A stretch of DNA of 35,026 nt from a virus. Lineage: Duplodnaviria; Heunggongvirae; Uroviricota; Caudoviricetes. Positions 1 to 35,026 of the stretch are shown piece after piece. Where the stretch lies: the IMG/VR virus record IMGVR_UViG_2698536657_000017, positions 1 to 35,026 of that record, one strand, 5' to 3'. The position numbers and the translations under genes were made by a program. Positions within the stretch are counted from its first letter, which is position 1; each line of letters opens with the position of its first letter. The notes beneath the pieces are model-generated. The model saw only the letters and a program-made list of their open reading frames with translations. It searched no databases and had not been told where the DNA came from.

Positions 1-651
1 TTAGTCTTTATCTGCCGGACTTAAGGTCACAGAAGAGAGATAATTCAGCAGGGCGATATCGTTCTCGACACCCAGCTTCATCATCGCAGATTTCTTCTGG
101 CTACTGATGGTTTTAATACTGCGGTTCAGCTTTTTAGCGATCTCGGTCACCAGGAAGCCTTCCGCAAACAGGCGCAGAACTTCACTCTCTTTTGGGGAGA
201 GACGCTTGTCACCGTAACCACCAGCACTGATTTTTTCCAACAGGCGAGAAACGCTTTCCGGGGTAAATTTCTTCCCTTTCTGCAGCGCGGCGAGAGCTTT
301 CGGCAGATCGGTCGGTGCACCTTGTTTCAGCACGATCCCTTCGATATCCAGATCCAATACCGCACTAAGAATCGCCGGGTTGTTGTTCATGGTCAGAACA
401 ATGATCGACAGGCTTGGGAAATGGCGCTTGATGTACTTGATTAAGGTAATGCCATCGCCGTACTTATCGCCAGGCATGGAGAGATCGGTAATCAACACAT
501 GCGCATCCAGTTTCGGCAGGTTGTTGATCAGTGCTGTAGAGTCTTCAAATTCGCCGACAACATTCACCCACTCAATTTGCTCAAGTGATTTGCGAATACC
601 GAACAAGACTATCGGATGGTCATCGGCAATAATTACGTTCATATTGTTCAT
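1..651 (-). CDS. rcsB: Rcs phosphorelay response regulator RcsB, complete (216 aa)
   Basis: Full ORF MNNMNVIIADDHPIVLFGIRKSL...SVTLSPADKD. It has a receiver domain (DD..D..K pattern) plus a LuxR/FixJ-type C-terminal HTH (LSPKESEVLRLFAEGFLVTEIAKKLNRSIKTISSQK). It matches my memory of E. coli RcsB end to end. Confidence 0.97.
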   Translation of the reverse strand: MNNMNVIIADDHPIVLFGIRKSLEQIEWVNVVGEFEDSTALINNLPKLDAHVLITDLSMPGDKYGDGITLIKYIKRHFPSLSIIVLTMNNNPAILSAVLDLDIEGIVLKQGAPTDLPKALAALQKGKKFTPESVSRLLEKISAGGYGDKRLSPKESEVLRLFAEGFLVTEIAKKLNRSIKTISSQKKSAMMKLGVENDIALLNYLSSVTLSPADKD

Positions 652-695
652 GTACTTGTACCTATGTATTAACTATTTGATTTTAAAAATATATT

Positions 696-1985
696 CTATG
701 CTTTGTTTAGTCGTTGGGGCACCTGTGGGACATAAGTACATAGCTTTCTGTTTAGTACTTCTACCTGGGACTGGTTATTGTCTTTCATCCATGCACCGTA
801 AACATTGTAAACCATCTGGGCATTCGCATGTCCCATCTGGTTGGCTATGAAGTTTGGATTTGCTCCGGCAGTTAAAGCCCAGCAAGCATAAGTATGCCGA
901 GACTGATACGCTTTTCTATGGCGAATTTTTGCTCGTTTTAATGCAGATTCCCATGTTCTGTTGATGGATGTTACGGCATAATGAACTCCTGAGTTACCTG
1001 TGCGATCTAATATCTGAGGATTGAAAACAAAGCTGCATGAGTGAGTGCTTGTCCGGCCATACTCTCGCAGCTTTACTTCTATCTGATATTGTTTACCAAG
1101 CCTGGTTAATGTCGCCTGATTTTTTAATACGTCAATTGCTGGCTGTATGAGTTGTATTACCCTGTTTGTTCCTGCATCTGTTTTGGGTAGTGTAAATTCC
1201 TTTGTCTGAGTGTAATTCCTTTTGACGGTCAAGGTACCCGCTTCCAGATCGATATCCTCCCATGCCAGCCCACACAGTTCGCCATGCCGCATCCCGGTAT
1301 ATACAGCCAGCGACCAGAAATTTTTAGTTTGCTGGTGGTGGCACGCATCAATCAGTCTGGCAAACTCATCTTTTGTTAGTGGATCGGGAGGTGTTTTCGC
1401 TCTTTTCAGTGATGGAAGCTCACTGAAAGGGTTTTTGCCTATATACCCATTGTTTGCCGCAAAACGGAACATCCCGGAGATAATTGTCATATAGCTATTT
1501 ACAGTAGGTACACTACGACCTTTAATAGGCTTCCTCTGATTTTTTCCTGGCAACTGATATCCCGTTAATAATTCTTTACGAAAAATGAGAACATCTTCCT
1601 GTGTAATTGATGATGCCAGTTTGTTCCCTCCAAGGCAGTCAAGGCAATTTCGGATAGCTGATTTGTATCTGACCATGGCATTTGCTGTTATTTCCATTTT
1701 CTTAAGCTCAAGCCATTTTTCCGAAAGTGCCTTAATGGTTATCTCTTTTTTTCCCAGACCAAAGTGTTTCAGGTTAGGGGAATTAGGGAACTGCGCGGCG
1801 TAGTCGAAGCTCCCCATTCTGATTGCAAAACAAACGGAAGTACGAAGTTCACCTGCGATCTTCCGGTTTTTGGCGGTGTCAGGAACACCGAGGTTTTCTC
1901 TGACACGTTTGCCGTTATAGTGAAACCATATGCGGAGTGATCCGCCATGGTTTTCAACGCCTGTCGGGTATGATGCGTTACTCAT
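696..1985 (-). CDS. int: Tyrosine recombinase / phage integrase (429 aa)
   Basis: N-terminal arm-binding-type segment (GSLRIWFHYNGKRVRENLG). C-terminal catalytic signature: R in TGMRHGEL, HxxR-like SRHTYACW, GHAN, and Y in VYNVYGAW. It is the first phage gene next to host DNA and is followed by xis. Confidence 0.9.
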   Translation of the reverse strand: MSNASYPTGVENHGGSLRIWFHYNGKRVRENLGVPDTAKNRKIAGELRTSVCFAIRMGSFDYAAQFPNSPNLKHFGLGKKEITIKALSEKWLELKKMEITANAMVRYKSAIRNCLDCLGGNKLASSITQEDVLIFRKELLTGYQLPGKNQRKPIKGRSVPTVNSYMTIISGMFRFAANNGYIGKNPFSELPSLKRAKTPPDPLTKDEFARLIDACHHQQTKNFWSLAVYTGMRHGELCGLAWEDIDLEAGTLTVKRNYTQTKEFTLPKTDAGTNRVIQLIQPAIDVLKNQATLTRLGKQYQIEVKLREYGRTSTHSCSFVFNPQILDRTGNSGVHYAVTSINRTWESALKRAKIRHRKAYQSRHTYACWALTAGANPNFIANQMGHANAQMVYNVYGAWMKDNNQSQVEVLNRKLCTYVPQVPQRLNKA

Positions 1986-2018
1986 TAAACCTCCCAGACG
2001 TCCAGGAGCATTAACAGG

Positions 2019-2273
2019 TTAACCGGAACTTGCATTTTTGGCACCTGGTTGTTTCTGGTTTTCGATCCAGCGCATAATTTCCTCAATGTTGTATACACAT
2101 TCACTGAAAGGCCCGGGCTCTCCTTCTGCTGCGTAATGACGGTATTCTTTCCCCAGTAACCAGGATTTTTTTCTTGCTCTGGCAATGGTTCCTGATTTCA
2201 GTCCAGTTGCAGCAATAAGGGTTCTTTCTGTGCACCATTTGCTGGGCGTTATCTGATAGATGATTGTTTCCAT
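2019..2273 (-). CDS. xis: Excisionase-like protein (84 aa)
   Basis: Small ORF directly upstream of int on the same strand. The segment TGLKSGTIARARKKSWLLGKEYRH resembles the DUF1233-type putative excisionase family from memory. Confidence 0.7.
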   Translation of the reverse strand: METIIYQITPSKWCTERTLIAATGLKSGTIARARKKSWLLGKEYRHYAAEGEPGPFSECVYNIEEIMRWIENQKQPGAKNASSG

Positions 2274-2280
2274 TCCTGAC

Positions 2281-2427
2281 TCACACTATCTTCAGGCCAC
2301 GGCAGTGGCACCACACGTCAAACATTCGCTTTACAACTTCACGGCAGTAGAAGCCGTGAGCATCTCTGGTTAAATCGTATCGGTACCCGTATCTGAGTCG
2401 TATCCATATTTCAAACTCGCGATTCAC
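2281..2427 (-). CDS. Hypothetical small protein (48 aa, GTG start)
   Basis: Hand-translated VNREFEIWIRLRYGYRYDLTRDAHGFYCREVVKRMFDVWCHCRGLKIV. GGAG lies upstream of the GTG. It fills the gap between neighbouring genes in a packed operon. It is below the ORF-track size cutoff. Confidence 0.35.
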   Translation of the reverse strand: MNREFEIWIRLRYGYRYDLTRDAHGFYCREVVKRMFDVWCHCRGLKIV

Positions 2428-2447
2428 GACTTATTCTCCTGCTGTCT

Positions 2448-2690
2448 TTATGCCAGTTCATCCGGTTGCGCTGGGGCCCAGGCCTTCCGTGGCCTGTATT
2501 TGCGGCGTTTTCTGGCTTCAATGCGTATCTTTGTCACCCTGACTGGCTTTGGTTCGTGCCGGAACACTTTGTTTCTGATATTACGCCGTGTATTCATCAT
2601 CCAGATAAAACGCTGGGTATGGTCGCATCCGTCATCAACGGTAATTACTGTGCGGACCAGTTCATCGTTAATATCAACCATTTCACCCAT
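2448..2690 (-). CDS. Hypothetical early protein with a very basic C-terminus (80 aa)
   Basis: Its start overlaps the stop of the upstream gene by 8 nt, which is operon packing. The C-terminal tail KIRIEARKRRKYRPRKAW is very basic. No family recognised. Confidence 0.5.
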   Translation of the reverse strand: MGEMVDINDELVRTVITVDDGCDHTQRFIWMMNTRRNIRNKVFRHEPKPVRVTKIRIEARKRRKYRPRKAWAPAQPDELA

Positions 2691-3585
2691 TCACTGAGCC
2701 CTCATACGCGAATTTCGTGGCTTCCATCAGTTGCGTCCATACCCATTCAAGAAATTGTGCGTTTTCTCCTGAGCGGTCATATTCATCGACGCTGCGGGGC
2801 TTGATGGTCGCCAGTAGTGGCACAATCCGGTACTTCATCTGTTCGGTTAACTTGTCCGGTACAAGTCGCCAGCCGTTATATTTCGATGGAACATGGTGGT
2901 ATTCAGCCAGGAAGCGTCGTATATCGTTTTTCATTTCCTCGCATGAGTTCTGATCATGAAGTGCAGCGGAAAGCCAGCGTCCGATATATTCAGGGATTCG
3001 CACATCAAGTACTTTTTCTGCCGTCGTCAGCATTGCCTGTCGGCAGGCGTTCCAGCCGTTGACATAGTGACGTGTTGCATCCCATGAAACCTGCACATCA
3101 GGGTAAGCATCCTGTTCTGTTCTCACTGGCGGTATCTGAGGAACAGTGAATAGTGGACTGACGATATATTTATCCAGAGAGCCTCCCCGCTCTTCTGCAA
3201 GACTTTCCCACGATGTCATTGTGGGGACCCTGTAACCTGCTTTTTTGTGCGTATACATCCATGCCACTCTGCCGTTATCATCTGCGGCGGCAATGCGCTG
3301 CCAGGCAGGATAAAGCGGGGTGTATGTTTCTCTGTCATTACGGGCGTCAGGCATGGCATCAATACTGCAAACTTCCCCCGTAAGGTTATTCAGCCAGGCC
3401 TTCGGGCTAATCTCTGACGTTACGATTTCATCCAGTTTTTTCTCCAGATTTTCTATGTGACTGATTAGCGCAAGGATAACTGGCGGAGTGGCAAGGGAGT
3501 GAAATGCTTCCAGATCACATCCCTTGTCTCCATATACGGTATTTTGTGCGGCGTCACGCAGTGCTTTCAGATCAGCTTCTTTCAT
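2683..3585 (-). CDS. Hypothetical early protein, Ead/Ea22-like N-terminus (300 aa)
   Basis: Long ORF. Its start overlaps the upstream stop as ATGA. The N-terminus MKEADLKALRDAAQN resembles Ead/Ea22-like lambdoid early proteins from memory only. Confidence 0.6.
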   Translation of the reverse strand: MKEADLKALRDAAQNTVYGDKGCDLEAFHSLATPPVILALISHIENLEKKLDEIVTSEISPKAWLNNLTGEVCSIDAMPDARNDRETYTPLYPAWQRIAAADDNGRVAWMYTHKKAGYRVPTMTSWESLAEERGGSLDKYIVSPLFTVPQIPPVRTEQDAYPDVQVSWDATRHYVNGWNACRQAMLTTAEKVLDVRIPEYIGRWLSAALHDQNSCEEMKNDIRRFLAEYHHVPSKYNGWRLVPDKLTEQMKYRIVPLLATIKPRSVDEYDRSGENAQFLEWVWTQLMEATKFAYEGSVNG

Positions 3586-3806
3586 CGTTCAGACTCCCTT
3601 GTTGCTGTTTTGTAGGCGCGCAGGATGTCGCGTGTTTTTCCTGATAATGACGACTTAACCAGGAAAAAGCCGCTCCGGCTTTCTGTGATGTCCGGCGTGC
3701 ACAGAAGTACCGCATCAACGACACGATTATGTTTTCGCAATGTCAGGCGGGAACTGGTGATAATCAGTTTTGCCTGTTCGCCGTAATCGGTGAATGAAAT
3801 AATCAT
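3582..3806 (-). CDS. Hypothetical protein (74 aa)
   Basis: I chose the internal start MIISFTDYGEQ, which lies just after the stop of the upstream gene (3823) and has GGAG upstream. The longer 144-aa version in the ORF track would overlap the neighbouring gene by about 190 nt. Confidence 0.5.
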   Translation of the reverse strand: MIISFTDYGEQAKLIITSSRLTLRKHNRVVDAVLLCTPDITESRSGFFLVKSSLSGKTRDILRAYKTATRESER

Positions 3807-3822
3807 CTGATGGCGATCTCCG

Positions 3823-4185
3823 TTATGAAAGTGTTCCTGCTGGTTCAATGCTGATAATTTCTGCTGCAATAAGCATACCTGCCAGCCATGCTTCGCCGAG
3901 CATGTCCTCATCCGTACATGCAAGATCACCGATCTGTATTGTGGCCATAATGTTAGTTTCACCGGTATATTCATCCTGTGCTTCTTCATACGGCAGGTTT
4001 TCATAAAGGTTTTCAATTGCGCAGGTTATTACATCCAGTCCCGTCAGATTGCCGACAACGTCCACTTCAAATGTTTCGCGGTACTCCCATTGCCCGAGTG
4101 TCAGACGAACCGTCTGTCTTGCCATGCGCCCGCATAATGTCATGTTCGGGTCGTAGTTCATGATTGCCGCAGTAGTGCTATTCAT
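3823..4185 (-). CDS. Hypothetical acidic protein (120 aa)
   Basis: The start MNSTTAAIMNYDP is preceded by GGAGG at a 5-nt spacing and overlaps the upstream stop by 8 nt. No family recognised. Confidence 0.6.
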   Translation of the reverse strand: MNSTTAAIMNYDPNMTLCGRMARQTVRLTLGQWEYRETFEVDVVGNLTGLDVITCAIENLYENLPYEEAQDEYTGETNIMATIQIGDLACTDEDMLGEAWLAGMLIAAEIISIEPAGTLS

Positions 4186-5047
4186 GTTCTGCCTCCGGTG
4201 TGTAAATAGCTTTGTCGTGTTTAAATTCACCGTTCCAGTTTTTCTTCATAGGGAGTTCACCGTTCATGTAAAACTGGTATAAACGGTGGCATCCTTTTTC
4301 CAGCAATACGGGGGTGAATTTCGTGAATGTTGCTTTCCCGTGTGGAGTGATCTGTACTGCTTCTTCGGTCAGGTATCTGTCACGGGCATAAGAGGCCGTG
4401 CGCCAGCGGGGTGTTTTCTCCGGATCGCGTTGTTCGTTGAATACCCATTTTCGGCCAGACAGCCACCACATTATCTGGCTGGTATTTACGCCGTTCAGCG
4501 CACGGCAGAACTGGGGAACAGTCATGCCTTTAGAGAAATGTTTTTCCAGACTGTCTACGGTTGCAGAGAGCGTTTTATTTTCCAGGGCCATAGCTTCAGC
4601 CCGTTCTTCGGCCTCAATAACCATCAACGCGAGTTCCTTGCGAGTGAGTACGCGCTGAACATCGATGTTTTCCCGCTGAGTGAAGTAGAACTCCACAAGG
4701 TCTTCGTGATAGTTCCACGCCTGATCCGTTTCCAGCAATTTTGCGTGGTTGGCTGCGCCGCGTTCGGTCCAGAGGATGAGGGATCGAACATTGCTGGCAA
4801 TTTTCACAGAGTAGCTTTGAGATACTCTGTGCTTAAGTTCACGTAGTTCATCGCCTTCCAGCAAAAAATAATGCTTTCCAACAACGAATCGTTCTTCGTT
4901 TCGGGAATGATTCTGGCGAATACGGATTGGTGTTGCTCCATAACCTGCCGCCAGTTGTTCAGTGGTCACAACGCGTTGACCGCGATATTCGATAATTTGC
5001 AAATCACGGGCTGCCACCGGCACAAGTTCAGTTGATTTTTTCATCAT
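4178..5047 (-). CDS. Antirepressor-like protein, ORF6N N-terminal domain plus KilAC-type C-terminal domain (289 aa)
   Basis: N-terminal LQIIEYRGQRVVTTEQLAAGYGATPIRIRQNHSRNEERFVVGKHYFLLEGDELRELK is typical of ORF6N/KilA-N-like domains. The C-terminal half (MTVPQFCRALNGVNTSQIMWWL) resembles phage antirepressor KilAC. GAGG RBS present. Confidence 0.75.
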   Translation of the reverse strand: MMKKSTELVPVAARDLQIIEYRGQRVVTTEQLAAGYGATPIRIRQNHSRNEERFVVGKHYFLLEGDELRELKHRVSQSYSVKIASNVRSLILWTERGAANHAKLLETDQAWNYHEDLVEFYFTQRENIDVQRVLTRKELALMVIEAEERAEAMALENKTLSATVDSLEKHFSKGMTVPQFCRALNGVNTSQIMWWLSGRKWVFNEQRDPEKTPRWRTASYARDRYLTEEAVQITPHGKATFTKFTPVLLEKGCHRLYQFYMNGELPMKKNWNGEFKHDKAIYTPEAEHE

Positions 5048-5067
5048 TACACCTCACGAAAAGCTGA

Positions 5068-5652
5068 TTAGTGGAACACTCTGGTTTCCGGTTCTGAGTT
5101 GTCAGTGGCTTCACTGATAAGCCCATCCAGAATCATGTGCATCGCTCTGTAACCTTCCATTGTGATGCCGGTTTTTTCGCCGTCGCCCAGAGCGCCGGTG
5201 AATGCTTTGTACATAAGAATGCTTTTGAGCAGCCCTGATTCCGCTCCGTAAGTTTCTATGAGTGCCCATTCCATATAGTTCTGCATAGCGAGACGTAATG
5301 GTTTCAGGTAGATTGTCATGCCACCGTTGTGGCCTCTGTACATGGTGCCCTTGTCTGTACCGCCATTCTCGTTAAGCACTTCGGTCCAGCCGTTTCTGGT
5401 GAGCTGTTCAGAGAAGAACATGGCGGTATAAAGCCAGCGCCAGTACATGATTGTCTTTTCCGGCGCTAGCTCACCTGTCATGCCTTTTTCTTCTGCTTCA
5501 CTGATGCAACACACTATTTCCAGACCATGCCAGATCGGCTCGTCAAAACAGCCTTCATCGAGCATTTCCAGTGCTTTGTTGATATCAAGCAGTCCGTAAG
5601 GTGTGTGGATACCTTCAGCGGTAAGAAAAAATAACTGTTCAGTTGCAGTCAT
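5068..5652 (-). CDS. Hypothetical protein (194 aa)
   Basis: I chose the start MTATEQLFFLT, which overlaps the upstream gene's stop by 14 nt. The 257-aa version in the track would overlap the 186-aa ORF heavily. No family recognised. Confidence 0.6.
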   Translation of the reverse strand: MTATEQLFFLTAEGIHTPYGLLDINKALEMLDEGCFDEPIWHGLEIVCCISEAEEKGMTGELAPEKTIMYWRWLYTAMFFSEQLTRNGWTEVLNENGGTDKGTMYRGHNGGMTIYLKPLRLAMQNYMEWALIETYGAESGLLKSILMYKAFTGALGDGEKTGITMEGYRAMHMILDGLISEATDNSEPETRVFH

Positions 5653-6199
5653 GGTTTGCTCTCTTCTTAAATGGTCTTTGCGCGACAAGCCGGCAATACT
5701 GATCAATCCAGGCGTTGTATTTTTCCATCCAGGCATCAAACTGTTTTCTGCGTGCAAGGATGCGCAACAGGCGATGAAAACAACGCCCGTGAGCTCTGTA
5801 GTATTCGGGCGTAATTTCTCCCGGATGAAAGACTTCTCCATATTCCGGATGCATCAGGCGCTGGTCAGGCAGACGTTTTTCAAAACCTGAACTTTCGAAT
5901 ACCTTCGTTGTCATAAAATGAGCGAGATGTATGATGGCCGTTTTTCGCGTGAAGCATTTCTTAACTTGTCCGTGGCGGCAGACTCTGTAAACAGGGCCGC
6001 AATCGAGTTCGTATTTATGAAAAGCACGGTCGATTCCGGCATTATTTATTGCACTGTATTCCGCATCACTGAAGAAAGGTGGAAATACGATGTATCCTTC
6101 CATTGTCAGCGCCAGAACGCGCGGATCGGTTTCTGTCAGCCATTCGTTTTCTGTGAATTCTTCAGAATTAATTTCAATGATTTCAGGTTCTTCTTTCAT
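5639..6199 (-). CDS. Hypothetical protein (186 aa)
   Basis: Clean ORF with GGAG upstream (cacGGAGtaaccATG). No family recognised. Confidence 0.6.
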   Translation of the reverse strand: MKEEPEIIEINSEEFTENEWLTETDPRVLALTMEGYIVFPPFFSDAEYSAINNAGIDRAFHKYELDCGPVYRVCRHGQVKKCFTRKTAIIHLAHFMTTKVFESSGFEKRLPDQRLMHPEYGEVFHPGEITPEYYRAHGRCFHRLLRILARRKQFDAWMEKYNAWIDQYCRLVAQRPFKKRANHDCN

Positions 6200-6371
6200 G
6201 GTTACTCCGTGTTCATCCGGTGTTAATTACTTTTATTCACTCTGAGCGCAGCCAGAAGATGTGGCTCAGCAATTCGTTTGTTGCGATATATCTGTGATAC
6301 AGCCTGGCCTTTTCAGGTCGTAAAAATCCCCGACAATAAAGCTGTAAATTAATTACTGTTCTTAAATAATG

Positions 6372-6566
6372 TTATTCGTTTTCAGTCCGGCACAGATGCT
6401 TTTCTGCTTTGTCTGCTGTACAGGATAATGAGCGGAAAAGACAATTCATCATGTTTAGCGCATCTGGTGAACCAATATCACCGCTGTCAATAATCACCTG
6501 TAACAAAGACAGGCTTTCTGTTATCTCGCAGTGGACATTATCGAGTACTTCAACGCAATTATTCAT
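6372..6566 (-). CDS. Hypothetical small protein (64 aa), paralog of 7144-7344
   Basis: The ORF aligns by eye with the 66-aa ORF at 7144-7344. Shared pattern: L-x-x-V-x-x-E-I-x-E-x-x-S-x-L ... SGD-x-G ... L-x-RS ... C-x-x-KA. Confidence 0.5.
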   Translation of the reverse strand: MNNCVEVLDNVHCEITESLSLLQVIIDSGDIGSPDALNMMNCLFRSLSCTADKAEKHLCRTENE

Positions 6567-6606
6567 TTTTCATTATCTCCGTTATTCCGGGGGAGGAGCT
6601 ATGCTG

Positions 6607-6969
6607 TTAATGATTAACGCATCCGGTAATATGCCCCTCTTTAATGTAATCGATGCATTCATTCAAAAGTTCATCAATGATTAACTTTCCTGATTCAGTC
6701 AGATACTCACCATGTTGGTTGATACCGACAGCATCCTGGTATGCAGTGCGTATTGCTGTTTCACCATCTTTCCGCCCAAACTCACCACGGGTAACGCCTT
6801 CAAATCGTAATAGCAACTGGCTTATGAACTGTTCTGTTATTTCAATAGTTGTTAACTCTCCATCATGACGCTTTACAGTGAGGAGATTACTTCCTGTTTT
6901 TCGTTTCATCCGCCGCAGTGCTGCAACCGTTATGCGGCGACGATATGCAGAAATGTATTCATCTTTCAT
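6607..6969 (-). CDS. Hypothetical protein (120 aa)
   Basis: ORF in the packed operon, with its start 3 nt after the stop of the small upstream ORF. No family recognised. Confidence 0.55.
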   Translation of the reverse strand: MKDEYISAYRRRITVAALRRMKRKTGSNLLTVKRHDGELTTIEITEQFISQLLLRFEGVTRGEFGRKDGETAIRTAYQDAVGINQHGEYLTESGKLIIDELLNECIDYIKEGHITGCVNH

Positions 6970-6972
6970 TTG

Positions 6973-7071
6973 TTATTTCCCGTATGCCTTTTTGAGAAAC
7001 AATACTGCAACTGACCAGTATCCGGCATCAGCCATTAATAAAGCGGTTTTATAGGCATGTTTGTTTTTCAT
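6973..7071 (-). CDS. Hypothetical small peptide (32 aa)
   Basis: Hand-translated MKNKHAYKTALLMADAGYWSVAVLFLKKAYGK. GGGGA lies 7 nt upstream, and the stop is 3 nt before the next start. It is below the ORF-track cutoff. Confidence 0.35.
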   Translation of the reverse strand: MKNKHAYKTALLMADAGYWSVAVLFLKKAYGK

Positions 7072-7143
7072 GTGTCATCCCCATTTTAAAATAGTGAGAA
7101 CTCCCGACCGCAGACCGTCATGTTTTTATGTATGATTGTCTGT

Positions 7144-7344
7144 TTAATTTCCTTTATTCGTTCTCAGAGCATCAACATACTCGTAAGCCTTTTCACAGGT
7201 TTTATTCATGGAACGAATCAGACAAAGTAAGAAATCATCTGTCTCTCCGTTATCACCAGAGTTTTTAAATATAAACTCAAGCATTGACGTGTTTTCTTTT
7301 ATTTCTGCTGCCACTTCCTCAAGCATAATCAGGGGAGTTTTCAT
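7144..7344 (-). CDS. Hypothetical small protein (66 aa), paralog of 6372-6566
   Basis: ATGA start/stop overlap with the upstream gene. See the paralogy noted for 6372-6566. Confidence 0.5.
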   Translation of the reverse strand: MKTPLIMLEEVAAEIKENTSMLEFIFKNSGDNGETDDFLLCLIRSMNKTCEKAYEYVDALRTNKGN

Positions 7345-7532
7345 GTTCTTTGTTCCTTAAATGCATCGCATGCGCTTCTGGCGTATTGTTGTGCCAGTAA
7401 AAATATGTCATCCGAAAGTTCATCACATTCTTCATCACCGGAAGCCGAAATGATTAACCCCGCTTCAAGCAGTACTGCAATGTGATGAAAAGCTGTTTCC
7501 GGTTCGTTGGTGAGGCCTTTGAACATTTTCAT
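7341..7532 (-). CDS. Hypothetical small acidic protein (63 aa)
   Basis: I chose the start MKMFKGLTNEPE, which has AAGGA 8 nt upstream and lies right after the stop of the upstream gene at 7534. The 84-aa track version overlaps that gene. Confidence 0.5.
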   Translation of the reverse strand: MKMFKGLTNEPETAFHHIAVLLEAGLIISASGDEECDELSDDIFLLAQQYARSACDAFKEQRT

Positions 7533-7533
7533 C

Positions 7534-7911
7534 TTACGATTCCTTTGTCGTGTCAGAATGGAAACTTGTAAGTAACCACATCGGATCGCAGTCAAGTATA
7601 TTTGCCAGAGGAATCACCTGGCTTGCCAGAGGTTCAGCCTTGCCGTTCTCCCACTGGATGATGGTTTCTTCATCAACTCCAAGCAGCGTGGCGAGTTCAG
7701 CGGTGGATAGACCGCAGCTTTCGCGTTGGGTGCGGATGCCATCACGGCAATCTTTTTTGTTTCTCGGAGGTAACAGAATATGTTTTAGTTGTTGGATTTT
7801 TTCGATTCCAACCTCAAGGAGTACGTGACGGTTTCTTTCCGATACAGACTCCAGACTTTCATGAAGCAGCGATTCTACTTGTTCGATAAGCATCAATTGT
7901 GAAGTAGACAT
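7534..7911 (-). CDS. XRE-family HTH protein, first gene of the leftward (PL) operon (125 aa)
   Basis: C-terminal HTH GLSTAELATLLGVDEETIIQWENGKAEPLASQVIPLANIL. It sits immediately downstream of a consensus promoter and operators, in the position lambda N occupies. Confidence 0.75.
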   Translation of the reverse strand: MSTSQLMLIEQVESLLHESLESVSERNRHVLLEVGIEKIQQLKHILLPPRNKKDCRDGIRTQRESCGLSTAELATLLGVDEETIIQWENGKAEPLASQVIPLANILDCDPMWLLTSFHSDTTKES

Positions 7912-7920
7912 AAAAAAACC

Positions 7921-7952
7921 TCGTAACCAATATTTCGAAATCTAGGTTACGA
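7921..7952. promoter_or_regulatory. OL: two overlapping 18-bp operator-like palindromes (TCGTAA-N6-TTTCGA and TCGAAA-N6-TTACGA)
   Basis: TCGTAACCAATATTTCGAAATCTAGGTTACGA. It has the same half-site family as the three sites between cI and cro, and it overlaps the -10 of the leftward promoter. Confidence 0.5.
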
Positions 7953-7972
7953 GTGAGTAATGTAGGTGTCAA
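7944..7972 (-). promoter_or_regulatory. PL-like sigma70 promoter (TTGACA-17-TAACCT on the minus strand)
   Basis: Reverse complement reads TTGACAcctacattactcactcgTAACCT. The -35 is at 7967-7972 and the -10 at 7944-7949, with a 17-nt spacer, directly upstream of the HTH gene. Confidence 0.55.
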
Positions 7973-7996
7973 GAGCAATTAATGTTTTTTGTTGAA

Positions 7997-8656
7997 TTAA
8001 ATTTGCATACGCATCTCAACGACAACACCAATAATTTCACAATCCCCATTGATGGGGATCAGTGGATAGCGTGGGTTTAGTGGCTTTAGGAAACATTGCC
8101 CAGCGTCTTCTATGTACTGTTTAAGGGTTGCCTCTCCGGAGTTTTTGAGCCTGGCGACGACATATTTTCCTGAAAAAACTTCTTTGTCAGGGTTAACAAG
8201 AATGTTCATGCCTTCAAAAATAGAGAACTCTCCATTCTGTGATGTCATTGAGTCCCCTTTCACTTCCAGCCAGAAGCCGTGATCGCCCGCATATATATCG
8301 CTACCAATCCATTCTTCTGGATAAGCTATGTAATCTTCGCAGTTCCAGGGGCCAGCACTCACCCATGTTAGTTTCGGATATCTATAACGGTTTGGAGAAA
8401 CTGGCTTAGGATTTCGGACGTTTTGAATGCTATCTGTAGGTGATGGGGCGCTGCCGTCAAGAAGCCATTTAGGAGAGCATTTCAATGCATCCGCGATTCT
8501 AAATAGGTTTGAAGATCTTGTGTCTTGTGAGTCTCCTAACTCTATTTTGCTGATTGTTACACGCGAGACACCAGTCAATTTTGCCAGGTCATCTTGTGAC
8601 ATTCCTAGCTGTACTCTGCGCATTAACAGTCTGCCACCAAAGCTATCGTGATCCAT
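7997..8656 (-). CDS. cI: cI-type prophage repressor, HTH plus S24/LexA-like autopeptidase (219 aa)
   Basis: N-terminal HTH (MSQDDLAKLTGVSRVTISKIELG). Probable Ala-Gly cleavage site (VSAGPW). Ser-Lys dyad context (KGDSMT ... VVARLK). I chose the start MDHDSF because of a strong AAGGGGGAG RBS, and because the longer track ORF would cover the operators. Confidence 0.9.
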   Translation of the reverse strand: MDHDSFGGRLLMRRVQLGMSQDDLAKLTGVSRVTISKIELGDSQDTRSSNLFRIADALKCSPKWLLDGSAPSPTDSIQNVRNPKPVSPNRYRYPKLTWVSAGPWNCEDYIAYPEEWIGSDIYAGDHGFWLEVKGDSMTSQNGEFSIFEGMNILVNPDKEVFSGKYVVARLKNSGEATLKQYIEDAGQCFLKPLNPRYPLIPINGDCEIIGVVVEMRMQI

Positions 8657-8672
8657 CTTCTCCCCCTTCTTG

Positions 8673-8760
8673 TCGAAATAATCGTTTCGAAACAAATATA
8701 GCAAAAAATCTTGAAATCTAGGTTTCGGAAAATTAAGATTAATCGAAACAAACGTGTCGA
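8673..8760. promoter_or_regulatory. OR: three operator-like palindromes (consensus TCGAAA-N6-TTTCGA) at 8673-8690, 8711-8728 and 8743-8760
   Basis: TCGAAAtaatcgTTTCGA, TTGAAAtctaggTTTCGG and TCGAAAcaaacgTGTCGA lie in the divergent cI/cro intergenic region. Confidence 0.55.
8711..8739 (+). promoter_or_regulatory. PR-like promoter (TTGAAA-17-TAAGAT)
   Basis: -35 at 8711-8716 (inside the middle operator), 17-nt spacer, -10 at 8734-8739. It lies about 30 nt upstream of the cro-like start. Confidence 0.45.
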
Positions 8761-8767
8761 GGTGGAT

Positions 8768-8977
8768 ATGGATTTGTATGAAATTCTAAAAAACATGTTT
8801 GGATCGAATGTTGAAATAGGTCGTTATTTTCCCCGAAGGGGAAGGGCTAGAACCGGACAGGCTGTAGGTAAGTGGAAAACCCGAGGTGTGCCGGAAGACG
8901 TGGCGATCCTTTGTCATCTGGATCCCAAAATTCCTTATCAGCATCCGTCGCTCATGAATGCCAGTCATGAATCGTGA
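8768..8977 (+). CDS. cro: Cro/YdaS-like small DNA-binding regulator (69 aa)
   Basis: The start MDLYEILKNMF has a GAGG RBS. It is divergent from cI. The segment TGQAVGKWKTRGVPEDVAILCH resembles the YdaS/Cro-family HTH from memory. Confidence 0.7.
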   Translation: MDLYEILKNMFGSNVEIGRYFPRRGRARTGQAVGKWKTRGVPEDVAILCHLDPKIPYQHPSLMNASHES

Positions 8978-8995
8978 TGTTCTGCCGGAGGCTGT

Positions 8996-9289
8996 ATGTC
9001 CCCTGATTACGTTCAGATGGAGATGCCTGCCAGGTACAGCCAGGCAGATTCAGAGTGGATTAAGCGGCAGTTACAGAGCCTGCCTTCCTCACTGAGACAG
9101 AAGGTTGCCCTGAAATACGCGGAGGTTTACGAAGTTACTTTTGATTCCGAGCCTGTTTCATTCCGTAAGGAGAACAGAGCGAGGCATGAAGCCAATGTAC
9201 GGCTGCGCAGGTTCGTTGAAACACACGGGCGTGCATTACAGGGGTATACGACTCAGCCGCCCCTGGCAGGAACGCAACAGCGTACCTGA
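8996..9289 (+). CDS. Hypothetical protein in the cII position (97 aa)
   Basis: GGAGG RBS and a clean ORF. No recognisable CII or HTH motif. Confidence 0.55.
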   Translation: MSPDYVQMEMPARYSQADSEWIKRQLQSLPSSLRQKVALKYAEVYEVTFDSEPVSFRKENRARHEANVRLRRFVETHGRALQGYTTQPPLAGTQQRT

Positions 9290-9531
9290 ATGGTGTTGGT
9301 CTTAAAGGTGACCGACGGGCTGAGACCCCACTTCTCAGGATGCACCTGTGTACTACCAAGCTAGTGCATAAGTTGAGAGGGGGGGTAAGGGGGGGAGTGC
9401 CCGTGTGTTAGTGCGAAGCACTGGAACGGGATCTTCCAACAGACGGGTACAGAGGTTAGGTAGATCTCGATCTAAAGGGGCATCCCTGAAAAAACGGACG
9501 TATCAGCAAACTAGTACATCATGGTTAAAAT

Positions 9532-9900
9532 ATGAGAGCTGAACTGAAACAGGTACTAATCAACCTTCTGGAAGAGGAATTCGGACATGGAATGGACAAG
9601 GTCACATTCGACTACGTTCTGCAAAAGAAAATCAAATCTCTGGGCTGTGAGTTGCAACGCTGTTTCACTGTCAGGCTGAAAGGTGATCGCAGGGGATTTA
9701 TCGATCTTCTGGTTATTTCTCCCGATGGTCAGCGTTGCGCAGTTGAGGTGGATAACCGATCGCCCCGTCAGCGTTCACTGATGAAAATTCGAGCGCTTCC
9801 TGAAGGCATTTCGGGATTTGTTTTTCTCCGTGATGGCAAACATCCACAGCGTTATATCGCCGATGGTGTGGATGTCATCCGGGCGACCCGGTTTAAGTAA
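9532..9900 (+). CDS. Small PD-(D/E)XK-like (DUF559/Vsr-like) nuclease-fold protein (122 aa)
   Basis: The motif GFIDLLVISPDGQRCAVEVDNRSPRQRSLMK fits a D...E-x-D/K restriction-endonuclease-like core. The RBS is weak, so the start is uncertain. Confidence 0.55.
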   Translation: MRAELKQVLINLLEEEFGHGMDKVTFDYVLQKKIKSLGCELQRCFTVRLKGDRRGFIDLLVISPDGQRCAVEVDNRSPRQRSLMKIRALPEGISGFVFLRDGKHPQRYIADGVDVIRATRFK

Positions 9901-9933
9901 TCACTGTATCAGCCCTGTCATCGGGAGAATACC

Positions 9934-11592
9934 ATGCTGAATATCAAGCCGAATTTTGCTCAGGAACGTGCGCTGAATATGTTGCGTCATGACTGGAAAA
10001 CATATCAGTCCTTCATGATGTACATGCCTACAGGGAGTGGTAAAACCGGCCTGGCGGCGTTCATCACTGCTGGTCTGGTAAGCCGTGGCATGCGCGTTCT
10101 GTTTGTCGTTCCTTATACCATTTTGATCAACCAGACAGCACAGCGCTTTGTTCAGTACGGGCTTTCCGGGGATGAAATCAGCTTTATCTGGCGTGATCAT
10201 CCCAATAACGACCCGTCACGACTGATTCAGATTGCCAGTGCGGATACGCTGATTCGCCGTGATTTTCCTCAGAATATCGACCTGCTGATTATTGATGAAG
10301 CTCATCTCCGTAAGCGCCGCATCCTCACGGAAATCGAACGACTGGTTGCAGAGGGAAATGTGAAGGTGATTGGGTTGTCCGGTACACCCTTTTCATCGTT
10401 CCTGGGGCGTTATTACCAGCGTCTTCTCAAGCCGACCACTATAGGGGAACTGATCCAGCGTGGCGAACTGAGCAATTACGAATTTTATGCGCCCACGAAA
10501 CCGGATCTGGAAGGTGTAAAAACGAAAGTCTCAATGGAGTACGGCAGGGATTACGACGAATCACAACTGGCAGAGATTATGTGCGGCGCGGATCTGGTTG
10601 GCGATATTGTCGATAACTGGCTGTGTAACGGAAGGGATTTACCGACAGTGGCGTTCTGCGTCAATAAAACGCATGCCAGCTTCGTGACCATGCAGTTCAA
10701 CAAAGCCGGAATTAACGCAGAGGTGATGGTTGCTGAAACGCCACATGATGAGCGTCAGTTAATGATCAGTCGTTTTGAAACGGGAGCGACGAAAATCATT
10801 GTCAGCGTTGGCGTTCTGGTGGCGGGATTTGACAGTGATGTCCGGTGCATCATTTACGCACGCCCGACAAAATCAGAGATTCGCTGGCTTCAGGCGATTG
10901 GGAGAGGATTGCGTACAGCGCCAGGCAAGGAGTCATGCCTGATTTTCGACCATTCCGGTACGGTTCATCGCCTGGGATTTCCTGAAAATATTGAGTATGA
11001 CGAACTGCCCGGCAAAAACGACGGGATGCAGGTGTCATCATCACGTGGTAACGAAATTCGGGAAGAAAAACTGCCGAAAGAATGTCCGGGGTGTCATTTC
11101 ATGAAACCGGCAGGTGTTTATGTCTGTCCGAAATGCGGATTTAAACCGCTGGCTGGTGAGGATGTGAACACAGATACCCGCCGCAATATCAGGAAACTCA
11201 GCAAGGACGAAAAAATTTACACCAAAAGCGACAAACAGGCCTGGTGGAGTCAGATCAAATTCTATCAGCGTCAGCGTGCCTCTCTGGGGCGACCGGTCAG
11301 CGATGGATGGTGCGCTCACACTTTCCGGGAGAAGTTCGGCGAATGGCCTGACGGGCTGAGCAGTTTTCCGATGGAAATCACCCCGGAGGTCAGTAATTAC
11401 ATCAGACACAAATTCATCCGGTTTGCCAGAGGGCGTAGCCGGGCAGAGAAGATGACGGAAAAATCCCCCGAAGCGCTTTCTCTGTCCCTGCTTCATGGTG
11501 TCCGGTCTGGGGTGCCGGAAGGCAGTGAGTCGTGGCAGATCATGCAGGCAAAGCAACAACTTCAGAAAAACAGAAACAGTCTGAGTCAGTAA
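9934..11592 (+). CDS. SF2 DEAD/DEAH-box replicative helicase (552 aa) with a C-terminal CxxC...CxxC zinc ribbon
   Basis: Walker A MPTGSGKT, motif II IIDEAH, motif III SGTP, motif VI QAIGRGLR. Zinc ribbon CPGCHFMKPAGVYVCPKCG. GGAG RBS. Confidence 0.9.
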   Translation: MLNIKPNFAQERALNMLRHDWKTYQSFMMYMPTGSGKTGLAAFITAGLVSRGMRVLFVVPYTILINQTAQRFVQYGLSGDEISFIWRDHPNNDPSRLIQIASADTLIRRDFPQNIDLLIIDEAHLRKRRILTEIERLVAEGNVKVIGLSGTPFSSFLGRYYQRLLKPTTIGELIQRGELSNYEFYAPTKPDLEGVKTKVSMEYGRDYDESQLAEIMCGADLVGDIVDNWLCNGRDLPTVAFCVNKTHASFVTMQFNKAGINAEVMVAETPHDERQLMISRFETGATKIIVSVGVLVAGFDSDVRCIIYARPTKSEIRWLQAIGRGLRTAPGKESCLIFDHSGTVHRLGFPENIEYDELPGKNDGMQVSSSRGNEIREEKLPKECPGCHFMKPAGVYVCPKCGFKPLAGEDVNTDTRRNIRKLSKDEKIYTKSDKQAWWSQIKFYQRQRASLGRPVSDGWCAHTFREKFGEWPDGLSSFPMEITPEVSNYIRHKFIRFARGRSRAEKMTEKSPEALSLSLLHGVRSGVPEGSESWQIMQAKQQLQKNRNSLSQ

Positions 11593-11593
11593 G

Positions 11594-12562
11594 ATGAAAA
11601 CAGCAGAAGCAGCGAAAGGCCACTGGCCTGAAATTTTAAAACATTACGGACTGCCGCCAGTCACGGGTAAAAAGCACTTCAAAGGGGAATGTCCGGTTTG
11701 TGGTGCCAGAGGTAAGTTCCGTATTGATGACCGTGATGGCACCGGAACGTGGATCTGTGTTTGTGGTAGCGGTGACGGCATGAAACTGATCGCTCTGACA
11801 CAAAAAAGAGCGTTTCATGAAATTTGCGCTGAAATAGACCGCATCACGGGGAATGAATACCGGAGAGATAAACCGCCTGTGATCTGTACGTCGGAAAGCC
11901 TGAGATCGCGCATTCAGCGTCGATTTTCAGCGCTCACGTCGCTACAGGGAACATCTGGTGCTGAATATCTTCGTTCCCGTGGCATATTCAGTCTTCCGGT
12001 TGAGGGAGTTCGCTTCAACAGCCAGCAAAATTATAACGGGCGCATGTTCCAGTCTCTTTATGCCCTGGCGACCGACGACAAGGGAGAACTGTGTTACCTG
12101 CATCAGACATTGCTTGATGGAGCTAAAAAAGCAGACATTGGTATCAGCGCCAGAAGGCTCAAATCTTTACAGGACGATAACTATCTGGACCATGCCCGGT
12201 CAGTTGCTATCAGGATGTTTCCGGTAGCCAGTACACTGGGTATAGCTGAAGGTATCGAAACCGCGTTGTCCGCACATCAGATTTACAAAGTAAATACCTG
12301 GGCAACCATTAACAGTGGTTTTATGAAAAAGTTCCGCGTACCGGCGGGAGTCACCCATCTGATTATTTTTGCCGATCGCGATGAATACAGTGCTACCGGA
12401 ATGGCTGCGGCCTGTGAATGCGCACATGCAAATCTCCAGGCCCGAAATGACATTCAGCGGGTAAGTGTCCGGTGGCCTGATCATGATGATTTCAACAATA
12501 TGCTCATGAACGGCGATCAGGTTCGGGAACTGGTTTTTTACAGAAAAAAGGCGGTTGCGTGA
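11594..12562 (+). CDS. Phage/P4-type primase: zinc-binding domain plus Toprim (322 aa)
   Basis: N-terminal HWPEILKHYGLP...GECPVCGARGKFRIDDRDGTGTWICVCG is typical of primase zinc-binding domains. Toprim-like acidic motifs (GIAEGIETALS, IIFADRDE) follow. It is adjacent to the helicase. Confidence 0.85.
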   Translation: MKTAEAAKGHWPEILKHYGLPPVTGKKHFKGECPVCGARGKFRIDDRDGTGTWICVCGSGDGMKLIALTQKRAFHEICAEIDRITGNEYRRDKPPVICTSESLRSRIQRRFSALTSLQGTSGAEYLRSRGIFSLPVEGVRFNSQQNYNGRMFQSLYALATDDKGELCYLHQTLLDGAKKADIGISARRLKSLQDDNYLDHARSVAIRMFPVASTLGIAEGIETALSAHQIYKVNTWATINSGFMKKFRVPAGVTHLIIFADRDEYSATGMAAACECAHANLQARNDIQRVSVRWPDHDDFNNMLMNGDQVRELVFYRKKAVA

Positions 12563-13425
12563 TGCGTACGGACAATCAGGTACATAAAGCTTTATTCACT
12601 ATCCCGACGGCAGCGTACAGCGCCGTTCCGGCAAATATCAAACCTCTGCCAGAACAAAGGAGGATCACCGGACATAAACAGACAGATGCTTATCTCTGGA
12701 TTCTGGAGGTTATTCACCTGAACGAGGCCGTACATCTGGACGCAGCCGAAGCAGCACTGGAGAAACTCAAAATAACGCCGGAAGAAGCGAGTGAACGGTA
12801 TGGACGTTATTTGCAGGAGATTAATGTTGATCCTTTCCAGATTGCTTTCGCAACCATAGGCATAGATAACCCGGCGCAGGCGATCAGGAATGCCCGTGAG
12901 AATATCAAAAAAGCCGCATCAGTCAGGGCCACATTTGGCAGCTATGAGGCAGCACTCGATGATGTGGAGGCTGAGCGGATAATTCGCACCTCCCCGAAAT
13001 TTATCGACGATTACTACTGGGGCTGGACTGCGGCAGAGAAAAAAGCCGGAAGTATTGACGGTGTTCGCTCAAATGAAATTGATGATCAGCGTCGTGCATA
13101 TGTTGATGGCTATCGTGATGTACTGCCAGAGCCTCATACATTGTCAGACGTTGTTCGTGAGTTTATTTACTGGGACTGGCTTTATGAGATGCGCCAGACA
13201 GCGGGGAGAGAAACAGGGGACAAATACGGTTTCACAGGTGAACATCATGAGTCAGTATATGATCGGCAGTTCTGGCTCGAAAATTTGCTGGGAAAAATAA
13301 AGCCTGTGACGCGTGATGAAGCGGTTGAAGTGTGTCGCTGGTTTCTGGCAAGCGGAAAAGATGAGTACATGGAAGACAATGGTTCAGCGGTCATTCTCAA
13401 TCTGGTTGGGGAGTGTGAGCAATGA
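12562..13425 (+). CDS. Hypothetical protein (287 aa)
   Basis: The ATG overlaps the primase stop (TGATG). It is a long clean ORF between the replication genes and Q, which is the nin-region position. No family recognised. Confidence 0.65.
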   Translation: MRTDNQVHKALFTIPTAAYSAVPANIKPLPEQRRITGHKQTDAYLWILEVIHLNEAVHLDAAEAALEKLKITPEEASERYGRYLQEINVDPFQIAFATIGIDNPAQAIRNARENIKKAASVRATFGSYEAALDDVEAERIIRTSPKFIDDYYWGWTAAEKKAGSIDGVRSNEIDDQRRAYVDGYRDVLPEPHTLSDVVREFIYWDWLYEMRQTAGRETGDKYGFTGEHHESVYDRQFWLENLLGKIKPVTRDEAVEVCRWFLASGKDEYMEDNGSAVILNLVGECEQ

Positions 13426-13503
13426 AGCCGGAGATATCCAGTAGACATTTTCCCCCTGAGCATTCAAATCAGAAAAAGTATGGTTACAGCGGAGTACAGA
13501 ATA

Positions 13504-13929
13504 ATGCGTGATATCCAACAGGTTCTGTCCCGATGGGGTGCATGGGTGGTAAATAATCATGAGAGTGTGGCATGGTCCGGCGTCGCTGCCGGATTTAAGG
13601 GAGTGATCCCATCAAAGGTTAAATCACGGCCTCAGTGTACCGATGATGATGCGCTGATTATCAGCAATTGCATGGCGCAACTGAACGTCAACAACAGCGA
13701 TTTGCATGATTTTCTGTATGATTATTATGTGTTCGGGATGACGCTTATGGGACTGGGCCGTAAGCATGAGCGCTCTGATTGCTGGGCCGGGCGGGTACTG
13801 CAAAAAGCTGAAGGTGTTATTGAGGGGATGTTGATTATGCAGGGAATAAAACTGGAAATGGACAGATACGTTGAGCGTGAACGATCAGGGGCACAGGTCA
13901 GTCAGTTTTCCGGACATACGGGAAATTGA
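13504..13929 (+). CDS. Q: Late-gene antiterminator Q, phage 82/21 (QuuD-like) type (141 aa)
   Basis: [60 protein letters not shown] matches my memory of Q82/QuuD-family proteins. I preferred this start over 13480 because GGAG lies upstream of it. Confidence 0.85.
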
Positions 13930-13953
13930 AAGCGCGGGGTTTTACTGTAGAAT
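13926..13953 (+). promoter_or_regulatory. Sigma70 promoter (TTGAAA-16-TAGAAT), most likely the hok mRNA promoter
   Basis: -35 at 13926-13931 (overlapping the Q stop codon) and -10 at 13948-13953. The predicted start at about 13961 coincides with GGTGCTTGAGG, which resembles the conserved 5' end of hok-family mRNAs. Confidence 0.55.
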
Positions 13954-14019
13954 GACTGCGGGTGCTTGAGGGTGTCTGCCTCGGGCATGCTGCCGTAAGG
14001 CAGACGGAGAAAAGCCCCA

Positions 14020-14080
14020 GTTAACATTACGCGTCCTGCAAGACGCTTAACATTAATCTGAGGCCAATTTCATGCTGAAC
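14020..14080 (-). ncRNA. sok: Sok-like antisense RNA (boundaries approximate)
   Basis: Minus-strand promoter TTGCCT-17-TAACCT (-35 at 14110-14115, -10 at 14087-14092) points into the hok leader. The transcript would be complementary to the upstream in-frame ATG (14072) region. It contains the hairpin GCGTC-N6-GACGC (14031-14046). Confidence 0.4.
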
Positions 14081-14128
14081 ACATGTAGGTTAGCCTCTTA
14101 CGTGCCGAAAGGCAAGGAGAAGCAGGCT

Positions 14129-14284
14129 ATGAAGCAGCAAAAGGCGATGTTAATCGCCCTGATCGTCATCTGTTTAACCGTCATTCTGACGGTACTGGTA
14201 GCGAGGAAAGACCTCTGCGATGTACGAATCCGAACCGGCCAGACGGAGGTCGCTGTCTTCGTAGACTACGAATCTGAGAAGTAA
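14129..14284 (+). CDS. hok: Hok/Gef-family type I toxin, HokD/RelF-like (51 aa)
   Basis: MKQQKAMLIALIVICLTVILTVLVARKDLCDVRIRTGQTEVAVFVDYESEK is near-identical in pattern to RelF/HokD as I remember it. AAGGAG RBS. The upstream leader resembles the hok mRNA fold-back elements. An in-frame upstream ATG at 14072 occupies the mok position. Confidence 0.9.
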   Translation: MKQQKAMLIALIVICLTVILTVLVARKDLCDVRIRTGQTEVAVFVDYESEK

Positions 14285-14458
14285 GAGACCTGGCGGGGGA
14301 GTAATCTCCCGCCCCCTCTGATGTGTCAGGCATCCTCAACGCACCCGTACTTTAGTTGTCATATGCTCCGCAAAATGCAGGTTGTCGTTGCAACCCGTGC
14401 GGTAATTTTTTGTGTGCGAGTGCTCAAAAAACGTTGATTTTCATAAAAGGACGATTTT

Positions 14459-16543
14459 ATGCTGCCAGACCAGCGACCAGCGACCAGCGACCGTAAATCA
14501 AGAAAGTCTGTAAAATCTGTTGAACCAGACATTGCCGACCGGGCTAACAACTGGCTCAAATCTTATGGACTTGATTACAAACTGGAGCAGGCACCACTTA
14601 ACAACGAGATCGATAACGCACTGGATGCTTATTTTTCGAAAAATGGCGGCACAGGCGGTAATCGTCCCGACGTAAAACTCCTTGTTCAGGACAAATACGG
14701 CAAGCAGTATCCCGTTCTCATCGAGTATAAAGGCTACAAGGACAGGCTTATCAGACTTGGCAGCAACGGTATTATTGAGAACAAAGATGCCAGAAAAGAA
14801 TGGAATTTTAAAAATATTAATGGATACGCGGTGAATGGCGCAGTCCATTATGCCAACGCACTTCTTCAGTTCACCAATTACCCTGATATTATTGCTATTG
14901 GTATGACCGGCTGGCGCGATGATGGTACAGGCGAACTGCATCATGAAATCGGCGTGTGGTACGTATCAAAGAATAATTTAGGAGCCGGGCAGAAGGTTGG
15001 TGAATTCACCGACTTATCGTTCCTTGCTGACAAAAATGTTGATGGATTTCTCAACAAGATAAAGCTGCTTAATCTTCCTCCCGAAGAACTGGAAAAAATC
15101 AAGGCCAGCAAAGAGGAAGAGATAGACACGCGACTTTCCCGTCTGAATAACGATATTTACCAGAATGAAAAGGGGCTTGGTGAAAGCGATCGTGTTTACC
15201 TTGTTGTGGCTACCGTTATTGCAACGTTGGGGATTCCGGGAAAGTTAGCACCGCTGGATAAAAAAGAACTGACCTCTTCAACGGAGGAGGACTTGCGTGA
15301 TGGTGATATTATTTTCAGGAAAATAAGGAATTTTTTAAGGCTGAAAGCTGTTCCTGAAACAAAAAGAGAAATGATTTTGCGCTCGTTGCAAAATACGCTG
15401 TGGACTGAAAACATTAACAAACCAGTCAACGGTGAAAGCCAGTTAAAGCGCGTGTTTGTTAAAGTTGTTGATGATCTTGGGGAGTATTACAAAATCGGAC
15501 TGACCACTGATTTTACGGGCAAACTGTTTAATGAGATGTATCGCTGGCTTGGATTTACGCAGGACAAACTCAATGACGTCGTTCTGACACCACCTTATGT
15601 TGCCACATTGCTGGCACGACTCGCCAGAGTAAACAAAGATTCCTATGTGTGGGATTTTGCTACAGGTTCTGCGGGATTGCTTGTGGCTGCAATGAATGAA
15701 ATGCTCATTGACGCCAGAGAAAATATTCACTCACCGAATGAACTACAACTTAAGGAAGCGCAAATCAAGGCTGAACAGCTTCTTGGCCTTGAGGTGTTAT
15801 CCAGTATTTATATGCTGGCCATCCTGAATATGATTTTGATGGGGGATGGTAGCTCGAATATCCTCAATAAAGACTCGCTAGCCGATTTTGACGGCAAGTA
15901 TGGATTTGGGAAAACAGGAGAAAAATTCCCTGCGGACGCATTTATTCTCAATCCTCCGTATTCAGCTAAAGGTAACGGCATGATTTTCGTGCAGAAGGCG
16001 CTGTCGATGATGGATAAAGGCTATGCTGCAGTGATTATCCAGAGTTCAGCCGGCACAGGAAAGGCTACGGAGTACAACAAAAAAATACTCAAGGAAAATA
16101 CCTTGCTGGCAAGCATCAAAATGCCTGCGGATCTGTTTATTGGTAAATCAAGCGTTCAGACGTACATTTACGTTTTTCAGGTAAAAATTCCGCATAACGC
16201 GAAACAGGCTGTTAAGTTTATCGACTTTTCCAATGACGGCTATGCTCGCTCTAATCGCAAAAAGGCAAGAAACAATCTTGTTGATGCCGATCGTGCAAAA
16301 GAGCGTTATCAGGAGGTTGTGGATCTGGTTCACTTCGGGAAAGGTTGCCTTAATATCTTTACGGAGGATGAATATTTTGAGGGAACAATCGATCCTGATA
16401 GTGGTGAGGACTGGAATCAGACCAGGCCAGTAGATGCTAGGCCAACGCTGGATGATTTCAAAAAGACGGTAGGTGATTACCTTGCATGGGAGGTCTCGCA
16501 ATTACTGAAAAAACAAGGTGAAAACAATTTTGCGGGAAAGTAA
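14459..16543 (+). CDS. Fused PD-ExK nuclease plus gamma-class N6-adenine DNA methyltransferase, BcgI-A-like RM subunit (694 aa)
   Basis: N-terminal D71-X17-E89-x-K91 (NRPDVKLLV...PVLIEYKG, nt 14666-14731). MTase motif I DFATGSAG (15653-15676) precedes motif IV NPPY (15950-15961). AAGGA RBS. It is followed by an HsdS-like gene, and no HsdR-like gene is present. Confidence 0.85.
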   Translation: MLPDQRPATSDRKSRKSVKSVEPDIADRANNWLKSYGLDYKLEQAPLNNEIDNALDAYFSKNGGTGGNRPDVKLLVQDKYGKQYPVLIEYKGYKDRLIRLGSNGIIENKDARKEWNFKNINGYAVNGAVHYANALLQFTNYPDIIAIGMTGWRDDGTGELHHEIGVWYVSKNNLGAGQKVGEFTDLSFLADKNVDGFLNKIKLLNLPPEELEKIKASKEEEIDTRLSRLNNDIYQNEKGLGESDRVYLVVATVIATLGIPGKLAPLDKKELTSSTEEDLRDGDIIFRKIRNFLRLKAVPETKREMILRSLQNTLWTENINKPVNGESQLKRVFVKVVDDLGEYYKIGLTTDFTGKLFNEMYRWLGFTQDKLNDVVLTPPYVATLLARLARVNKDSYVWDFATGSAGLLVAAMNEMLIDARENIHSPNELQLKEAQIKAEQLLGLEVLSSIYMLAILNMILMGDGSSNILNKDSLADFDGKYGFGKTGEKFPADAFILNPPYSAKGNGMIFVQKALSMMDKGYAAVIIQSSAGTGKATEYNKKILKENTLLASIKMPADLFIGKSSVQTYIYVFQVKIPHNAKQAVKFIDFSNDGYARSNRKKARNNLVDADRAKERYQEVVDLVHFGKGCLNIFTEDEYFEGTIDPDSGEDWNQTRPVDARPTLDDFKKTVGDYLAWEVSQLLKKQGENNFAGK
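14468..14492 (+). repeat. Heptanucleotide tandem repeat (GACCAGC) x3.6 inside codons 4-12 of the RM gene
   Basis: Perfect period-7 identity across 14468-14492 (gaccagc gaccagc gaccagc gacc). The unit length is not a multiple of 3. Confidence 0.9.
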
Positions 16544-16602
16544 ATTCCCCGCTCAGCGATAAATTAAGAAGCGTTGAGTGGGGAGAGTTCAGGATTGGCG
16601 AT

Positions 16603-17139
16603 TTGTTCTATGTGAGCACAGGCTCGCTTATCTCCTCAGGAAGATTAAAACCAGGCAAAATTAAACGTGTTTCAGCAAAGAGCGATCAAAACGGTATCAT
16701 CGGAGAGTTTGATACCGAGTTTATGGATGATGCAAGGCATTATGAAAATTTTATAAGCGTTAATTTTTTTGGAGATGCTTTTTATCATCCTTATTGTGCC
16801 AGCGTAGAAATGAAGGTGCATGTTCTTACATTAAAATCAAGTAAGTCCGACTTTAATGCAAAGCGCGGACTGTATGTTGCCAGTATGATTAATAAAGCTT
16901 TAAAGGGGCGTTTTAATTATGGTCAACAGTTATCGAGTTCCAAACTCAGAGATGGAGAATATTTCATCTCATTACCAGTGAAAAATAATGAAATTGACTG
17001 GTTTTTTATGGATAATTATATAGAAGAGCTGGAAGCGGCCCATATAGAAGAGCTGGAAGCTTACTTGCTGGTTAGCGGACTCGCGGACTCGCGGACTCGC
17101 GGACTCGCGGACTCGCGGACTCGCGGACTCGCGGACTGA
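16603..17139 (+). CDS. HsdS-like specificity subunit, N-terminal half (TRD1 plus central helix), terminated inside or after an 8-mer repeat tract
   Basis: The frame is open from 16522. It has the conserved S-subunit N-terminal motif VEWGEFRIGDLF, a TRD-like body, and a coiled-coil FFMDNYIEELEAAHIEELEAYL. It then reads through the repeat as GLADSRTRGLADSRTRGLAD and stops at TGA 17137. The only start codon after the motif region is TTG at 16603. Confidence 0.7.
   Translation: MFYVSTGSLISSGRLKPGKIKRVSAKSDQNGIIGEFDTEFMDDARHYENFISVNFFGDAFYHPYCASVEMKVHVLTLKSSKSDFNAKRGLYVASMINKALKGRFNYGQQLSSSKLRDGEYFISLPVKNNEIDWFFMDNYIEELEAAHIEELEAYLLVSGLADSRTRGLADSRTRGLAD
17018..17060 (+). repeat. In-frame 24-bp tandem duplication (ATATAGAAGAGCTGGAAGC core, x1.8) in the S central helix
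   Basis: Copies at 17018-17036 and 17042-17060 are identical and have a 24-nt period. They encode IEELEAAH/IEELEAYL. Confidence 0.85.
17075..17137 (+). repeat. Octanucleotide tandem repeat (GCGGACTC) x7.9 between the two halves of the S gene
   Basis: There are 7 perfect units at 17075-17130 plus 7 nt of an eighth. The unit length is not a multiple of 3. The flanking ORFs are in different frames (pos mod 3 = 1 upstream, 0 downstream). Confidence 0.97.
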
Positions 17140-17201
17140 TAAGCTATGAGCTTACACCGCAGGAATATAACGCGATTGAGCTATTAAATAGCAATAATCT
17201 T

Positions 17202-17723
17202 ATGTGGGGCACTTATAACCTCAAAAAGTTATTTGGCCCCGCAATAAGAGGTAAGCGTCTGAAAAACGCAGATCGTATTCCCGGATCCTTGCCTTTTGTT
17301 ACTGCGGGTGAAGGCAATGAAGGTATTTCTGCATTTATCAGTAATGATGTTGTTGTATTCCCTGAAAATACCATTACGATAGATATGTTTGGCTCCGCAA
17401 AATACAGAAATTATGAGTATGGTGCAGATGACCATGTGGCAGTTGTTCATACAGAATTCTTTGACAGAAATGCCGTTATTTTCATAACAGCATCAATTCA
17501 TAAGTCTTCTTGTACCGGAAAGTTCAACTACGGGAGAAATTTCTATGCAAAAGATGCCGACGAGTTAATGGTATCTTTGCCGTCAAAAGATAATAACCCT
17601 GATTATTCTTTCATGGAGACGCTAATTTTAGCAGTACATAAACTGGTCATCAAAGATGTTGTCCAGTACACTGATAAAAAGCTGGTAGCGTACAGGCAGA
17701 TTACATCTGAGAAGGTCGTTTAG
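17202..17723 (+). CDS. HsdS-like specificity subunit, C-terminal half (TRD2 plus C-terminal helix)
   Basis: MWGTYNLKKLF parallels WGEFRIGDLF of TRD1. Further parallels are MFGSAKYRNYEYG vs FFGDAFYHPYCAS, and VSLPSKDNNPDYSFMETLI vs ISLPVKNNEIDWFFMDNYI. The frame is open upstream through the repeat tract (...LISYELTPQEYNAIELLNSNNLM). Confidence 0.7.
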   Translation: MWGTYNLKKLFGPAIRGKRLKNADRIPGSLPFVTAGEGNEGISAFISNDVVVFPENTITIDMFGSAKYRNYEYGADDHVAVVHTEFFDRNAVIFITASIHKSSCTGKFNYGRNFYAKDADELMVSLPSKDNNPDYSFMETLILAVHKLVIKDVVQYTDKKLVAYRQITSEKVV

Positions 17724-17845
17724 TGCAAATCCCCACCTGACAGGGTGGGGAATGGTCAGGTTATCGTGCCCTGATGCAGAAAAACAGTTTACAATCGTAA
17801 AAATCATCATATCATGACAAAAGTGGTTACATTGCCACGCAGCCG

Positions 17846-17870
17846 AACCCGCCGATGCGCGGGTTTTTTG
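17846..17870 (+). terminator. Intrinsic terminator
   Basis: AACCCGC-cgat-GCGGGTT followed by a T6 run. Confidence 0.7.
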
Positions 17871-18050
17871 TATCCGGAATCCTGTGAGTTATACGGAAAG
17901 TACACAGAAAGGAAGGTGCGACCGCAATTAATAACAAAATCTTAAAAATTGCATATGGCACTATTAGTTTTCTAAATATTGTATATTTTGAGTATTGCAG
18001 GATATCCCCTGTAACGAAGTTTGCGTAACAGCATTTTACTCTACGAGTTT

Positions 18051-18081
18051 GCCAGCCTCCCCCAGTGGGCTGGCTTTTTTT
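18051..18081 (+). terminator. Intrinsic terminator
   Basis: GCCAGCC-tcccccagtg-GGCTGGC followed by T7. The T-run occurs only in the plus orientation. Confidence 0.65.
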
Positions 18082-18298
18082 ATCTGATGCGCTTCACATC
18101 AGGGTGACGTTCTGTTGCCGCTTCATGGAAAATGTCGCTGAGCCAGCCCGGTATCTCGTCTTCTGTCATATCGTCTGGAATGACAATATCGTATAACCGG
18201 GAGAATTTTCGTTCTGTCAGGTCTGCCCGGAAGACCAGCCAGTGATCACCTTCACGTTTGACACCAATATGTCGACCAAAGACGTTGTAGATTAGCAC
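18080..18298 (-). CDS. Hypothetical small acidic protein (72 aa, GTG start)
   Basis: AAGAGG RBS 6 nt upstream of the GTG. It is the only convincing minus-strand gene inside the rightward late region. No family recognised. Confidence 0.55.
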   Translation of the reverse strand: MLIYNVFGRHIGVKREGDHWLVFRADLTERKFSRLYDIVIPDDMTEDEIPGWLSDIFHEAATERHPDVKRIR

Positions 18299-18485
18299 TA
18301 TCGACCTCTTTCAGGAATTGTGTAACTGAGATGACAGATTCAGATTTCGTCAATAAATGCAAAATGTCAATCCTGAGATCATGGTGAGCTATCTGGCGGT
18401 TTTTTATATCTGTTTAACGGGGGATGTTACATACCTCACAATTCAGTCAGTTGAAGGTTGTCTGCCCGGATGAGAATTTGTTAGA

Positions 18486-18663
18486 AAATTTCTGCATGGT
18501 GAATCCCCCTGAGCGGAGGGGCATATCAGCGACAGGTGGTTGGTTATATCCCTTATCTGGTGCGGGTTCAGGTGCTGATACTGAACTCACCGGGAGGCAC
18601 CCGGCACCATGCAATGAACGGTACATAGCGCTACTCTTCAGCCCCTCTCCGGAGGGGCTTTTT
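18486..18663 (+). ncRNA. Candidate structured RNA / short terminated transcript, unit 1 (ends approximate)
   Basis: Promoter-like TTGAAG (18451-18456) with TGaGAATTT downstream. Closing helix TGCATGGTG (18493-18501) pairs with CACCATGCA (18605-18613). Hairpins CCCCT-N6-AGGGG and CCGGG-aggca-CCCGG. Terminator AGCCCCTC-tccg-GAGGGGCT-TTTT (18640-18663). Confidence 0.45.
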
Positions 18664-18752
18664 AATGAGGGGAAGACACTGGGCAGTGAAATGTTAAATC
18701 ACTCACAATTCAGGTAGTTGACGGTTGTCTGCTTGGCTGAGAATTTGTAAAA

Positions 18753-18939
18753 AAAATCCTGCATGGTGAATCCCCCTGTGCGGAGGGGCGACTGGTGAAT
18801 GGTATGATCTCTTTGATGATCGTAAGCGAGAATACGCGGGTTTGGTGGCACCAGGCCGAACTCACCGGGAGGCACCCGGCACCATGCAGTATACAGAGAT
18901 TAGGCATATACCAAGGCCCCTCATAGCAGGGGCCTTTTT
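18753..18939 (+). ncRNA. Candidate structured RNA / short terminated transcript, unit 2 (ends approximate)
   Basis: Promoter-like TTGACG with TGaGAATTT. Perfect 10-bp closing helix CTGCATGGTG (18759-18768) pairs with CACCATGCAG (18880-18889). It has the same two hairpins as unit 1. It has its own terminator AGGCCCCT-catagc-AGGGGCCT-TTTT (18914-18939). Confidence 0.45.
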
Positions 18940-19157
18940 ACATGCAAAAAAAGCCGCCCCGGGAAGAGCGGTTGGCAAGAAGAAAAGCAATATGAACAAT
19001 TAATTAACGATGGGAATAATACCTTAGAGTAATCACCTTGCGCAACTGTAAGGGCATATTTCATCTTTGCGGGCTGTTTTTCCGGGTGACTTCTGTGTTT
19101 CCGGAGGCCAGCCTGTACCTTCTCTGACTCAGAACATTATCCCGGCCGGGAGGATTC

Positions 19158-21068
19158 ATGGCATTTAAACACTATGACGTGGTCAGGGCGGCGTCGCCGT
19201 CAGACCTTGCGGAACGAATAACTCAAAAACTGAAGGAAGGGTGGCAGCCTTATGGTAGTGCGCTGATTTCGACAGCTGGTTATGGTGCGGAGTTCATCCA
19301 GCCAGTTGTGAGTGAGGGGAGCATCTCATCACCAGAGGAGCCAGGCAACCGTCCGACGACCTCAGCGCCTTCTGTTGCGCCAGAATATTACTATGTGATC
19401 GCGCTTGCTGGTCAGTCCAATGGTATGTCATACGGTGAGGGACTGCCATTACCGGATACATTCGACAGCCCTGATCCACGTATTAAACAGTTAGCGCGTC
19501 GCAGTACGGTGACACCGGGAGGTGCTGCATGTATCTATAACGATATTATCCCGGCAGATCACTGTCTCCATGATGTGGAGGATATGACAGGGCTTAATCA
19601 TCCCAAAGCGGATTTATCGAAAGGTCAGTACGGCTGTGTGGGACAGGGGCTGCATATCGCCAAAAAGCTTCTGCCATTTATACCGGCGAATGCGGGCATT
19701 CTTCTTGTTCCGTGCTGCCGTGGTGGTTCAGCTTTCACCACCGGAACCGATGGCACATACAGTGACACTACTGGCGCCTCAGAGAGTTCCACCCGCTGGG
19801 GGGTGGGCAGGCCGCTGTATAAGGACCTCATTGGTCGTACAAAAGCCGCGCTGGCGAAGAATCCGAAAAATGTGCTGCTTGCCGTGGTATGGATGCAAGG
19901 GGAATTTGATTTTAACGGAACGCCAGCGAATCATGCAGCCCGTTTTACAGAAGTGGTGGATCAATACCGTGCGGACCTTGCAGATATGGCGGGGCAGTGT
20001 GTGGGTGGCTCAGCTGACAGTGTTCCCTGGATTTGTGGAGACACAACATATTTCTGGAAGCAGAAGAACGAAACGGCGTACCAGACGGTGTACGGTAGTT
20101 ACAAAAATAAAACGGAAAAGAATATCCATTTCGTGCCGTTCATGACCGATGAGAACGGGGTGAATGTGCCGACGAACAAACCGGAAGAAGACCCGGATAT
20201 TCCGGATATCGGGTATTACGGTTCAAAATGGCGAACGGACAGAAGCACCTGGACATCTCAGGACAGGGCCAGTCATTTCAGTTCATGGGCTCGCCGTGGG
20301 ATTATTTCCGACCGTCTGGCAACGGCGATTCTGAGCTGCGCGGGTAAGTCTTCTGCGTTTGTTAATGGTACTGCCGGGGTGGTTGTTCCAGACAGACCGG
20401 TTACCACCTCAGAGTCTGTAATTTTTTACGATGCCAAAAAAGCTTCAGACAATCAGCTGAAACCTTATGGCTGGGACGGTATGGATGGCAGACGCACACT
20501 GGTTGATGACAGCGGCAATAAAGCTCTGCGAATTGAGAAAAATAACAGCGCGAAATCCTGGTCAATGTACTGTGATATTGCTGCAGACAAGGCAAAACTT
20601 TTACTGGAAAAAGGCGGGGAAATTGCTGTCCGGTTTAAAATCCCCGAAAACGTCAATCTTGAGACAACCAGAAACAAGTATGCCTTTGGTTTGTACTGGC
20701 GAATAGCGGAATGGCCGGGTGAGGGTGGTGAAGGCTATCTGAGTTCTTTCTTTGTCCAGACAGATAAAGCCAGTATTGATGTTGCATACCATCATACAGT
20801 TAATCAACAAAAAGAACTTGGCACGTTTGGCGCATTCGACCATGACTGGCATACGCTTGCATTTAAATTTAAGGGCAGTAACAGCATTAATGTTACTCCG
20901 GTGCTTGATGGTGTGGATGGACAGGCGTTTGACCTGGTGAAATGGGCCAATACTGCTAATGGACTCAACAGGTTTGTCATTACGGATATTACAGGTAGTG
21001 CAGAAACCTACCCTGTACTTATTGATACGGTGGAAGTTAAAGCAAACAAAGCTGGAGCAGCCGCATAA
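19158..21068 (+). CDS. nanS-p: Prophage sialate O-acetylesterase NanS-p type (DUF1737 N-terminus plus SASA/DUF303 esterase plus C-terminal domain), 636 aa
   Basis: N-terminal MAFKHYDVVRAASPSDLAERITQKLKEGWQPYGS (DUF1737-like). Esterase block YYYVIALAGQSNGMSYGEG with the GQSN motif. The size and the position downstream of the Q/stx slot match NanS-p genes of Stx phages, from memory. Confidence 0.85.
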   Translation: MAFKHYDVVRAASPSDLAERITQKLKEGWQPYGSALISTAGYGAEFIQPVVSEGSISSPEEPGNRPTTSAPSVAPEYYYVIALAGQSNGMSYGEGLPLPDTFDSPDPRIKQLARRSTVTPGGAACIYNDIIPADHCLHDVEDMTGLNHPKADLSKGQYGCVGQGLHIAKKLLPFIPANAGILLVPCCRGGSAFTTGTDGTYSDTTGASESSTRWGVGRPLYKDLIGRTKAALAKNPKNVLLAVVWMQGEFDFNGTPANHAARFTEVVDQYRADLADMAGQCVGGSADSVPWICGDTTYFWKQKNETAYQTVYGSYKNKTEKNIHFVPFMTDENGVNVPTNKPEEDPDIPDIGYYGSKWRTDRSTWTSQDRASHFSSWARRGIISDRLATAILSCAGKSSAFVNGTAGVVVPDRPVTTSESVIFYDAKKASDNQLKPYGWDGMDGRRTLVDDSGNKALRIEKNNSAKSWSMYCDIAADKAKLLLEKGGEIAVRFKIPENVNLETTRNKYAFGLYWRIAEWPGEGGEGYLSSFFVQTDKASIDVAYHHTVNQQKELGTFGAFDHDWHTLAFKFKGSNSINVTPVLDGVDGQAFDLVKWANTANGLNRFVITDITGSAETYPVLIDTVEVKANKAGAAA

Positions 21069-21207
21069 TTGCTAAAAAAAGCCGCCAGCGGCAGGAATGG
21101 AAGCTGGCGGAGGTAATCCCAATGGAGAATGTAAAGAAAAGATGCTTTCGTACATTGGTTTTTTAAATGAAAACAGTTCTCATTGTCAACCATAACGGTA
21201 AGAAATT

Positions 21208-21390
21208 ATGATATTTATTCATCAGGTGATGCTGTACTTCTGTACGGCGGTCTGTGTGCTGTATCTTCTTTCGGGTGGGTACAGGGCAGTGCGCGATTTC
21301 TGGCGCAGGCAGATTGATAAAAGGGCCGCTGAGAAAATCAGCGCCAGTCAGTCAGCCGGAAGCAAACCCGAAGAGCCCGTTACTCCTTAA
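21208..21390 (+). CDS. Hypothetical small membrane protein (60 aa)
   Basis: One hydrophobic helix (VMLYFCTAVCVLYLLSGG) followed by a charged tail. It sits between nanS-p and the lysis genes. Confidence 0.5.
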   Translation: MIFIHQVMLYFCTAVCVLYLLSGGYRAVRDFWRRQIDKRAAEKISASQSAGSKPEEPVTP

Positions 21391-21415
21391 CAACCCCTTT
21401 CAGCGAGAAAATCCC

Positions 21416-21688
21416 ATGTCAGAAATTACATCCCTGGTCACTGCAGAGGCAGTGAAGGAAGTCCTGCGCTCTGAAGAAGTCCGGAGCGCACTGAAACAGA
21501 AACTTCGCCAGAATCTTGAGGCGCGTCTTGATGCAGAAGTTGATGCCATTCTGGATGAGCTGCTTGGTGTACAGGCAGAGCCACCGACTGAAGCGGGAGA
21601 TACCACCGCAGAGAGCGGTGAAGTTCAGCCTGAATCACCGGTCGCCGATGCGACTGAACCTCAACCCGAATCGGTCATGATGCTGTAA
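21416..21688 (+). CDS. Hypothetical acidic protein (90 aa)
   Basis: I chose the start [15 protein letters not shown]. The longer track ORF overlaps the previous gene in another frame. Confidence 0.55.
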
Positions 21689-21764
21689 CGAGGAGTCAGG
21701 GCCATCAGTAAACGGCTGCTGGCCTTTTTCATGTTGTGAGCTTCCGGATTGCGGGAGACGGGGT

Positions 21765-21980
21765 ATGTACCAGATGGAAAAAATCACAACAGGTGTGTCA
21801 TACACCACGTCAGCGGTGGGAACGGGCTACTGGTTCCTGCAGTTGCTGGACAGGGTTTCCCCGTCTCAGTGGGCGGCAATAGGCGTGCTGGGGAGTCTGC
21901 TGTTTGGGCTGCTGACATATCTGACGAACCTGTATTTCAAGATTAAAGAAGACCGGCGTAAGGCGGCGCGGGGAGAGTAA
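21765..21980 (+). CDS. S: Class II holin, S21 (pinholin)-type, with a dual-start motif (71 aa)
   Basis: [71 protein letters not shown] closely parallels phage 21 S as I remember it. Met1/Met4 give a potential antiholin/holin pair. Confidence 0.9.
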
Positions 21981-21984
21981 GCTG

Positions 21985-22518
21985 ATGAGCAGGAAATTCC
22001 GCTATGGTTTATCAGCGGTCGTTCTGGCGCTGATTGCTGCAGGTGCTTCTGCGCCTGAAATCCTCGACCAGTTTCTTGACGAAAAAGAAGGTAACCACAC
22101 CACGGCATACCGTGATGGTGCGGGTATCTGGACCATCTGCCGTGGTGCCACCCAGGTGGATGGTAAGCCTGTCGTCCCCGGCATGAAGTTGTCGAAGGAA
22201 AAATGCGACCAGGTTAACGCCATTGAACGTGATAAGGTGCTGGCATGGGTGGCGAAAAACATCAGAGTGCCACTGACCGAACCTCAGAAAGCGGGGATCG
22301 CGTCATTCTGTCCTTACAACATTGGCCCCGGTAAGTGTTTCCCGTCGACGTTTTATAAACGAATTAATGCAGGCGATCGCAGGGGAGCGTGTGAAGCGAT
22401 TCGCTGGTGGATTAAGGACGGTGGCAGAGACTGCCGTATCCGCTCAAATAATTGCTACGGTCAGGTATCCCGTCGCGACCAGGAGAGTGCGCTGGCATGT
22501 TGGGGTATCGACAGGTAG
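21985..22518 (+). CDS. R: SAR endolysin, GH24 lysozyme (177 aa)
   Basis: N-terminal weakly hydrophobic signal-anchor-release segment (YGLSAVVLALIAAGASAP). The catalytic region EGNHTTAYRDGAGIWTICRG is typical of R21/P1 Lyz-type lysozymes. Confidence 0.92.
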   Translation: MSRKFRYGLSAVVLALIAAGASAPEILDQFLDEKEGNHTTAYRDGAGIWTICRGATQVDGKPVVPGMKLSKEKCDQVNAIERDKVLAWVAKNIRVPLTEPQKAGIASFCPYNIGPGKCFPSTFYKRINAGDRRGACEAIRWWIKDGGRDCRIRSNNCYGQVSRRDQESALACWGIDR

Positions 22519-22606
22519 CAGAATATTTTGCTGAAAAATAACGTTGGTCAACGCGGACGGATAACACGAAATCCTGCGAACTGGCAAAACCTAAGTGAAT
22601 AAAAGT

Positions 22607-22646
22607 AAAAACCCCGTTTTTGGCAGCAAGCGGGGTTTTGTGTTTA
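22607..22646 (+). terminator. Intrinsic terminator-like hairpin inside the lysis cassette
   Basis: CCCCG (22612-22616) pairs with CGGGG (22631-22635), with additional inner pairing, followed by TTTTGTGTTT. An A-run upstream makes it potentially bidirectional. Confidence 0.5.
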
Positions 22647-22710
22647 TGGCAGTAAGCTATGGGTGGCTGCCTTGATTGATTTTAGCAAACTGATTAGGGA
22701 GTTGCGACTC

Positions 22711-22806
22711 ATGATTAGTCAATTACCAAACTGGAAGTTTTTGCTGGTCTGGAGCATCCCTTTTTTATGGGGGGTATCCCAGTTAATTGTGGCAATTAAG
22801 GGGTAG
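22711..22806 (+). CDS. Candidate small hydrophobic peptide (31 aa)
   Basis: Hand-translated MISQLPNWKFLLVWSIPFLWGVSQLIVAIKG, with GGGAG upstream. It is below the ORF-track cutoff. Confidence 0.3.
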   Translation: MISQLPNWKFLLVWSIPFLWGVSQLIVAIKG

Positions 22807-22808
22807 CT

Positions 22809-22940
22809 ATGTCAGACAAACTCATAACGCTGGCGAAGATCCTCTGTGTAATCGTCGGCATTTCATTTTCACTAATGCTGGTTGCTATTTTTCTTTTCCT
22901 GCCCTGGATGATGTTGTCTTCGTCGGGGATGCTGGGGTAA
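22809..22940 (+). CDS. Candidate small single-TM peptide (43 aa)
   Basis: Hand-translated MSDKLITLAKILCVIVGISFSLMLVAIFLFLPWMMLSSSGMLG, with AAGGGG upstream. It starts 2 nt after the previous small ORF's stop. Confidence 0.35.
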   Translation: MSDKLITLAKILCVIVGISFSLMLVAIFLFLPWMMLSSSGMLG

Positions 22941-23122
22941 CAGTGACTGATGACATCAGCAGAGCGCTGGCTTTGCTATTAAGTGGGTGGCGGTTGGTAT
23001 CGCTGTGTCTCCGATACTGTATGGGCTGGCAAAACTGGTCATTGCGCTGAAATCGTGAACTTTATTTAAACAGATGAGTAATGAAATTGCTGTACTGGTC
23101 CGGGCAATTCGCTGGTGGTGAT

Positions 23123-23584
23123 ATGAACCGTATTCTGTATGTGGTGATTATTGTACTGCTGGTGGCCTGTGGTGCGCTTAGTCTGGGGCTGAATCATTAC
23201 CGCGATAACGCCATCACCTACAAAGCGCAGCGCGATAAAAAAGCCAGAGAGCTGGAGCTAGCAAACGCAACCATTACTGACATGCAGCAGCGCCAGCGTG
23301 ATGTTGCTGCGCTTGATGCCAGATACTCAAGGGAATTAGCCGATGCGAGAGCTGAAAATGAAACTCTGCGCGCTGATGTTGCCGCTGGTCGTAAGCGCCT
23401 GCGGATCAACGCCACCTGCTCCGGTACCGTGCGTGAAGCCCCCACCACCTCCGGCGTGGATAATGCAACCGCCCCCCGACTGGCAGACACAGTTGAACGG
23501 GATTATTTCACTCTCAGAGAGCGGTTGATGCTGATGCAGAAGCAGCTGGAAGGGGCACAGGACTATATCCGCACTCAGTGCTGA
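23123..23584 (+). CDS. Rz: i-spanin Rz (153 aa)
   Basis: N-terminal TM ([18 protein letters not shown]) followed by a coiled-coil periplasmic domain, with an Rz1 gene embedded in the +1 frame. I chose the start MNRILY. Confidence 0.85.
23343..23528 (+). CDS. Rz1: o-spanin Rz1 lipoprotein (61 aa), embedded in Rz
   Basis: Lipobox LVVSAC. The proline-rich mature part [27 protein letters not shown] is nearly identical to lambda Rz1 as I remember it. Confidence 0.88.
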
Positions 23585-23883
23585 ACTAAGTTTTGCTGAT
23601 GCGCCGTATCGTCGCCGTATTCCCGCATAAACAGAGACCGCAGCCACCTTATCTGCGTGAGTGTGCGGGGGTAATCAAAAACGATGCACACCGGGTTTTC
23701 TCATTTTTCACGAGATGGGAGCGATTTCCCGCGAAGCCGCCTGTCCGGTGCGGTGGTGGAAGAAACCGGATAAAACAACCTCATTGTACAAATATCGATC
23801 AAGTATGGCGCTGCTGTGTGAATTCTGAAAAATCACAGCGGTCATTATGCGTCAGTTTTTAACAGAGGACGTCAGAAAGTGAC

Positions 23884-24690
23884 ATGGCAAAGCTGGACTG
23901 GAAAAAGCTGGAGCAGGCATTCCGACGCGAACATGCCGAAACGGGAATAACATTACTGGACTGGTGCCGGAAGAAAAAGATTAATTACAACACCGCCAGA
24001 ACCCGTATAAAAATGGGCAAAATCGATCATGAAATTGATCATAAAACCGATCATGAAATCGATCATGACATCTCAGATGAAGAACCCAGCAATGACGCGT
24101 GTTCCGACGATGAAAAATGCGCAAAAAACTCTGAAAAAAACTGCGCAAATTCGGCAGAAACGAAACGGATTCGTGGTTCCCGACTTTTACCTCCTTCAAA
24201 CGCTTTTTCTCAGCGAAACACCCACGCCGTAAGACACCGTGGATATGCGAAGTATCTTGAGGCAGATAACCTCATGGATGATGCGTCCGACATGGTGCTG
24301 TTCGATGAACTGGTGTTCACCCGGGCCCGCGCACTTTCAGTAACTAAGGCACTTAAAGGGATGTTCGCCGACCTGGAAGAGGCAACTGACGTGGAAACCC
24401 GCGTTGCTCTTTACGACAAAATACTCAAAGCTGAACAGGCCCTTGACCGGAATATTGCCCGTATCGAGTCAATTGAACGCTCATTGCTGACGCTGGACGT
24501 CCTGGCTGAGACAGCACCAAAACTTCGTGCTGACCGGGAAAGAATCAACGCCGCCAGAGATAAACTCAGAGCGGAAACCGATATTCTGACCAGCCAGCGC
24601 CGGGGTGTTATTACGCCAGTCAGTGACATCGTGTCATCGCTGCATGAAATGAGTAATTCGGGGAGACTGGATGACATTCCGGAAGAATAA
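23884..24690 (+). CDS. terS: Terminase small subunit (268 aa)
   Basis: N-terminal HTH-like segment (GITLLDWCRKKKINYNTARTRIKMG). It lies immediately upstream of, and overlaps, the large terminase gene. The C-terminal half is coiled-coil. Confidence 0.7.
   Translation: MAKLDWKKLEQAFRREHAETGITLLDWCRKKKINYNTARTRIKMGKIDHEIDHKTDHEIDHDISDEEPSNDACSDDEKCAKNSEKNCANSAETKRIRGSRLLPPSNAFSQRNTHAVRHRGYAKYLEADNLMDDASDMVLFDELVFTRARALSVTKALKGMFADLEEATDVETRVALYDKILKAEQALDRNIARIESIERSLLTLDVLAETAPKLRADRERINAARDKLRAETDILTSQRRGVITPVSDIVSSLHEMSNSGRLDDIPEE
24022..24069 (+). repeat. Four tandem 12-bp units, each containing GATC (ATCGATCATGAA-like)
   Basis: Units at 24022, 24034, 24046 and 24058, with GATC at 24025, 24037, 24049 and 24061 (exact 12-bp phasing). 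They are codon-aligned and encode IDHE-IDHK-TDHE-IDHD. Confidence 0.9.
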
Positions 24691-26377
24691 AACGCGATGT
24701 GATGAACCTGCAGAAATGACTGAGACCGAACAACGTCTGTTCATTATGACAAAACTGAGCAATCCCTGGTGGCGCCTCAATCATCTCTACAAAATACAGA
24801 ACGAAAAAGGTGAACTGGTCACCTTCAGAATGCGACCGGCGCAACGTCAGTTGTTTCGTAACATGCATAATAAAAACATTATCCTGAAAGCGCGCCAGCT
24901 GGGATTTTCCACAGCCATTGATATTTATCTTCTCGACCAGGCATTATTCATTCCGCATCTCAAATGCGGGATCGTCGCTCAGGATAAACAGGCTGCCAGT
25001 GAAATTTTCCGCACAAAAATTGCTGTACCGTTTGATCATCTCCCTGACTGGCTGAGAGCCTCATTCACCATCGTTGAACGTCGTAGCGGTGCCTGCGGTG
25101 GCTATATCCTGTTTGGTCACGGCTCGAGTATTCAGGTGGCAACCTCATTTCGCTCAGGTACGGTGCAGCGCCTGCATATCTCAGAGCACGGCAAAATTTG
25201 CGCGAAATATCCGGCTAAGGCGAAAGAGCTGCGAACCGGTACGCTTAATGCCGTCTCTGATGAATGCATTATTTTTGATGAATCCACGGCTGAAGGCGTG
25301 GGTGGTGATTTTTACGAGATGAGTAACCGTGCACAGGAGAGCACTGCATCAGGCTTATTGCTGACGGCACAGGATTATAAATTCCATTTTTACGCATGGT
25401 GGCAGGATCCTAAATACAGCGCCAGAGTGCCTGAAAGCGGGCTGAAGCTGTCACGGGAAAAAATGACGTATTTTTCTGCGGTTGAGAAGGCAATGAACAT
25501 CACGCTTACCGATGAGCAGAAGCAGTGGTACATCAGTAAGGAAACTGAACAGCGTGAGGAAATGAAGCAGGAGTTTCCCTCAACGCCACAGGAGGCGTTT
25601 CTGACGTCCGGACGACGTGTGTTCAGTGCCGAAAGTACATTGCAGGCAGAATCATTCTGTTCGCCACCGATGATTGTTTATGACATTGAACCTGTTACAG
25701 GAGCGAAGACTAAAGCTCAGTCTCTGCGTGAAGGAAATAAAAACGAGTTGCAGCGGACGCTGATGAATTATCTGCTGGTATGGGAACTGCCGGATCCGGA
25801 TGAAGAGTATGTTTGTGGGGCAGATACTGCCGAAGGGCTGGAGCACGGAGACCGCTCATCGCTGGATGTTGTCAAACGCAGTAATGGCGAGCAGGTGGCT
25901 CACTGGTTCGGGCATCTCGATGCTGAACTTTTTGCTCATCTCATTTCGCAGGTCTGTCGTATGTATAACAACGCGTTTGTGGGGCCGGAGCGTAATAATC
26001 ACGGACATGCAGTTATCCTGAAACTCCGGGAACTCTATCCGACACGTTATATCTACAACGAACAGCATCTTGACCAGGCATATGACGACGATACGCCCCG
26101 CCTTGGCTGGCTGACAACCCGTCAGAGCAAACCTGTTCTGACCGAAGGAATGAAAACGCTCCTGAATAATGGAATATCAGGGATCCGCTGGTCAGGCACA
26201 TTATCGGAAATGAACACCTACGTTTATGACGCGAAAGGCTCCATGAATGCACAGGAAGGCTGCTTTGATGATCAGCTCATGAGCTACATGATTGCCCAGG
26301 AGATGCGCGCCAGAATGCCGGTGAGGGTAAAACAGAAAACGGATAAACGCAGAACCACACACTGGATGGCACACTGA
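24671..26377 (+). CDS. terL: Terminase large subunit (568 aa; alternative start at 24716)
   Basis: Size and position fit. ATPase-like N-terminal half (ILKARQLGFST Walker-A-like; IIFDEST Walker-B-like) and a nuclease-like C-terminal half. An in-frame ATG at 24716 avoids the overlap with terS. Confidence 0.88.
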   Translation: MTFRKNKTRCDEPAEMTETEQRLFIMTKLSNPWWRLNHLYKIQNEKGELVTFRMRPAQRQLFRNMHNKNIILKARQLGFSTAIDIYLLDQALFIPHLKCGIVAQDKQAASEIFRTKIAVPFDHLPDWLRASFTIVERRSGACGGYILFGHGSSIQVATSFRSGTVQRLHISEHGKICAKYPAKAKELRTGTLNAVSDECIIFDESTAEGVGGDFYEMSNRAQESTASGLLLTAQDYKFHFYAWWQDPKYSARVPESGLKLSREKMTYFSAVEKAMNITLTDEQKQWYISKETEQREEMKQEFPSTPQEAFLTSGRRVFSAESTLQAESFCSPPMIVYDIEPVTGAKTKAQSLREGNKNELQRTLMNYLLVWELPDPDEEYVCGADTAEGLEHGDRSSLDVVKRSNGEQVAHWFGHLDAELFAHLISQVCRMYNNAFVGPERNNHGHAVILKLRELYPTRYIYNEQHLDQAYDDDTPRLGWLTTRQSKPVLTEGMKTLLNNGISGIRWSGTLSEMNTYVYDAKGSMNAQEGCFDDQLMSYMIAQEMRARMPVRVKQKTDKRRTTHWMAH

Positions 26378-28521
26378 TGAAAAATGAAATTAACACCACA
26401 GCGATGAAAAACGATCATGGATCCACGCCGCGTTTTTCTCAGCGTCAGTTACTGTCTCTCTGTTCTGATATTGACAGTCAGCCTCTCTGGCGTGATGCCG
26501 CAAACAAGGCCTGTGCGTATTATGATGGCGACCAGCTGGCACCGGAAGTTATCCAGGTACTGAAAGATCGCGGTCAGCCCATGACCATCCATAACCTCAT
26601 TGCCCCCACGGTAGATGGTGTACTGGGAATGGAGGCAAAAACAAGAACGGACCTGATAGTGATGTCAGACGATCCGAACGATGAAACAGAGAAACTGGCA
26701 GAGGCCATTAATGCGGAGTTTGCTGATGCGTGCCGTCTTGGCAACATGAATAAGGCCCGCTCCGATGCCTATGCGGAACAAATCAAGGCGGGGCTCAGTT
26801 GGGTGGAGGTCAGGCGCAACAGCGATCCGTTCGGACCTGAATTCAGGGTATCCACAGTCAGCAGAAATGAGGTTTTCTGGGACTGGCTCAGCCGGGAATC
26901 CGACCTGAGTGACTGCCGGTGGCTGATGCGTCGCCGCTGGATGGATACCGATGAGGCAAAAGCCACGTTCCCGGGAATGGCTCAGGTTATCGATTATGCT
27001 ATTGATGACTGGCGTGGTTTTGTCGATACCACGATTACTGAAGGCCAGCCCAGTCCGTTGATGAGTGCATGGGAAGAGTATCAGTCATGGGATCGCAGGG
27101 AGAATGAATGGCTTCAGCGTGAACGCCGTCGTGTGCTGCTTCAGGTGGTTTATTACCGTACATTCGAGCGTCTTCCGGTGATTGAACTCAGTAATGGACG
27201 GGTGGTGGCTTTTGATAAAAATAATCTGATGCAGGCGGTGGCTGTGGCATCCGGGCGGGTTCAGGTGAAAGTCGGGCGGGTAAGTCGTATTCGTGAAGCC
27301 TGGTTTGTGGGCCCACACTTTATTGTGGATCGCCCCTGTAGTGCTCCGCAGGGGATGTTTCCGCTGGTTCCTTTCTGGGGATACCGAAAGGATAAAACCG
27401 GGGAGCCATACGGGTTAATTTCCCGCGCCATTCCGGCACAGGATGAGGTGAATTTTCGTCGTATCAAGCTGACCTGGCTGCTTCAGGCCAAACGCGTGAT
27501 TATGGATGAGGATGCCACCCAGTTGTCAGACAGCGACCTGATGGAGCAGATCGAACGTCCAGATGGCATTATTAAACTGAATCCGGCCCGAAAAAATCAG
27601 AAAAGTGTCGCAGATGTTTTTCGGGTTGAGCAGGATTTTCAGGTTGCCAGCCAGCAGTTTCAGGTCATGCAGGAATCGGAAAAACTTATCCAGGATACCA
27701 TGGGAGTGTATTCCGCATTTCTCGGGCAGGATTCAGGTGCGACGTCAGGCGTGGCTATCAGTAACCTGGTGGAGCAGGGGGCCACAACCCTTGCGGAAAT
27801 CAACGATAACTACCAGTTTGCCTGCCAGCAGGTGGGAAGACTGTTGCTGGCTTATCTTCTCGATGACCTGAAAAAACGCCGTAATCATGCAGTGGTGATT
27901 AATCGCGATGATCGCCAGCGTCGCCAGACCATTGTCCTCAATGCTGAAGGTGATAATGGTGAACTGACCAATGATATTTCAAGGTTAAATACACATATTG
28001 CGCTGGCGCCTGTTCAGCAGACACCGGCGTTTAAGGCACAGCTTGCACAGAGAATGTCAGAGGTTATTCAGGGGCTGCCGCCTCAGGTGCAGGCTGTTGT
28101 GCTCGACCTGTGGGTTAATCTTCTGGATGTGCCGCAGAAACAGGAGTTTGTTGAGCGTATTCGTGCTGCGCTGGGGACGCCAAAATCACCGGATGAAATG
28201 ACGCCGGAAGAACAGGAAGTAGCGGCACAACAACAGGCACTTCAGCAACAACAGGCAGAACTCCAGATGCGCGAGATGGCTGGCAGAGTGGCAAAACTGG
28301 AAGCTGACGCCGCCAGGGCACATGCAGCTGCACAACGGGATAATGCCAGTGCACAGCGGGAAGTCGCCCTGACACAGGGGCAGCGTTATGTGGATGCGCT
28401 TAACCAGGCACATACGGCAGAAATCATTACCGGCGTACAGAATATGGAACAGGAGCAGGACGTTCTTCAGCAACAGATGCTGTATACGTTACAACAGCGG
28501 ATGAATGAAATGTCGCTCTGA
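26377..28521 (+). CDS. Portal protein (714 aa)
   Basis: A large ORF whose start overlaps the terL stop (TGATG). It has a Q/A-rich coiled-coil C-terminus. The order terS-terL-portal is typical, and it resembles the portals of 933W-type phages from memory. Confidence 0.85.
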   Translation: MKNEINTTAMKNDHGSTPRFSQRQLLSLCSDIDSQPLWRDAANKACAYYDGDQLAPEVIQVLKDRGQPMTIHNLIAPTVDGVLGMEAKTRTDLIVMSDDPNDETEKLAEAINAEFADACRLGNMNKARSDAYAEQIKAGLSWVEVRRNSDPFGPEFRVSTVSRNEVFWDWLSRESDLSDCRWLMRRRWMDTDEAKATFPGMAQVIDYAIDDWRGFVDTTITEGQPSPLMSAWEEYQSWDRRENEWLQRERRRVLLQVVYYRTFERLPVIELSNGRVVAFDKNNLMQAVAVASGRVQVKVGRVSRIREAWFVGPHFIVDRPCSAPQGMFPLVPFWGYRKDKTGEPYGLISRAIPAQDEVNFRRIKLTWLLQAKRVIMDEDATQLSDSDLMEQIERPDGIIKLNPARKNQKSVADVFRVEQDFQVASQQFQVMQESEKLIQDTMGVYSAFLGQDSGATSGVAISNLVEQGATTLAEINDNYQFACQQVGRLLLAYLLDDLKKRRNHAVVINRDDRQRRQTIVLNAEGDNGELTNDISRLNTHIALAPVQQTPAFKAQLAQRMSEVIQGLPPQVQAVVLDLWVNLLDVPQKQEFVERIRAALGTPKSPDEMTPEEQEVAAQQQALQQQQAELQMREMAGRVAKLEADAARAHAAAQRDNASAQREVALTQGQRYVDALNQAHTAEIITGVQNMEQEQDVLQQQMLYTLQQRMNEMSL

Positions 28522-28540
28522 AAACTCTGGCTTCAACTGA

Positions 28541-28566
28541 ACCCCGTCATCGTACGGGGTTTTTTG
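28541..28566 (+). terminator. Intrinsic terminator after the portal gene
   Basis: ACCCCGT-catcgt-ACGGGGT followed by T6. Confidence 0.75.
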
Positions 28567-28678
28567 TTTCCGGAGGTAAGCGTTCCGGGAGCGGTGCGCT
28601 TATTCGCGGGGGCAGCGATAAGCCTTATTTACTCAACCATTCGGATCTGTCCGATAAACAGACCATGCGGAGTTATTT

Positions 28679-29686
28679 ATGGATTTTGAATTTACGGGTG
28701 AAGAAACCCCGGAACAACTGGAAAAAATGCTGGAAGGACTTGGGGATGTGGATATTGACAGTCACGCACAGGACGTCGTGACGGAAGATACCACGGAAAA
28801 ACATGCGGATGAGGAAGCACAGACTCAGACGGGCGATAACAATGTGGCACCGACGCCGGATGCCAGTGTGGAGCAGACGCAGGACGTGAAGGAGCCGGAA
28901 GCGAAGGGGGTGCTCACCCGCGACGGTAAACACGTCATTCCCTATGAAGTCCTTGAGGCTGAACGTTCCGGTAAGCAACGGGCCGAACAGGAAGCCGCAC
29001 TTCTTCGTGGGCAGATAGCTGAAGAAAAACGCAGGGTGGAACTGCTGACATCTCAGATCCACCAGGCCGGTATGAAGCCCACACCGTTACCGGAAAACGA
29101 AAAAATTTCTGATGAGCAGATTGCCCGTATCAGGGAGATGTATCCGGAAATTGGTGACGCGGTGGCTTCGCTCATCCGTAAAAATAACTATCTCCAGTCC
29201 CGTGTTCAGCAATCAACACAGCAGGCAGAAGGTAATGGTGGTGAGTATTTATCACCGGTTCTTGATGCGATGAATGCCGTGCCGGTGCTGAAAACGTGGC
29301 AGGAGTCCGATCCGGATCGCTTCTCGGTTGCTGTATCCATCGACGGGAAGCTCCAGAATGACCCCGCATGGAAAGACAAAACGCTCACTGAACGTTTCGC
29401 TGAAGTGGCCCGTCGTACGCAGGTTGCTTTCGGTGAAGTCAGTGAGTCGTCTGCTGACAACCAGGCAGACAAAACGGATATCCGGAAAACGGCGGAAGAA
29501 AAAGTGAAGACCGCTGAACAGGAGCAGGCAGTACCTGCTTCCCCGTCAGATTTAGGCACCACGGCCTCCGTCGGAACCGGTGATAATTTTGAACGGTTAC
29601 TTGGTGCTTCTCATTCAGAGGCTGAGGCGATTATGCGTGGTATGACGAATGCTGAAATAGACGCACTTCTGGAGAAGCTCGGGTAA
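28679..29686 (+). CDS. Scaffolding-like protein (335 aa)
   Basis: Highly acidic, low-complexity and helical (E/Q/A-rich). It sits between the portal and major capsid genes. GGAG RBS. Confidence 0.6.
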   Translation: MDFEFTGEETPEQLEKMLEGLGDVDIDSHAQDVVTEDTTEKHADEEAQTQTGDNNVAPTPDASVEQTQDVKEPEAKGVLTRDGKHVIPYEVLEAERSGKQRAEQEAALLRGQIAEEKRRVELLTSQIHQAGMKPTPLPENEKISDEQIARIREMYPEIGDAVASLIRKNNYLQSRVQQSTQQAEGNGGEYLSPVLDAMNAVPVLKTWQESDPDRFSVAVSIDGKLQNDPAWKDKTLTERFAEVARRTQVAFGEVSESSADNQADKTDIRKTAEEKVKTAEQEQAVPASPSDLGTTASVGTGDNFERLLGASHSEAEAIMRGMTNAEIDALLEKLG

Positions 29687-29709
29687 CTTACTGAAGGAGT
29701 ACTGAAGTA

Positions 29710-30924
29710 ATGACGACTGTAACATCAGCCCAGGCGAATAAGCTGTATCAGGTGGCGCTTTTTACCGCTGCCAACCGCAACCGCTCGATGGTTAATATCC
29801 TTACTGAACAGCAGGAAGCGCCAAAAGCGGTTTCGCCGGACAAGAAAAGCACGAAGCAGACCAGCGCAGGTGCGCCGGTTGTCCGTATCACAGACCTTAA
29901 CAAACAGGCCGGTGATGAAGTGACCTTCAGCATCATGCACAAACTCTCAAAACGTCCGACGATGGGAGATGAGCGTGTTGAAGGTCGTGGTGAGGATCTC
30001 AGCCATGCTGACTTCTCCCTGAAAATCAATCAGGGACGTCACCTGGTGGATGCAGGCGGACGTATGAGTCAGCAGCGCACGAAGTTTAACCTGGCATCCT
30101 CTGCCAGAACGCTTCTGGGGACGTACTTTAATGACCTGCAGGACCAGTGTGCGATAGTGCATCTTGCGGGAGCTCGTGGTGATTTTGTTGCTGACGACAC
30201 CATTCTGCCGACAGCGGAGCACCCTGAATTCAAAAAAATCATGATCAACGATGTACTGCCTCCGACACATGACCGTCACTTTTTTGGCGGTGATGCGACA
30301 AGCTTTGAGCAGATTGAAGCGGCAGATATTTTTTCTATTGGCCTGGTGGACAATCTCTCCCTGTTCATTGACGAAATGGCGCATCCGTTACAGCCGGTTC
30401 GTCTGTCCGGTGATGAACTTCACGGAGAAGATCCATATTACGTCCTGTACGTCACGCCGCGTCAGTGGAATGACTGGTACACCTCGACGTCCGGTAAGGA
30501 CTGGAACCAGATGATGGTTCGTGCCGTGAACCGTGCAAAAGGTTTTAATCATCCGCTGTTCAAAGGTGAATGTGCGATGTGGCGCAATATCCTGGTTCGT
30601 AAGTATGCGGGTATGCCGATCCGTTTCTATCAGGGGTCAAAGGTTCTGGTATCAGAGAATAACCTGACGGCAACCACGAAAGAGGTCGCTGCTGCAACCA
30701 ATATTGACCGCGCCATGTTACTGGGGGCTCAGGCGCTGGCAAATGCTTACGGTCAGAAGGCGGGCGGTCACTTCAACATGGTTGAGAAGAAAACGGATAT
30801 GGATAACCGTACTGAGATAGCAATCAGCTGGATCAACGGTCTGAAAAAAATCCGTTTCCCCGAGAAGAGCGGCAAGATGCAGGATCACGGCGTGATTGCC
30901 GTTGATACAGCAGTGAAGCTCTGA
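29710..30924 (+). CDS. Major capsid protein (404 aa)
   Basis: It follows the scaffold gene, has a strong GAAGGAG RBS, and is followed by a strong terminator. Its size is typical of a major capsid protein. Confidence 0.8.
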   Translation: MTTVTSAQANKLYQVALFTAANRNRSMVNILTEQQEAPKAVSPDKKSTKQTSAGAPVVRITDLNKQAGDEVTFSIMHKLSKRPTMGDERVEGRGEDLSHADFSLKINQGRHLVDAGGRMSQQRTKFNLASSARTLLGTYFNDLQDQCAIVHLAGARGDFVADDTILPTAEHPEFKKIMINDVLPPTHDRHFFGGDATSFEQIEAADIFSIGLVDNLSLFIDEMAHPLQPVRLSGDELHGEDPYYVLYVTPRQWNDWYTSTSGKDWNQMMVRAVNRAKGFNHPLFKGECAMWRNILVRKYAGMPIRFYQGSKVLVSENNLTATTKEVAAATNIDRAMLLGAQALANAYGQKAGGHFNMVEKKTDMDNRTEIAISWINGLKKIRFPEKSGKMQDHGVIAVDTAVKL

Positions 30925-30941
30925 TTTTTTCCTTTCCCCAT

Positions 30942-30965
30942 GCCGGGTTTTCGCCCGGCTTTTTC
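30942..30965 (+). terminator. Intrinsic terminator after the capsid gene
   Basis: GCCGGG-ttttcg-CCCGGC followed by T5. Confidence 0.75.
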
Positions 30966-30979
30966 AGGAGTCATTAATT

Positions 30980-31369
30980 ATGGCAAAGACTATCCTTGCC
31001 CCGTCACTGAGTGAACGGGTCTATACGGGTACGCACGGTAATGAGTCGGTGGCAGAAGGCGTATTTACGGTGAATGCTGCGGAAGCGGACAGTGTTATTC
31101 ATCTTCTCTCACTGCCAGTGGGCATCCGTATCAACTCACTCCAGCTGGTTTCAACGGGTGGTCTGGGTACTGCAACCGTCAGCATTAAGTCCGGTGAGCA
31201 TGCTCTCATCGATAACAGCGAAGCTGTTTCTGCAAAATTTGCCAGATATGTGCCAGTGGAGCCGTACACCACACAGCGTGACGGGGAGCTGGTTACTGTC
31301 ACCATTAAGACTGCCGCTGCAACCGGCACCCTGAATGTTCTGCTGCGTTATACCGTGGTGGGATACTGA
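30980..31369 (+). CDS. Hypothetical structural protein (129 aa), possible head decoration or accessory protein
   Basis: GGAG RBS. It is bracketed by two terminators next to the capsid gene. Its composition is beta-rich. Confidence 0.65.
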   Translation: MAKTILAPSLSERVYTGTHGNESVAEGVFTVNAAEADSVIHLLSLPVGIRINSLQLVSTGGLGTATVSIKSGEHALIDNSEAVSAKFARYVPVEPYTTQRDGELVTVTIKTAAATGTLNVLLRYTVVGY

Positions 31370-31382
31370 TTAAAACCTTCCG

Positions 31383-31404
31383 GCCCGCGTCATGCGGGCT
31401 TTTT
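31383..31404 (+). terminator. Intrinsic terminator
   Basis: GCCCGC-gtcat-GCGGGC followed by T5. Confidence 0.75.
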
Positions 31405-31418
31405 ATCCGGGGAATTAT

Positions 31419-31880
31419 ATGAGTGAGAAAATTGCCGTTGTCTATATCGGCCCAAAACCCGTGAAAAAGGACACCATTACCGGAAGCCGCACATTGTTCC
31501 CGCGTCTTGAGCCGGTGCATGTTGACAGTGCGATGGCCTGGCAACTGCTGGGGTTTCCGGATGTCTGGGTTCGTCATGAAGAGCTTGATGATGTTCTGAA
31601 AAAGCAACAACAGAATGAGCAGTTGCGGCAGGCACAGCAGGCGCAGGAAAGAGTGCTTGCTGCGCGGGCAGAAGCGGAGAACAGTTTTGTTGTTTCTGTT
31701 AACGGGCAGGAGGTGGATTTAAGTAAGCTCACCTCAGCACGGCTGGCGACGCTGTGTGAGGCAGAAGAGCTGGATATTCACAAAGACCCGAAAGAAACGG
31801 CTGAGGCATTCCGTATCCGGGTGCGTGAGGCATTTCGCCGTCGTGTTGCGGAGACTGAACAGCATGGCGGAACTGAGTGA
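31419..31880 (+). CDS. Hypothetical structural-module protein (153 aa)
   Basis: The start MSEKIAVVYIGPKP has GGGGA upstream. The longer track start lies inside the terminator. Confidence 0.6.
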   Translation: MSEKIAVVYIGPKPVKKDTITGSRTLFPRLEPVHVDSAMAWQLLGFPDVWVRHEELDDVLKKQQQNEQLRQAQQAQERVLAARAEAENSFVVSVNGQEVDLSKLTSARLATLCEAEELDIHKDPKETAEAFRIRVREAFRRRVAETEQHGGTE

Positions 31881-32427
31881 TTTTTTACCGTATGTCCGTC
31901 GTCAGATCAGCGGTCCACTGAACATTATGATGACGGATGCTCTGTCAATGGCTGCCGTGGCATTCAGCCGTCAGTCGCTGGTGTGCCGTCGGGAGGTTAC
32001 TGTTGTACCAGTAGCAGGAAAAGAAATCGTGCTTCCGTATGACAAAGATGATGAGGAGTGCGTTCATATCATCCGTATCTCTGACGATAATCATGAGCTT
32101 TTTGTCGGTCGGGATGTGGATATCAGCTCCGGACGCTCCCTGCGATTTGCCTGTTCTCCCGGTGAGGTGAGCGTGCTTTATGCCGTCGCTCCGAAAGCCG
32201 GACGCAGCCAGATACCGGATGAACTCCTCACATGGCCTGAAGAAGTGGCAGCGGGGGCACTTGAGCGGTTGTTCATGCAGACTGGTGTTTCATGGTCAGA
32301 CCCGTTACGCGCACAGTATTTTTCTGTGCAGTTTTCTGAGGGGATCCGTCGGGCATATCGTCATACACTGGCGACAAGTCCGTACTCCTCATACCGCAAT
32401 CCTGTCCGCAGACAAAGGTTTTACTGA
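31864..32427 (+). CDS. Hypothetical head-completion-module protein (187 aa)
   Basis: The start MAELSDFLPYVRRQ overlaps the previous gene by 17 nt. The upstream part of the longer track ORF is in a different frame from the real upstream gene. Confidence 0.6.
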   Translation: MAELSDFLPYVRRQISGPLNIMMTDALSMAAVAFSRQSLVCRREVTVVPVAGKEIVLPYDKDDEECVHIIRISDDNHELFVGRDVDISSGRSLRFACSPGEVSVLYAVAPKAGRSQIPDELLTWPEEVAAGALERLFMQTGVSWSDPLRAQYFSVQFSEGIRRAYRHTLATSPYSSYRNPVRRQRFY

Positions 32428-33077
32428 TGACGACGATTACTGAAATCATCGGACGAGTGAACACGCAACTGGTTGACCCGATGATGGTGCGCTGGCCTCT
32501 GGCTGAGCTGTGTGATTATTACAATGATGCTGTGCGGGCGGTGATTCTGGCAAGGCCGGATGCAGGCGCAAGCCTGGAAACGCTCAGTTGTGTCCCTGGC
32601 GCACGCCAGACTTTACCTGATGGCGCAATACAGCTTCTTGACGTGATATGCCTCAGCGATGGCAGTGCGATTAAACCAGTATCCCGGGAGGTGCTTGATG
32701 CACAGTATCCCGACTGGCACATGCTGAGGGGAAAACCGGAATGCTTTATCAGCAACGACCTGTCCCCGCGCGTATTCTGGCTGTTTCCTGTCCCTGACAA
32801 AGAGATAAGTATTGATGCAGTGGTAAGCCGGATACCGGAGGCAGTGTATGTTCTGACGCAGGACGATGATACGCCAGTTCCACTGGAAGAGGCTTATGTT
32901 AACCCACTGGTGGACTGGATGTTGTTTCGTGCTTTCAGTAAGGATGCTGCCGGTGGTGCAGAATCGGGGCTGGCTGCGCAGCATTATCAGAGTTTTGTTG
33001 AGCAACTTGGGATCAAACAGGGGGCAGACAGTGCATTGTCTGCCCGTAAAAAAGTGTTTAACGGAGGTGGAGTGTGA
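32427..33077 (+). CDS. Hypothetical head-tail adaptor-like protein (216 aa)
   Basis: Its start overlaps the previous stop (TGATG). It sits between the head genes and the tail fibre. Confidence 0.6.
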
Positions 33078-35026
33078 GTGTTGTTGTTTCGGGGACGCTG
33101 AAATCTCCTGATGGTGAGGCGATATCAGGAGCAAATATTACCCTGACGGCGCTGACAGTTTCACCGGATGCGCTCAGCGGCACCAGTGCGTCGGCAGTGA
33201 CCCGTGAAGGTGGATATTACGGAATGACGATGGATCCGGGGGAGTATGCGGTTTCGGTGACGGTGAAAGGGAAGACTGCTGTCTACGGACGTGTGCGTAT
33301 TGAGGGGACCGAAAGTACGGTGACGCTCAATATGCTGTTACGCCGCAGTCTTGTTGAGGTGAGCATACCCGGAGAGCTGCTGACAGATTTCCGGCAGATA
33401 CAGAATAATGTGGCTGATGACCTTGCCACTATTCGTCGCCTGAATGAAGACACGGCGACAAAAAACACTCAGGCCACACAGTCAAAAGAAAGTGCAGCAG
33501 CCAGTGCGAAGAGTGCATCTGACAGTGCAAAGACGGCAACCAGCAGGGCGGCTGAAGCCGGACAAAAAGCGACTGATGCCACTGAGGCCGCGACCCGTGC
33601 AATCACAGCAGCGGGGAATGCAGAGGAAAGCTCGACCCGTGCCGGAGAGTCTGAAAAAGCCGCCGGAGCTGATGCAGAAAAAGCCAGACAGCATGCTGAA
33701 AAGGCCAGGCTGGCGCAGGAGAGCGCCGGAGAGATCCTTAAGCGGGCAGAGGCTGCCACTGTCAGTGCTGAAGAGGCCAGACGTATGGCTGAGAATGCAC
33801 GGGGGCCCCGGGGGCCTCAGGGAGAAACTGGTCCGAAGGGGGATGTCGGTCCTAAAGGCGAAACAGGTCCAGTGGGCCCTCAAGGGCCCGCAGGGCCGAA
33901 AGGTGAGCGTGGTGACGTTGGTGCTCAGGGGGCTGTAGGGCCCGCTGGTCCGCGTGGTGAGAAGGGCGAACAGGGGGAGCGAGGACCGCAGGGAATACCA
34001 GGCCTGAAGGGGGATACCGGAGAGCGGGGGCCTAAAGGGGACCAGGGGGATATGGGGCCAAAAGGCGAGAAAGGTGATCCGGGAGGTCCTGCAGGCCCGC
34101 AAGGTCCTAAAGGTGAACGAGGAGAAGCCGGACCACAGGGACCGATGGGAGCACGAGGTGAGCGTGGGGAGACTGGCCCCCGAGGTGAACCTGGTCCTGC
34201 AGGTCCGAGAGGCGAACGAGGAGAGACCGGACCTCAGGGACCTCGTGGAGAGCCAGGTCCGGCAGGCAGCGCTGCAAATGTGGCTGATGCGACGACGGCA
34301 CAGAAGGGAATTGTGCAGTTAAGCAGCGCAACGGACAGTGATGATGAAACGAAGGCAGCCACCCCGAAAGCGGTGAAAGCGGCAATGGACAAAGCGGACG
34401 GATGCCTGGAGAAAGCGAAAAACGGTGACGATATCCCGGATAAGGTGAAGTTTCTGAACACCGTGGGAGCAGCCAGAGTATACGGGCGGGACATTCATAC
34501 GGGGGCCGGTGAATGGAAAACACGCGAGTTTGTTGCCTGGCTGAAAGAAAAAGGGGCATTTGACCAGCCTTACTGGATGATGAAGGCATCACTGCTTGCG
34601 TCAATGAATAAAGTCATCACGGATGTCGGACCGGGAAAACTCAATCTGGGTGGCTGTGTCATTGAGGTGATGGGAACGTATGAGGCTGCCATAGTCCGGG
34701 TCACCATTGGCGAATACGGTGCAACGGGGTTTATTAATGGCACGGTCTGTACCTGTACGGTTTACGGCGACACACGGTATTTCCACTGGCGGGTGGATTA
34801 CAGCACAAAAAACAAACCGGATACGGTCAGCCAGCGGGATGCCAGCACGACGCAGAAAGGTGTGGTGCAGTTAAGCAGTGATACTGGCAGTAATGACGAA
34901 ACAAAGGCAGCCACGCCGAAGGCCGTGAAGGCGGCAATGGATGTGGCAAATGAAGCGAAAACAAAGGCAGAAGAGGCTGCAGCAGGAGGTGGTGTTCCCG
35001 GTCCGAAAGGAGAGAAAGGCGACCCC
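33074..35026 (+). CDS. Tail fibre protein with a collagen-like domain, 5' partial (651 codons, no stop in window; GTG start)
   Basis: This ORF is not in the ORF track because it is open at the window end. I hand-translated it from GTG 33074, which has GGAGG 6 nt upstream and overlaps the previous stop. The product reads [24 protein letters not shown]..., then an alanine-rich coiled coil, about 51 G-X-Y triplets, and two QKG[IV]VQLSS...[15 protein letters not shown] phage tail-fibre repeats. Confidence 0.85.
33803..34267 (+). repeat. Collagen-like G-X-Y repeat region (about 155 codons) within the tail-fibre gene
   Basis: [38 protein letters not shown]...[11 protein letters not shown] second G-X-Y run begins at the very end of the window ([12 protein letters not shown]). 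Confidence 0.9.

Follow-up and report, generated by a model that had tools for sequence, protein, structure and literature searches.

The window, by which we mean the whole 35,026-nt stretch of DNA analysed here, begins on its minus strand with a complete rcsB gene and continues, upstream of rcsB and in the same orientation, into the integrase (int) and excisionase genes of a prophage (Table 1). Exactly 44 nt (695–652) separate the int stop codon (TAG, 698–696) from the rcsB start codon (ATG, 651–649). Past its stop the int frame reads N I F L K S N S and then TAA, and the rcsB ATG lies in another frame; these eight in-frame codons exist and carry no significance. No rcsD sequence was found anywhere in the 35,026-nt window, and in an unoccupied K-12-type locus rcsD stops 16 nt upstream of rcsB. 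The initial annotation had described the 44-nt distance (with the int stop at 696–698), the NIFLKSNS run ending in TAA and the lack of an rcsD gene that should stand on this side, and in all of these it read the sequence correctly.

Positions 400–1100 of the window are matched at 100% identity in eight complete Escherichia coli genomes and at ≥99.6% identity in five more, while in the remaining E. coli genomes the match stops at window position 654. Because this region recurs in identical or near-identical form across complete E. coli genomes, we take the junction, on the strength of these sequence comparisons, to be real and recurrent and not an artefact of assembly.

Table 1 Features of the window and sequences of the attachment-site junctions, with positions in window coordinates.
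Feature	Position	Strand	Remarks
rcsB	1–651	-	Complete 216-codon ORF, 216 aa; RefSeq protein WP_001061917, that of K-12 RcsB
Predicted strand-exchange (overlap) region, TGAACAA	644–650	-	7 bp; putatively at the midpoint of the two 8-bp inverted core-type repeats in deduced attP
att core, TACATGAACAA	654–644	-	11 bp
Predicted core-type Int-binding half-site, ACAAGTAC	652–659	-	8-bp inverted repeat with GTACTTGT, which lies beyond the window on the opposite attP arm
AGGT, Shine–Dalgarno-like	660–663	-	Phage-derived; 8 nt upstream of the rcsB ATG; stands in for native AAGGT
Predicted IHF consensus site, AATCAAATAGTTA	670–682	-	Perfect match to WATCAANNNNTTR; 18 nt from the rcsB ATG
Candidate sigma-70 promoter, TAAACA-18-TAAAAT	680–709	-	Reads into rcsB; overlaps the int stop and the IHF site
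Tyrosine integrase (int)	696–1985	-	429 aa; PF12167 N-terminal arm-DNA-binding domain (5.8e-24), PF00589 catalytic domain (2e-20)
Tandem arm-type-like motifs, ATGTCCCAcaggTGCCCCA	715–733	-	TGYCCCA; within the int 3′ end
Excisionase (xis)	2019–2273	-	84 aa; PF06806 (2e-27); annotated xisR in a related genome; adjoins int
Q antiterminator	13480–13929
hok/sok module	13960–14134 (sok)		In the stx slot
N6-adenine methyltransferase	14459–16543		694 aa; weak N-terminal VRR-NUC-like match
Two half-size HsdS-like ORFs	16603–17139; 17202–17723		In the stx slot
DUF7661 ORF			In the stx slot
sRNA STnc100, two tandem copies	18465–18670; 18732–18945
nanS-p-like esterase	19158–21068
attB			rcsD-to-rcsB direction: ...GCTGTAG-CAAGGTAGCCTAT-TACATGAACAA-TATGAACG...
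Far junction			rcsD-to-rcsB direction: ...CCTAT-TACATGAACAA-CGTACTTGTTGCATTTT...
Window junction			rcsD-to-rcsB direction: ...ATAGGTACAAG-TACATGAACAA-TATGAACG...

Both prophage ends share a core at the rcsB start codon

Three lysogens (2012EL-2448, CFIAFB20190167 and 04-00955) whose near junction is 100% identical to that of the window supplied the far junction, which has the same sequence in all of them. Aligning both ends to an empty rcsD–rcsB locus, as the initial annotation had proposed, defined an att core of 11 bp that spans the rcsB start codon; it is present in a single copy in the empty K-12 site and again at each prophage end, the far end as read in the three related genomes. The limits of megablast homology agree with this core, falling at window position 654 on the near side and at query position 158 on the K-12 junction probe. 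The first 8 nt of rcsB (ATGAACAA) fall within the core, and the homology between lysogen and empty site on the rcsD side extends through the last A of these 8 nt.

In all three lysogens rcsD is annotated at full length (2,673 bp, 890 codons) and lies, together with its stop and the original 16-bp spacer, 62–65 kb from rcsB. The insertion interrupts neither coding sequence, rcsB (216 codons) and rcsD (890 codons) both being full length, and is no insertional inactivation in the sense of a broken ORF. The initial annotation had placed the integration in, or just after, the 3′ end of rcsD, and this does not hold: the core overlaps the rcsB start codon, rcsD and its spacer are untouched in all three far junctions, and the rcsD C-terminus needs no restoring. 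Its further claim that the junction separates rcsB from rcsD and from promoters within rcsD stands, the far junction having put rcsD 62–65 kb away, and the separation extends to all promoters that lie upstream of the rcsB ATG. As read from these junctions, then, the prophage is inserted at the rcsB start codon, with rcsD and rcsB both complete and the rcsDB operon split. For the genome from which the window comes, we infer the core, attP and the integrity of rcsD from the genomes with a 100% identical near junction, and by the same comparison the far end of its own prophage is expected to read ...GCTGTAGCAAGGTAGCCTATTACATGAACAACGTACTTGTTGC...

What stays behind beside rcsD at the far junction is the native spacer, Shine–Dalgarno sequence and ATG, which now head an eight-codon ORF, MNNVLVAF, followed by a stop (L003 3222–3248). 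Nearby, on the strand running from the phage interior toward rcsD, a hairpin followed by a T-run (L003 3265–3253) resembles a terminator shielding rcsD from phage transcription.

The phage arm has the layout of a lambda-type attachment site

By its sequence, window 652–700 is one arm of a lambda-type site-specific recombination site, namely the compact arm on the int side (attL in lambda terms). The parental attP was reconstructed from the two junctions and is expected to read AGGTACAAGTACATGAACAACGTACTTGT; its exact junction, as it would occur in a free or circular form, was not found in IMG/VR viral or metagenome contigs, and attP stays deduced. The predicted 7-bp overlap region, a matter of sequence-level geometry, lies wholly inside the identity core, at core positions 4–10. 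A direct copy of the arm-type-like motifs, identical at 16 of 19 positions, occurs on the other attP arm at +128, and by a rough estimate a match of this quality would arise by chance between two 300-nt arms with P ~ 0.02.

The resemblance to the lambda Int/Xis/IHF system at attP and attB is one of gene order as well as of sites. Shared features are an arm-binding tyrosine integrase, a xis gene immediately upstream of int and an int gene abutting att, together with, at the level of sequence, a short identity core with inverted core-type sites, an adjacent IHF consensus and arm-type repeats on both arms. Unlike that of lambda, the attB here is not intergenic but lies over a start codon, that of a regulator gene, and the int-proximal arm is compact, with 44 nt from the int stop to the host ATG and with the arm-type motifs inside the int coding sequence.

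The insertion recurs in E. coli and in other genera

The junction is carried by 14 of 5,426 complete E. coli genomes, and a K-12 rcsD–rcsB junction probe is uninterrupted in 5,359 of 5,374 E. coli genomes. In public assemblies the exact integrase protein is indexed in 4,046 blocks, and among the matches listed it is followed by rcsB and rcsC in nine of nine places. Beyond E. coli, integrases 75–82% identical to that of the window precede rcsB, intact at 216 aa, in five more lineages, four of them genera and the fifth a metagenome contig. The int–rcsB gap is 44 nt in Cedecea sp., Kosakonia cowanii, Salmonella Reading and the metagenome contig and 50 nt in Trabulsiella guamensis.

Leaders were aligned for six phages, namely the window phage and those of Salmonella, Cedecea, Kosakonia, Trabulsiella and the metagenome contig. 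The IHF site lies at the same position in all six (exact in four, with one mismatch in two), and AGGT(A/G)CAA(A/G)TAC directly before ATGAACAA is likewise kept in all six, its AGGT invariant. The arm motifs are kept in six of six as well, and also in relatives that use other sites; outside the arm motifs, the IHF site and AGGT(A/G)CAA(A/G)TAC, the sequence has diverged.

Related integrases are found at other targets. One that is 78% identical lies upstream of sulA and ompA, about 300 bp from sulA (L027 2790–3100). Its arm is organized in the same way, as is the order of stop codon, IHF site and core, but the sequence next to the core differs. Integrases 67–69% identical use other sites in Leclercia, Scandinavium and Edwardsiella, and those of Leclercia and Scandinavium (68–69% identical; L005, L006 4278–4330) adjoin a palindrome, TAGGTTA..TAACCTA. 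Such sister integrases with other targets form a useful series for the study of shifts in integrase specificity.

At the DNA level the integrase gene had no match among phage database records. The closest integrases in the phage database are 71–73% identical over 99% of the length and belong to Stx/lambdoid prophages that integrate at yecE (PPyecE_EH1910, phage EH297 and YYZ-2008); these are likewise lambdoid but differ in target site, whereas the rcsB-targeting integrases found are 75–82% identical to that of the window. In the full-text literature, supplementary tables and many subscription journals excepted, no description of rcsB as an attachment site for a prophage was found. The rcsB start codon thus appears to be an undescribed attB, in which the mechanism is ordinary for a lambda-type phage and the target is new.

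Phage-derived sequence replaces the expression signals of rcsB

The insertion separates rcsB from every upstream promoter and from its native Shine–Dalgarno sequence. [quoted passage not shown] Regulation through PrcsDB and PrcsB cannot act on the displaced rcsB.

On the phage side, no terminator-like site was found on the rcsB strand between int and rcsB. The sigma-70 promoter at 709–680, which matches 9 of 12 consensus positions and is the only sigma-70-like match in window positions 500–2500, is a weak candidate predicted by sequence. In a position-weight-matrix scan that used approximate hexamer frequencies, and whose scores are therefore rough, the same −10 position ranked at or near the top in five of the six phages, and the −35 was not conserved. 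This −10 falls on the A/T tract that flanks the IHF site, and the sulA-proximal relative has a similar tract. A consensus scan of the rcsB strand of the Trabulsiella int–rcsB spacer gave no promoter match. The notion of a conserved phage promoter for rcsB was rejected on these grounds: conservation is limited to a −10 that sits on the IHF flank, and one spacer has no match on the rcsB strand.

Translation signals are predicted to be similar to those of the empty locus. The Shine–Dalgarno pairing energy is predicted at −3.7 kcal/mol for the phage AGGT versus −3.9 kcal/mol for the native sequence, and the cost of opening the initiation region at 8.5 kcal/mol for the phage leader versus 6.8 kcal/mol for the native one. 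Shine–Dalgarno mimicry as an adaptation is nonetheless unproven, because equal strength is reached by 15–24% of random phage 17-mers and AGGT lies inside a conserved core-type site; its conservation may reflect solely its membership in the Int core-binding site.

Predicted consequences for rcsB expression

Taken as a whole, the locus is best explained as a lambda-type att site at the start of rcsB, from which rcsB is probably still expressed, with its level and regulation uncoupled from rcsD and from RcsB autoregulation. Under this model the integrase would recognize the 11-bp core TACATGAACAA spanning the start codon, and phage DNA would supply the opening 8 nt of rcsB on integration, which accounts for rcsD and rcsB both being complete. 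rcsB is left directly downstream of xis–int, in the same orientation, behind a 44-nt phage-derived leader. Neither the promoter upstream of rcsD nor the promoter inside it would any longer reach rcsB, and its transcription would therefore have to come from the phage side, either by read-through from int (there being no terminator between) or from the weak candidate promoter of the att arm, or by the two together. The phage AGGT, predicted to equal the native site in strength, would serve to initiate translation, and upon prophage induction read-through from pL would be expected to drive rcsB hard. We thus predict altered rcsB expression, and Rcs signalling could be affected.

The first alternative is that the site is neutral, the promoter and Shine–Dalgarno sequence of the phage arm restoring roughly normal rcsB expression with no Rcs phenotype, and we regard this as possible but doubtful. 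It is favoured by an rcsB left whole in 13 of 14 complete lysogen genomes and in the five lineages beyond E. coli, by a predicted Shine–Dalgarno strength equivalent to the native one, by the conserved position of the candidate −10 and by how common the arrangement is in public assemblies. Yet a 44-nt arm cannot stand in for native regulation, which includes the co-transcription of rcsB with rcsD and the repression of PrcsDB by RcsB itself; the phages do not share the −35, the Trabulsiella spacer has no promoter-like match on the rcsB strand, and att function alone accounts for the conserved elements. The initial annotation had reserved neutrality for the case in which both the native rcsD 3′ end and the rcsB promoter are retained at the junctions; of these the rcsD 3′ end is kept, whereas rcsB no longer has its native promoter region and Shine–Dalgarno sequence beside it.

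At the other extreme, the insertion could render rcsB silent or hypomorphic, so that lysogens would be RcsB-deficient and excision, by restoring the operon, would make of the prophage a reversible switch. int transcription in a repressed lambda-type lysogen is normally low, as is established for lambda, and given this, rcsB could by analogy be under-expressed; in addition, the native promoters are all displaced by about 60 kb. In one lysogen, FHI_NMBU_10, an IS3-family element also interrupts rcsB 117 nt from its start (L012 2155–4116), and large insertions in rcsB are otherwise very rare (one of 14 lysogens versus about two of about 5,360 non-lysogens; about three of 5,374 complete genomes overall). 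We caution against reading these counts as an enrichment of rcsB disruption in lysogens, since they turn on one event and are anecdotal; the element hints at relaxed selection. Loss-of-function mutations of rcsB have also been reported to be widespread in Shiga toxin-producing E. coli (STEC) and discussed as adaptive (PMC10562709). We nevertheless consider silencing unlikely, because the other lysogens and the other genera show a perfectly conserved rcsB ORF, no terminator isolates it from phage transcription, a usable Shine–Dalgarno sequence is predicted and the IS3 case is a single event.

An integration within or right behind the 3′ end of rcsD, with the C-terminus of the protein cut short or rebuilt, would draw only on the absence of rcsD from the window side and is highly improbable, given that rcsD is kept whole at the far junction, together with its stop, the 16-bp spacer and ATGAACAA, and that the near end matches the empty site up to window position 654 and the far end up to the last A of ATGAACAA. 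That rcsD is deleted or naturally absent, or that the junction is an assembly artefact, has nothing behind it beyond the limited extent of the window and is more improbable still, as an identical junction occurs in many independent complete and thousands of draft assemblies and rcsD lies 62–65 kb away at the other prophage end in related genomes; for these genomes the natural absence of rcsD, raised by the initial annotation, is refuted by the full-length gene found there.

An attachment site in the locus of a global regulator

Prophages are known from other regulator loci. The Stx1 prophage of E. coli O157:H7 inserts in yehV/mlrA and phi10403S in comK of Listeria, the latter being known as ‘active lysogeny’. 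As at rcsB, these att sites lie in the locus of a global regulator, and lysogeny or excision could change host regulation; there, however, the coding sequence is interrupted, whereas the rcsB ORF is rebuilt whole and the change is confined to its promoter, its 5′ UTR and its operon linkage to rcsD. Phage 21 and e14 integrate in icd, where phage sequence reconstitutes the end of the gene. They resemble the present phage in that phage DNA duplicates a part of a host gene that the crossover would otherwise remove, but they rebuild a 3′ end, whereas here it is the 5′ end (8 nt) that is rebuilt, which swaps expression signals rather than a C-terminus.

RcsB is the master regulator of the Rcs envelope-stress system and controls colanic-acid capsule, flagella, curli and biofilm, as well as GadE-dependent acid resistance and, in enterohaemorrhagic E. 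coli (EHEC), virulence regulation. We tentatively suggest, as an idea that may well prove wrong, that a clade of temperate phages of the Enterobacteriaceae is specialized on the rcsB start codon and expresses rcsB from phage signals only, thereby controlling the Rcs master regulator, with excision restoring rcsDB. If so, the phage signals would be the att-arm promoter, int read-through and, on induction, pL read-through; capsule, motility, biofilm and acid resistance would be re-tuned in lysogens; and lysogenic conversion would proceed by replacement of a promoter and 5′ UTR and not by cargo genes. If rcsB expression is unchanged, the site is simply one more conserved att site.

The prophage family is present in thousands of public E. 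coli assemblies and has relatives in Salmonella, Kosakonia, Cedecea and Trabulsiella, and each member cuts rcsB off from rcsD and from its own promoters, which makes the family a natural experiment on how far the Rcs system depends on operon structure and autoregulation. A prophage at rcsB could explain differences in stress fitness among strains of non-O157 STEC, and the site adds to the list of attB sites for typing the insertion sites of Stx-like prophages.

The prophage and its cargo

The prophage is a lambdoid phage of about 60 kb that resembles Stx phages. Its genes in the window include those for a CI-like repressor (helix-turn-helix and S24 peptidase domains), a helicase, a Q antiterminator and a nanS-p-like esterase, as well as a primase, so named after its annotated homologue in a related genome; late genes, among them one for an N4-gp56-type capsid protein, were assigned by homology to annotated related genomes. 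No stx genes were found in the window. Classification as a Stx-converting phage was rejected, stxA and stxB being absent between the Q antiterminator and the lysis/nanS-p region, where other cargo is found.

That cargo occupies the usual stx slot (window positions 13960–19000, between Q and the nanS-p-like esterase; Table 1), in which no tRNA genes were detected. The first of the two HsdS-like ORFs ends, just before its stop, in about 2.5 tandem copies of the peptide GLADSRTR (~17080–17139), and could encode a specificity subunit that is phase-variable through this repeat.

Further cargo is seen beside rcsD at the far prophage end of related genomes, where a gene for a 1,330-aa S6-family (SPATE-type) autotransporter peptidase (L003 3771–7763; L011 23981–27973) is accompanied by genes for YadA-like adhesins and by an 8.4-kb gene with an LPD38 domain. 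In these STEC-like strains such genes are possible virulence cargo. Related prophages of 2012EL-2448 carry ISEc8 (IS66 family) and IS1 in the early region (L002 23657–25969 and 29697–30394), both absent from the window’s prophage, which looks less degraded.

Follow-up and report, generated by a model that had tools for sequence, protein, structure and literature searches.

A predicted complete hok/sok toxin–antitoxin locus of the hokW/hokD subgroup adjoining the antiterminator gene Q of a lambdoid prophage

In the window (the whole stretch of 35,026 nucleotides of phage DNA that was analysed), the gene for the antiterminator Q is followed without a gap by a set of elements at 13926-14354 that, on the evidence of gene content, predicted RNA structure and homology, make up a structurally complete hok/sok type I toxin–antitoxin locus. 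The Q gene, the elements of the locus and a hairpin that lies just beyond it are as follows:

13480-13929, plus strand: antiterminator Q gene (Pfam Phage_antitermQ, 2.5e-45)
13926-13953, plus strand: hok promoter, with -35 TTGAAA at 13926-13931, a 16-nt spacer and -10 TAGAAT at 13948-13953
13960-14354, plus strand: predicted full-length hok mRNA of ~395 nt, with a deduced 5' end and an approximate 3' end
13960-13971, plus strand: tac, the 5' element GGGUGCUUGAGG, which pairs with 14334-14346 and is invariant in 7/7 aligned loci
14010-14080, minus strand: predicted Sok antisense RNA, 71 nt, placed by gapless transfer of the sokW annotation of phage 933W
14072-14284, plus strand: mok, a 70-codon leader open reading frame in frame with hok, with Shine-Dalgarno GAGG at 14060-14063
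14087-14115, minus strand: Sok promoter, with -35 TTGCCT (complement of 14110-14115), a 17-nt spacer and -10 TAACCT (complement of 14087-14092)
14129-14284, plus strand: hok toxin gene, 51 aa, with Shine-Dalgarno AAGGAG at 14114-14119
14292-14313, plus strand: GC-rich 9-bp hairpin just past the hok stop codon
14334-14346, plus strand: fbi, the fold-back-inhibition element CCUCAACGCACCC
14368-14411, plus strand: tentative terminator-like compound hairpin with a U run, downstream of the cassette and found only in the Q-adjacent lineage

The open reading frame at 14129-14284 gives a Pfam HOK_GEF match that spans the whole profile (positions 1-42) and scores 73 bits, the cut-off being 22 (E=1.3e-20), which bears out the description of its product as a 51-aa Hok/RelF-like toxin in the initial annotation of this DNA; matches to the Hok models of NCBIfam stay under the curated cut-offs (46 vs 73 bits). 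The mok start codon at 14072 has its GAGG 8 nt upstream and is in frame with hok, as had been noted, but the contrast drawn at that time with plasmid R1 does not stand, as the mok-position ATG of an R1-type plasmid is likewise in frame. With the same arrangement in mokW of 933W, which is annotated with an identical layout, the in-frame mok is ruled out as an anomaly. In relatives of the PhiR12_3 type, mok terminates at a TAG codon 4 nt before the hok ATG.

The promoter from which hok would be transcribed, TTGAAA-16-TAGAAT, was found by the promoter scan with 10/12 consensus matches, and the stop codon of Q (TGA, 13927-13929) lies inside its -35 hexamer, just as had been claimed for a forward promoter overlapping that codon. 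Homology to the cassette begins at 13947 in 933W, in the hokD loci and in most E. coli matches, so this promoter can be regarded as a hybrid in which the -10 element is borne by the cassette and the -35 element comes from the flanking island. Because the -35 element is unlike that of hokW in 933W (TTGAAA with 16 nt here vs TTTGCG with 17 nt there), an equal level of expression cannot be assumed. A covariance-model scan, proposed as a check by the initial annotation, matched the Rfam 'sok' family RF01794 over the full model (1-157) at 13960-14134 on the plus strand, scoring 108 bits where the gathering score is 59 (E=7.7e-24). The alignment starts 7 nt past the hok -10 element, at GGGUGCUUGAG, and extends to the hok AUG; since it covers the sense strand from tac to the toxin start codon, the family in practice describes the hok leader that contains sok. 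The likeness of this leader to the R1 hok mRNA, already suggested in the initial annotation, holds up on comparison, with GGTGCTTGAGGGTGTCTGCCTC at 13961-13982 agreeing with the R1-type GGCGCTTGAGGCTTTCTGCCTC at 19/22 positions and the toxin initiation region, TAGCCTCTTAC..GCAAGGAGAAG..ATG, common to the window and R1-type plasmids. Rfam searches at a permissive threshold around the locus and around the late promoter pR' returned no further families; matches to DsrA and Qrr at 17983-18083 are weak and under threshold. At 14368-14411 the folding energy is no better than that of shuffled sequences, and the terminator scan made no call there.

The Sok RNA predicted at 14010-14080 would start at 14080 and fold into a 15-nt single-stranded 5' tail, a long hairpin and a terminal UUUU (-28.7 kcal/mol, z=-4.9), and its tail is complementary to the mok start region. 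Relative to the RF01794 model, the Sok hairpin is longer by a 16-nt extension. The antisense promoter TTGCCT-17-TAACCT is present as claimed, shows no differences from 933W and is conserved in position, but to call it good is too generous, since it has only 7/12 consensus matches and is under the threshold of the promoter scan, which does not list it. The primers YO-421/422, used for mutagenesis of the sokW -10 element, flank the site homologous to the Sok -10 element (PMC8621323), and several primers of that study can be read letter for letter in the window, YO-350 and YO-597 among them as reverse complements. Nucleotide diversity is highest at 14065-14089, where the 5' tail of Sok and the sequence it targets lie (0.36 vs 0.07 across the cassette), which is consistent with copy-specific recognition by Sok.

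The predicted fold of 13960-14354 has a minimum free energy (MFE) of -166.3 kcal/mol (z=-6.4 vs shuffles), and in both the MFE and the centroid structure tac and fbi form 12 bp around a 1-nt bulge. When the last 34 nt are removed, the 5' end of the hok mRNA is predicted to fold locally instead. Disruption of tac and fbi, which had been named as a finding that would speak against an intact locus, was looked for by alignment; both elements are intact, and their helix is invariant in the seven hokW, hokD and Q-adjacent loci that were aligned. Because of this invariance, covariation at tac-fbi is uninformative within the hokW/hokD subgroup; two compensatory pairs fall in other helices, and the substitutions that do occur in helices of related loci are compensatory or G-U. 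One compensatory pair (columns 338/351) lies in the GC-rich hairpin at 14292-14313. A hairpin had been placed at about 14292-14312 and does exist, with 9 bp, but it had been cast as the 3' fold-back element, and the true fbi lies 20 nt downstream of it. By its position, we take this hairpin to be the counterpart of the one that forms the 3' terminus of the truncated, active R1 mRNA. The fbi element was missed because the interval first given for the locus, 13926-14330, stops at 14330; it is too short, as it leaves out the partner of the 5' end, at 14334-14346, and the last part of the homology to hokW, which extends as far as 14354. In the R1-type mRNA, which differs in sequence, an equivalent pairing of the 5' and 3' ends is predicted; R1 was compared by separate folding, because MAFFT misaligned its 3' end.

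Among known systems, 13926-14354 belongs to the hokW/hokD subgroup. The prophage that carries it, as a self-contained 'moron', is lambdoid and stx-negative and belongs to the Stx-phage family. Over 408 nt (13947-14354), DNA identity to hokW/mokW/sokW of 933W and of VT2-Sakai/Sp5 is 92.6-92.9%, and this identity, together with the HOK_GEF and RF01794 matches, upholds the central claim of a complete hok/sok-type locus placed against Q. Nearly all the features first listed for the locus are present, and jointly they are far above chance. Shared with hokW are tac, fbi, the Sok promoter, both Shine-Dalgarno sequences and the frame of mok, a 51-aa toxin, and a 71-nt Sok with the same fold. The two differ at 28 positions in 395 nt, 11 of them in the 5' hairpin; 3/15 positions of the Sok-tail target are changed, and Hok and HokW differ by 7 nt and 4 aa. 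They also differ in setting, as the 933W locus lies near the right end of the prophage, with the late genes on the other strand, whereas here it follows Q immediately and has the same orientation as Q. The prophage-borne copy of Sp5 has been characterised: HokW arrests growth and is counteracted by sokW from its own promoter and in trans, sokW is lost and HokW accumulates in a RecA-dependent manner after mitomycin C, deletion of hokW-sokW halves the release of Sp5 phage, and HokW is reported to be 44% identical to R1 Hok (PMC8621323). The hokD (relF)/sokD loci of Qin-like lambdoid prophages and some plasmids have the same elements at ~88-90% cassette identity and are likewise prophage-borne and very common, but their place is in the nin region, upstream of rem/DUF968, whereas the present cassette is downstream of Q, and they differ from it in the toxin C-terminus and the Sok recognition tail; in an LF82 prophage, hokD is the most highly transcribed moron (PMC9928086). 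With the hok/sok (parB) locus of R1 the architecture is the same, including a 5' GGCGCUUGAGG that pairs with the 3' end, the in-frame mok, the placement of the Sok promoter and the motifs TAGCCTCTTAC and CAAGGAGAAG, although the DNA aligns in short stretches only and the R1 locus is plasmid-borne with a documented role in post-segregational killing. Given its intact elements and its similarity to the tested hokW-sokW, the locus is very probably an intact and working hok/sok module.

The surroundings of the locus account for its position. The Q protein is 64-67% identical in amino acid sequence to Q of 933W-type Stx phages, and in local BLAST comparison DNA homology to 933W Q stops at 13881, so that the last 16 codons (13882-13929), which are not homologous to 933W Q, form an island-derived tail. 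Because homology resumes at 17780 with the pR' region, and these two points are only 37 nt apart in 933W, 13882-17779 can be recognised as an island, which contains the replacement Q tail, hok/sok, restriction-modification genes and an open reading frame at 17202-17723. The island, its remaining genes and the control region beyond it are:

13882-17779: 3.9-kb island between the body of Q and the late promoter
14459-16543, plus strand: fused restriction enzyme-methyltransferase (Type IIG/IIB, BcgI-alpha-like; PADLOC REase_MTase_IIG, 7e-234; Pfam N6_Mtase)
16603-17139 and 17202-17723, plus strand: two open reading frames, matching the two halves of a Type II specificity subunit (Pfam Methylase_S; PADLOC Specificity_II)
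17788-18081, plus strand: displaced late control region (pR', StxS-type leader, tR'), homologous to 933W 20658-20957

These two open reading frames match positions 95-155 and 181-332 of the 341 in the PADLOC Specificity_II profile. At the 5' end of the restriction-methyltransferase gene is a repeat, (CCAGCGA)x3 at 14470-14490, and the number of these 7-nt units varies among relatives; nothing specific was found in the literature on heptanucleotide phase variation of restriction-modification genes in E. coli prophages. The same restriction-modification gene follows hok in 11/11 Q-adjacent relatives that have at least 1.8 kb of downstream sequence, and a pR' homologue comes next after it in 6/6 relatives with ~4 kb or more. 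The hok/sok locus and the repeat-bearing restriction-modification gene travel as one island. The usual moron cargo of Stx-type lambdoid phages (tRNAs, stx, nanS-p) shares with this island the phage backbone and the general region, but is found downstream of pR'-tR', whereas the island is upstream of pR'. A literature search on hok adjoining Q, or on hok with restriction-modification in Stx phages, gave nothing specific.

Beyond the island, 17780-18080 is 93.7% identical to the region of 933W in which pR', qut and terminators are annotated. The promoter scan places pR' at 17788-17815 (TTTACA-16-TATCAT, 10/12), and the terminator scan finds 17845-17866 and 18051-18074, tR' consisting of the hairpin at 18051-18074 plus a T run. 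The pR'-tR' unit that yields the small RNA StxS is 258 nt (PMC7547250), in agreement with the ~260 nt found here. That report puts StxS 'directly downstream of Q', which does not apply to this prophage, as the island intervenes between Q and pR'. Two STnc100 copies at 18465-18945 were considered as a late leader and discarded, their 933W counterpart being downstream of stxB and not beside Q.

The Q junction itself is rare and the cassette very common. Of 5426 complete E. coli genomes, 4018-4711 contain homologues of the cassette, at a median of two copies per genome, whereas the junction with Q was found in 13/5426 with a 126-nt probe and in 29/5426 with a 321-nt probe, in phage PhiR12_3 and in 19 IMG/VR contigs; a scan of species-representative genomes for the junction gave no match. 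Among 23 junction loci, hok is intact in 17 and carries a frameshift or nonsense mutation in six, one of which is the closest full-length relative, in E. coli 04-00955. Judging from the sequences of these six disrupted loci, the toxin is evidently dispensable.

By homology to R1 and hokW-sokW, the promoter at the Q stop codon would give rise to a stable hok mRNA of ~395 nt, which the pairing of tac with fbi would keep untranslatable and closed to Sok. Slow trimming of the 3' end back to the GC-rich hairpin would allow the mRNA to refold, a step modelled on the MFE folds and on R1. The 71-nt Sok, made from the promoter inside the leader, would pair through its 15-nt tail with the mok start region and block translation of mok and hence of hok. 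Should the supply of Sok end, Mok and Hok would be translated and the 51-aa Hok would damage the inner membrane. The locus entered as one unit with the Type IIG/IIB restriction-modification gene, and the resulting island separates Q from the late promoter. On this analysis the role of the locus is most likely to help with lysis on induction, as measured for hokW-sokW, and/or to confer addiction to the prophage and its island.

Three other readings of the locus were weighed against this one. It is extremely unlikely that the promoter at the Q stop codon is a Q-dependent late promoter, or a replacement for one, with hok as the first gene of the late operon. The expectation of such a promoter at this place is right for 933W, where the annotated pR' (TTTACG-16-TATCAT) overlaps the stop codon of Q, and the 10/12 consensus match of the promoter found here is strong; here, however, the 933W pR'-StxS-tR' homologue lies 3.9 kb downstream, just upstream of the region toward the lysis genes. 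Comparison of 13926-13953 with pR' and qut of 933W showed no similarity, and the -10 element and everything downstream of it belong to a hok cassette that 933W, hokD loci and plasmids carry apart from Q. A Q-dependent promoter at the stop codon was therefore rejected on the strength of the homologue at 17780-18080 and, because pR' has been displaced to 17788-17815, the promoter in its former place is taken to be that of hok. Decay poses a different question, as several chromosomal hok loci are silent relics, and this one might look intact while its toxin is inactive or never de-repressed. The frameshifted or truncated hok in 6/23 loci with the same Q junction would fit such a history, as would other E. 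coli copies of the cassette, some of which are interrupted by ISNCY or IS elements. Against it stand an open reading frame that is intact in this prophage, identity to the active hokW in tac, fbi, the Sok promoter and both Shine-Dalgarno sequences, and helix substitutions that preserve or tolerate pairing, all of which leave the relic very improbable.

Harder to separate from the preferred reading is the proposal that the main role of the locus is addiction or defence and not help with lysis, in that it would stabilise the prophage and the linked island by killing cells that lose them, or abort infection by phages that shut off transcription of the host. The linkage to the restriction-modification gene in every informative relative (11/11) speaks for this, and R1 hok/sok stabilises plasmids and lowers the plating of T4, according to work cited in PMC8621323. 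The sole direct test of a prophage copy, that of hokW-sokW, nevertheless gave a lysis and release phenotype, the frequent inactivation of the toxin speaks against a strong addictive hold, and PADLOC has no model that matches Hok. Addiction or defence as the main role thus seems somewhat unlikely, though clearly less so than decay or a late promoter, and the most likely role is still help with lysis on induction and/or addiction.

These strands can be drawn into a single broader proposal with four parts, namely that Hok is wired to induction by its position, that it times lysis, that the locus retains the restriction-modification gene and that Sok tails are private to each copy; taken as a whole it is doubtful. 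The placement of the cassette after Q, co-oriented with early transcription, suggests, as a speculation, that on induction the Sok promoter might be disturbed by read-through: antiterminated early transcription through Q would run head-on into that promoter and contribute further RNA in the hok sense. Levels of Sok would consequently drop and those of Hok increase at a defined time, making Hok an auxiliary, holin-like lysis factor, while hok/sok would also keep the prophage from losing its phase-variable Type IIG/IIB restriction-modification gene and the hypervariable Sok tail would keep the several hok/sok copies of a genome private from one another. For Sp5, the reported loss of sokW depends on RecA, which is compatible with this proposal.

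Much of what is described here is already known in kind: the family is a textbook one, a near-identical copy has been characterised, the apparent oddities of the locus are normal for the family, and RefSeq annotation of the toxin at the same position exists for related E. coli prophages. The practical gain is a corrected map of the locus, with fbi in its true place and the hok promoter shown as a hybrid. In close relatives with the island, stx2 is found further downstream. The separation of Q from the late promoter and StxS leader by 3.9 kb matters wherever control of the late genes, or of Shiga toxin, is predicted from 'Q-adjacent' sequence.

The Rfam model RF01794, although named 'sok antitoxin', matches the hok-coding strand (window 13960-14134), its 157 positions running from tac, the 5' pairing element of the hok mRNA, through the hok AUG. 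The match is therefore a marker of the hok leader and gives neither the strand nor the extent of the antisense RNA Sok. Across an alignment of 11 distinct hok/sok cassettes, nucleotide diversity is greatest where the Sok 5' tail overlies the start of the leader ORF mok (window 14065-14089), reaching 0.36 against a cassette average of 0.07, or approximately fivefold higher, and a second peak falls in the 5' hairpin loop (13985-13999).

The coding integrity of mok and hok also varies among relatives (L006, L014, L016, L017, L019, L020, L022, L023, L025-L030; L003, L013, L015, L021). In PhiR12_3-type relatives a TAG located 4 nt upstream of the hok ATG shortens mok to 17 codons, and in six loci with the same Q-hok junction hok is inactivated, either by a frameshift or by an MKQ-stop, with tac, the 3' pairing element fbi and the Sok promoter all retained. 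An IMG/VR contig of 14284 nt, L024 (IMGVR_UViG_2703718798_000011), has its Q-hok junction at 13926, the same coordinate as in the window, and its last 359 nt match the window without difference; the two probably derive from one genome or from nearly identical ones.

Four further features lie downstream of the cassette:

14470-14490, heptanucleotide repeat (CCAGCGA)n, 3 copies, within the Type IIG/IIB restriction-methyltransferase gene
16603-17139 and 17202-17723, restriction-modification specificity subunit, split in two ORFs (region 16497-17723)
17788-18081, homologue of the pR' promoter, StxS small-RNA leader and tR' of the Stx phage 933W, 93.7% identity
18465-18670 and 18732-18945, sRNA family STnc100, a tandem pair with Rfam scores of 153 and 200 bits

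The pR'-StxS-tR' homologue is separated from Q by 3.9 kb, and the prophage is stx-negative. A weak, sub-threshold Rfam match to DsrA (17994-18076) overlaps the expected counterpart of the short StxS. The STnc100 copies occupy the place of the tRNA genes and stx in related Stx phages, and the window contains no tRNA genes. Both copies follow a conserved CACTCACAATTCAG..TTGA(C/A)GGTTGTCTGC motif that resembles a promoter. In 933W a related STnc100 sequence occurs once, between stxB and nanS-p.

The (CCAGCGA)n tract begins 11 nt downstream of the start codon of the restriction-methyltransferase gene and is the end point of many IMG/VR contigs. Its copy number was followed in the window and in relatives L001, L003, L006, L013, L015, L017, L018 and L028-L030; the relatives carry 3, 8, 8, 15, 16, 18, 23, 33, 82 and about 100 copies, among which all three reading frames are represented. 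Literature searches found nothing on heptanucleotide phase variation of E. coli prophage restriction-modification genes, and the tract looks like a case of repeat-mediated phase variation, something unusual in E. coli. Relatives also carry different sequence in place of window segment 16497-17018 (approximate limits) which, together with the split subunit, suggests that the target-recognition domain is being shuffled or is decaying.

Follow-up and report, generated by a model that had tools for sequence, protein, structure and literature searches.

Proposed modular layout of the Q-to-nanS-p interval in a predicted stx-less prophage of the Shiga-toxin phage lineage with a BcgI-like restriction-modification system

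The window (the whole stretch of DNA analysed, 35,026 nucleotides) raised the question of whether defence genes had taken over the slot of the toxin genes of Shiga-toxin (Stx) phages, as the initial annotation had put forward for the interval between the antiterminator gene Q and nanS-p. The hok/sok locus, restriction-modification (RM) system, minus-strand 72-aa gene and two RNA units listed for this interval were all recovered on Pfam, Rfam, and PADLOC. The interval was modular, as had been suggested, with boundaries observed directly in pairwise BLAST against at least 15 related loci. The reading favoured, with a probability of about 70%, was that of a Q*-hok-RM module upstream of the late promoter pR', an stx slot holding DUF7661, and late genes of the Stx1c type.

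Backbone of the element

By sequence comparison, the window appears to be a lambdoid prophage from E. coli that belongs to the lineage of Shiga-toxin phages, is assembled as a mosaic from exchangeable modules, and would be integrated next to rcsB. The suspected Stx-phage chassis was confirmed, as the BLASTn match to the Stx1c-converting phage phiSTEC1589 (phiSTEC1589-Stx1c, PQ600364.1) extended over 18424-35026 with 99.2% identity, and over 21100-35026 with 99.6% identity and 100% of the length matched. Of phage records, 171, for the most part Stx-converting phages, each covered at least 80% of the latter segment. The nanS-p, S21-type holin, and endolysin genes produced Pfam matches (Table 1), the endolysin N-terminus was hydrophobic and Ala/Gly-rich, and collagen-like GXY runs were located at 33803-34273. 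The nanS-p products of relatives are named SASA family carbohydrate esterase in RefSeq. No stx was detected in the window by tblastn or blastn when Stx1c and Stx2b served as queries (best E=0.3), and there were no tRNA genes in the window, as first noted for the Q-to-nanS-p interval.

The late region of 933W and other short-tailed Stx phages is arranged as Q, pR'/qut/tR', tRNA genes, stxAB, STnc100/AsxR, nanS-p, and S/R/Rz. The window shares with 933W-type phages the pR'/qut/tR' unit, STnc100 upstream of nanS-p, nanS-p itself, the P21-type holin, endolysin, terminase, portal, capsid, and collagen-like fibre, but is without stxAB, tRNA genes, and AsxR. It also differs from 933W in its Q (here Q*), in the hok and RM genes (3.9 kb) between Q* and pR', and in the early (replication) region, which is unrelated.

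Table 1. Features of the Q-to-lysis region, with positions in the window
Feature	Position	Strand	Basis
Antiterminator Q*	13504-13929 (ORF open from 13480)	+	Pfam PF06530, E 2.5e-45
Candidate hok mRNA promoter, TTGAAA-16-TAGAAT	13926-13953	+	Promoter scan, 10/12
hok/mok/sok type I toxin-antitoxin unit	13947-14354	+	Boundaries from hokD-type locus homology
sok	13960-14134		Rfam RF01794, 108 bits
mok	14072-14284	+	
hok	14129-14284	+	Pfam HOK_GEF PF01848, E 1.3e-20
Fused restriction-methylase (R-M) subunit, BcgI-like (type IIB/IIG)	14459-16543	+	PADLOC REase_MTase_IIG PDLC03616, E 7e-234
Heptanucleotide repeat (GACCAGC), about 3.4-3.6 copies	14468-14492		Tandem Repeats Finder
Specificity subunit (S), first half (TRD1 and part of central region)	16603-17139	+	Pfam Methylase_S; PADLOC Specificity_II
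Octanucleotide repeat (GCGGACTC), 7.9 copies, splitting the S gene	17075-17137		Tandem Repeats Finder
Specificity subunit (S), second half (TRD2)	17202-17723	+	PADLOC Specificity_II, profile positions 181-332 of 341
Remnant, last 21 nt of a Q933-type Q gene; right junction of Q*-hok-RM block	17780-17800	+	
933W-type late promoter pR', TTTACA-16-TATCAT	17788-17815	+	Promoter scan; homology to NC_000924
stxS small-RNA unit (pR' to first tR')	17788-17872	+	Homology; StxS biology PMC7547250
qut-equivalent position	17829-17836	+	Alignment with annotated qut, NC_000924
First tR' terminator	17845-17866	+	Terminator scan; NC_000924 alignment
Second tR' terminator, left edge of stx slot	18051-18081	+	Terminator scan
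DUF7661 gene, 72 aa	18080-18298	-	Pfam PF24697, E 1.2e-28
DUF7661 cassette, 318 bp	18082-18399	-	Slot mapping against relatives
STnc100/PasD-family sRNA unit 1	18424-18690	+	Rfam RF02076 at 18465-18670, 153 bits
Terminator of STnc100 unit 1	18640-18659	+	Terminator scan
STnc100/PasD-family sRNA unit 2	18691-18960	+	Rfam RF02076 at 18732-18945, 200 bits
nanS-p sialate O-acetylesterase	19158-21068	+	Pfam DUF1737, SASA, DUF6645
DUF1378 gene	21208-21390	+	Pfam PF07125
P21-type holin (P21 holin S)	21765-21980	+	Pfam PF04971
Endolysin	21985-22518	+	Pfam PF00959 Phage_lysozyme

Q*, hok, and the block upstream of the stx slot

Q* demonstrated 64% amino-acid identity to the 933W Q, and 95% to its counterpart in the Stx1c prophage of strain 2013C-3033. 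The designation of Q82/21-type held at the family level only, because the closest Q proteins of isolated phages were Q933-type (64-68%). The hok/mok/sok unit was ~90-93% identical to hokD-type loci, and Q* was linked to hok in all 30 genomes bearing the block. The -35 hexamer of the promoter adjoining Q overlaps the Q* stop codon; homology to hokD-type loci (4711 of 5426 genomes) begins at 13947 and thus takes in the -10 hexamer, and the O157 nin-region hok has an identical -10 and transcribed sequence with no Q gene near. On this comparison, the Q-adjacent promoter is probably that of the hok mRNA. The hokW-sokW of Stx2 prophage Sp5 (PMC8621323) and hokD of Qin are likewise hok/mok/sok units but lie in the nin region, while the window hok is immediately after Q. 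A prophage-borne hok/sok has been shown to help phage release (PMC8621323).

Q*, hok/sok, and RM (13504-17780) appear as a single separate module upstream of the stx slot. Homology to 933W, phiSTEC1589-Stx1c, and JNEC-KY176 begins at 17780, within the 3'-terminal part of Q in all three; in phiSTEC1589, unlike the window, a Q933-type Q directly abuts pR' and there is no RM system. The block was present in 30 of 5426 complete E. coli genomes (0.55%), at least 3 of which also have stx1c, stx2b, or stx2c downstream. Direct observation placed it upstream of stx1c in E. coli 2013C-3033 (the same block as in the window), of stx2b in 04-00955, and of stx2c in OkiPb01714, and the RM block precedes stx in an IMG/VR locus (L034) too. 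Since the same block precedes all three toxin types in relatives, the RM system is no substitute for stx, and the proposal that defence genes had taken the place of virulence cargo in one slot was not upheld.

Among the records of isolated phages, the Q*-hok-heptamer array-RM block was present only in PhiR12_3 (PV340552.1, from ECOR13), with 98.5% identity; like the window, this phage is without stx. Its heptamer has 83 copies and is out of frame, while that of the window is in frame; PhiR12_3 also has a different TRD2, no octamer tract, and no DUF7661, and its nanS-p and lysis region is merely 70-80% identical to the window.

Late promoter unit, stx slot, and alternative readings

The sole homologue of the annotated 933W pR'/qut/tR' (NC_000924, ~93% identity) was segment 17788-18083, downstream of the RM system, and every RM-bearing locus retained 17780-18083 directly 3' of S (89-96% conserved). 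With the 933W-type unit in this position, hok and the RM system are probably upstream of the late promoter. The action of Q* at this pR' is an assumption, because Q* is just 64% identical to Q933. The terminator scan gave 16 terminator-like sites against 7.9 +/- 2.9 in shuffles, and the terminators earlier described as orphan are in fact the two 933W tR' terminators and two sRNA terminators. The second tR' terminator corresponds in the alignment to the one annotated in 933W on the 5' side of the tRNA genes, and all relatives part from the window right after its T-run.

The stx slot lies between this terminator and the first STnc100 unit, with flanks conserved among relatives. The slot was empty in four loci (L005, L010, L028, and L035), while other relatives held stx1c, tRNA genes with stx2b or stx2c, tRNA genes alone, or tRNA genes with terB. 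In the window, the stx site is occupied by the DUF7661 cassette only, whose gene has a GTG start and a Shine-Dalgarno AAGAGG; phiSTEC1589-Stx1c, the 99%-identical phage, and the 2013C-3033 prophage have stx1c (~1.5 kb) at that position. DUF7661 was found in 2 of 5426 complete E. coli genomes (0.04%), and together with the RM block in none, solely in a few draft assemblies. The arrangement is not a common one, and the whole element is a rare yet ordinary lambdoid mosaic.

The RNA units, regarded earlier as replacement cargo, proved otherwise. Set against an RF02076 gathering threshold of 47 bits, two tandem copies of STnc100 were present, diverged to ~72-76% identity over alignable parts, and unit 2 aligned with the 933W copy located after stx2B. 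STnc100 lies directly 3' of stxB in 933W, Stx1c and Stx2 prophages (PMC12370729), and phiSTEC1589-Stx1c and the 2013C-3033 prophage have two copies, as in the window; on this comparison the units are standard Stx-phage backbone. The described STnc100/PasD prophage sRNAs (Zhu, Shabalina and Storz 2026, bioRxiv 10.64898/2026.05.13.724894) have the same association with an esterase gene and Stx-type phages, but the window differs in its two tandem diverged copies.

A single late-transcribed cargo slot reaching from Q to nanS-p, in which hok/sok and RM replaced stx and tRNA genes, would agree with the missing stx and tRNA genes and with defence-type genes sitting between Q and nanS-p, on the late-gene strand and downstream of Q. 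It is nevertheless very unlikely, being contradicted already by the relatives in which the identical block and stx occur together; moreover, the 933W-type pR' lies between RM (upstream) and stx (downstream), and the stx site itself holds DUF7661. In lambdoid phages pR' is normally directly after Q, which favours another layout: a Q* late promoter at 13926-13953 would make genuine late genes of hok, RM, and everything downstream, and would leave the 933W-type pR' as a redundant relic that produces just an sRNA. The 933W-like geometry of this promoter (-35 within the Q 3' end, score 10/12) and the constant linkage of Q* to hok fit that layout. It was considered improbable, however, as the -10 and initial transcribed region from 13947 on are generic hok-locus DNA found at thousands of Q-less sites, the first 30 nt showed no clear -10-like pause element by eye, and the 933W-type unit is conserved in all RM-bearing loci.

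Derivation from an Stx1c phage, with recent loss of the toxin genes and a DUF7661 segment in their place, is also unlikely, if somewhat less so, given the 99.2% identity to phiSTEC1589-Stx1c from 18424 to the window end, 92.5% over the pR' segment, and the conserved slot flanks. Against it, the direction of the DUF7661/stx1c exchange cannot be inferred, an empty-slot state exists, and DUF7661 is also present directly after a Q933 gene in prophages that lack the RM block, the identical protein occurring on 837 contigs. The cassette is flanked by an imperfect direct repeat of ~20 nt (CTGGC..TTTTTTAT..CTG), a sign that it inserted into an empty site rather than displacing stx.

In the preferred modular layout, module A (13504-17780) comprises a divergent Q933-family Q*, a hokD-like hok/mok/sok with its own putative promoter, and a BcgI-like two-gene RM system, and stops within the 3' end of what was once a Q933 gene, of which 21 nt remain. 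A canonical 933W-type pR'-qut-tR' unit forms module B (17788-18083) and would give a constitutive short StxS-like RNA in the lysogen; the short pR'-tR' transcript unit of StxS (PMC7547250) is conserved in the window. On induction, Q-modified RNA polymerase would start a terminator-resistant late transcript at module B. We infer from this promoter arrangement that hok and RM would not be pR' cargo but be expressed from their own promoters and by read-through of the early, Q-producing transcript. Among the interval genes, the late transcript would contain only the DUF7661 region (antisense), the STnc100 units, and nanS-p. Downstream of the slot come the two STnc100 units and nanS-p, then lysis and structural genes like those of an Stx1c-type phage.

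Repeat tracts of the RM system

The BcgI-like RM system with its two hypervariable tracts was the most interesting part of the element, and no published description of it was found in a literature search. The PDLC03616 match spans R-M residues 17-686, and Pfam gave N6_Mtase and, weakly, VRR_NUC. The R-M ORF is intact and in frame in the window, with a Shine-Dalgarno AAGGA 8 nt 5' of the ATG. This start codon agrees with homologue N-termini: homologues at ~70% identity start 1-9 residues ahead of the conserved VxSVEPxIAD motif, and in locus L038 the same ATG precedes a degenerate proto-repeat that is in frame. The first S half has candidate start codons TTG 16603 or GTG 16612, and the reading frame of the second is open backward into the octamer tract on frame analysis.

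Repeat polymorphism and reading-frame states were observed directly. The heptamer tract begins at R-M codon 4, and in 19 related loci the array was 17-715 nt long and in frame in 5, close to the chance expectation of 1 in 3; arrays of up to 102 copies would give a repetitive N-terminal extension of ~230 aa. With in-frame arrays near chance and arrays this long, the R-M gene behind long arrays may usually be off or decaying rather than actively switching. Octamer copies ranged from 4.8 to 26.8 in related loci, and a fused S ORF was found solely in L038 (6.8 copies), one of seven octamer loci; the S gene of the window is split, one octamer unit away from fusion. Prophages 99.2-99.4% identical still differed in both tracts. 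We infer that RM activity and switching would be gated by these two slippage-prone repeats, the copy number of (GACCAGC)n after codon 3 setting the R-M reading frame and that of (GCGGACTC)n in the S central region giving one two-TRD subunit or two half-subunits. The in-frame R-M state in the window is likely stable, as the tract has just about 3.4 heptamer copies.

BcgI-type (type IIB) RM systems likewise have a fused endonuclease-methylase subunit and a separate two-TRD specificity subunit. Phasevarions (type I/III; Haemophilus, Neisseria, Streptococcus suis) likewise have intragenic repeats whose unit is not a multiple of 3, and as in these, repeat copy number here varies between near-identical elements. 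Unlike both, the system in the window is prophage-borne, in E. coli; its R-M gene and S each contain a tract of their own, and arrays in this RM family reach ~100 copies.

Prophage layout and relationship to Stx-converting phages

The window opened with a full-length host rcsB gene (NCBIfam equivalog, 468 bits) that was directly adjoined by a tyrosine integrase gene, so the prophage was inserted just downstream of rcsB and the left attachment site should fall at about 652-695. Helicase and primase genes came after the CI-like repressor gene, and several early ORFs of 250-300 aa (2683-3585, 5068-5841 and 12559-13425) produced no match on Pfam or NCBIfam. The gene order of the interval was Q (PF06530), hok, a 694-aa N6_Mtase protein, two half specificity genes and a DUF7661 gene, followed by two STnc100 sRNAs, nanS-p (DUF1737, SASA and DUF6645), a DUF1378 gene, a P21-type holin and a lysozyme. 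ARAGORN found no tRNA genes in the window. Stx1c and Stx2b queries against the whole window gave no stxA or stxB on tblastn or blastn (best E=0.3), and no stx remnants were found in the window by tblastn or short-word blastn. The sequence facts of the initial annotation (gene inventory, no stx and no tRNA) were all re-found. The coordinates of the features are collected in the table.

Features of the window and the basis of their assignment
Feature	Position	Strand	Basis or remark
rcsB, full-length host gene	1-651	minus	NCBIfam
Tyrosine integrase	696-1985	minus	directly after rcsB
ORF6N-domain protein	4178-5047	minus	early region
HTH protein	7534-7911	minus	early region
CI-like repressor	7997-8704	minus	S24 peptidase domain
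sok	13960-14134		Rfam RF01794
mok ORF, 70 aa	14072-14284		overlaps hok
hok	14129-14284		PF01848
Heptamer tract (GACCAGC)	14468-14492		about 3.4-3.6 copies; Tandem Repeats Finder
TRD1	16497 to about 17004		part of S
Octamer tract (GCGGACTC)	17075-17137		about 7.8-7.9 copies; central region of S; Tandem Repeats Finder
TRD2	about 17067-17780		part of S
pR' equivalent	17788-17815		homology to 933W and independent promoter scan
qut-equivalent position	17829-17836		alignment with 933W annotation
tR' terminators	17845-17866 and 18051-18074		homology to 933W and independent terminator scan
DUF7661 (PF24697), 72 aa	18080-18298	minus	Shine-Dalgarno sequence and GTG start
STnc100 terminators	18640-18659 and about 18920-18945		
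Collagen-like GXY runs	33803-34273		

The late half of the window carried the Stx-phage chassis that had been proposed for the whole element. Positions 21100-35026 were 99.6% identical to Escherichia phage phiSTEC1589-Stx1c over the full length of the segment, and on blastn this match reached back to 18424 at 99.2%. At least 80% of the same segment was covered by 171 phage records, mostly Stx1a-, Stx2a- and Stx2c-converting phages, and a 933W-type late region (pR'/qut/tR', nanS-p, lysis cassette and short-tailed structural genes) was present. The proposal did not hold for the early half (1-13450), which isolated phages matched only weakly. Strain 04-00955 has an Stx2b prophage whose early region was 98-99% identical to this half, and the same level of identity was shared by an Stx2c prophage (OkiPb01714) and several stx-less prophages. 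Inspection of individual loci covered nine annotated records with the RM block, of which eight are complete E. coli genomes and one is phage PhiR12_3, together with 25 IMG/VR loci. The element belongs to the Stx-phage lineage and recombines known types of module in a combination that is rare.

Late promoter and toxin slot

Positions 17780-18083 were about 93% identical to the part of NC_000924 (933W) annotated with the late promoter pR' (TTTACG-16-TATCAT), the Q-utilisation site qut and two rho-independent terminators. The homology to 933W began 21 nt inside the 3' end of the gene for Q933, the Q of that phage, so a Q933 remnant lies at 17780-17800. In Sakai Stx phages, the pR'/tR' unit yields the sRNA StxS in lysogens, and Q acts there after induction (PMC7547250). 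The unit directly followed the specificity gene S in every RM-bearing locus.

The window's own divergent Q933-family antiterminator gene, Q*, ended at 13929 and did not directly adjoin the 933W-type pR', as hok and the RM genes lay between them. A promoter (TTGAAA-16-TAGAAT, 13926-13953) overlapped the Q* stop codon, and by its place beside Q it could be taken for the late promoter. This candidate was rejected because its -10 hexamer and transcribed region were generic hok DNA, and the same -10 and transcribed sequence was found at a hok locus in the nin region of O157, away from any Q gene; it is therefore read as the hok mRNA promoter, and a late promoter function for it is improbable. The 933W-type pR' at 17788 is preferred. 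With moderate confidence, hok and RM are placed between Q and this true late promoter, the transcript of which would be limited to the DUF7661 region, both STnc100 units and nanS-p, and the RM and hok block probably lies upstream of pR'. Q* was 64% identical to Q933 and its nearest isolated-phage relatives, PhiR12_3 aside, were Q933-type proteins; it could plausibly act at the 933W-type pR'. A survey of pR' regions (PMC6266700) has no mention of the Q*-hok-RM block.

The stx1c position in phiSTEC1589 (19906-21399) and 2013C-3033 corresponded exactly to window 18084-18423. In empty-slot phages, the first STnc100 unit started within about 20 nt of the second tR' terminator; the window had a cassette of 318 bp (18082-18399) inserted at this site. 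The toxin slot proper is small and its occupant here is DUF7661. In this lineage the stx slot is bounded by the second tR' terminator on one side and the first STnc100 unit on the other; its recorded states are empty, stx1c, tRNA genes plus stx2, terB, or DUF7661. Such a map can help to interpret how STEC genomes gain and lose stx. The DUF7661 cassette was flanked, at 18068-18092 and 18391-18418, by an imperfect direct repeat of about 20 nt (CTGGC..TTTTTTAT..CTG). This repeat is a duplicate of the 3' half of the tR' terminator and was in single copy in empty-slot phages.

The two STnc100 (RF02076) copies scored 199.8 and 153.3 bits against a threshold of 47, and every STnc100 unit had a conserved upstream region and its own terminator. 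In 933W, STnc100 was immediately 3' of stx2B with AsxR on the opposite strand; it followed stx in all Stx prophages examined, and the Stx1c prophage had the same two copies. STnc100 is reported 75 nt downstream of stx2 (PMC12370729), and the PasD/STnc100 family is tied to the esterase gene and Stx phages (bioRxiv 10.64898/2026.05.13.724894). The RNA units, which the initial annotation had counted as replacement cargo, are hence normal neighbours of stx. A permissive Rfam scan found neither AsxR nor AgvB in the slot. Terminator-like sites were enriched overall (16 in the terminator scan against 7.9 +/- 2.9 in shuffled sequence); the sites described as orphan terminators do exist, but they are the two tR' terminators and the sRNA terminators and are not orphan. 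A 97-aa plus-strand ORF at 18424-18717, annotated as "hypothetical protein" in PQ600364.1 (21400-21699), coincided with STnc100 copy 1 and is probably not a gene.

The identical DUF7661 protein was found on 837 contigs, and its DNA segment in 2 of the 5426 complete E. coli genomes, in both directly after a Q933 gene and its pR' unit and without the RM system. The RM block and DUF7661 occurred together in no complete genome; a look-up of contigs with the identical protein showed the combination in two draft assemblies, GCA_053799855.1 (99.19% identical over window 11121-25294) and GCA_012553485.1. Homologues with 65-90% identity were lone core-chromosome genes in Klebsiella, Rahnella, Pantoea, Dickeya and other Enterobacterales, and the Klebsiella and Rahnella neighbourhoods had no conserved partner gene. 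PADLOC and NCBIfam gave no match. AlphaFold2 modelled the protein with very high confidence (pLDDT 94.8) as four strands, one helix and one more strand, and comparison of this model with the PDB gave no significant match. DUF7661 is a well-defined small protein family, and we read the copy here as a moron captured from an enterobacterial chromosome.

The Q*-hok-RM block and its restriction-modification system

Pairwise BLAST of more than 15 loci showed sharp breakpoints at 13504, 13947, 14354, 16497, about 17004-17067, 17780, 18081, 18400/18424 and 18690. Among the compared loci 13504-17780 behaved as a single block, with one of two alternative regions upstream (helicase-toprim-orf288 or helicase-DUF7146-DUF1367-NinG-NinH). 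Of the 5426 complete E. coli genomes, 30 had the block, in each case on the chromosome and at about 98.5% identity, as did 1 of 50,697 phage records, PhiR12_3 from ECOR13. Taken alone, the hok unit (13947-14354) is of the hokD type and occurs in 4711 of the 5426 genomes.

Downstream of the RM block, 2013C-3033 and the IMG/VR locus L034 had stx1c, 04-00955 had the ileZ-argN-argO tRNA genes and stx2b, and OkiPb01714 had tRNA genes, stx2c and iraM. E2855 had tRNA genes only, 09-00049 had tRNA genes and terB, and CFIAFB20190167, JNEC-KY174 and the related loci L028 and L035 had nothing. The proposal that defence genes take the place of virulence cargo in one late slot does not fit these loci, as the same block precedes stx1c, stx2b and stx2c in relatives. 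From the locus comparison, the RM and hok block is a module separate from the toxin slot; relatives have it together with stx, and some clinical isolates carry it alongside toxin genes.

The hok/mok/sok genes are a predicted type I toxin-antitoxin unit by their ORFs and the sok model, with a Hok/Gef toxin ORF (E 1.3e-20) and a sok fit of 108 bits against a gathering threshold of 59.

The 694-aa R-M protein fitted the PADLOC profile REase_MTase_IIG over its full length (E 7e-234), and on Pfam it matched N6_Mtase and, weakly, VRR_NUC. Residues 70-91 contain a PD...EYK motif, and the protein had the single-chain make-up of an N-terminal PD-(D/E)XK nuclease and a gamma-class N6-adenine methyltransferase. 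The two small ORFs matched the two halves of the PADLOC Specificity_II profile, jointly covering it; they were separated by a frameshift in the octamer tract, and relatives had an intact S of 361 aa. The system is a BcgI-like type IIB arrangement as predicted from these profiles and motifs. The R-M subunit had no match when its sequence was searched against the PDB.

TRD1 and TRD2 each had several alleles that were variously combined. At least three TRD1 and at least three TRD2 alleles were mixed among RM blocks that were otherwise 98-99% identical, and the S gene of the window joined a TRD1 of the 2013C-3033 type to a TRD2 of the 04-00955 type. The conserved N-terminal S motif EWGEFRIGDLF (region 16541-16612) was encoded upstream of the first in-frame ATG, GTG or TTG, so the S start may be non-canonical or the N-terminus truncated.

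Repeat tracts and putative phase variation

The heptamer tract is placed within the R-M gene from codon 4 on three grounds. A good Shine-Dalgarno sequence precedes the ATG at 14459; repeat-free homologues of the R-M protein with about 70% identity start 1-9 residues ahead of the conserved VxSVEPxIAD motif; and in L038, a related locus at 87% identity, this ATG is kept and leads in frame into the degenerate series GACCAAC-GACCAGC-AACCAGC. A reading of the array as a 5'-UTR spacer, implied by the downstream TTG start in RefSeq, was rejected on account of the PADLOC profile and the homologues, which reach within 1-9 residues of the array, and of the in-frame proto-repeat behind the same ATG in L038.

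With the tract intragenic, both units (7 nt and 8 nt) lie inside genes and have a length not divisible by 3. Heptamer arrays spanned 17-715 nt (2.4 to 102 copies) over 19 loci, and 5 of the 19 R-M alleles were in frame, the window included. This in-frame fraction is not above chance, and very long arrays may mark inactive alleles. The octamer tract was found only alongside the TRD2 allele of the window and ranged from 4.8 to 26.8 copies; S was fused in one of seven alleles, the 6.8-copy locus, which is exactly one unit below the window. In prophages 99.2-99.4% identical to the window, the heptamer count was 2.4 and 10.4 (3.4 in the window) and the octamer count 10.8 and 8.8 (7.8 in the window). 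Such features are the hallmarks, in sequence terms, of repeat-mediated phase variation.

A bolder reading, less likely than not and given a probability of about 0.3, is that the block is a hypermutable, two-tract-gated type IIB RM system of E. coli lambdoid prophages, including Stx1c, Stx2b and Stx2c phages, giving phase-variable defence and a phasevarion. Slippage in the heptamer tract would switch the RM enzyme on or off, and octamer slippage with TRD shuffling would produce either a two-TRD S or half-S subunits and so change specificity. If true, this would mean phase-variable defence against superinfecting phages and population-level methylation differences (phasevarion) in STEC. Literature searches gave nothing relevant on an RM or phase-variable system in Stx phages, no paper describing the RM of the window and no description of a doubly repeat-gated phase-variable type IIB system in E. 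coli. About 0.5% of complete E. coli genomes have this putative type IIB system, which is carried by prophages, gated by two repeats and located between Q and the Shiga-toxin promoter; of the whole element, it most deserves follow-up.

A possible start codon was present in each frame upstream of the heptamer tract (TTG 14356, GTG 14412 and ATG 14459), so gene callers report an "intact" RM ORF whatever the repeat number; of the three, only the ATG had a Shine-Dalgarno sequence. RefSeq routinely misannotates the system: it starts the RM enzyme at a TTG downstream of the array and names it "HsdM", and in three related loci (L004 3542-3982, L009 5479-6009 and L010 5317-6009) it places a CDS on the minus strand over the (GACCAGC)n array, under the name "YXWGXW repeat-containing protein" or "hypothetical protein". 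These array CDSs and the downstream TTG start look like annotation artefacts caused by the repeat.

Follow-up and report, generated by a model that had tools for sequence, protein, structure and literature searches.

The window analysed here is the whole 35,026-nt stretch of a viral record. Its restriction-modification (RM) module is carried as cargo by a lambdoid prophage, within the late operon and 3' of the antiterminator gene Q. The locus comprises the following features.

13480-13929, + strand: Q antiterminator (Pfam PF06530, E 2.5e-45).
13926-13953, + strand: PR'-like sigma-70 promoter match, TTGAAA-16-TAGAAT (consensus scan, 10/12 positions; a pattern match only).
13960-14284, + strand: hok/sok toxin-antitoxin module, 3' of Q and 5' of the RM module, with sok at 13960-14134 (Rfam RF01794, 108 bits) and Hok as the ORF 14129-14284 (PF01848, E 1.3e-20).
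14459-16543, + strand: gene A, in frame (ON), an ORF for a 694-aa restriction endonuclease and N6-adenine methyltransferase of the BcgI A / BsaXI RM type.
14468-14492, + strand: heptanucleotide tract (GACCAGC)3.6, 9 nt after the ATG of A (TRF, 100% matches).
14507-15028, + strand: nuclease domain, residues ~17-190.
14666-14731, + strand: PD-ExK motif, P70-D71...E89-x-K91.
15038-15496, + strand: all-helical connector from nuclease to methyltransferase, residues ~194-346 (AF2 secondary structure, helices H194-H346).
15505-16525, + strand: gamma-class N6-adenine methyltransferase domain and C-terminal helix (residues 664-689).
15653-15676, + strand: methyltransferase motif I, DFATGSAG, D399-G406.
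15950-15961, + strand: methyltransferase NPPY, residues 498-501.
16534-16540, + strand: slippery heptamer G_GGA_AAG, read in the zero frame as codons G693 and K694 of A and abutting the TAA at 16541-16543.
16546-16584, + strand: stem-loop of 13 bp (16546-16558 pairing with 16572-16584), 5 nt 3' of the heptamer; predicted frameshift stimulator.
16540-17139, + strand: continuation in the -1 frame, 199 codons up to the TGA stop at 17137-17139; it encodes a linker, TRD1, the central conserved helix and the repeat peptide.
17020-17067, + strand: a 24-nt unit present twice (IEELEAAH/IEELEAYL), within the central conserved helix.
17075-17137, + strand: octanucleotide tract (GCGGACTC)7.9 at the central helix / TRD2 boundary (TRF, 100% matches).
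17139-17723, + strand: TRD2 and distal conserved helix (ORF; PADLOC Specificity_II).
17845-17866, + strand: terminator-like hairpin 3' of S (consensus scan only).
19158-21068, 3' of the module: SASA/DUF1737/DUF6645 esterase of the nanS-p type.

The flanks given in the original prediction, Q upstream and a nanS-p-type esterase downstream, were both confirmed. Its placement of the module in the slot that carries stx was not, as related Stx phages have the module upstream of tRNAs and stx2, where it does not replace stx.

Profile searches with gene A, which had been proposed as a check, gave a Type IIG match over its full length. PADLOC REase_MTase_IIG covered residues 17-686 (E 7e-234), a second PADLOC IIG profile of 637 positions was matched at E 7e-45, and Pfam N6_Mtase at E 5e-21. 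The top full-length Foldseek match of the A model was BsaXI (8w2p_A, E 2e-14, 675 aligned columns), and a phage record names the A homolog 'BcgI alpha chain-like'. The N-terminal domain was confidently modelled as a nuclease fold that matches restriction nucleases. In homologs at 25-65% identity, residues E22, P70, D71, E89 and K91 were invariant or at least 90% conserved, so that the N-terminal half is not a non-catalytic HsdM-like domain, the outcome by which the prediction would have fallen. The PD-ExK, DFATGSAG and NPPY motifs it had read in the 694-aa ORF were all present. The ~270 linking residues that it called not recognisable form a helical connector in the AF2 model, and this corresponds to the 'multi-helical connector' described as a part of Type IIB RM subunits (PMC11997821).

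RefSeq labels the two proteins 'HsdM family' and 'restriction endonuclease subunit S', and the methyltransferase domain is similar to HsdM structures, as would be expected of a classical Type I system (HsdM and HsdS) whose HsdR was lost or is encoded elsewhere. However, A scored 36 bits against NCBIfam hsdM, for which the cut-off is 243, it carries a conserved N-terminal nuclease domain and the IIG profile spans its full length. The window ORF list held no helicase or translocase gene between Q and the nanS-p-type esterase. No linked HsdR was found in 11 E. coli, 3 Providencia, 3 Neisseria and 1 Salmonella loci, and in 80 loci of other phyla no flanking ORF of at least 550 aa carried both Walker A and DExH motifs, which leaves ~100 related loci without a linked HsdR. 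The Type I reading is thus extremely improbable. Both halves of S were assigned by PADLOC as 'Type II specificity subunit'. The module is very probably a BcgI/BsaXI-type RM system of Type IIB architecture, and the BcgI arrangement without an HsdR-type gene, put forward in the original prediction, stands.

The heptanucleotide tract at the start of gene A is highly variable in length. (GACCAGC)n was present in 28 complete E. coli genomes with 16.6 to ~99 copies and in IMG/VR contigs with 9-102 copies, and copy number varied even between sister isolates. Among 11 loci, A was in frame with the main ATG in 4, with a second ATG 8 nt upstream in 3 and with neither in 4; single ON/OFF calls in relatives are uncertain because the copy numbers of long repeats in assemblies may be wrong. 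The sequence suggests that (GACCAGC)n is an ON/OFF frame switch of A, with the window predicted to be ON. The 3.6 copies of the window make the shortest (GACCAGC)n known, probably too short for frequent switching, and its alternative upstream ATG is ACG. For these two reasons the window copy may be fixed rather than switching.

That many relatives are out of frame would also fit a module whose main role is that of a phase-variable methyltransferase (an epigenetic switch, or 'phasevarion') or of a factor for prophage addiction or exclusion, with little or no restriction in vivo. Repeat-driven switching of methyltransferases, among them a Campylobacter Type IIG enzyme and gonococcal NgoAV, has been tied to changes in gene expression (PMC4889913, PMC9577141). 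This role is compatible with the rest of our main explanation. We consider it distinctly unlikely, as the nuclease catalytic residues are intact in the window and conserved family-wide, and the nuclease domain was modelled with confidence and resembles restriction nucleases.

The two target-recognition halves of S, each with a helix, were recovered as predicted, in the ORFs 16603-17139 (WGEFRIGDLF) and 17202-17723 (WGTYNLKKLF), and the layout of S is TRD1 - helix - TRD2 - helix. The TRD2 part matched positions 181-332 of the 341-position PADLOC Specificity_II profile (E 6e-15). Two relatives (L002 and L008) carry three copies of the 24-nt unit of the central helix. S is split in two ORFs because of the perfect (GCGGACTC)7.9 tract: deletion of one unit in silico joined the halves, and both non-fusion frames end no more than 4 codons from the tract. 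Across 8 loci the tract had 4.9-23.9 copies, with values of 4.9, 6.9, 8.9, 16.9 and 23.9 in relatives, and S was intact (375-381 aa) only in the two loci with 6.9 copies, where tract length mod 3 is 1. The ATG at 17202 that opens the TRD2 ORF had no Shine-Dalgarno sequence, and at the present tract length TRD2 is predicted to be silent. That repeats drive variation at the locus is highly probable.

The split S raises the question of whether the window module is decaying, with S a pseudogene and the 3.6-copy tract a remnant. The heptanucleotide tract is the shortest seen, the alternative ATG has mutated to ACG, and in one relative S is interrupted by IS1. Yet A is full-length and open with all motifs present, both tracts are perfect, whole repeat units are the sole difference between split and intact S, and the truncated product stops at the point where natural A-TRD fusions also stop. 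Decay is therefore quite improbable.

The original prediction was silent on the heptanucleotide tract, on the octanucleotide tract as the cause of the split and on the missing start codon of S. The -1 frame of the window opens at 16522 and contains no ATG, GTG or TTG before the TTG at 16603, and no such codon lies ahead of the conserved N-terminal motif of the first S ORF. The ORF starting at this TTG covers positions 24-167 of Pfam Methylase_S; reading from the heptamer extends the match to positions 2-167. S, taken as a separate gene in the original prediction, is probably not independent.

We scanned 91 gene junctions, and S was in the -1 frame at 87; the others were natural in-frame fusions or truncated or IS-disrupted loci. 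An X_XXY_YYZ heptamer in the correct frame was present in 73 of 75 distinct junctions. Its Gly codon was GGA in 71/71 (background 29%), and the codon preceding it ended in G in 71/71, Leu being encoded only by CTG or TTG (57/57). Such codon choices (GGA, CTG/TTG) are beyond the reach of protein-level selection and so count toward frameshifting. The invariant Trp of S was always exactly 15 codons 3' of the heptamer, and the -1 frame peptide was conserved from the slip site on, with second codon positions most constrained. Both G_GGA_AAG and A_AAA_AAG are highly shift-prone in E. coli (PMC5009743), and three divergent E. coli/Salmonella junction alleles kept one or the other heptamer while their stem changes were compensating.

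The stem-loop had an RNAfold energy of -23.3 kcal/mol (z -5.6), with 0/200 shuffles equally stable. Across 68 sequences the stem was paired in 96.6% of cells, versus 33-49% in slid controls. Four pairs were changed on both sides and covariation was above that of all 500 shuffles, a signal entangled with coding constraint because both arms encode conserved residues. The predicted trans-frame product (893 aa) is collinear with A-TRD fusions that occur naturally in frame and measure 860-960 aa. Conservation of the heptamer and hairpin, with covariation, in ~70 loci of many phyla argues for programmed -1 frameshifting to an enzyme-S fusion, and it is likely that an A-S fusion is made in this way. 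We found no description of a frameshift-made RM enzyme-S fusion in the searchable literature, and we found no RM case in the 2016 recoding review or in the GeneTack survey.

Alternatively, S may be a separate polypeptide whose translation starts at an internal codon or a non-canonical one, or by reinitiation after termination at the stop of A, with the cassette serving translational coupling or mRNA stability. The S subunits of classical BcgI and BsaXI are separate (PMC3592470, PMC11997821), and in EcoKI a 1-nt overlap couples the translation of hsdM and hsdS (PMC3510504). An in-frame ATG from which S could start on its own was present in 15 of 73 junctions: in five it overlaps a TGA stop (ATGA), and in ten it lies at codon 9 or 10. 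For these lineages, hairpin and heptamer may be leftovers or may act in translational coupling. However, 43 of the 73 junctions contained no ATG, GTG or TTG from the heptamer to the invariant Trp, the codon overlapping the stop being ATA or GTA. Coupling would leave unexplained the fixed GGA, the G-ending codon before it and a hairpin set off by the canonical 5-6 nt, and a start at TTG 16603 would cost 22 Methylase_S positions in the window. We therefore regard a separate S as unlikely. The frameshift reading is preferred, and the module reading overall (identity, repeat variation and frameshift fusion) is as likely as its weakest part, that is, probable.

According to the proposed mechanism, A would be one polypeptide of PD-ExK nuclease, helical connector and N6-adenine methyltransferase, taking its specificity from the HsdS-like module. 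Slippage in (GACCAGC)n would bring A in or out of frame, so that nuclease and methylase would be switched together. The majority of ribosomes would end at the TAA to give free A, while a fraction would slip -1 on G_GGA_AAG and read S, aided by the adjoining stop codon and the 13-bp hairpin 5 nt 3', to give the A-S fusion. Free A and the fusion may then form a two-enzyme, one-S assembly as in BcgI and BsaXI. The length of (GCGGACTC)n would set how much S is made: a full-length S with two different TRDs would see an asymmetric bipartite target, and an S truncated after TRD1 and its helix may self-pair on a symmetric one. In the window, A is predicted to be ON and, with n = 7.9, the fusion is predicted to have 893 aa and TRD1 as its sole TRD. 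A switch to a new specificity could bring self-restriction.

In BcgI (A, 637 aa; B, 341 aa), the archetype of Type IIB, as in the window module, a single polypeptide joins a PD-ExK nuclease at its N-terminus to a gamma-class adenine methyltransferase, an HsdS-like module has two TRDs and a translocase is lacking; in PADLOC the window proteins hit a IIG profile of 637 positions and a specificity profile of 341 positions. In BcgI, S is a separately initiated gene, whereas the window S lacks a start codon and lies 3' of the frameshift cassette; to our knowledge, BcgI has no repeat tracts. Double-sided cleavage by the window module is a prediction. The stoichiometry of BcgI is A2B (PMC3592470). 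BsaXI (Type IIB; cryo-EM 8w0p/8w2p, (RM)2S), to which the A model was structurally closest over its full length, has the same order of nuclease, helical connector and methyltransferase (PMC11997821). Its RM subunit is 916 aa with an extra 'knob' and 'paddle' and shows only ~16% sequence identity to the window A. The latter falls in the shorter group, in which one C-terminal helix forms a bundle with the helices of S (PMC11997821). The predicted 893-aa product resembles the single-chain RMS enzymes (Type IIB, AloI/CjeI/TstI type), in-family fusions included. Unlike them, the window fusion would arise by recoding, in a fraction of translation events and beside unfused A.

G_GGA_AAG is the heptamer of lambda G/GT and A_AAA_AAG that of dnaX. 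Lambda G/GT and E. coli dnaX have the same class of signal, by which one mRNA gives two products at a set ratio, and dnaX also has a downstream hairpin, as at the window junction. The window differs from both in its RM enzyme context and in a slip site that abuts the stop codon. Simple repeats in coding sequence are known to switch expression or to truncate S and so alter specificity (PMC4889913, PMC9577141, PMC5909438), as in C. jejuni Type IIG Cj0031, gonococcal NgoAV hsdS and Type III mod genes. Those systems use homopolymers or tetra- and pentamers; the units of the window are 7 and 8 nt. The present system is also set apart by tracts of up to ~100 copies (~700 bp), by having two independent tracts and by its setting on lambdoid and Stx prophages, with E. 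coli or Salmonella as host. An engineered EcoKI M-S fusion works in vivo and needs extra free methylase subunit (PMC3510504, Roberts et al. 2012). It is artificial, of Type I and HsdR-dependent, unlike the window module, but its assembly logic is the same as that proposed here for A and A-S.

The Q antiterminator gene lies upstream of the restriction module and a nanS-p-type gene lies downstream of it, in agreement with the original prediction. The features considered here are listed below; gene A encodes the nuclease-methylase, S denotes the HsdS-like specificity frame with its TRD1 and TRD2 halves, and the two tandem tracts, which the original prediction omitted, are referred to as the 7-mer and the 8-mer tract.

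13480-13929: Q antiterminator (PF06530, E 2.5e-45)
13926-13953: PR'-like promoter (consensus scan, pattern match only)
13960-14284: complete hok/sok toxin-antitoxin module (Rfam sok, 108 bits; Hok, PF01848)
14459-16543, + strand: gene A, ORF of 694 aa
14468-14492: 7-mer tract, perfect (GACCAGC)3.6, starting 9 nt after the A ATG (Tandem Repeats Finder, 100% matches)
16603-17139, + strand: first S-like ORF
17075-17137: 8-mer tract, perfect (GCGGACTC)7.9, exactly at the split in S (Tandem Repeats Finder, 100% matches)
17202-17723, + strand: second S-like ORF
19158-21068: nanS-p-type esterase (SASA, DUF1737 and DUF6645 domain matches)

The hok/sok module is located directly 3' of Q and the PR'-like promoter and 5' of the restriction module, and hok is annotated as frameshifted in several relatives. 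A consensus scan (pattern match only) detected no terminator between the PR'-like promoter and A, and no A-specific promoter was found by consensus scan. Transcription of the module may be Q-dependent or constitutive.

Profile searches supported the assignment of A as a BcgI-like enzyme. The PADLOC REase_MTase_IIG profile aligned with the entire A protein (E 7e-234; residues 17-686 on profile positions 3-717 of 721), and a second PADLOC IIG profile of 637 positions also matched (E 7e-45). The NCBIfam HsdM equivalog TIGR00497, the mark of a Type I M subunit, gave only 35.9 bits against a cut-off of 242.75. Because this score is so far below the cut-off, the RefSeq label 'HsdM family' carried by A homologs is a domain-level name only. 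One phage record names an A homolog 'BcgI alpha chain-like', and the BcgI-like nature of the module is already implicit in databases. All predicted motifs were present, namely P70-D71...E89-x-K91, DFATGSAG, NPPY and the TRD starts WGEFRIGDLF and WGTYNLKKLF. As in Type IIB systems, one polypeptide combines an N-terminal PD-(D/E)xK domain with a gamma-class N6-adenine methyltransferase, and the HsdS-like part has two TRDs and two conserved helices, although in the window it is broken by the 8-mer tract. Both S halves matched PADLOC 'Type II specificity subunit' (Specificity_II) profiles as well as Methylase_S, with TRD2 on positions 181-332 of a 341-position PADLOC specificity profile.

If the N-terminal half of A were a non-catalytic HsdM-like domain, D71, E89 and K91 would not be conserved. 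A search with residues 1-345 against 1.8 billion representative proteins returned 566 relatives. In alignments of 26 and 41 relatives at 25-65% identity, D71 was invariant or nearly so and E22, P70, E89 and K91 were conserved at 90% or more, which argues against such a domain. The AF2 model of the whole of A (pLDDT 84) had the BsaXI RM subunit, a Type IIB protein, as its best full-length Foldseek match (E 2e-14, 675 aligned columns). The roughly 270 residues linking the nuclease and methyltransferase motifs had been called unrecognisable but are identifiable after all, forming an all-helical connector in this model. The same connector in Type IIB RM subunits is described in the BsaXI structure paper, together with bundling of the C-terminal helix with the S helices (PMC11997821). 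Among PDB sequences, a single-sequence search found nothing and a profile search matched the methyltransferase domain only.

As predicted, no HsdR-like gene was linked to the module in the window or in 11 E. coli, three Providencia, three Neisseria and one Salmonella loci. Flanking ORFs of at least 550 aa were also checked in 80 additional loci from numerous phyla, and none carried both a Walker A and a DExH motif. A proteins from Clostridia, Bacteroidota, Campylobacterota, Patescibacteria and Proteobacteria (relative loci L017-L096) share about 70-74% identity, and such identity across distant phyla suggests frequent horizontal transfer of the family.

The junction of A and S in the window suggested expression of S by frameshifting. 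The S frame, which is -1 with respect to A, is open from 16522 onward and runs through the final 22 nt of A. It contains no ATG, GTG or TTG before 16603, which is already within the conserved TRD1 start; translation from 16534 gave a Methylase_S match over profile positions 2-167 versus 24-167 for the TTG ORF. The final codons of A, GCG GGA AAG TAA, form the heptamer G_GGA_AAG at 16534-16540. Five nt past it is a 13-bp stem (16546-16558 with 16572-16584) of -23.3 kcal/mol (z -5.6; 0 of 200 shuffles as stable). Slippage of ribosomes on this heptamer would give a predicted trans-frame product of 694 + 199 = 893 aa. Natural in-frame A-TRD fusions of the family (860-960 aa) have a collinear layout and end at the same LEAYL..GL motif. 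A role of GGGA as a Shine-Dalgarno sequence was rejected, as it stands 2-3 nt or about 24 nt from any candidate start, an unsuitable distance.

In the 80 loci of other species and the enterobacterial and Neisseria loci, 91 gene junctions were scanned. S was in the -1 frame in 87 of 91 junctions; the other four were natural in-frame fusions or truncated or IS-disrupted loci. A heptamer of the form X_XXY_YYZ, in the correct frame and at the terminal two or three codons of A, was found in 73 of 75 distinct junction sequences, as expected of a frameshift cassette. The Gly codon of the heptamer was GGA in 71/71, whereas GGA makes up 29% of all Gly codons of these genes. The codon before it ended in G in 71/71, and where Leu stood there it was always CTG or TTG (57/57; background 31%). 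As read from these sequences, the codon constraints act at the nucleotide level and protein selection cannot explain them.

The peptide of the -1 frame is conserved from the slip site on (GK[IVM][DN][AST][SP]LN.KL..V[EK]WGE), its second codon positions are the most constrained, and an invariant Trp always stands exactly 15 codons past the heptamer. No canonical start codon occurs between heptamer and Trp in 43 of 73 junctions. An in-frame ATG is present in 15 of the 73, five being ATGA in overlap with the TGA stop codon and the other ten lying at codon 9 or 10 (Neisseria included), and independent initiation of S is possible in those lineages. In the window, a downstream ORF without a start signal of its own, whose product is conserved beginning at the slip site, fits frameshifting.

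The hairpin is also maintained. Over 68 aligned junctions 96.6% of cells were paired versus 33-49% when the partner columns were slid; four pairs vary on both sides, and covariation exceeded that of 500/500 shuffles. An example is a Leu CUU/CUC/CUG codon facing AAG/GAG/CAG, with UA 33, CG 16, UG 15 and GC 2. Such a covarying structure 5-9 nt downstream is what a stimulatory RNA element requires. In three divergent junction alleles from E. coli/Salmonella, heptamer and hairpin are retained in different sequence. Two of these alleles place A_AAA_AAG 3 nt ahead of the stop codon, and the stem that comes after it, CUCCCG.../...CGGGAG, shows compensating changes. Transcriptional slippage was considered as another route. 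It may occur at the A7 run of the A_AAA_AAG alleles but is unlikely at GGGAAAG, where no more than three or four A residues are available.

Both tandem tracts lie within coding sequence and have unit lengths that are not multiples of 3, as is typical of contingency loci. In the window and related loci the 8-mer was found in 4.9, 6.9, 7.9 (window), 8.9, 16.9 and 23.9 copies; loci with other S alleles have no such tract. Copy number varied among close strains and both frame states were seen, as in contingency loci; three OkiPb strains had 23.9, 6.9 and 8.9 copies. S was intact (375-381 aa) only in two loci, L008 and L009, both with 6.9 copies and a tract length of 1 mod 3, and in the remaining two S frames a stop occurs at most 4 codons past the tract. 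In silico removal of one unit from the window joins both S halves. The central helix contains two or three copies of a 24-nt unit (IEELEAAH). In strain 2015C-3121 (relative locus L007, 5442-6139) an IS1A lies just inside the 5' end of the S frame and severs S from the frameshift site.

The 7-mer tract was present in 3.6 (window), 16.6, 23.6, 30.6, 31, 64, 80.6, 83, 87.6 and 94.4 copies in the window and related loci. A DNA search spanning the tract, run without hok because hok homologs otherwise swamped the results, identified it in 28 complete E. coli genomes with an inferred 16.6 to about 99 copies. Tract length differed between sister isolates: G1/2, G6/7 and G8 had about 93, 83 and 99 copies, UCPROB-001 and -002 had 76 and 83, and three O111:H8 strains had 56, 83 and 58. 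Further alleles, with 9 to 102 copies, came from IMG/VR contigs; the tract is a breakpoint in many of these contigs, and one Salmonella contig starts within it. The repeat encodes (DQRPATS)n in all frames, so only the downstream body of A changes frame. A second ATG, 8 nt 5' of the main start (GGATGATTTTATG), was found in 10/10 relatives examined and brings a second repeat frame into register; in the window it is replaced by ACG (14451-14453). Among 11 loci, A was in frame with the main ATG in four (window included), with the upstream ATG in three and with neither in four, the ON/OFF calls of individual relatives being provisional because assembled copy numbers of long repeats can be inaccurate. 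The 3.6-copy tract of the window may switch rarely.

RefSeq annotates a 'YXWGXW repeat-containing protein' opposite long (GACCAGC)n in relative loci L005 (3158-4185), L007 (2658-3290) and L008 (2658-3272), which looks like an annotation artefact of the repeat. IMG/VR loci L103, L108 and L116 represent an unrelated locus with (CGACCAG)n and then (ACCAGC)n directly after the start codon.

The module is present in about 30 of 5426 complete E. coli genomes. Strains 04-00955 and OkiPb01714 have the gene order Q - hok - A - S - (tRNAs) - stx2b or stx2a/c - nanS-p; the Providencia copy is between an antiterminator and holin, the Salmonella copy adjoins holin and lysozyme genes, and the Neisseria copy is chromosomal and has no 5' repeat tract. 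The module is late-operon cargo in several enterobacterial phages. OkiPb01714 (NZ_AP042687.1, locus L010) has two copies in different prophages, the second at 2234409-2235092, and one of them adjoins stx2. The interval from S to stx2 or nanS-p in relatives (compare 17724-19157 of the window) contains tRNA-Ile/Arg/Arg and a remnant site-specific DNA methyltransferase gene. A tRNA scan found no tRNA gene in the window, which therefore does not share the tRNA-stx arrangement. Between S and the nanS-p-like gene the window has tandem STnc100 sRNA copies at 18465-18670 and 18732-18945 (Rfam RF02076, 153 and 200 bits), which coincide with direct repeats spaced 267-275 nt. A small ORF at 18080-18298 on the minus strand matches DUF7661 (E 1e-28), and in related loci this region holds an IraM anti-adapter gene.

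In the proposed working, A would be ON in the window, with the 7-mer tract minimal. Ribosomes terminating at TAA would produce A, and those slipping at 16534-16540 would produce A-TRD1-helix, ending just past the 8-mer tract and leaving TRD2 (17202-17723) silent. With its single TRD, this fusion would be predicted to form dimers that recognise a symmetric bipartite site. If the 8-mer tract lost one unit or gained two, TRD2 would be joined on and the target would become a different, asymmetric one. The enzyme would be predicted to cut the DNA on both sides of its target.

Taken together, we give roughly even chances to the following joint reading. In a widespread Type IIB family, whose range extends from Clostridia and Bacteroidota to Neisseria and to phages of enterobacteria, S would be made only as a frameshift fusion to the nuclease-methylase, with the frameshift rate setting the ratio of enzyme to S. 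In the lambdoid and Stx prophages of E. coli and Salmonella, the 8-mer tract would toggle between one-TRD (symmetric) and two-TRD (asymmetric) fusions, and the 7-mer tract, of up to about 100 copies, would act as an ON/OFF switch for the entire system. Given the position of the module between Q and stx2, late transcription or prophage induction could in addition be affected by tract length and by any self-restriction that follows a change of specificity.

Neither the frameshift cassette nor these repeat tracts were found described in the searchable literature, including a 2016 recoding review and the GeneTack survey (REBASE and paywalled papers being outside this scope); for the repeat units, only unrelated papers came up. 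If the reading is correct, restriction-modification enzymes join the short list of bacterial cellular genes with programmed -1 frameshifting, and a simple rule emerges for how a two-enzyme, one-S complex obtains its stoichiometry. The cassette would explain the inconsistent, truncated or non-canonical S starts given by annotation pipelines for this family, and the long tracts would explain the opposite-strand 'YXWGXW repeat protein' invented by the pipelines. The module stands out as a clear repeat-driven contingency locus in E. coli, carried on Shiga-toxin and related prophages and, in some strains, located immediately 5' of stx2. Through it, clones could come to differ in their methylomes, in phage resistance and possibly in the behaviour of the toxin phage, and both tracts are highly discriminating strain-typing markers.

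The heptamers of the family have counterparts in known systems: G_GGA_AAG is the site of lambda G/GT, and A_AAA_AAG that of dnaX. Both are recognised shift-prone sites in E. coli (PMC5009743). A stoichiometry of two RM subunits to one S would be expected by analogy with BcgI and BsaXI (PMC3592470, PMC11997821). An engineered EcoKI M-S fusion was active in vivo, with extra free M needed (PMC3510504), and this analogy makes the assembly of A with an A-S fusion plausible.

Follow-up and report, generated by a model that had tools for sequence, protein, structure and literature searches.

A hypervariable heptanucleotide repeat as a probable phase-variation locus in a prophage restriction-methylase gene of Escherichia coli

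We consider it likely that the GACCAGC tract at the 5′-end of a prophage nuclease-methylase (RM) gene is a phase-variation (contingency) locus, and that the allele in the window (the whole stretch of 35,026 nt of viral DNA analysed here, IMG/VR record IMGVR_UViG_2698536657_000017) is ON and close to locked. Phase variation through repeats is considered uncommon in E. coli, and the prophage RM is a second, different RM system with the repeat cassette of the M.Eco131I type. Features of the region are collected in Table 1.

Table 1. Features in and around the prophage restriction-methylase module (positions in the window)
Feature	Position	Strand	Evidence or remark
Q antiterminator gene	13480-13929		Pfam Phage_antitermQ, E 2.5e-45; promoter candidate at gene end
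pR'-like late promoter candidate TTGAAA-16-TAGAAT	13926..13953	+	consensus scan only, 10/12 matches
Translation-initiation leader AAAAAACGTTGATTTTCATAAAAGGACGATTTT	14426..14458	+	leader alignment; conserved; Shine-Dalgarno AAGGA 14447-14451
Start codon ATG2 of the nuclease-methylase gene	14459..14461	+	only start left in window allele
BcgI-alpha-like Type IIB/IIG restriction-methylase gene, 694 aa	14459..16543	+	PADLOC, Pfam, motifs
GACCAGC x3.6 simple sequence repeat	14468..14492	+	short, in-frame allele of hypervariable tract
G_GGA_AAG -1 slippery heptamer, in register	16534..16540	+	directly before RM stop codon 16541-16543
S gene first half (TRD1), -1 frame relative to RM	16534..17139	+	Pfam Methylase_S; PADLOC Specificity_II
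GCGGACTC x7.9 repeat between two target-recognition domains of S	17075..17137	+	Tandem Repeats Finder
S gene second half (TRD2), out of frame with first half here	17202..17723	+	PADLOC Specificity_II; PHROG 12160 positions 180-354

Tandem Repeats Finder reported the GACCAGC tract as perfect (period 7, 100% matches), and translation of the N-terminus (ATG CTG CCA GAC CAG CGA CCA GCG ACC AGC GAC CGT AAA, giving M L P D Q R P A T S D R K) showed that it spans codon 4 to the first base of codon 12, which confirms the initial annotation of a period-7 tract at codons 4–12 right after the start. When the window was shuffled 300 times by mononucleotide, perfect tracts with a period of 4, 5, 7 or 8 were at most 20 nt long, and the longest per shuffle had a mean length of 15.5 nt; thus a perfect tract of 25 nt is beyond chance. 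The repeat unit is not divisible by three, and the tract lies inside the reading frame and downstream of the start codon, which are properties expected of a contingency locus mediated by simple sequence repeats (SSRs). No stop codon occurs in any frame of the tract, all three frames give a DQRPATS repeat, and the interval from the tract to the conserved core is without ATG, GTG or TTG in frame. Moreover, the 30 codons directly 3′ of the tract are under purifying selection (dN/dS about 0.2). Because the tract lies between the only usable start and the conserved core, gain or loss of a unit frameshifts the whole enzyme; the prediction that a unit change would frameshift the 694-aa ORF is thus upheld by the lack of an in-frame candidate for a downstream start and by the selection on the codons after the tract. 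The proposal that the repeat-encoded leader is dispensable also stood, since homologs from 72 other species (including Neisseria and Providencia) have a non-repetitive leader of 5–12 aa before the conserved (K/Q)S(I/V)EPxIAD motif and the alignment to the PADLOC Type IIG profile does not begin until residue 17. A multi-base SSR was found in 0 of these 72, and the repeat tract is shown to be lineage-specific in origin.

By profile and motif, the gene product combines two domains in one chain, a PD-(D/E)xK nuclease at the N-terminus and an N6-adenine methylase of the gamma class (NPPY). The PADLOC profile REase_MTase_IIG matched residues 17–686 with E 7e-234 and Pfam N6_Mtase matched with E 5e-21, the VRR_NUC match being weak and below cut-off. 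Residues D71, E89 and K91 of the nuclease motif (PD71...E89-x-K91) and N498-P-P-Y501 of the methylase motif (NPPY, 498–501) were invariant in alignment A1, and the annotators of phage PhiR12_3 name RM ‘BcgI alpha chain-like’. A PDB sequence search returned no relative, neither a solved structure nor a close one, and the NCBIfam search gave only sub-threshold hsdM and MAD2 matches, hence the family assignment rests on PADLOC, Pfam and PHROGs. The core of the gene is under purifying selection, with dN 0.069 and dS 1.46 between the window and locus L020 (dN/dS about 0.05).

Across 21 homologous E. coli prophage alleles the tract ranged from 2 to 120 units. The homolog survey had been set beforehand as the test of the switch, a fixed count of 3.6 copies being the result that would speak against it, and it came out polymorphic. 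Long-read complete genomes carried 16, 23, 23, 30, 31, 50, 64, 76, 80, 82, 83, 83, 83, ∼87, 88, ∼92, 93, 99 and 120 units, and the longest tracts reached 846 nt. The RM locus occupies the stx-equivalent position of lambdoid prophages in STEC, aEPEC, commensal and probiotic strains, and among the last (Symbioflor G1/2, G6/7 and G8) we counted ∼92, 83 and 99 units despite 0 mismatches in 5.4 kb of flanking sequence. With equally identical flanks (0 mismatches in 5.4 kb), UCPROB-001 had 76 units versus 83 in UCPROB-002, and the OkiPb strains had 23, 30 and 23. When the window is included, 8 of the 22 alleles are in the frame of the start codon ATG2, 6 are in the frame of a second start, ATG1, and 8 are off, so the three frames are of similar frequency. 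Downstream of the tract the core ORF is nevertheless unbroken (681–682 aa) in 22 of 22 alleles, out-of-frame ones included. For the in-frame alleles with 30, 99 and 120 units, N-terminal tails of 70–280 aa are predicted. Counts from short-read viral and metagenome contigs were low (3, 5 and 9), or the contig ended inside the tract.

ATG2 follows the Shine-Dalgarno sequence AAGGA at a spacing of 7 nt, and ATG1 lies 8 nt upstream of ATG2 in a different frame, abutting the Shine-Dalgarno sequence and poorly spaced from it. At the ATG1 site (14451-14453) the window reads ACG, whereas 19 of the 21 comparison alleles read ATG, and three prophage lineages keep this overlapping dual ATG, even where nucleotide identity in the body of the RM gene has fallen to 81%. 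Two overlapping starts in most alleles suggest strong, weak and off states, and because they lie in two frames the switch is probably three-state rather than ON/OFF in most alleles; use of ATG1 is what we infer from the leader sequence. Other starts were considered and rejected: an upstream GTG (called by PGAP in L001) is in the frame of ATG1 and has no Shine-Dalgarno sequence, and a TTG at codon 42, chosen for out-of-frame group-2 alleles, is at odds with codons 13–41, which are conserved as coding, and with all homologs, which start upstream. We likewise discounted reverse-strand ORFs that run over long tracts (‘YXWGXW repeat-containing protein’) as artefacts that arise because the repeat is free of stops.

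In the mechanism that we propose, replication slippage would add or drop 7-nt units, and each step, 7 being no multiple of 3, would shift the frame of the enzyme body relative to the upstream start. A tract of n = 0 mod 3 units would then give enzyme from the strong start ATG2, n = 1 mod 3 would give weak production from ATG1, and n = 2 mod 3 would give no enzyme. In the window, with 3 units in frame with ATG2 and with ATG1 lost to ACG, the gene would be ON; slippage at 3 units is expected to be orders of magnitude rarer than at 16–120 units, so that the enzyme would be close to locked in this state, with the S gene held one octamer unit from full length. The switching rates, start use and protein output of this gene are in this sense predictions from its sequence.

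The count of 3 full units in the window is central to this reading and has to be weighed against the way in which such repeats are assembled. Over 8085 nt the window matches a contig of a draft assembly (LOGS01000071.1) with 100% identity, and Atack et al. found that short-read assemblies shorten a repeat of the GACCAGC type, GenBank lengths being always below those from fragment analysis (PMC5909438). The source strain might thus have a long tract, of which 3.6 copies are the collapsed short-read form; the locus would still be a switch, but ‘locked ON’ would be meaningless. The low counts in short-read contigs, and the contigs that end inside the tract, are in keeping with such a collapse. 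We nevertheless regard it as improbable. The 3 units recur, along with the private ACG, in a second, independent assembly (AAXXUC010000089.1, L022), and its contig runs through the heptamer tract to end about 100 nt short of the position of the window's octamer; moreover, the window contig resolves a perfect octamer tract of 63 nt. From the way that assemblers work, de Bruijn collapse would not go below k-1, so that a tract of 25 nt would need k ≤26, and assemblies of long tracts typically break at the tract instead. Because the second assembly has 3 units and the window contig resolves the 63-nt octamer tract, the count of 3 is probably real.

How the short allele arose is a separate matter. 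Two contigs with an RM body only 1 nt in 2050 away from that of the window start precisely where the tract ends, and this break implies a long tract in those isolates. With the window allele among the shortest and its near-identical contigs broken at the tract, the earlier description of a ‘contracted remnant or low-rate switch’ fits, and we favour contraction over a tract that never expanded. The short state could also be ancestral rather than contracted, because alleles with 2–3 units are present in all three prophage lineages. Three full units equal the minimum applied by Atack et al. (at least 3 units), and may be too few for a useful switching rate, in which case the tract would be functionally inert in the window. 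The window allele would accordingly be described as effectively locked ON, or as a low-rate switch.

Two further explanations deny the tract a role as a switch. If it were a neutral hypermutable minisatellite in a decaying prophage gene, the frame states would be noise; indeed, the main start is in the wrong frame in about two thirds of alleles, tracts as long as 846 nt go far beyond the need for switching, and pipelines treat many alleles as truncated genes. Decay is, however, hard to reconcile with an unbroken core ORF in every allele and with the low dN/dS of the core, nor would neutrality account for a tract placed exactly between start codon and core, for the conserved dual start, or for the same cassette on a second, unrelated RM gene, and we give this explanation very little credence. 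We think it equally doubtful that a variable disordered (DQRPATS)n tail tunes activity, stability or assembly rather than turning the enzyme on and off: the three stop-free frames give the same heptapeptide repeat and very long in-frame alleles exist, but 14 of 22 alleles are out of frame with the start linked to the Shine-Dalgarno sequence, the homologs in other species work with their short leaders, and the plasmid mod was active with the repeat removed (Atack et al., PMC5909438).

Downstream of RM lies a specificity (S) gene with a repeat of its own. Both halves of S match PADLOC Specificity_II and PHROG 12160, so that a gene with two target-recognition domains (TRDs) adjoins RM. The second repeat that had been noted in it, an 8-mer, is real (GCGGACTC x7.9), and in homologs it varies from 0 to 23 units. 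By frame arithmetic, the loss of one octamer unit or the gain of two would give a full-length S in the window; loci with 6 or 18 octamer units have a full-length S, which in homologs is about 360–440 aa. The initial annotation had proposed two independent potential ON/OFF switches in one module, one for enzyme expression and one for specificity. Independence held, as the octamer varies independently, but the ON/OFF part needs refining: the heptamer is probably three-state through its two starts, and the S octamer probably changes specificity, by giving half or full S, rather than simply turning S OFF. The first half of S ends just after the octamer tract, and it is without a canonical start before a TTG at 16603.

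The PADLOC Specificity_II alignment starts at the second residue after the RM stop. From the sequence, the S subunit appears to be made by -1 ribosomal frameshifting at the G_GGA_AAG heptamer, family-wide. A frameshift at this site would give an RM-S fusion of about 120 kDa next to RM of about 78 kDa, with the predicted junction peptide ...FAGKVNSPLSDK.

Transcription bears on what such a switch would mean. The pR'-like candidate at the end of the Q gene is likely the source of transcription into hok and the RM module; scanning for promoters and terminators showed no sigma-70 match between hok and the start of RM, and no lysogen-active promoter was found in it. Expression of the RM gene may be confined to a Q-dependent late promoter, in which case the switch would have a different biological meaning. 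The leader also contains a conserved TTGATTTT whose possible -10 element, TATGCT, overlaps the start codon; we rejected this as a promoter, since it has 8/12 matches and its transcripts would start inside the tract.

If the switch operates as proposed, it would flip defence and genome-wide methylation together, and the second repeat can alter the target sequence. For the lineages concerned (STEC, aEPEC, commensal and probiotic) this bears on phage resistance and on gene flow, and epigenetic heterogeneity within them is possible. The tract itself (2–120 units) is a very fast-evolving marker that separates otherwise identical isolates, and it might coincide with an established MLVA typing locus of O26/O111 STEC. 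It also matters for annotation, since pipelines predict truncated methylases and, across the tract, spurious antisense ‘YXWGXW repeat’ proteins, and for assembly quality, since short-read contigs break or collapse at it. A wider interpretation, which we put forward tentatively as one possibility, is that ATG-CTG-CCA-(GACCAGC)n is a portable phase-variation cassette that moved between unrelated RM genes carried on E. coli mobile elements, namely the Type IIB enzyme of the prophage and the Type III mod of the plasmid, and that the prophage operon carries three recoding devices, namely the heptamer with dual starts setting the enzyme level, the octamer setting the form and specificity of S, and the -1 frameshift setting RM-S fusion versus RM alone; the window would then show the first device in the course of being locked in evolution, through contraction to 3 units and loss of the second start.

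Our literature searches on prophage BcgI-like phase variation, E. coli heptanucleotide repeats and Eco131I found no description of the prophage gene, and a search on the repeat written as GACCAGC gave nothing relevant; the known case surfaced via plasmid matches and the rotation CAGCGAC. Pattern scans of viral and metagenome contigs for other genes with the cassette gave only the RM gene or contig ends, L129 aside. SSRs are known in Type I hsdM genes, as CGAGA[3-10] in H. influenzae and ACAGC[10-40] in Mannheimia haemolytica, and between the TRDs of hsdS (Atack et al. 2020, PMC7383803); E. coli is absent by name from the main text of that survey. The prophage RM resembles these systems in an SSR in the 5′ part of the methylase for ON/OFF and in an SSR between TRDs that gives truncated or full S, whereas Type I systems have three genes with a separate HsdR, and both SSRs in one operon are not reported there (PMC7383803). 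In the prophage gene, unlike Type I, nuclease and methylase form one polypeptide, and the switch would therefore remove restriction and modification together.

A single-chain nuclease-methylase of Campylobacter jejuni, the Type IIG enzyme Cj0031, is reportedly phase-variable through an intragenic repeat. It is said to differ from the prophage RM in having a poly-G homopolymer rather than a heptamer, in being chromosomal, and in carrying a fused specificity domain without an S gene that has its own SSR. Cj0031 is the enzyme treated by Anjum et al. (2016, NAR 44:4581). BcgI has the stoichiometry A2B, and it is not known to carry repeats. Smith et al. (2013, NAR 41:391) describe this Type IIB enzyme as an A subunit with nuclease and methylase and a B subunit for specificity. 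RM and S share its domain order and two-gene layout and are matched by PADLOC profiles whose lengths, 637 and 341 positions, equal those of BcgIA and BcgIB. The 637-position profile is, however, a distant match (E 7e-45, versus E 7e-234 for the profile of RM's own family), and two-sided cleavage is putative here. For the dual start, the closest likeness is to lic1A of Haemophilus influenzae, in which CAAT repeats follow alternative ATGs and thereby make expression strong, weak or absent; both genes have two starts in different frames upstream of a non-triplet repeat, which predicts three levels. They differ in that lic1A is a lipopolysaccharide (LPS) phosphorylcholine gene with a tetranucleotide repeat, and in that the second start, putative in the prophage alleles, is absent from the window.

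M.Eco131I, a plasmid Type III mod, is the only published phase-variable E. coli methyltransferase (NAR 46:3532, 2018, PMC5909438), and its cultures contain mixed tract lengths by fragment analysis (PMC5909438). The plasmid mod was expressed with its repeat removed and was still active (Atack et al., PMC5909438). The published primers match our locus L019, and 8 plasmids that carry an M.Eco131I-type mod have about 11–38 units. Its repeat, CAGCGAC[n], is a rotation of GACCAGC, the ATG CTG CCA start is shared, about 33 nt of upstream leader are homologous, and in both cases the tract directly follows the start codon, varies in copy number between strains and lies on an E. coli mobile element. Positions 14426-14492 of the window are 86.6% identical to the M.Eco131I leader, and downstream of the tract the sequences are unrelated. 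In contrast to the Type IIB RM and S of the prophage, the plasmid system is Type III, with Mod followed by Res (MTase_III + REase_III) on a plasmid of about 93–117 kb; its leader has one start codon where most prophage alleles have two, it has no second SSR, and prophage tracts reach 120 units. Hence the window gene lies outside the M.Eco131I type, and only the cassette is common to both.

The perfect heptameric repeat that the initial annotation had described just behind the start codon of the nuclease-methylase gene (RM) and the octameric repeat that it had described in the specificity gene (S) were both recovered by Tandem Repeats Finder (see the table below). In 300 shuffles of the window the longest perfect tract with a period of 4, 5, 7 or 8 reached at most 20 nt, versus 25 nt observed for the GACCAGC tract. 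The RM frame opens with ATG CTG CCA, preceded by the Shine-Dalgarno (SD) sequence AAGGA at a distance of 7 nt and followed by the repeat, which encodes the peptide MLPDQRPATSDRK...

Coordinates of the RM-S module, its repeats and neighbouring genes, with the related plasmid cassette
Feature	Position	Strand	Remarks
Antiterminator Q gene	13480-13929		Pfam
pR'-like promoter match	13926-13953	+	consensus scan
hok toxin gene	14072-14284		70 aa, intact in window, Pfam HOK_GEF
RM ORF	14459-16543	+	694 aa
GACCAGC tract	14468-14492	+	Tandem Repeats Finder: period 7, 3.6 copies, 100% identity
Slippery heptamer G_GGA_AAG	16534-16540	+	in register, RM stop 16541-16543
S halves of Type II specificity subunit	16603-17139 and 17202-17723	+	two ORFs 3' of RM; Pfam, PADLOC, PHROG
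Octamer GCGGACTC x7.9	17075-17137	+	Tandem Repeats Finder
Leader + GACCAGC tract, plasmid mod gene	L019 2323-2450		plasmid NZ_JBXHCO010000002.1; also 7 other E. coli plasmids

Homologs in 72 other species, Neisseria and Providencia among them, are 69-74% identical, come from Firmicutes, Bacteroidota, Proteobacteria, Spirochaetes and CPR, and have Met and 5-12 residues before a conserved (K/Q)S(I/V)EPxIAD motif, and none of these leaders contains a multi-base repeat. This agrees with the earlier suggestion that the leader is unlikely to be structurally required, and the comparison marks the E. coli tract as an insertion peculiar to its lineage, in a dispensable leader. The stretch from the tract to the conserved motif contains no in-frame ATG, GTG or TTG, and the 30 codons 3' of the tract are under purifying selection in the RM frame (dN 0.11, dS 0.46-0.62); therefore translation must begin upstream and cross the tract, and gain or loss of a unit would, as proposed, shift the whole ORF.

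We searched 5426 complete E. coli genomes with a 501-nt query spanning the tract. It matched whole in 28 of them and in PhiR12_3, a phage with a homologous RM locus, and in every matched genome it was stretched to 592-1170 nt, the surplus DNA consisting, when the sequences were read, of GACCAGC units only. The 22 alleles compared came from the window, PhiR12_3, 17 loci that the first search had found in complete genomes, a more distant complete genome and two contigs (draft or metagenome); they carried 2, 3, 3 (window), 16, 23, 23, 30, 31, 50, 64, 76, 80, 82, 83, 83, 83, ~87, 88, ~92, 93, 99 and 120 units. Among E. coli isolates with no flank mismatch in 5.4 kb, Symbioflor G1/2, G6/7 and G8 had ~92, 83 and 99 units, UCPROB-001 and UCPROB-002 had 76 and 83, and three OkiPb isolates had 23, 30 and 23. 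Thus the tract mutates far faster than point substitution, and copy number in homologs is polymorphic as anticipated, rather than fixed at 3.6 copies or replaced by a non-repetitive equivalent.

The 22 alleles divide over the three frames as 8, 6 and 8. Behind the tract the core ORF (681-682 aa) is intact in all 22, even in the 14 whose frame does not fit the main start, and dN/dS over the whole gene is about 0.05, a pattern that fits a reversible switch and not decay. Five lines of sequence evidence, namely position, lack of bypass, frame distribution, integrity and design, indicate that the tract is a switch. As to design, of the 21 prophage alleles besides the window, 19 have a second start (ATG#1) 8 nt upstream of the RM start (ATG#2) (aaaggATGatttt/atcct/atcttATGctgcca); its frame differs from that of ATG#2, and a TGA overlapping ATG#1 closes the third frame. 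Reading would proceed from the SD-linked ATG#2 when the number of units is 0 mod 3, from ATG#1 when it is 1 mod 3, and from neither when it is 2 mod 3. The lic1A gene of H. influenzae is a strong/weak/off switch, and by analogy we infer the same for the dual-start alleles. The window allele has three full units and the frame of ATG#2, and its ATG#1 position reads ACG. RefSeq labels the reverse strand of long tracts 'YXWGXW repeat-containing protein' or hypothetical (comparison loci L002 3658-4338 (-), L003, L004, L011-L014 and others) and places the methylase start at an internal codon in such loci; we regard both as annotation artefacts, the repeat having no stop codon on either strand.

For the short tract of the window, a contracted remnant or a low-rate switch had been proposed. 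Two contigs whose RM body is 1 nt in 2050 off the window begin exactly at the tract end (with 14 and 10 octamer units), which is what happens when an assembler is stopped by a long repeat, and many database proteins of the family are 'partial', starting in or just after the repeat. Because of these breaks and starts, recent contraction to an ON state that is nearly locked seems to us the better explanation. Assembly may have understated a longer tract: LOGS01000071.1, an NCBI draft contig, matches the window at 100% identity over 8085 nt, and short-read assemblies are reported to understate this heptamer repeat (Atack et al., PMC5909438). However, a second assembly, AAXXUC010000089.1, has the same three-unit, ACG allele, the 63-nt octamer tract was resolved in the window contig, and de Bruijn collapse cannot give a tract shorter than k-1. 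An unexpanded ancestral state also retains some probability beside the favoured contraction, since alleles of 2-3 units occur in other lineages (L109, L110, L113, L133) and a degenerate non-repeat leader exists in the metagenome prophage L107 (AATCAGCGACCAAC). We judge it probable that this is a true contingency locus and that the window shows its minimal, in-frame, single-start allele; the main reservation arises because the unit count comes from a draft assembly and because expression and activity are predicted from sequence. The L107 leader (1383-1425; ATG CTG CCA AAT CAG CGA CCA ACA AAT) has only one start, preceded by a strong SD.

The RM product matched the PADLOC Type IIG restriction-methylase profile PDLC03616 (E 7e-234, residues 17-686), more weakly a 637-position PADLOC profile, and in Pfam N6_Mtase, with a sub-threshold VRR_NUC nuclease match (residues 32-98); D71, E89 and K91 of the nuclease and NPPY 498-501 of the methylase do not vary among 15 aligned homologs. 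Because RM matches nuclease-methylase profiles and the next two ORFs are S halves, the system is classified as BcgI-like, in which the A subunit combines nuclease and methylase and S is a subunit of its own. In the annotation of PhiR12_3 a "BcgI"-type name was also used, and no sequence-related solved structure was found for the RM product. The module sits in a lambdoid prophage, directly 3' of antiterminator Q and hok, at the site where Stx phages carry their stx genes. In several lineage-1 prophages (L001-L004, L016) the hok-family gene upstream of RM is annotated as frameshifted.

Across loci the octamer numbers 0, 4, 5, 6, 6, 7 (window), 10, 14, 14, 16, 16, 18 and 23 units, and the OkiPb isolates, identical elsewhere, have 18, 6 and 23. 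S is full-length at loci with 6 or 18 units, and by frame arithmetic the 7 full units of the window are one too many; the window is thus predicted to have the enzyme gene ON and S in truncated form. Since repeats between the target-recognition domains (TRDs) of Type I hsdS genes are analogous, the octamer probably toggles full and half S, hence specificity. Two potential ON/OFF switches, one for enzyme expression and one for specificity, had been proposed for this module; both repeats do vary, and the octamer probably acts on specificity rather than as a simple ON/OFF switch. The S gene of L107 keeps 14 octamer units. Moreover, the RM-S region of the window is a mosaic: 14493-16494 resembles lineage 1 (99%), 16495-17003 (RM 3' end and S TRD1) has a match only in lineage 2, without the octamer (L008 type), and 17004-17800 (S centre and TRD2) is again lineage 1-like. 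This change of best likeness indicates a recombinant S gene with TRD1 exchanged.

The RM gene ends in ...GC G_GGA_AAG TAA (16534-16543). The S frame is the -1 frame of RM and is open across the junction, where it encodes the conserved N-terminal stretch GKVNSPLSDKLRSVEWGEFRIGDLF; it has no canonical start before TTG 16603, and the match to the PADLOC S profile begins at the second residue past the RM stop. The other E. coli lineage has A_AAA_AAG one codon ahead of the stop. In a survey of 74 analysable loci from many phyla, 69 had an X_XXY_YYZ heptamer that is in register and precedes the RM stop by 0-1 codons (G_GGA_AAA 45, G_GGA_AAG 23, A_AAA_AAA 1), with a background inside these genes of 0.9% per codon; the -1-frame S ORF of these 69 had a median of 376 aa, and 41 lacked any ATG, GTG or TTG before the conserved S motif. 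Because S has no canonical start, lies in the -1 frame and meets a slippery heptamer at the RM stop, it is likely made as an RM-S fusion by family-wide programmed -1 frameshifting, beside free RM. This predicted frameshift changes how the S 'gene' is to be read; our literature search found no paper on it. The slippery site of L107 is mutated (3440-3458; CCA GTA AAG TAA). In strain 2015C-3121 an IS1A lies between RM and S (L003 6442-7139) and would cut S off from the frameshift site.

Two imperfect 12-nt tandem arrays (24020-24072, 4.4 copies; 24113-24149, 3.1 copies) occur where ORF 23884-24690 begins, immediately 5' of a large terminase-like ORF; their unit is a multiple of 3 and leaves the frame unshifted.

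In the first search, eight E. coli plasmids of 93-117 kb matched window 14426-14492 only. There, ATG CTG CCA (GACCAGC)n, with about 11-38 units from the tract spans, precedes a Type III methyltransferase gene unrelated to RM, followed by a Type III restriction enzyme gene. The plasmid gene is the M.Eco131I described by Atack et al. 2018 (PMC5909438); their repeat CAGCGAC[n] is GACCAGC in another rotation, and both of their PCR primers match the plasmid L019. They termed M.Eco131I the first phase-variable methyltransferase in E. coli and observed tracts of mixed length inside cultures of three STEC strains. M.Eco131I has in common with the prophage RM ~33 nt upstream, ATG CTG CCA and the repeat, and nothing else, which suggests that a start-plus-repeat cassette has passed from one RM system to another. 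In pattern scans of viral and metagenome contigs the cassette occurred in no gene context other than RM or at contig ends, except in L129 (IMG/VR contig end, 12885-12983), where the leader and two GACCAGC units run into another sequence (GACCACCGAAAACCG...), possibly a third context for the cassette, with 76 nt left between cassette and contig end. Literature searches found no published description of the prophage BcgI-like gene, and the same group's survey of Type I SSRs (PMC7383803) does not mention E. coli by name in its main text. The mechanism, and even the repeat cassette, is already known; what appears new is the cassette on a prophage Type IIB enzyme, the paired S-gene repeat, the presence of two starts and tracts of extreme length.

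Follow-up and report, generated by a model that had tools for sequence, protein, structure and literature searches.

The window analysed here, a stretch of 35,026 nt that carries Q, mok/hok, holin, endolysin, integrase, portal and capsid genes, holds a restriction-modification (RM-S) system that a lambdoid E. coli prophage carries as cargo, flanked by the Q antiterminator/hok genes on one side and by the lysis genes on the other. In relatives the system has the Q antiterminator and Hok upstream and tRNAs, stx2 or a SASA esterase downstream, with stx2 directly downstream in some of these strains. The following features, all on the plus strand, make up the locus.

14459-16543, plus strand: RM gene, 694 aa, a BcgI-alpha-like Type IIG/IIB subunit (ORF, Pfam, PADLOC)
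14468-14492, plus strand: heptanucleotide repeat (GACCAGC) x3.6, encoding DQRPATS (Tandem Repeats Finder)
16534-16543, plus strand: slippery heptamer G_GGA_AAG (16534-16540) with the RM stop TAA (16541-16543), read in the RM frame; proposed -1 site
16545-16585, plus strand: 13-bp stem-loop starting 4-5 nt 3' of the slippery heptamer; probable frameshift stimulator
16540-17139, plus strand: S reading frame as it stands in the window (translation; Pfam Methylase_S 6e-10)
17020-17061, plus strand: in-frame 24-nt repeat encoding IEELEAAH in the CR1 helix, about 2 copies
17075-17137, plus strand: octanucleotide repeat (GCGGACTC) x7 plus GCGGACT (Tandem Repeats Finder, 7.9 copies)
17139-17723, plus strand: TRD2 and C-terminal conserved helix (CR2), 194 codons, stop TAG 17721-17723 (translation)
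17845-17876, plus strand: terminator-like hairpin with a T run, 3' of the S gene (from a consensus scan only)

The RM protein, whose gene is in frame (ON) in the window, has at its N-terminus a PD-(D/E)XK-type nuclease region (RPD...IEYK), to which a gamma-class N6-adenine methyltransferase (DFATGSAG, NPPY) is fused. Pfam returned N6_Mtase at 5e-21 and a weak VRR_NUC match over residues 32-98, while PADLOC matched the protein to REase_MTase_IIG at 7e-234 (profile positions 3-717 of 721) and to a 637-position Type IIG model at 7e-45; in one source a homologue is called 'Restriction enzyme subunit alpha'. A PDB sequence search with the RM protein gave nothing at E < 0.01, and NCBIfam searches gave only sub-threshold HsdM/MAD2 matches for RM and no match for S. 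Judged by its domain content, a nuclease-methylase fusion together with S, the system belongs to the BcgI-like Type IIB/IIG class. An earlier note on this DNA had described the S gene within a Type I HsdS frame; the two-TRD S gene stands, but PADLOC and Pfam replace that frame by Type IIB/IIG. We rejected Type I membership because neither the window nor the relatives have an HsdR-like gene next to the locus, and because the nuclease domain sits on the methylase. The only SF2 helicase ORF of the window (9934-11592, 552 aa) lies in the replication module beside the primase.

The S frame of the window comprises the N-terminal motif VNSPLSDKLRSVEWGEF, TRD1, a central conserved helix (CR1) and a repeat-encoded tail ending at TGA 17137-17139, that is, a 'half-S' of about 199 aa, which we predict from sequence to be made as part of an 893-aa RM-half-S fusion. 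This truncated product retains TRD1 and the central helix, the Pfam Methylase_S match stopping 6 residues short of the octamer tract. The TRD2-CR2 ORF is intact yet not joined to TRD1. Fused forms of S contain two Methylase_S stretches, corresponding to two TRDs and two conserved helices, and match PADLOC Specificity_II at 8e-28. In the AlphaFold2 model of fused S, TRD1 is followed by the CR1 helix (residues 136-168), TRD2 and a second helix (343-379); the CR1 helix ends at residue 168, the repeat-encoded residues 176-186 have a pLDDT below 50, and the repeat-encoded peptide is modelled, at low confidence, as a non-helical linker before TRD2. The IEELEAAH repeat within the CR1 helix is present in 2 copies in the window, in 3 in L002, L006, L090, P0270 and P0275, and in 4 in L091, P0272 and P0274.

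The junction between RM and S

The S frame of the window contains no ATG, GTG or TTG before TTG 16603, which itself lies past the conserved WGEF motif. Similarly, the Pfam domain of S starts 14-20 residues past the slip site in relatives, upstream of the first canonical start, and 43 of 82 loci have no ATG, GTG or TTG ahead of the conserved Trp of S. Among 91 distant homologous loci, 82 have RM ending in ...G GGA AAR plus a stop with S in the -1 frame, and six more have a heptamer nearby. In all 82, the slip-site Gly codon is GGA, compared to 31% usage elsewhere in these genes, and the base before it is G (82/82), across seven different codons. The heptamer G_GGA_AAG has been described as highly shift-prone in E. 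coli (PMC5009743). The hairpin that follows was recovered as a consensus by RNAalifold over 40 diverse loci, with pairing in 95.2% of cells versus 37-49% when the partners are slid, five pairs with compensatory changes and none of 500 shuffles reaching the observed values; in the window the MFE is -23.3 kcal/mol. Rfam gave no family match for this hairpin (16545-16585). Upstream, an SD-like core 6-18 nt from the slip site is found in 57 of 80 loci against a background of 5.6%, the window itself having only a weak AAGGTG.

From these sequence patterns, S apparently has no start codon of its own and would be made via a conserved -1 ribosomal frameshift cassette that is found across phyla. Natural in-frame RM-S fusions are also present among the homologues. 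A start at the codon directly after the heptamer was considered and judged unlikely: of 82 loci, 77 have ATA or GTA at this position and only 5 have ATG, and such a start would leave both the strict G_GGA_AAR pattern and the hairpin unexplained. In the mechanism that we propose, S would be translated only through a -1 frameshift at G_GGA_AAG and the adjoining stop, aided by the SD-like element upstream and the hairpin downstream, and the outcome would be RM plus an RM-S fusion, in line with the (RM)2S stoichiometry of this enzyme class.

The layout is close to that of dnaX and lambda G/GT, with an X_XXY_YYZ heptamer that has an SD-like element about 10 nt before it and a hairpin a few nt after it, and, by prediction, with two products in a fixed ratio. 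The heptamer of the window is that of lambda G/GT, and one E. coli variant has A_AAA_AAG as in dnaX. Unlike in these two cases, the products here would be an RM enzyme and its specificity-domain fusion, and the 0-frame stop abuts the heptamer. Our literature search for frameshifting in RM/S genes found no direct report. If confirmed, the cassette would extend the short list of bacterial programmed frameshifts by a large and widespread gene family, and would explain the odd S starts (ATT, TTG) and the truncated or pseudogene labels assigned by annotation pipelines.

Octamer and heptamer tracts in the window and its relatives

The octamer tract is the top tandem repeat of the whole window in Tandem Repeats Finder (17075-17137; period 8, 7.9 copies, 100% matches, score 126, consensus GCGGACTC). 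By letters it consists of seven full units followed by GCGGACT, and it is placed after TRD1 and the central helix and before TRD2. The tool, the letters and the translations thus confirm what the earlier note had described, an octamer repeat at the TRD1-helix/TRD2 junction of the S gene. As its 8-nt unit is not a multiple of 3 and lies within the S ORF, of which we worked out all three frames, a change in length shifts the frame, and with n = 7 the second half of S is out of frame in the window. The upstream S frame (frame 1) ends in ...RGLAD at TGA 17137-17139; frame 0, that of the downstream half, is open as of 17076, directly past TAG 17073-17075, and reads ...RTRGLISYELTPQEYNAIELLNSNNLMWGTYNL... 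until TAG 17721-17723; the third frame ends in ...TDKL at TGA 17147-17149. The coding strand of the tract is stop-free in all frames, both wrong frames meet stops right after it, and in frame it encodes ADSRTRGL per three units. Of the three product states put forward earlier, the three frames were borne out, but the two truncated products are alike up to a few residues at their ends; they are therefore practically equivalent, and S effectively has two functional states.

At the same site, related E. coli prophages and proteins have 3, 4, 6, 7, 8, 9, 10, 14, 16, 20, 23 or 26 octamer units (4, 6, 6, 6, 7, 8, 9, 16, 16, 23 and 26 in related DNA loci; 3, 3, 4, 6, 6, 6, 8, 9, 10, 14 and 20 in public proteins). 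Copy number among homologous prophages is thus variable, from 3 to 26 units, and not invariant. The tract is no chance feature, as 11 independent contigs have it at one and the same site, its length ranging from 4 to 26 units. It is carried by at least three TRD combinations and is kept in lineages whose DNA has diverged by about 17% (L116). Whenever the count is divisible by 3, S is fused, which is the case in 4 of 11 DNA loci. The earlier arithmetic, by which the loss of one unit or the gain of two joins the S halves, is correct, and relatives with 6 or 9 units are annotated as fused in RefSeq (375 and 381 aa). The same was seen for the window's own S allele, which occurs in public data both fused, in proteins with 3 and 6 units (P0269 and P0270), and split, with 4 and 8 units (P0287 and P0283). 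Length also differs between near-identical loci: L001 and L007 have no mismatch over 6,326 flanking nt yet 23 versus 6 octamers, and L005 and L006, with one mismatch in the flanks, have 16 versus 6. In metagenome contigs, a scan for (GCGGACTC)n gave 24 matches, each in an unrelated GC-rich context and outside any S gene, which are uninformative on this locus, and the phage GenBank collection gave a single match, PhiR12_3, which is of the repeat-free TRD2 class.

A second tract lies in the RM gene. It begins 9 nt past the RM ATG, in the conserved context AAGGAYGATTTTATGCTGCCA(GACCAGC)n, and RM is in frame only if the heptamer count is divisible by 3, as it is in the window (n = 3). Relatives have 3, 9, 16, 19, 23, 30, 31, 34, 64, 67, 76, 80, 83, 99 or about 93-100 heptamers, with RM in frame in 8 of 23 complete loci. 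Here too near-identical strains differ, at 83 versus 99 and 83 versus 76 units with 0-1 mismatches in 5.6 kb of flanks, as do L001 and L007 with their identical flanks (23 versus 30). By its sequence and position this looks like a second contingency tract, which would act as an ON/OFF translational switch of the enzyme gene. RefSeq gives an upstream GTG start for one RM gene that is out of phase, but this looks like a choice of the longest ORF and no real alternative start, and the 'YXWGXW repeat-containing protein' genes annotated opposite the tract in relatives are most likely spurious, repeat-made ORFs.

The evidence on the tracts is a comparison of assemblies, some of which may miscount long tracts. 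Many draft-genome proteins of the tract-bearing gene are 'partial' at contig ends, from which it follows that short-read assemblies break at the tracts, and L004 has a suspicious 66-nt poly-C run within its heptamer tract. Both observations would suit an assembly or sequencing artefact as the source of the octamer tract or of its length differences. We nevertheless regard this explanation as scarcely credible, since 11 independent contigs, produced by different laboratories and on different platforms, agree in unit and site, the lengths differ by up to 22 units (176 nt), and the in-phase counts agree with the annotated full-length proteins.

The TRD2 half downstream of the octamer tract is preserved, its 195-aa ORF being intact in 11 of 11 tract-bearing loci. 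Between the window and the diverged L116 copy it has a dN/dS of 0.137 at a dS of 0.76, a value by which it is under purifying selection. Such selection would also fit separate expression, with TRD1-CR1 and TRD2-CR2 as two polypeptides that form a heterodimeric S, the second starting from ATG 17202 and the repeat serving as an intergenic spacer; RefSeq has indeed annotated the downstream half as a separate 173-aa protein from the equivalent ATG. Several observations make this arrangement very unlikely. Naturally fused alleles of the same gene exist, and homologues without the octamer repeat, including all distant ones, encode a single continuous two-TRD S protein, so that two separately started genes without a repeat, the alternative raised in the earlier note, were not borne out. 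Moreover, ATG 17202 has no Shine-Dalgarno-like sequence upstream, the residues LISYELTPQEYNAIELLNSNNL between the tract and this ATG are conserved in the diverged copy (L116), and TRD2-CR2 of BsaXI alone could not be expressed (PMC9159934).

The comparative test thus supports the phase-variation reading of the octamer tract at the level of sequence, because copy number varies, the same allele occurs both fused and split, and the TRD2 half is intact and under purifying selection. A different question is whether the states are of use. Fused S (4/11) and in-frame RM (8/23) are both found at about one third, which is the expectation without selection on phase, and these frequencies by themselves do not show adaptive use. 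They would equally be expected if the cargo gene were under relaxed selection and its microsatellite neutrally unstable, with useless states and a truncated form that amounts to a knock-out; RM being out of frame in most relatives, and an IS1 inserted between RM and S in one of them, point the same way. Relaxed selection is, however, at odds with a TRD2 that is intact in every locus and evolves under the constraint described above, with the retention of the tract unit and the inter-domain linker site across about 17% divergence and different TRDs, and with a tract that is stop-free in all coding-strand frames and has stops immediately after it in both wrong frames. In addition, the tracts are placed as functional contingency tracts are elsewhere, at the 5' end of the enzyme gene and in the inter-TRD gap (PMC7383803), and the TRD1-CR1 half-S of BsaXI is active (PMC9159934). 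Taken together, we consider neutral instability unlikely.

Proposed specificity switching and its place among known systems

We therefore favour, with a probability of roughly three in four, the reading that the octamer tract is a hypermutable simple-sequence repeat forming a contingency locus in the S gene of a BcgI-like Type IIB/IIG system. Gain or loss of 8-nt units, likely through slipped-strand mispairing or unequal recombination, would bring TRD2-CR2 into or out of the frame of TRD1-CR1; at 7-8 nt, the loops generally lie beyond the reach of MutS-dependent repair in E. coli. A count divisible by 3 would yield a two-TRD S with a flexible (ADSRTRGL)k linker, whereas other counts would yield a TRD1-CR1 half-S with a stop 0-4 codons past the tract, the state predicted for the window with n = 7. 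By analogy to BsaXI TRD1-CR1 and to truncated Type I HsdS of the NgoAV and EcoDXXI kind, two half-S units may pair and send the enzyme to a symmetric site instead of an asymmetric bipartite site, so that the tract would toggle specificity and not abolish function. The half-S form thus probably reads a different target than the two-domain S. One layer above, the (GACCAGC)n tract past the RM start would turn the enzyme ON or OFF, n = 3 here corresponding to ON. We infer the rate of switching within a clone, the activity and target of the half-S, the efficiency of the frameshift and the biological benefit, as well as a change of methylation motif between octamer states, from these comparisons and analogies.

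A separate consideration concerns the host chromosome: a specificity switch in an active nuclease-methylase should expose unmethylated chromosomal sites, which counts against the main reading.

Repeat-driven phase variation of RM systems is characteristic of host-adapted pathogens, among them Neisseria, Haemophilus, Helicobacter and Mycoplasma, where it creates epigenetically distinct subpopulations, and E. coli is generally regarded as poor in repeat-driven contingency loci. The closest relatives in design are Type I hsdS genes with simple-sequence repeats, for which a REBASE survey (PMC7383803) names a poly-G tract in NgoAV (Neisseria gonorrhoeae) and GCAA[n] in Haemophilus parasuis and Pseudomonas aeruginosa. 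They share with the window a repeat between TRD1 and TRD2 whose unit is not a multiple of 3 and whose length decides between full and truncated S; in these genes truncated S is thought to dimerise, altering specificity rather than turning the system off (PMC7383803). The enzymes differ, being M2R2S in Type I and a Type IIB/IIG nuclease-methylase fusion in the window. The window differs further in its octamer unit with up to 26 copies in relatives, its E. coli host and lambdoid, Stx-type prophage carrier, and an operon that adds a second tract in the enzyme gene and what appears to be frameshift-coupled S.

With BcgI and BsaXI (Type IIB, (RM)2S), the window system shares a nuclease-methyltransferase subunit and, as predicted by PADLOC and Pfam, an S of TRD1-CR1-TRD2-CR2 architecture. 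When an engineered BsaXI TRD1-CR1 is combined with the RM subunit, cleavage occurs at a new symmetric site, AC N5 GT (PMC9159934). Unlike in BcgI and BsaXI, S in the window lacks a separate start codon and apparently depends on a -1 frameshift for its translation, and its specificity would be varied by natural repeats, in contrast to the engineering applied to BsaXI.

A third parallel concerns the central helix. In the Type IC enzymes EcoR124I and EcoR124II, an in-frame repeat in the central region of S varies and thereby changes the spacer length of the recognition site. The 24-nt IEELEAAH repeat in the central helix likewise varies, from 2 to 4 copies, its unit being 8 aa as opposed to 4 aa in EcoR124.

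The earlier note had called contingency repeats unusual in Enterobacteriaceae and in prophage cargo. This holds only in part: neuO on the E. coli K1 prophage CUS-3 has variable heptanucleotide 'poly-psi' repeats in its 5' coding region, with slipped-strand switching and a role in phage resistance (PMC9659370), but no report for an E. coli restriction system was found. As E. coli prophage cargo with a variable 5' heptanucleotide repeat, neuO is the nearest parallel to the RM (GACCAGC)n tract; it differs in its unit, its product (a capsule O-acetyltransferase) and its prophage type, and has neither a second tract nor specificity switching. Our literature search for phase-variable RM systems in E. 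coli prophages found no direct report, and a text search for the repeat units gave primer-like chance matches only. The enzyme of an O111 methylome preprint is a different one, a BREX-like Type IIG.

More tentatively, the parts may act together as a three-layer stochastic and recoding device, a possibility to which we would give less than even odds. The frameshift would set the ratio of enzyme to fusion, the heptamer tract would switch the enzyme ON or OFF, the octamer tract would choose between full and half S, and the 24-nt repeat would possibly tune the spacer of the recognition site. Lysogens of Shiga-toxin-type phages would then obtain a heritable and reversible mix of specificities and methylomes, which would hedge their bets against superinfecting phages and might also form a phasevarion. 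In the same proposal, both repeats would have been added independently in the enterobacterial prophage lineage, while the frameshift cassette would be common to the restriction-enzyme family in many bacterial phyla.

In conclusion, the locus would represent a mobile version of a repeat-switched RM system in lambdoid prophages, with very long tracts of 7- and 8-nt units that change faster than point mutations. Loci with such tracts are easily missed because short-read assemblies break at them. If the states differ in specificity, the tracts would be usable as natural typing markers, lysogens would have shifting barriers to phage and plasmid entry along with shifting methylomes, and this may in part explain differences among otherwise identical outbreak isolates.

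Octamer tract in the specificity gene

An earlier note, made by a model from the sequence of the window, held that an octanucleotide repeat splits the specificity (S) gene, and both Tandem Repeats Finder and frame translation confirmed this. The S gene lies 3′ of a nuclease-methyltransferase (RM) gene. The tract, with its flanks GGTTA(GCGGACTC)7GCGGACTGATAAGCTATGAGC, is the top-scoring tandem repeat of the whole window.

17075-17137, + strand: octamer tandem repeat (Tandem Repeats Finder: period 8, 7.9 copies, 100% identity, score 126)

A Methylase_S domain (Pfam 6e-10) is encoded in the upstream S frame, which reads across the tract and ends at TGA 17137-17139. The downstream frame is open from 17076, runs 194 codons beyond the tract and ends at TAG 17721-17723; in the third frame the stop is TGA 17147-17149. 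Translation also bore out the frame arithmetic proposed in the note, by which a change of -1 unit or +2 units fuses the halves. Of the three product states it claimed, the three frames stand, but the two truncated forms, ending ...GLAD and ...SRTDKL, are practically one half-S, comprising the first recognition domain and conserved helix (TRD1-CR1); in both wrong frames a stop falls within 0-4 codons of the tract.

Invariant copy number among related genomes had been named as refuting phase variation. Counting full units (n) on every contig with the tract in the S gene, we found 4-26.

Full octamer units in the S gene of the window and related DNA loci
L002: 4
L006: 6
L007: 6
L100/L116: 6
Window: 7
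L008: 8
L098/L118: 9
L004: 16
L005: 16
L001: 23
L091/L115: 26

With n = 6 or 9 the S gene is one ORF, and RefSeq lists S proteins of 375 and 381 aa in L006 and L007. The window's own allele, with the same TRD1 and TRD2, occurs in public protein sets both fused (P0269, n = 3, 365 aa; P0270, n = 6, 381 aa) and truncated (P0287, n = 4; P0283, n = 8), while public proteins of related alleles have 3, 6, 6, 9, 10, 14 and 20 units. L001 and L007, both from bovine isolates in a single Okinawa series, show no mismatch in the 6,326 flanking positions compared, yet their octamer counts are 23 and 6, and their counts of a heptamer repeat in RM are 23 and 30; L005 and L006 differ at one flank base and have 16 vs 6 octamers. 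Tract length thus evolves far more quickly than the flanks gain point mutations. Taken with the two states of the window's own allele, this comparative evidence supports the phase-variation reading. In a metagenome scan the octamer repeat turned up solely in unrelated GC-rich DNA and never at the S-gene locus, and homologues from other phyla (~70% identity) have neither the octamer nor the heptamer tract, so both repeats are particular to the enterobacterial prophage lineage.

Enzyme class and prophage setting

The 694-aa ORF upstream of S (14459-16543) matches a Type IIG nuclease-methyltransferase model of PADLOC over its full length (7e-234) and a second Type IIG model (637 positions) at 7e-45. 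In Pfam its protein has N6_Mtase and a weak VRR_NUC-type nuclease match (residues 32-98), and its translation contains the motifs PD...EYK, DFATGSAG and NPPY. Fused S proteins of relatives match "Type II specificity subunit" models (8e-28, PADLOC), and no HsdR gene adjoins the locus in the window or the relatives inspected. Together these features point to a BcgI/BsaXI-like Type IIB/IIG system with an RM and an S subunit; we rejected a plain HsdM of a Type I system in view of the full-length Type IIG match, the nuclease region and the lack of an adjoining HsdR.

The RM-S pair sits within a prophage whose genes include an integrase, replication helicase, primase, Q antiterminator, mok/hok with sok, two STnc100 sRNA copies, a NanS-like esterase, holin, endolysin, and P22-like portal and capsid. 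The locus was present in ~30 of 5,426 complete E. coli genomes, lay just 3′ of Q and hok in every neighbourhood inspected, and in some genomes is followed next by stx2. Directly 5′ of RM in the window is a hok/mok-type toxin ORF with sok antitoxin RNA (13960-14284; Rfam, 108 bits), then a GC-rich hairpin (~14296-14325). The STnc100 copies lie in tandem at 18465-18670 and 18732-18945 (Rfam, 153 and 200 bits), at a site where related prophages have tRNA-Ile/Arg/Arg genes; ARAGORN found no tRNA gene in the whole window. Two imperfect 12-nt tandem repeats (24020-24072, 4.4 copies; 24113-24149, 3.1 copies) fall within the ORF at 23884-24690, a short way 5′ of the ORF at 24671-26377 and of the portal gene.

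Expression of RM and S

14468-14492: heptamer repeat (GACCAGC)n, starting 9 nt after the RM ATG; n = 3 in the window, in frame
16515-16585: predicted frameshift cassette (SD-like element, G_GGA_AAR, 0-frame stop and covarying 13-bp hairpin)
16545-16585: stem-loop 3′ of the slip site (MFE -23.3 kcal/mol)

The RM gene starts AAGGAYGATTTT-ATG-CTG-CCA-(GACCAGC)n, and relatives have from 3 to ~100 heptamers (L001-L009, L090-L112, L143-L147). Near-identical strains differ in number (G6/7 83 vs G8 99; UCPROB-002 83 vs UCPROB-001 76), the flanks of each pair having 0-1 mismatches in 5.6 kb, and RM is in frame in 8 of 23 complete loci. The family profile aligns to RM from residue 17 only, so the heptamer would encode a lineage-specific N-terminal extension. 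It looks like a second, ON/OFF contingency tract and lies at the classical position for one. Its closest parallel is in neuO, a gene of the E. coli K1 prophage CUS-3 that has a heptanucleotide repeat (PMC9659370). The "YXWGXW repeat-containing protein" or hypothetical genes that RefSeq places opposite long heptamer tracts (L003, L004, L005, L006, L143-L146) are most likely spurious ORFs made by the repeat. In L004 (strain 2015C-3121), an IS1 lies between RM and S (4342-5039 of that locus), and a 66-nt poly-C run in the heptamer tract (2026-2091) looks like an assembly artefact. In the clusters of P0122 and P0001, many RM and S proteins from draft genomes run into a contig end and are labelled "partial"; both tracts evidently interrupt short-read assembly, so that drafts contain too few RM-S loci or cut them short.

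The S frame is -1 relative to RM, which ends GC-G_GGA_AAG-TAA, and has no ATG, GTG or TTG before TTG 16603, which falls after the conserved N-terminal motif ...LSDKLRSVEWGEF; RefSeq starts for S are inconsistent (ATT, TTG, GTG, or pseudogene). We surveyed 91 loci with RM ~70% identical from Clostridia, Bacteroidota, Proteobacteria, Campylobacterota, Cyanobacteria, Spirochaetota and others. In 82 of them a stop comes directly after G_GGA_AAR and the -1 frame encodes an S that begins GK[IVM]...LN.KL..V.WGE; the cassette, noted among loci L010-L114, is present in 82-88. The Gly codon of the slip site is GGA in 82/82, vs 31% usage elsewhere in RM/S genes, and the preceding base is G in 82/82, though from seven different codons. 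In 43/82 loci the stretch from the closest 5′ S-frame stop to the conserved Trp has no canonical start, and the Methylase_S domain begins 14-20 residues past the slip site. An SD-like core occurs 6-18 nt 5′ of it (57/80 loci vs 5.6% of control windows), and 4-5 nt 3′ of it a 13-bp hairpin is 95.2% paired over 40 loci (37-49% with slid partners), with compensatory changes at five pairs and values reached by none of 500 shuffles. One class of E. coli loci (class 1) differs in sequence at the site, keeping a heptamer, A_AAA_AAG, and a hairpin. G_GGA_AAG is among the highly shift-prone heptamers in E. coli (PMC5009743). Natural in-frame RM-S fusions exist among homologues, several without the slippery site, and an engineered M-S fusion is described for EcoKI (PMC3510504). 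The best reading is that S is made by a programmed -1 frameshift giving RM and RM-S, predicted in the window as 694 and 893 aa, an output that suits an (RM)2S enzyme. No description of such an RM-S cassette was found in the literature searched, and no Rfam family matched at the site.

Proposed specificity switching by full and half S

All 11 loci with the tract keep an intact TRD2-CR2 frame (195 codons), both in and out of phase. Between the window and L116, two tract-bearing copies with ~17% DNA divergence, this frame gives dS 0.76 and dN/dS 0.137, which argues that purifying selection has acted on the downstream half of S for as long as the tract has existed. In-phase alleles (4 of 11 DNA loci) equal random expectation, which counts against an adaptive reading.

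At least three TRD arrangements are combined with the tract. The window is itself a mosaic, as comparison of 16494-17074 with L115 and L003 showed: the 3′ end of RM and TRD1 match repeat-free class 2 loci, and the tract and TRD2 match class 1. This pattern indicates that recombination in the region of the conserved helix has shuffled TRDs. At the junction, repeat-free alleles read ...EELEAYLIAAGLSDYQLTEKDY... and tract-bearing fused alleles ...EELEAYLLVSGL(ADSRTRGL)kISYELTPQEY.... An AlphaFold2 model of P0270 (mean pLDDT 87) places the CR1 helix at 136-168, a non-helical repeat-encoded stretch at 176-186 (pLDDT < 50), then TRD2 and the CR2 helix (343-379), making a variable-length insertion there plausible. 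The CR1 helix holds a further repeat.

17020-17061: in-frame 24-nt repeat encoding IEELEAAH (~2 copies in the window, 3 or 4 in relatives)

In-frame helix repeats, as in EcoR124I/II, can alter the recognition-site spacer; the IEELEAAH repeat resembles the one that sets spacer length there, and by analogy may affect the spacer here.

In the Type IIB enzyme BsaXI, TRD1-CR1 alone with the RM subunit cuts a new symmetric site, AC N5 GT, and not AC N5 CTCC, and TRD2-CR2 alone could not be expressed (PMC9159934). For Type I systems, half-S logic is accepted for NgoAV and proposed for 7.8% of REBASE hsdS genes (PMC7383803). From these precedents, the tract would most likely act as a toggle between asymmetric and palindromic specificity. 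A difficulty for this toggle is cell survival, since switching specificity while the nuclease-methylase is active should expose unmethylated chromosomal sites. In the window RM is predicted to be ON and S to be in its half form.

Simple sequence repeats between TRDs that give full or half S are a known kind of mechanism in Type I systems. New here is that this arrangement occurs in a Type IIB/IIG enzyme carried by Stx-type prophages of E. coli, with octamer tracts of up to 26 copies and heptamer tracts of up to ~100, in combination with a conserved predicted frameshift cassette.

What the first reader, a model, noticed from the sequence alone, without database searches (positions are those of the whole stretch)
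18424..18950. Two tandem promoter / structured RNA / terminator units with a conserved scaffold and a divergent core
The two units have a 267-bp period.

Shared elements of each unit:
- A promoter-like TTGA(A/C)G ... TGaGAATTT.
- An A/T-rich initial region with -10-like sequence (TAGAAAAT in unit 1, TAAAAAAA in unit 2).
- A 9-10 bp long-range helix, CTGCATGGTG pairing with CACCATGCAG, that closes about 120-130 nt.
- A CCCCT-N6-AGGGG hairpin, where the only difference between the units falls in the loop.
- A CCGGG-aggca-CCCGG hairpin inside a 31-nt block that is identical in both units.
- An independent, non-homologous intrinsic terminator.

The 60-70 nt between the conserved modules is unrelated between the two units. 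No credible ORF is present: the 97-aa track ORF spans both hairpins and the first terminator.

I see two readings:
- Duplicated Q-responsive late-promoter leaders, that is PR' / short 6S-like RNA / tR' units. Their position just upstream of nanS-p and the lysis genes fits this, and the site next to Q is taken by hok.
- A pair of prophage sRNAs with a common scaffold and swappable, target-specifying cores.

I do not recognise the fold as a known RNA family.
Basis: seen in the sequence. Interest (0 to 1): 0.7.

Follow-up and report, generated by a model that had tools for sequence, protein, structure and literature searches.

The report
Two tandem STnc100-family prophage small RNAs
The region holds two adjacent copies of a known prophage small-RNA gene family (Rfam STnc100, related to EcOnc27/sRNA103 and PasD of pathogenic E. 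coli); they are not copies of the phage late promoter, so the finding is real but largely explained already.

Summary
Window 18424-18957 contains two head-to-tail units with a 267-bp period. They share a 99-nt 5' block (86% identical) and a 31-nt block (100% identical), and each has a divergent middle and its own terminator.

The fold is a known family. Both units match Rfam RF02076 (STnc100) over the full model, at 153 and 200 bits against a gathering score of 47. Unit 2 carries the exact 35-nt target of the published EcOnc27/sRNA103 northern probe.

Across 96 distinct relatives the closing helix and one internal hairpin show compensatory changes. The family is a mosaic: the scaffold is conserved, while promoter, core, 3' linker and terminator modules reassort.

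The late-promoter (PR') reading is rejected. A 94%-identical copy of the mapped Stx-phage PR'-StxS-tR' segment lies at 17780-18081, about 370 bp upstream. The same tandem pair also follows a different Q allele in a Stx1c phage.

The most likely function is two independent Hfq-associated, trans-acting sRNAs made in the lysogen. Target specificity probably lies in the 3' linker and/or the core. Q-modified polymerase would read through both terminators during lytic growth. Targets and exact 5' ends remain unknown.

Verdict: a new member of a known kind, of modest interest.

The parts
18424..18690 (+). Repeat unit 1: upstream conserved block, sRNA body and terminator
   Evidence: Direct repeat D1 with 267-nt spacing; pairwise alignment
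18465..18670 (+). STnc100 family member a (unit 1)
   Evidence: cmscan RF02076, 153.3 bits against a gathering score of 47, model positions 1-206 of 206
18691..18957 (+). Repeat unit 2
18732..18945 (+). STnc100 family member b (unit 2), of the EcOnc27/sRNA103 3'-end type
   Evidence: cmscan RF02076, 199.8 bits. The target of the EcOnc27 northern probe matches 18884-18918 at 35 of 35 bases.
18435..18446 (+). Conserved upstream box CTCACAATTCAG, role unknown. The unit 2 copy is at 18702-18713.
   Evidence: At least 95% conserved among 45 A-type upstream regions; coordinates
18451..18487 (+). Overlapping promoter candidates of unit 1. P-b (favoured): TTGTCT 18458-63, 18-nt spacer, TGtTAGAAA 18479-87, with a start near G18494.
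   Evidence: TTTGTTAAAA is at least 95% conserved and sits at a fixed distance from the closing helix in both promoter types. The PasD2 5' end maps to the G of GCATGG behind TTGACT-18-TAAAAA. The generic promoter scan reports neither candidate.
18718..18753 (+). Promoter candidates of unit 2: TTGACG 18718-23; TTGTCT 18725-30, 17-nt spacer, TAAAAA 18748-53, with a start near 18760-61
18492..18614 (+). Structured scaffold of unit 1: closing helix 18492-501/18605-14; hairpin H2 18505-21; hairpin H3/4 18564-88; hairpin H5 18590-604
   Evidence: Minimum-free-energy fold; covariation on 96 relatives
18523..18562 (+). Variable core of unit 1
   Evidence: Core segment: mean pairwise identity 0.59, 24 clusters at 80% identity
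18615..18639 (+). 3' linker of unit 1, a candidate seed and Hfq-binding region
   Evidence: Linker segment: mean pairwise identity 0.57, 26 clusters. The assignment rests on analogy with the PasD seed position.
18640..18663 (+). Intrinsic terminator of unit 1
   Evidence: Terminator scan
18759..18889 (+). Structured scaffold of unit 2: closing helix 18759-68/18880-89; H2 18772-88; H3/4 18838-63; H5 18865-79
18790..18836 (+). Variable core of unit 2
18890..18914 (+). 3' linker of unit 2, identical to the EcOnc27 linker
18915..18939 (+). Intrinsic terminator of unit 2
   Evidence: (inverted repeat I1)
17788..18081 (+). Context: late promoter PR' (-35 TTTACA 17788-93, -10 TATCAT 17810-15), StxS-like leader and tR' (18051-81)
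   Evidence: 92-94% identical to the segment just downstream of Q in VT2-Sakai and phiSTEC1589-Stx1c. The PR'-to-tR' distance of 258 nt was mapped by Sy et al. 2020.
18946..19045 (-). Context: probable convergent short sRNA, the positional analogue of AsxR/AgvB: -35 TTGCGC 19045-40, -10 TATTAT 19021-16, terminator 18971-46
   Evidence: Alignment with the AsxR locus of VT2-Sakai: shared promoter position and terminator tail, unrelated body; terminator scan
19158..21068 (+). Context: nanS-p-like SASA esterase, the first late gene downstream
   Evidence: Pfam DUF1737, SASA and DUF6645

Best explanation
These are two separate, tandem genes for small regulatory RNAs of the STnc100 family. They sit in the 'moron' slot of a lambdoid, Stx-phage-like prophage, between the late promoter/terminator (PR'-tR') and the nanS-p esterase and lysis genes.

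How each unit is built:
- Each has its own sigma-70-type promoter and its own intrinsic terminator, so each should be made as a discrete RNA of about 175-185 nt in the lysogen.
- Each RNA has a conserved five-way-junction domain: a closing helix enclosing four hairpins, three conserved (H2, H3/4, H5) and one lying in the variable core.
- A single-stranded 3' linker and the terminator hairpin follow that domain.

Proposed mechanism (inferred):
- By analogy with its characterised relatives, the 3' linker plus terminator binds Hfq and carries, or contributes to, the seed that pairs with target mRNAs or sRNAs in trans.
- The two units differ in core and linker, so they should have different target sets.
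- After induction, Q-modified RNA polymerase starting at PR' (17.8 kb) reads through tR' and both sRNA terminators into nanS-p and the lysis genes.

Status of each step:
- Shown here: family membership, conserved structure with covariation, non-coding nature, mosaic module structure, and the position relative to PR'.
- Taken from the literature on relatives: transcription, Hfq binding, RpoD binding, and the seed position in PasD.
- Inferred: that these two copies are expressed, their 5' ends, where their seeds lie, and read-through by Q.
For: - Rfam: full-length RF02076 hits at 153.3 and 199.8 bits against a gathering score of 47.
- Folding: z = -3.85 and -3.84.
- Structure across 96 distinct relatives: 90.7% of cells form standard pairs, against 41-49% when the 3' partners are slid. 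Twenty-three pairs show changes on both sides, against 9.2 in shuffles (0 of 500 shuffles reach the observed value). H3/4 pair 150-182 is GC in 43 sequences and AU in 41. Six of the nine closing-helix pairs have compensatory changes.
- Coding: the ORF is not coding.
- Identity of unit 2: its linker equals the EcOnc27 probe target at 35 of 35 bases. EcOnc27 is northern-positive, its 247-nt band is destabilised without Hfq, and its Hfq-CRAC peak covers the last 80 nt.
- Expression of relatives: STnc100 copies are transcribed in EDL933, and one is confirmed by northern blot. RpoD binds STnc100 promoters in Salmonella.
- PasD link: PasD1 and PasD2 are Hfq-bound RIL-seq sRNAs, reported as structural relatives of STnc100 with different seeds. 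My own scan scores them 41 and 38 bits, below the gathering score.
- Position: the same position upstream of the esterase is found in VT2-Sakai and in phiSTEC1589-Stx1c. The latter carries the same tandem pair.
- Module reassortment: 49 promoter/core/linker combinations among the 96 sequences.
Against: - There are no expression data for this strain.
- The 5' ends are unresolved. The EcOnc27 northern bands are about 235 and 247 nt, longer than the roughly 175-185 nt predicted from either promoter candidate.
- The generic promoter scan reports no promoter inside the units.
- No target is known. I could not screen for targets because the host genome is not available and the in-window duplex scan timed out.
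- My homolog set was seeded with a pattern that fixes parts of the closing helix and of H5. This inflates the apparent conservation of the scaffold.
- RNAalifold on the same alignment prefers an alternative pairing between the invariant GGUGAAUCC and GGGAGGCACC stretches.
Confidence: 0.78

Rival explanations
1. The units are duplicated Q-responsive late-promoter leaders (PR' / short 6S-like RNA / tR'), the first reader's reading 1.
For: - Each unit does have a promoter-like element, an A/T-rich stretch and a terminator upstream of the late genes.
- The site directly after Q is occupied by the hok promoter and hok/sok.
Against: - A 92-94% identical copy of the Stx-phage PR'-StxS-tR' segment is present separately at 17780-18081. 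That segment has a mapped transcription start and a mapped 3' end 258 nt downstream.
- In VT2-Sakai and in the Stx1c phage, the STnc100 units lie downstream of stx, 2 kb or more from Q and PR'.
- The same tandem pair, about 91% identical, follows a Q933-type allele in phiSTEC1589. The Q in this window is only about 59% identical to that allele. The promoter region therefore does not co-vary with Q as a qut site would.
- The A-rich box is better explained as the -10 element itself.
Confidence: 0.03
2. The functional part is the conserved scaffold, acting as a protein-docking or titrating RNA (for CsrA and/or Hfq). In this view the variable parts are neutral or merely guide the bound protein.
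For: - The scaffold is far more conserved than the core or the linker.
- GGA-containing motifs recur at hairpin loop-stem junctions: CCCCT-N-GGAGGGGC occurs four times, plus GGGAGGC in H5.
- PasD2 forms the most abundant CsrA-bound chimera, with the yjbJ 3'UTR, in EPEC CsrA RIL-seq.
Against: - There are only two or three GGA motifs per RNA, each partly inside a stem.
- The GGA of H2 is lost in 17 of the 96 relatives (pair 68-75).
- The invariance of H5 is partly forced by my search pattern.
- No CsrA data exist for STnc100 proper.
Confidence: 0.12
3. The units act mainly in cis, as terminator/insulator cassettes or as RNA processing and stability elements of the late transcript upstream of nanS-p. 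In this view the short RNAs are by-products.
For: - The units have a constant position just upstream of the esterase gene in many prophages.
- Two or three successive terminators lie between PR' and the late genes.
Against: - A promoter box is conserved at a fixed distance from the structured domain, in two unrelated upstream contexts.
- Relatives bind Hfq and have many trans partners in RIL-seq.
- The structured domain shows covariation, which a simple terminator would not need.
Confidence: 0.06
4. The region is a degraded or small protein-coding gene (the 97-aa ORF).
For: An ATG-initiated 97-aa ORF spans 18424-18717. A 99-aa counterpart is annotated as hypothetical in phiSTEC1589-Stx1c.
Against: - Substitutions fall evenly over the codon positions (11/9/11), and there are 2-nt and 4-nt indels against the homolog.
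- The median longest sense ORF across 156 units is 32 aa.
- The ORF has no Pfam hit.
Confidence: 0.01

Closest known systems
STnc100 (Rfam RF02076), a gammaproteobacterial prophage sRNA first listed in Salmonella
   Same: Both units match the whole model with all its helices, at 3-4 times the gathering score. They sit in the same prophage context.
   Different: Nothing that defines the family differs. What is particular here is that two heterotypic members abut head to tail with a 267-bp period. The Rfam model's 5' end probably includes promoter DNA.
EcOnc27 / sRNA103, the Hfq-binding sRNA 3' of stx2B in O157 Sp5/933W
   Same: Unit 2 has the same scaffold, an identical 3' linker and a nearly identical terminator. 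It occupies the same position upstream of nanS-p and has a convergent minus-strand partner gene.
   Different: The internal core of unit 2 differs from that of EcOnc27 (a different 80% cluster). No stx lies upstream in this window. The convergent partner is not AsxR. Unit 1 has a different linker type.
PasD1 / PasD2, EPEC E2348/69 Hfq RIL-seq sRNAs
   Same: They share the closing helix, H2 and H3/4, and the same position upstream of the esterase or lysis genes. The A-rich -10 box lies at the same distance from the helix.
   Different: PasD lacks H5, uses a different upstream (B-type) promoter module, and has a different 3' tail carrying the UGUGAG seed. That seed is absent from both units here. 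PasD scores below the STnc100 gathering threshold (41 and 38 bits).
StxS / lambda 6S RNA, the PR'-tR' terminated leader transcripts
   Same: They are also short terminated RNAs made in lysogens upstream of the late genes. StxS also binds Hfq.
   Different: They differ in sequence and fold. StxS arises from the Q-controlled promoter next to Q. The StxS-type segment is a separate feature of this window (17780-18081).
AsxR / AgvB anti-sRNAs
   Same: They belong to the same 'convergent sRNA dyad' locus in the moron site.
   Different: They are encoded on the opposite strand, are 51-60 nt long and are unrelated in sequence. In this window the opposite-strand partner is a different, unnamed candidate.

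Membership tests
STnc100 (RF02076) | Covariance-model score at or above the curated gathering score, over the full model | tested here: met
   153.3 and 199.8 bits against 47; model positions 1-206 of 206 for both units
STnc100 (RF02076) | Consensus helices: closing helix, CCCCC/GGGGG hairpin, GGGUU../..AACUC hairpin, CCGGG/CCCGG hairpin, terminator | tested here: met
   All are present in both single-sequence folds. They are supported on 96 relatives.
STnc100 (RF02076) | Location in a lambdoid prophage late region | tested here: met
   The window carries Q, PR'-tR', esterase, holin, lysozyme and Rz.
STnc100 (RF02076) | Expressed as a discrete small RNA | not testable with these tools
   Only relatives have been tested: RNA-seq and northern in EDL933 and RpoD ChIP-exo in LT2.
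EcOnc27 / sRNA103 | Sequence of the 3' linker targeted by the published northern probe | tested here: met
   Unit 2 matches at 18884-18918, 35 of 35 bases. Unit 1 has no match.
EcOnc27 / sRNA103 | Convergent pairing with AsxR, directly 3' of stx2B | tested here: not met
   The window has no AsxR or AgvB hit and no stx. A positional analogue with an unrelated body is present.
EcOnc27 / sRNA103 | Hfq binding and Hfq-dependent stability | not testable with these tools
   Known only for the Sakai copy.
PasD1 / PasD2 | Seed UGUGAG in the U-rich 3' tail, and the PasD-type terminator GGCTGCGCAT.GCGC.GCC | tested here: not met
   The linkers of the two units are AATGAACGGTACATAGCGCTACTCTTC and GTATACAGAGATTAGGCATATACCAA. 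Neither contains TGTGAG, and the terminators differ from the PasD type.
PasD1 / PasD2 | B-type upstream module: TTGA(C/T)T, 18-nt spacer, TAAAAA | tested here: not met
   Both units carry the A-type module, CTCACAATTCAG..TTGAxG..TTGTCT.
Lambdoid PR'-tR' leader (lambda 6S RNA / StxS) | Promoter immediately downstream of Q, or homologous to a mapped PR' | tested here: not met
   The units lie 4.5 kb from Q. The segment homologous to the mapped PR' is at 17780-18081 instead.
Lambdoid PR'-tR' leader (lambda 6S RNA / StxS) | The qut/promoter region co-varies with the Q allele | tested here: not met
   The same pair of units is found behind a Q about 59% identical to this window's Q.
Lambdoid PR'-tR' leader (lambda 6S RNA / StxS) | Sigma-70-dependent promoter-proximal pause and Q loading | not testable with these tools
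   This needs in vitro transcription with Q.
CsrB/RsmZ-type CsrA-binding RNAs | Multiple GGA motifs exposed in hairpin loops | tested here: inconclusive
   There are two or three GGA motifs per RNA, at loop-stem junctions. The GGA of H2 is lost in 17 of 96 relatives. PasD2 is CsrA-associated in a 2026 preprint.

The most novel reading that the evidence does not exclude
The conserved STnc100/PasD scaffold is a chaperone-docking platform (Hfq and/or CsrA) and also a recombination handle. Interchangeable core and linker modules program the bound protein onto different targets. Tandem arrays such as this one (two units here, up to four in one viral contig) would then be natural multiplexed 'guide' cassettes carried by Stx-type phages.
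Probability: 0.12. Interest if true: 0.65.

Novelty: new member of a known kind. Interest (0 to 1): 0.3.

Why it matters
STnc100 is among the most frequently annotated sRNA families in enterobacterial genomes, yet it has no assigned function. Copies sit next to the Shiga toxin genes, and variants 3' of stx2 were recently linked statistically to clinical outcome.

This analysis shows that the family is a mosaic of a conserved, covarying scaffold and reassorting promoter, core, linker and terminator modules. It also shows that heterotypic units are often stacked in tandem. Together these give concrete, testable constructs for finding seeds and targets: core swaps against linker swaps.

For this window specifically, the practical result is a corrected annotation: two sRNA genes, a displaced PR'-StxS-tR' segment, and a probable new convergent sRNA. 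It is not a new kind of element.

Tried and rejected
- IpeX of the K-12 prophage DLP12 as a possible family member with a known function: nhmmer with the family profile finds nothing in the quuD-essD region of MG1655. Rejected.
- PasA near the esterase: the probe sequence has no match in the window with up to 3 mismatches.
- Mapped transcription starts from the Sakai dRNA-seq data: the supplement of Sy et al. is not held. The 5' ends stay unresolved.
- The EcOnc13 probe listed in the Tree et al. supplement does not map to the Sp3 PasD-like locus I fetched. I did not use it as evidence that the upstream leader is transcribed.
- A duplex-energy scan of the cores and linkers against the whole window timed out. 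I dropped it, because the host core genome, where most targets should lie, is not available.
- RNAalifold on the MAFFT alignment did not reproduce the closing helix. It paired GGUGAAUCC with GGGAGGCACC instead. In the two divergent relatives where the 5' strand has changed (L184:1159-1380 and L072:2668-2889), the closing helix is compensated and the alternative pairing is broken. I therefore keep the closing helix but record the alternative.
- tRNA genes: none in the window.
- The generic sigma-70 scan reports no promoter inside either unit.
Full report
**Observation.** The two units are real.
- The repeat finder reports a 99-nt direct repeat, 18424-18522 and 18691-18789, at 86% identity and 267-nt spacing. 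It also reports a 31-nt block, 18583-18613 and 18858-18888, at 100% identity. The pairwise alignment agrees.
- Each unit folds on its own into a closing helix around several hairpins, followed by a terminator. The fold energies are z = -3.85 and -3.84 against 200 dinucleotide shuffles.
- The 97-aa ORF is an accident. Against the homologous ORF of phage phiSTEC1589-Stx1c, substitutions fall 11/9/11 over the three codon positions, and there are 2-nt and 4-nt indels. Only 2 of 156 family units carry a sense ORF of 90 aa or more. The ORF has no Pfam hit.
- Two details were overstated. The two terminators also share their stem sequence.

**Identity.** The fold is a known family.
- cmscan places both units in Rfam RF02076 (STnc100) over the whole model: 18465-18670 at 153.3 bits and 18732-18945 at 199.8 bits, against a gathering score of 47.
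- The literature held here describes STnc100 as follows:
  - It is a multi-copy prophage sRNA, with 11 copies annotated in EDL933. The copies are transcribed, and one is northern-positive.
  - One copy lies 75 nt downstream of stx2B in Stx2 phages.
  - It overlaps the Hfq-bound sRNA EcOnc27/sRNA103.
  - RpoD binds its promoters in Salmonella LT2.
  - It has no assigned function.
- The reverse complement of the published EcOnc27 northern probe matches window 18884-18918 at 35 of 35 bases. Unit 2 therefore has the EcOnc27-type 3' end.
- A 2026 preprint from the Storz laboratory reports that the EPEC sRNAs PasD1 and PasD2 are structural relatives of STnc100 with different seed regions. My own scan of the PasD loci gives 41 and 38 bits, below the gathering score.

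**Context.** The window is a lambdoid, Stx-phage-like prophage. In order it carries:
- Q at 13480-13929 (PF06530);
- hok/sok;
- an N6 methyltransferase and a specificity-subunit-like gene;
- a 173-aa ORF;
- a small minus-strand DUF7661 gene;
- the two sRNA units;
- a nanS-p-like SASA esterase;
- DUF1378, holin, lysozyme and Rz.

The 561-bp query matches 2770 of 5426 complete E. coli genomes. Only 162 of them cover both units. RefSeq annotates nothing under any match. Among phage records, 367 have a match and 26 cover at least 80% of the query. The best of these, phiSTEC1589-Stx1c, has the same tandem pair immediately downstream of stx1cB. VT2-Sakai has a single unit between stx2B and the esterase, abutted by the convergent AsxR gene.

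**The late-promoter reading.** It is rejected, for three reasons.
- Window 17780-18080 is 92-94% identical to the DNA just downstream of Q in VT2-Sakai and in the Stx1c phage.
  - Sy et al. mapped the PR' start in that segment, a tR' 258 nt downstream, and the sRNA StxS as the last 74 nt.
  - In the window the corresponding elements are -35 TTTACA 17788-93, -10 TATCAT 17810-15 and the tR' hairpin plus T-run 18051-81.
  - The late promoter is therefore a separate feature, about 370 bp upstream of unit 1.
- In Stx phages the STnc100 unit lies beyond stx, far from Q.
- The same units follow Q alleles only about 59% identical to each other. A Q-specific qut site would not do that.

**Structure in relatives.**
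- I collected relatives with an exact pattern (CATGGTGAATCC, 65-95 nt, CGGGAGGC) in species-representative genomes and in viral contigs.
- I then ran an nhmmer profile over all fetched loci. It gave 161 hits in 139 loci.
- Besides Escherichia and Shigella, the genome scan returned matches in Klebsiella, Enterobacter and Phytobacter contigs.
- Ninety-six distinct full-length units were aligned as A3.
- For the structure derived from unit 1, 90.7% of cells form standard pairs, against 41-49% when the 3' partners are slid. Twenty-three pairs show changes on both sides, against 9.2 in shuffles (0 of 500 shuffles reach the observed value).
- The clearest covariation is in the GGGUUCAG/CUGAACUC hairpin. 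Pair 150-182 is GC in 43 sequences and AU in 41. Pair 154-169 is AU in 70, UA in 13 and GC in 6.
- The closing helix is mostly invariant or shows G-U changes. It does have compensatory double changes in six of its nine pairs, each contributed by a few divergent sequences.
- H2 and H5 hardly vary, and part of that is forced by my search pattern.
- RNAalifold on the same alignment instead pairs the invariant GGUGAAUCC with GGGAGGCACC. In the two relatives whose 5' strand has changed, the closing helix is compensated and this alternative is broken. I therefore keep the closing helix and note the alternative as unexplained.

**Mosaic architecture.** Segment by segment:

| Segment | Mean pairwise identity | Clusters at 80% identity |
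|---|---|---|
| Closing helix 5' strand + H2 | 0.89 | 3 |
| H3/4 + H5 + closing helix 3' strand | 0.81 | 9 |
| Promoter region | 0.69 | 22 |
| Terminator | 0.64 | 13 |
| Core | 0.59 | 24 |
| Linker | 0.57 | 26 |

- The 96 sequences show 49 different promoter/core/linker combinations. One core type occurs with at least seven linker types.
The 3' linker varies as much as the core.
- Twenty of the 139 loci carry two or more units on one strand, at spacings of about 255-490 nt. One contig (L072) has four units. In the 15 close pairs (under 500 nt apart) that I could parse, the neighbours are heterotypic, with core identity 0.49-0.66.
- The Storz preprint describes Pas copies as distal rather than tandem. 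This close stacking is therefore a modest addition to what is published.

**Promoter and RNA ends.** The 3' ends are well defined by the intrinsic terminators. The 5' ends are not.
It scores only 6-7 of 12 consensus positions. Its -10 is not conserved in relatives (GAGTTT, GCATTT, TTTTTT, CGTTTT).
- The overlapping candidate (P-b) is TTGTCT, a 17-18-nt spacer, then TGtTA(G/A)AAA. It scores 8 of 12 plus an extended -10 TG.
- The TTTGTTAAAA box of P-b is at least 95% conserved among 45 A-type upstream regions. A matching TTATTAAAA box sits at about the same distance (within 2 nt) from the closing helix in the unrelated PasD-type upstream module.
- For PasD2 the RNA-seq-derived 5' end is the G of GCATGG, behind TTGACT-18-TAAAAA.
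- I therefore favour starts near 18494 and 18761, giving RNAs of about 170-180 nt whose 5' end lies in the closing helix. This is an inference.
- The generic scan reports neither candidate.
- The EcOnc27 northern bands of about 235 and 247 nt are longer than either prediction. They could reflect an upstream start near the conserved CTCACAATTCAG box, or read-through into the convergent gene.

**Mechanism.**
- In PasD the RIL-seq-derived seed (UGUGAG) lies in the U-rich linker between the structured domain and the terminator.
- In EcOnc27 the Hfq-CRAC peak covers the last 80 nt.
- By analogy, the linker and terminator of each unit form the Hfq-binding and seed module. The 5' structured domain acts as a stabilising or protein-docking scaffold. 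The variable core is a second possible specificity element.
- The two units differ in both core and linker, so they should regulate different targets.
- Q-modified polymerase from PR' must pass tR' and both sRNA terminators to reach nanS-p and the lysis genes. This follows from established knowledge of Q antitermination and was not tested here.
- A CsrA-related role for the scaffold is possible, given the GGA motifs and the finding of PasD2 in the most abundant CsrA chimera. It is weakly supported.

**Verdict.** The finding is a correct description of two tandem members of a known but functionally uncharacterised prophage sRNA family.
- The sRNA reading is supported and the PR' reading is not.
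- Novelty is limited to the close heterotypic tandem arrangement, the documented module reassortment, and a corrected local annotation.

Noticed in passing
window 17780-18081 (+): A 92-94% identical copy of the Stx-phage PR'-StxS-tR' segment lies 3.85 kb downstream of Q rather than directly after it. A block of hok/sok, methyltransferase genes and a 173-aa ORF separates it from Q. Only about the last 21 nt of a Q933-type gene precede it, while the Q in this window is a different allele (about 59% aa identity). Whether this Q can act on this PR' is open.
   Followed up: partly
window 18946-19045 (-): A probable convergent short sRNA gene (about 63 nt) sits at the position AsxR holds in VT2-Sakai. 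It has the same -35 (TTGCGC), a -10 TATTAT and a good terminator (18971-18946), but its body is unrelated to AsxR. It has no Rfam hit. The same sequence is present in phiSTEC1589-Stx1c.
   Followed up: partly
window 13926-14285 (+): A strong promoter (TTGAAA, 16-nt spacer, TAGAAT) overlaps the Q stop codon and drives a hok/sok locus (Rfam sok, 108 bits). It occupies the site where PR' sits in Stx phages.
   Followed up: partly
window 14459-17139 (+): A 694-aa N6 DNA methylase with a weak VRR-NUC match, followed by a 178-aa type I specificity-domain protein, lies inside the late-region insertion. No restriction subunit was seen nearby.
   Followed up: no
window 18080-18298 (-): A small minus-strand gene (72 aa, DUF7661, E = 1e-28) occupies the 'moron' slot between tR' and unit 1, where Stx phages carry tRNAs and stx.
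   Followed up: no
alignment A3 columns 51-65 with 188-201; window 18494-18508 with 18592-18605: The invariant stretches GGUGAAUCC(C) and GGGAGGCACC are complementary to each other. RNAalifold prefers this pairing to the closing helix plus H5. It could be an alternative conformer or a tertiary contact. Two divergent relatives argue against it as the main fold.
   Followed up: partly
window 18506-18522, 18642-18658, 18773-18789, 18917-18933: A 17-nt motif CCCCT-N6-(G/C)AGGGGC occurs four times. It forms hairpin H2 and the terminator hairpin of both units, and three of the four copies have a GGA at the loop-stem junction.
   Followed up: no
L072 2255-3368 (-), IMG/VR contig IMGVR_UViG_2861053794_000003: Four STnc100-like units lie in tandem within about 1.1 kb. 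Several other viral contigs carry heterotypic pairs 460-490 nt apart, with an unexamined spacer of about 270 nt between the units.
   Followed up: no
L189 (Sakai Sp5) about 292-522, compared with window unit 2: The published EcOnc27 northern sizes (about 235 and 247 nt) exceed the roughly 175-185 nt predicted from the promoter candidates and the terminator. Either the start is upstream, near the CTCACAATTCAG box, or transcripts read through into the AsxR gene.
   Followed up: no
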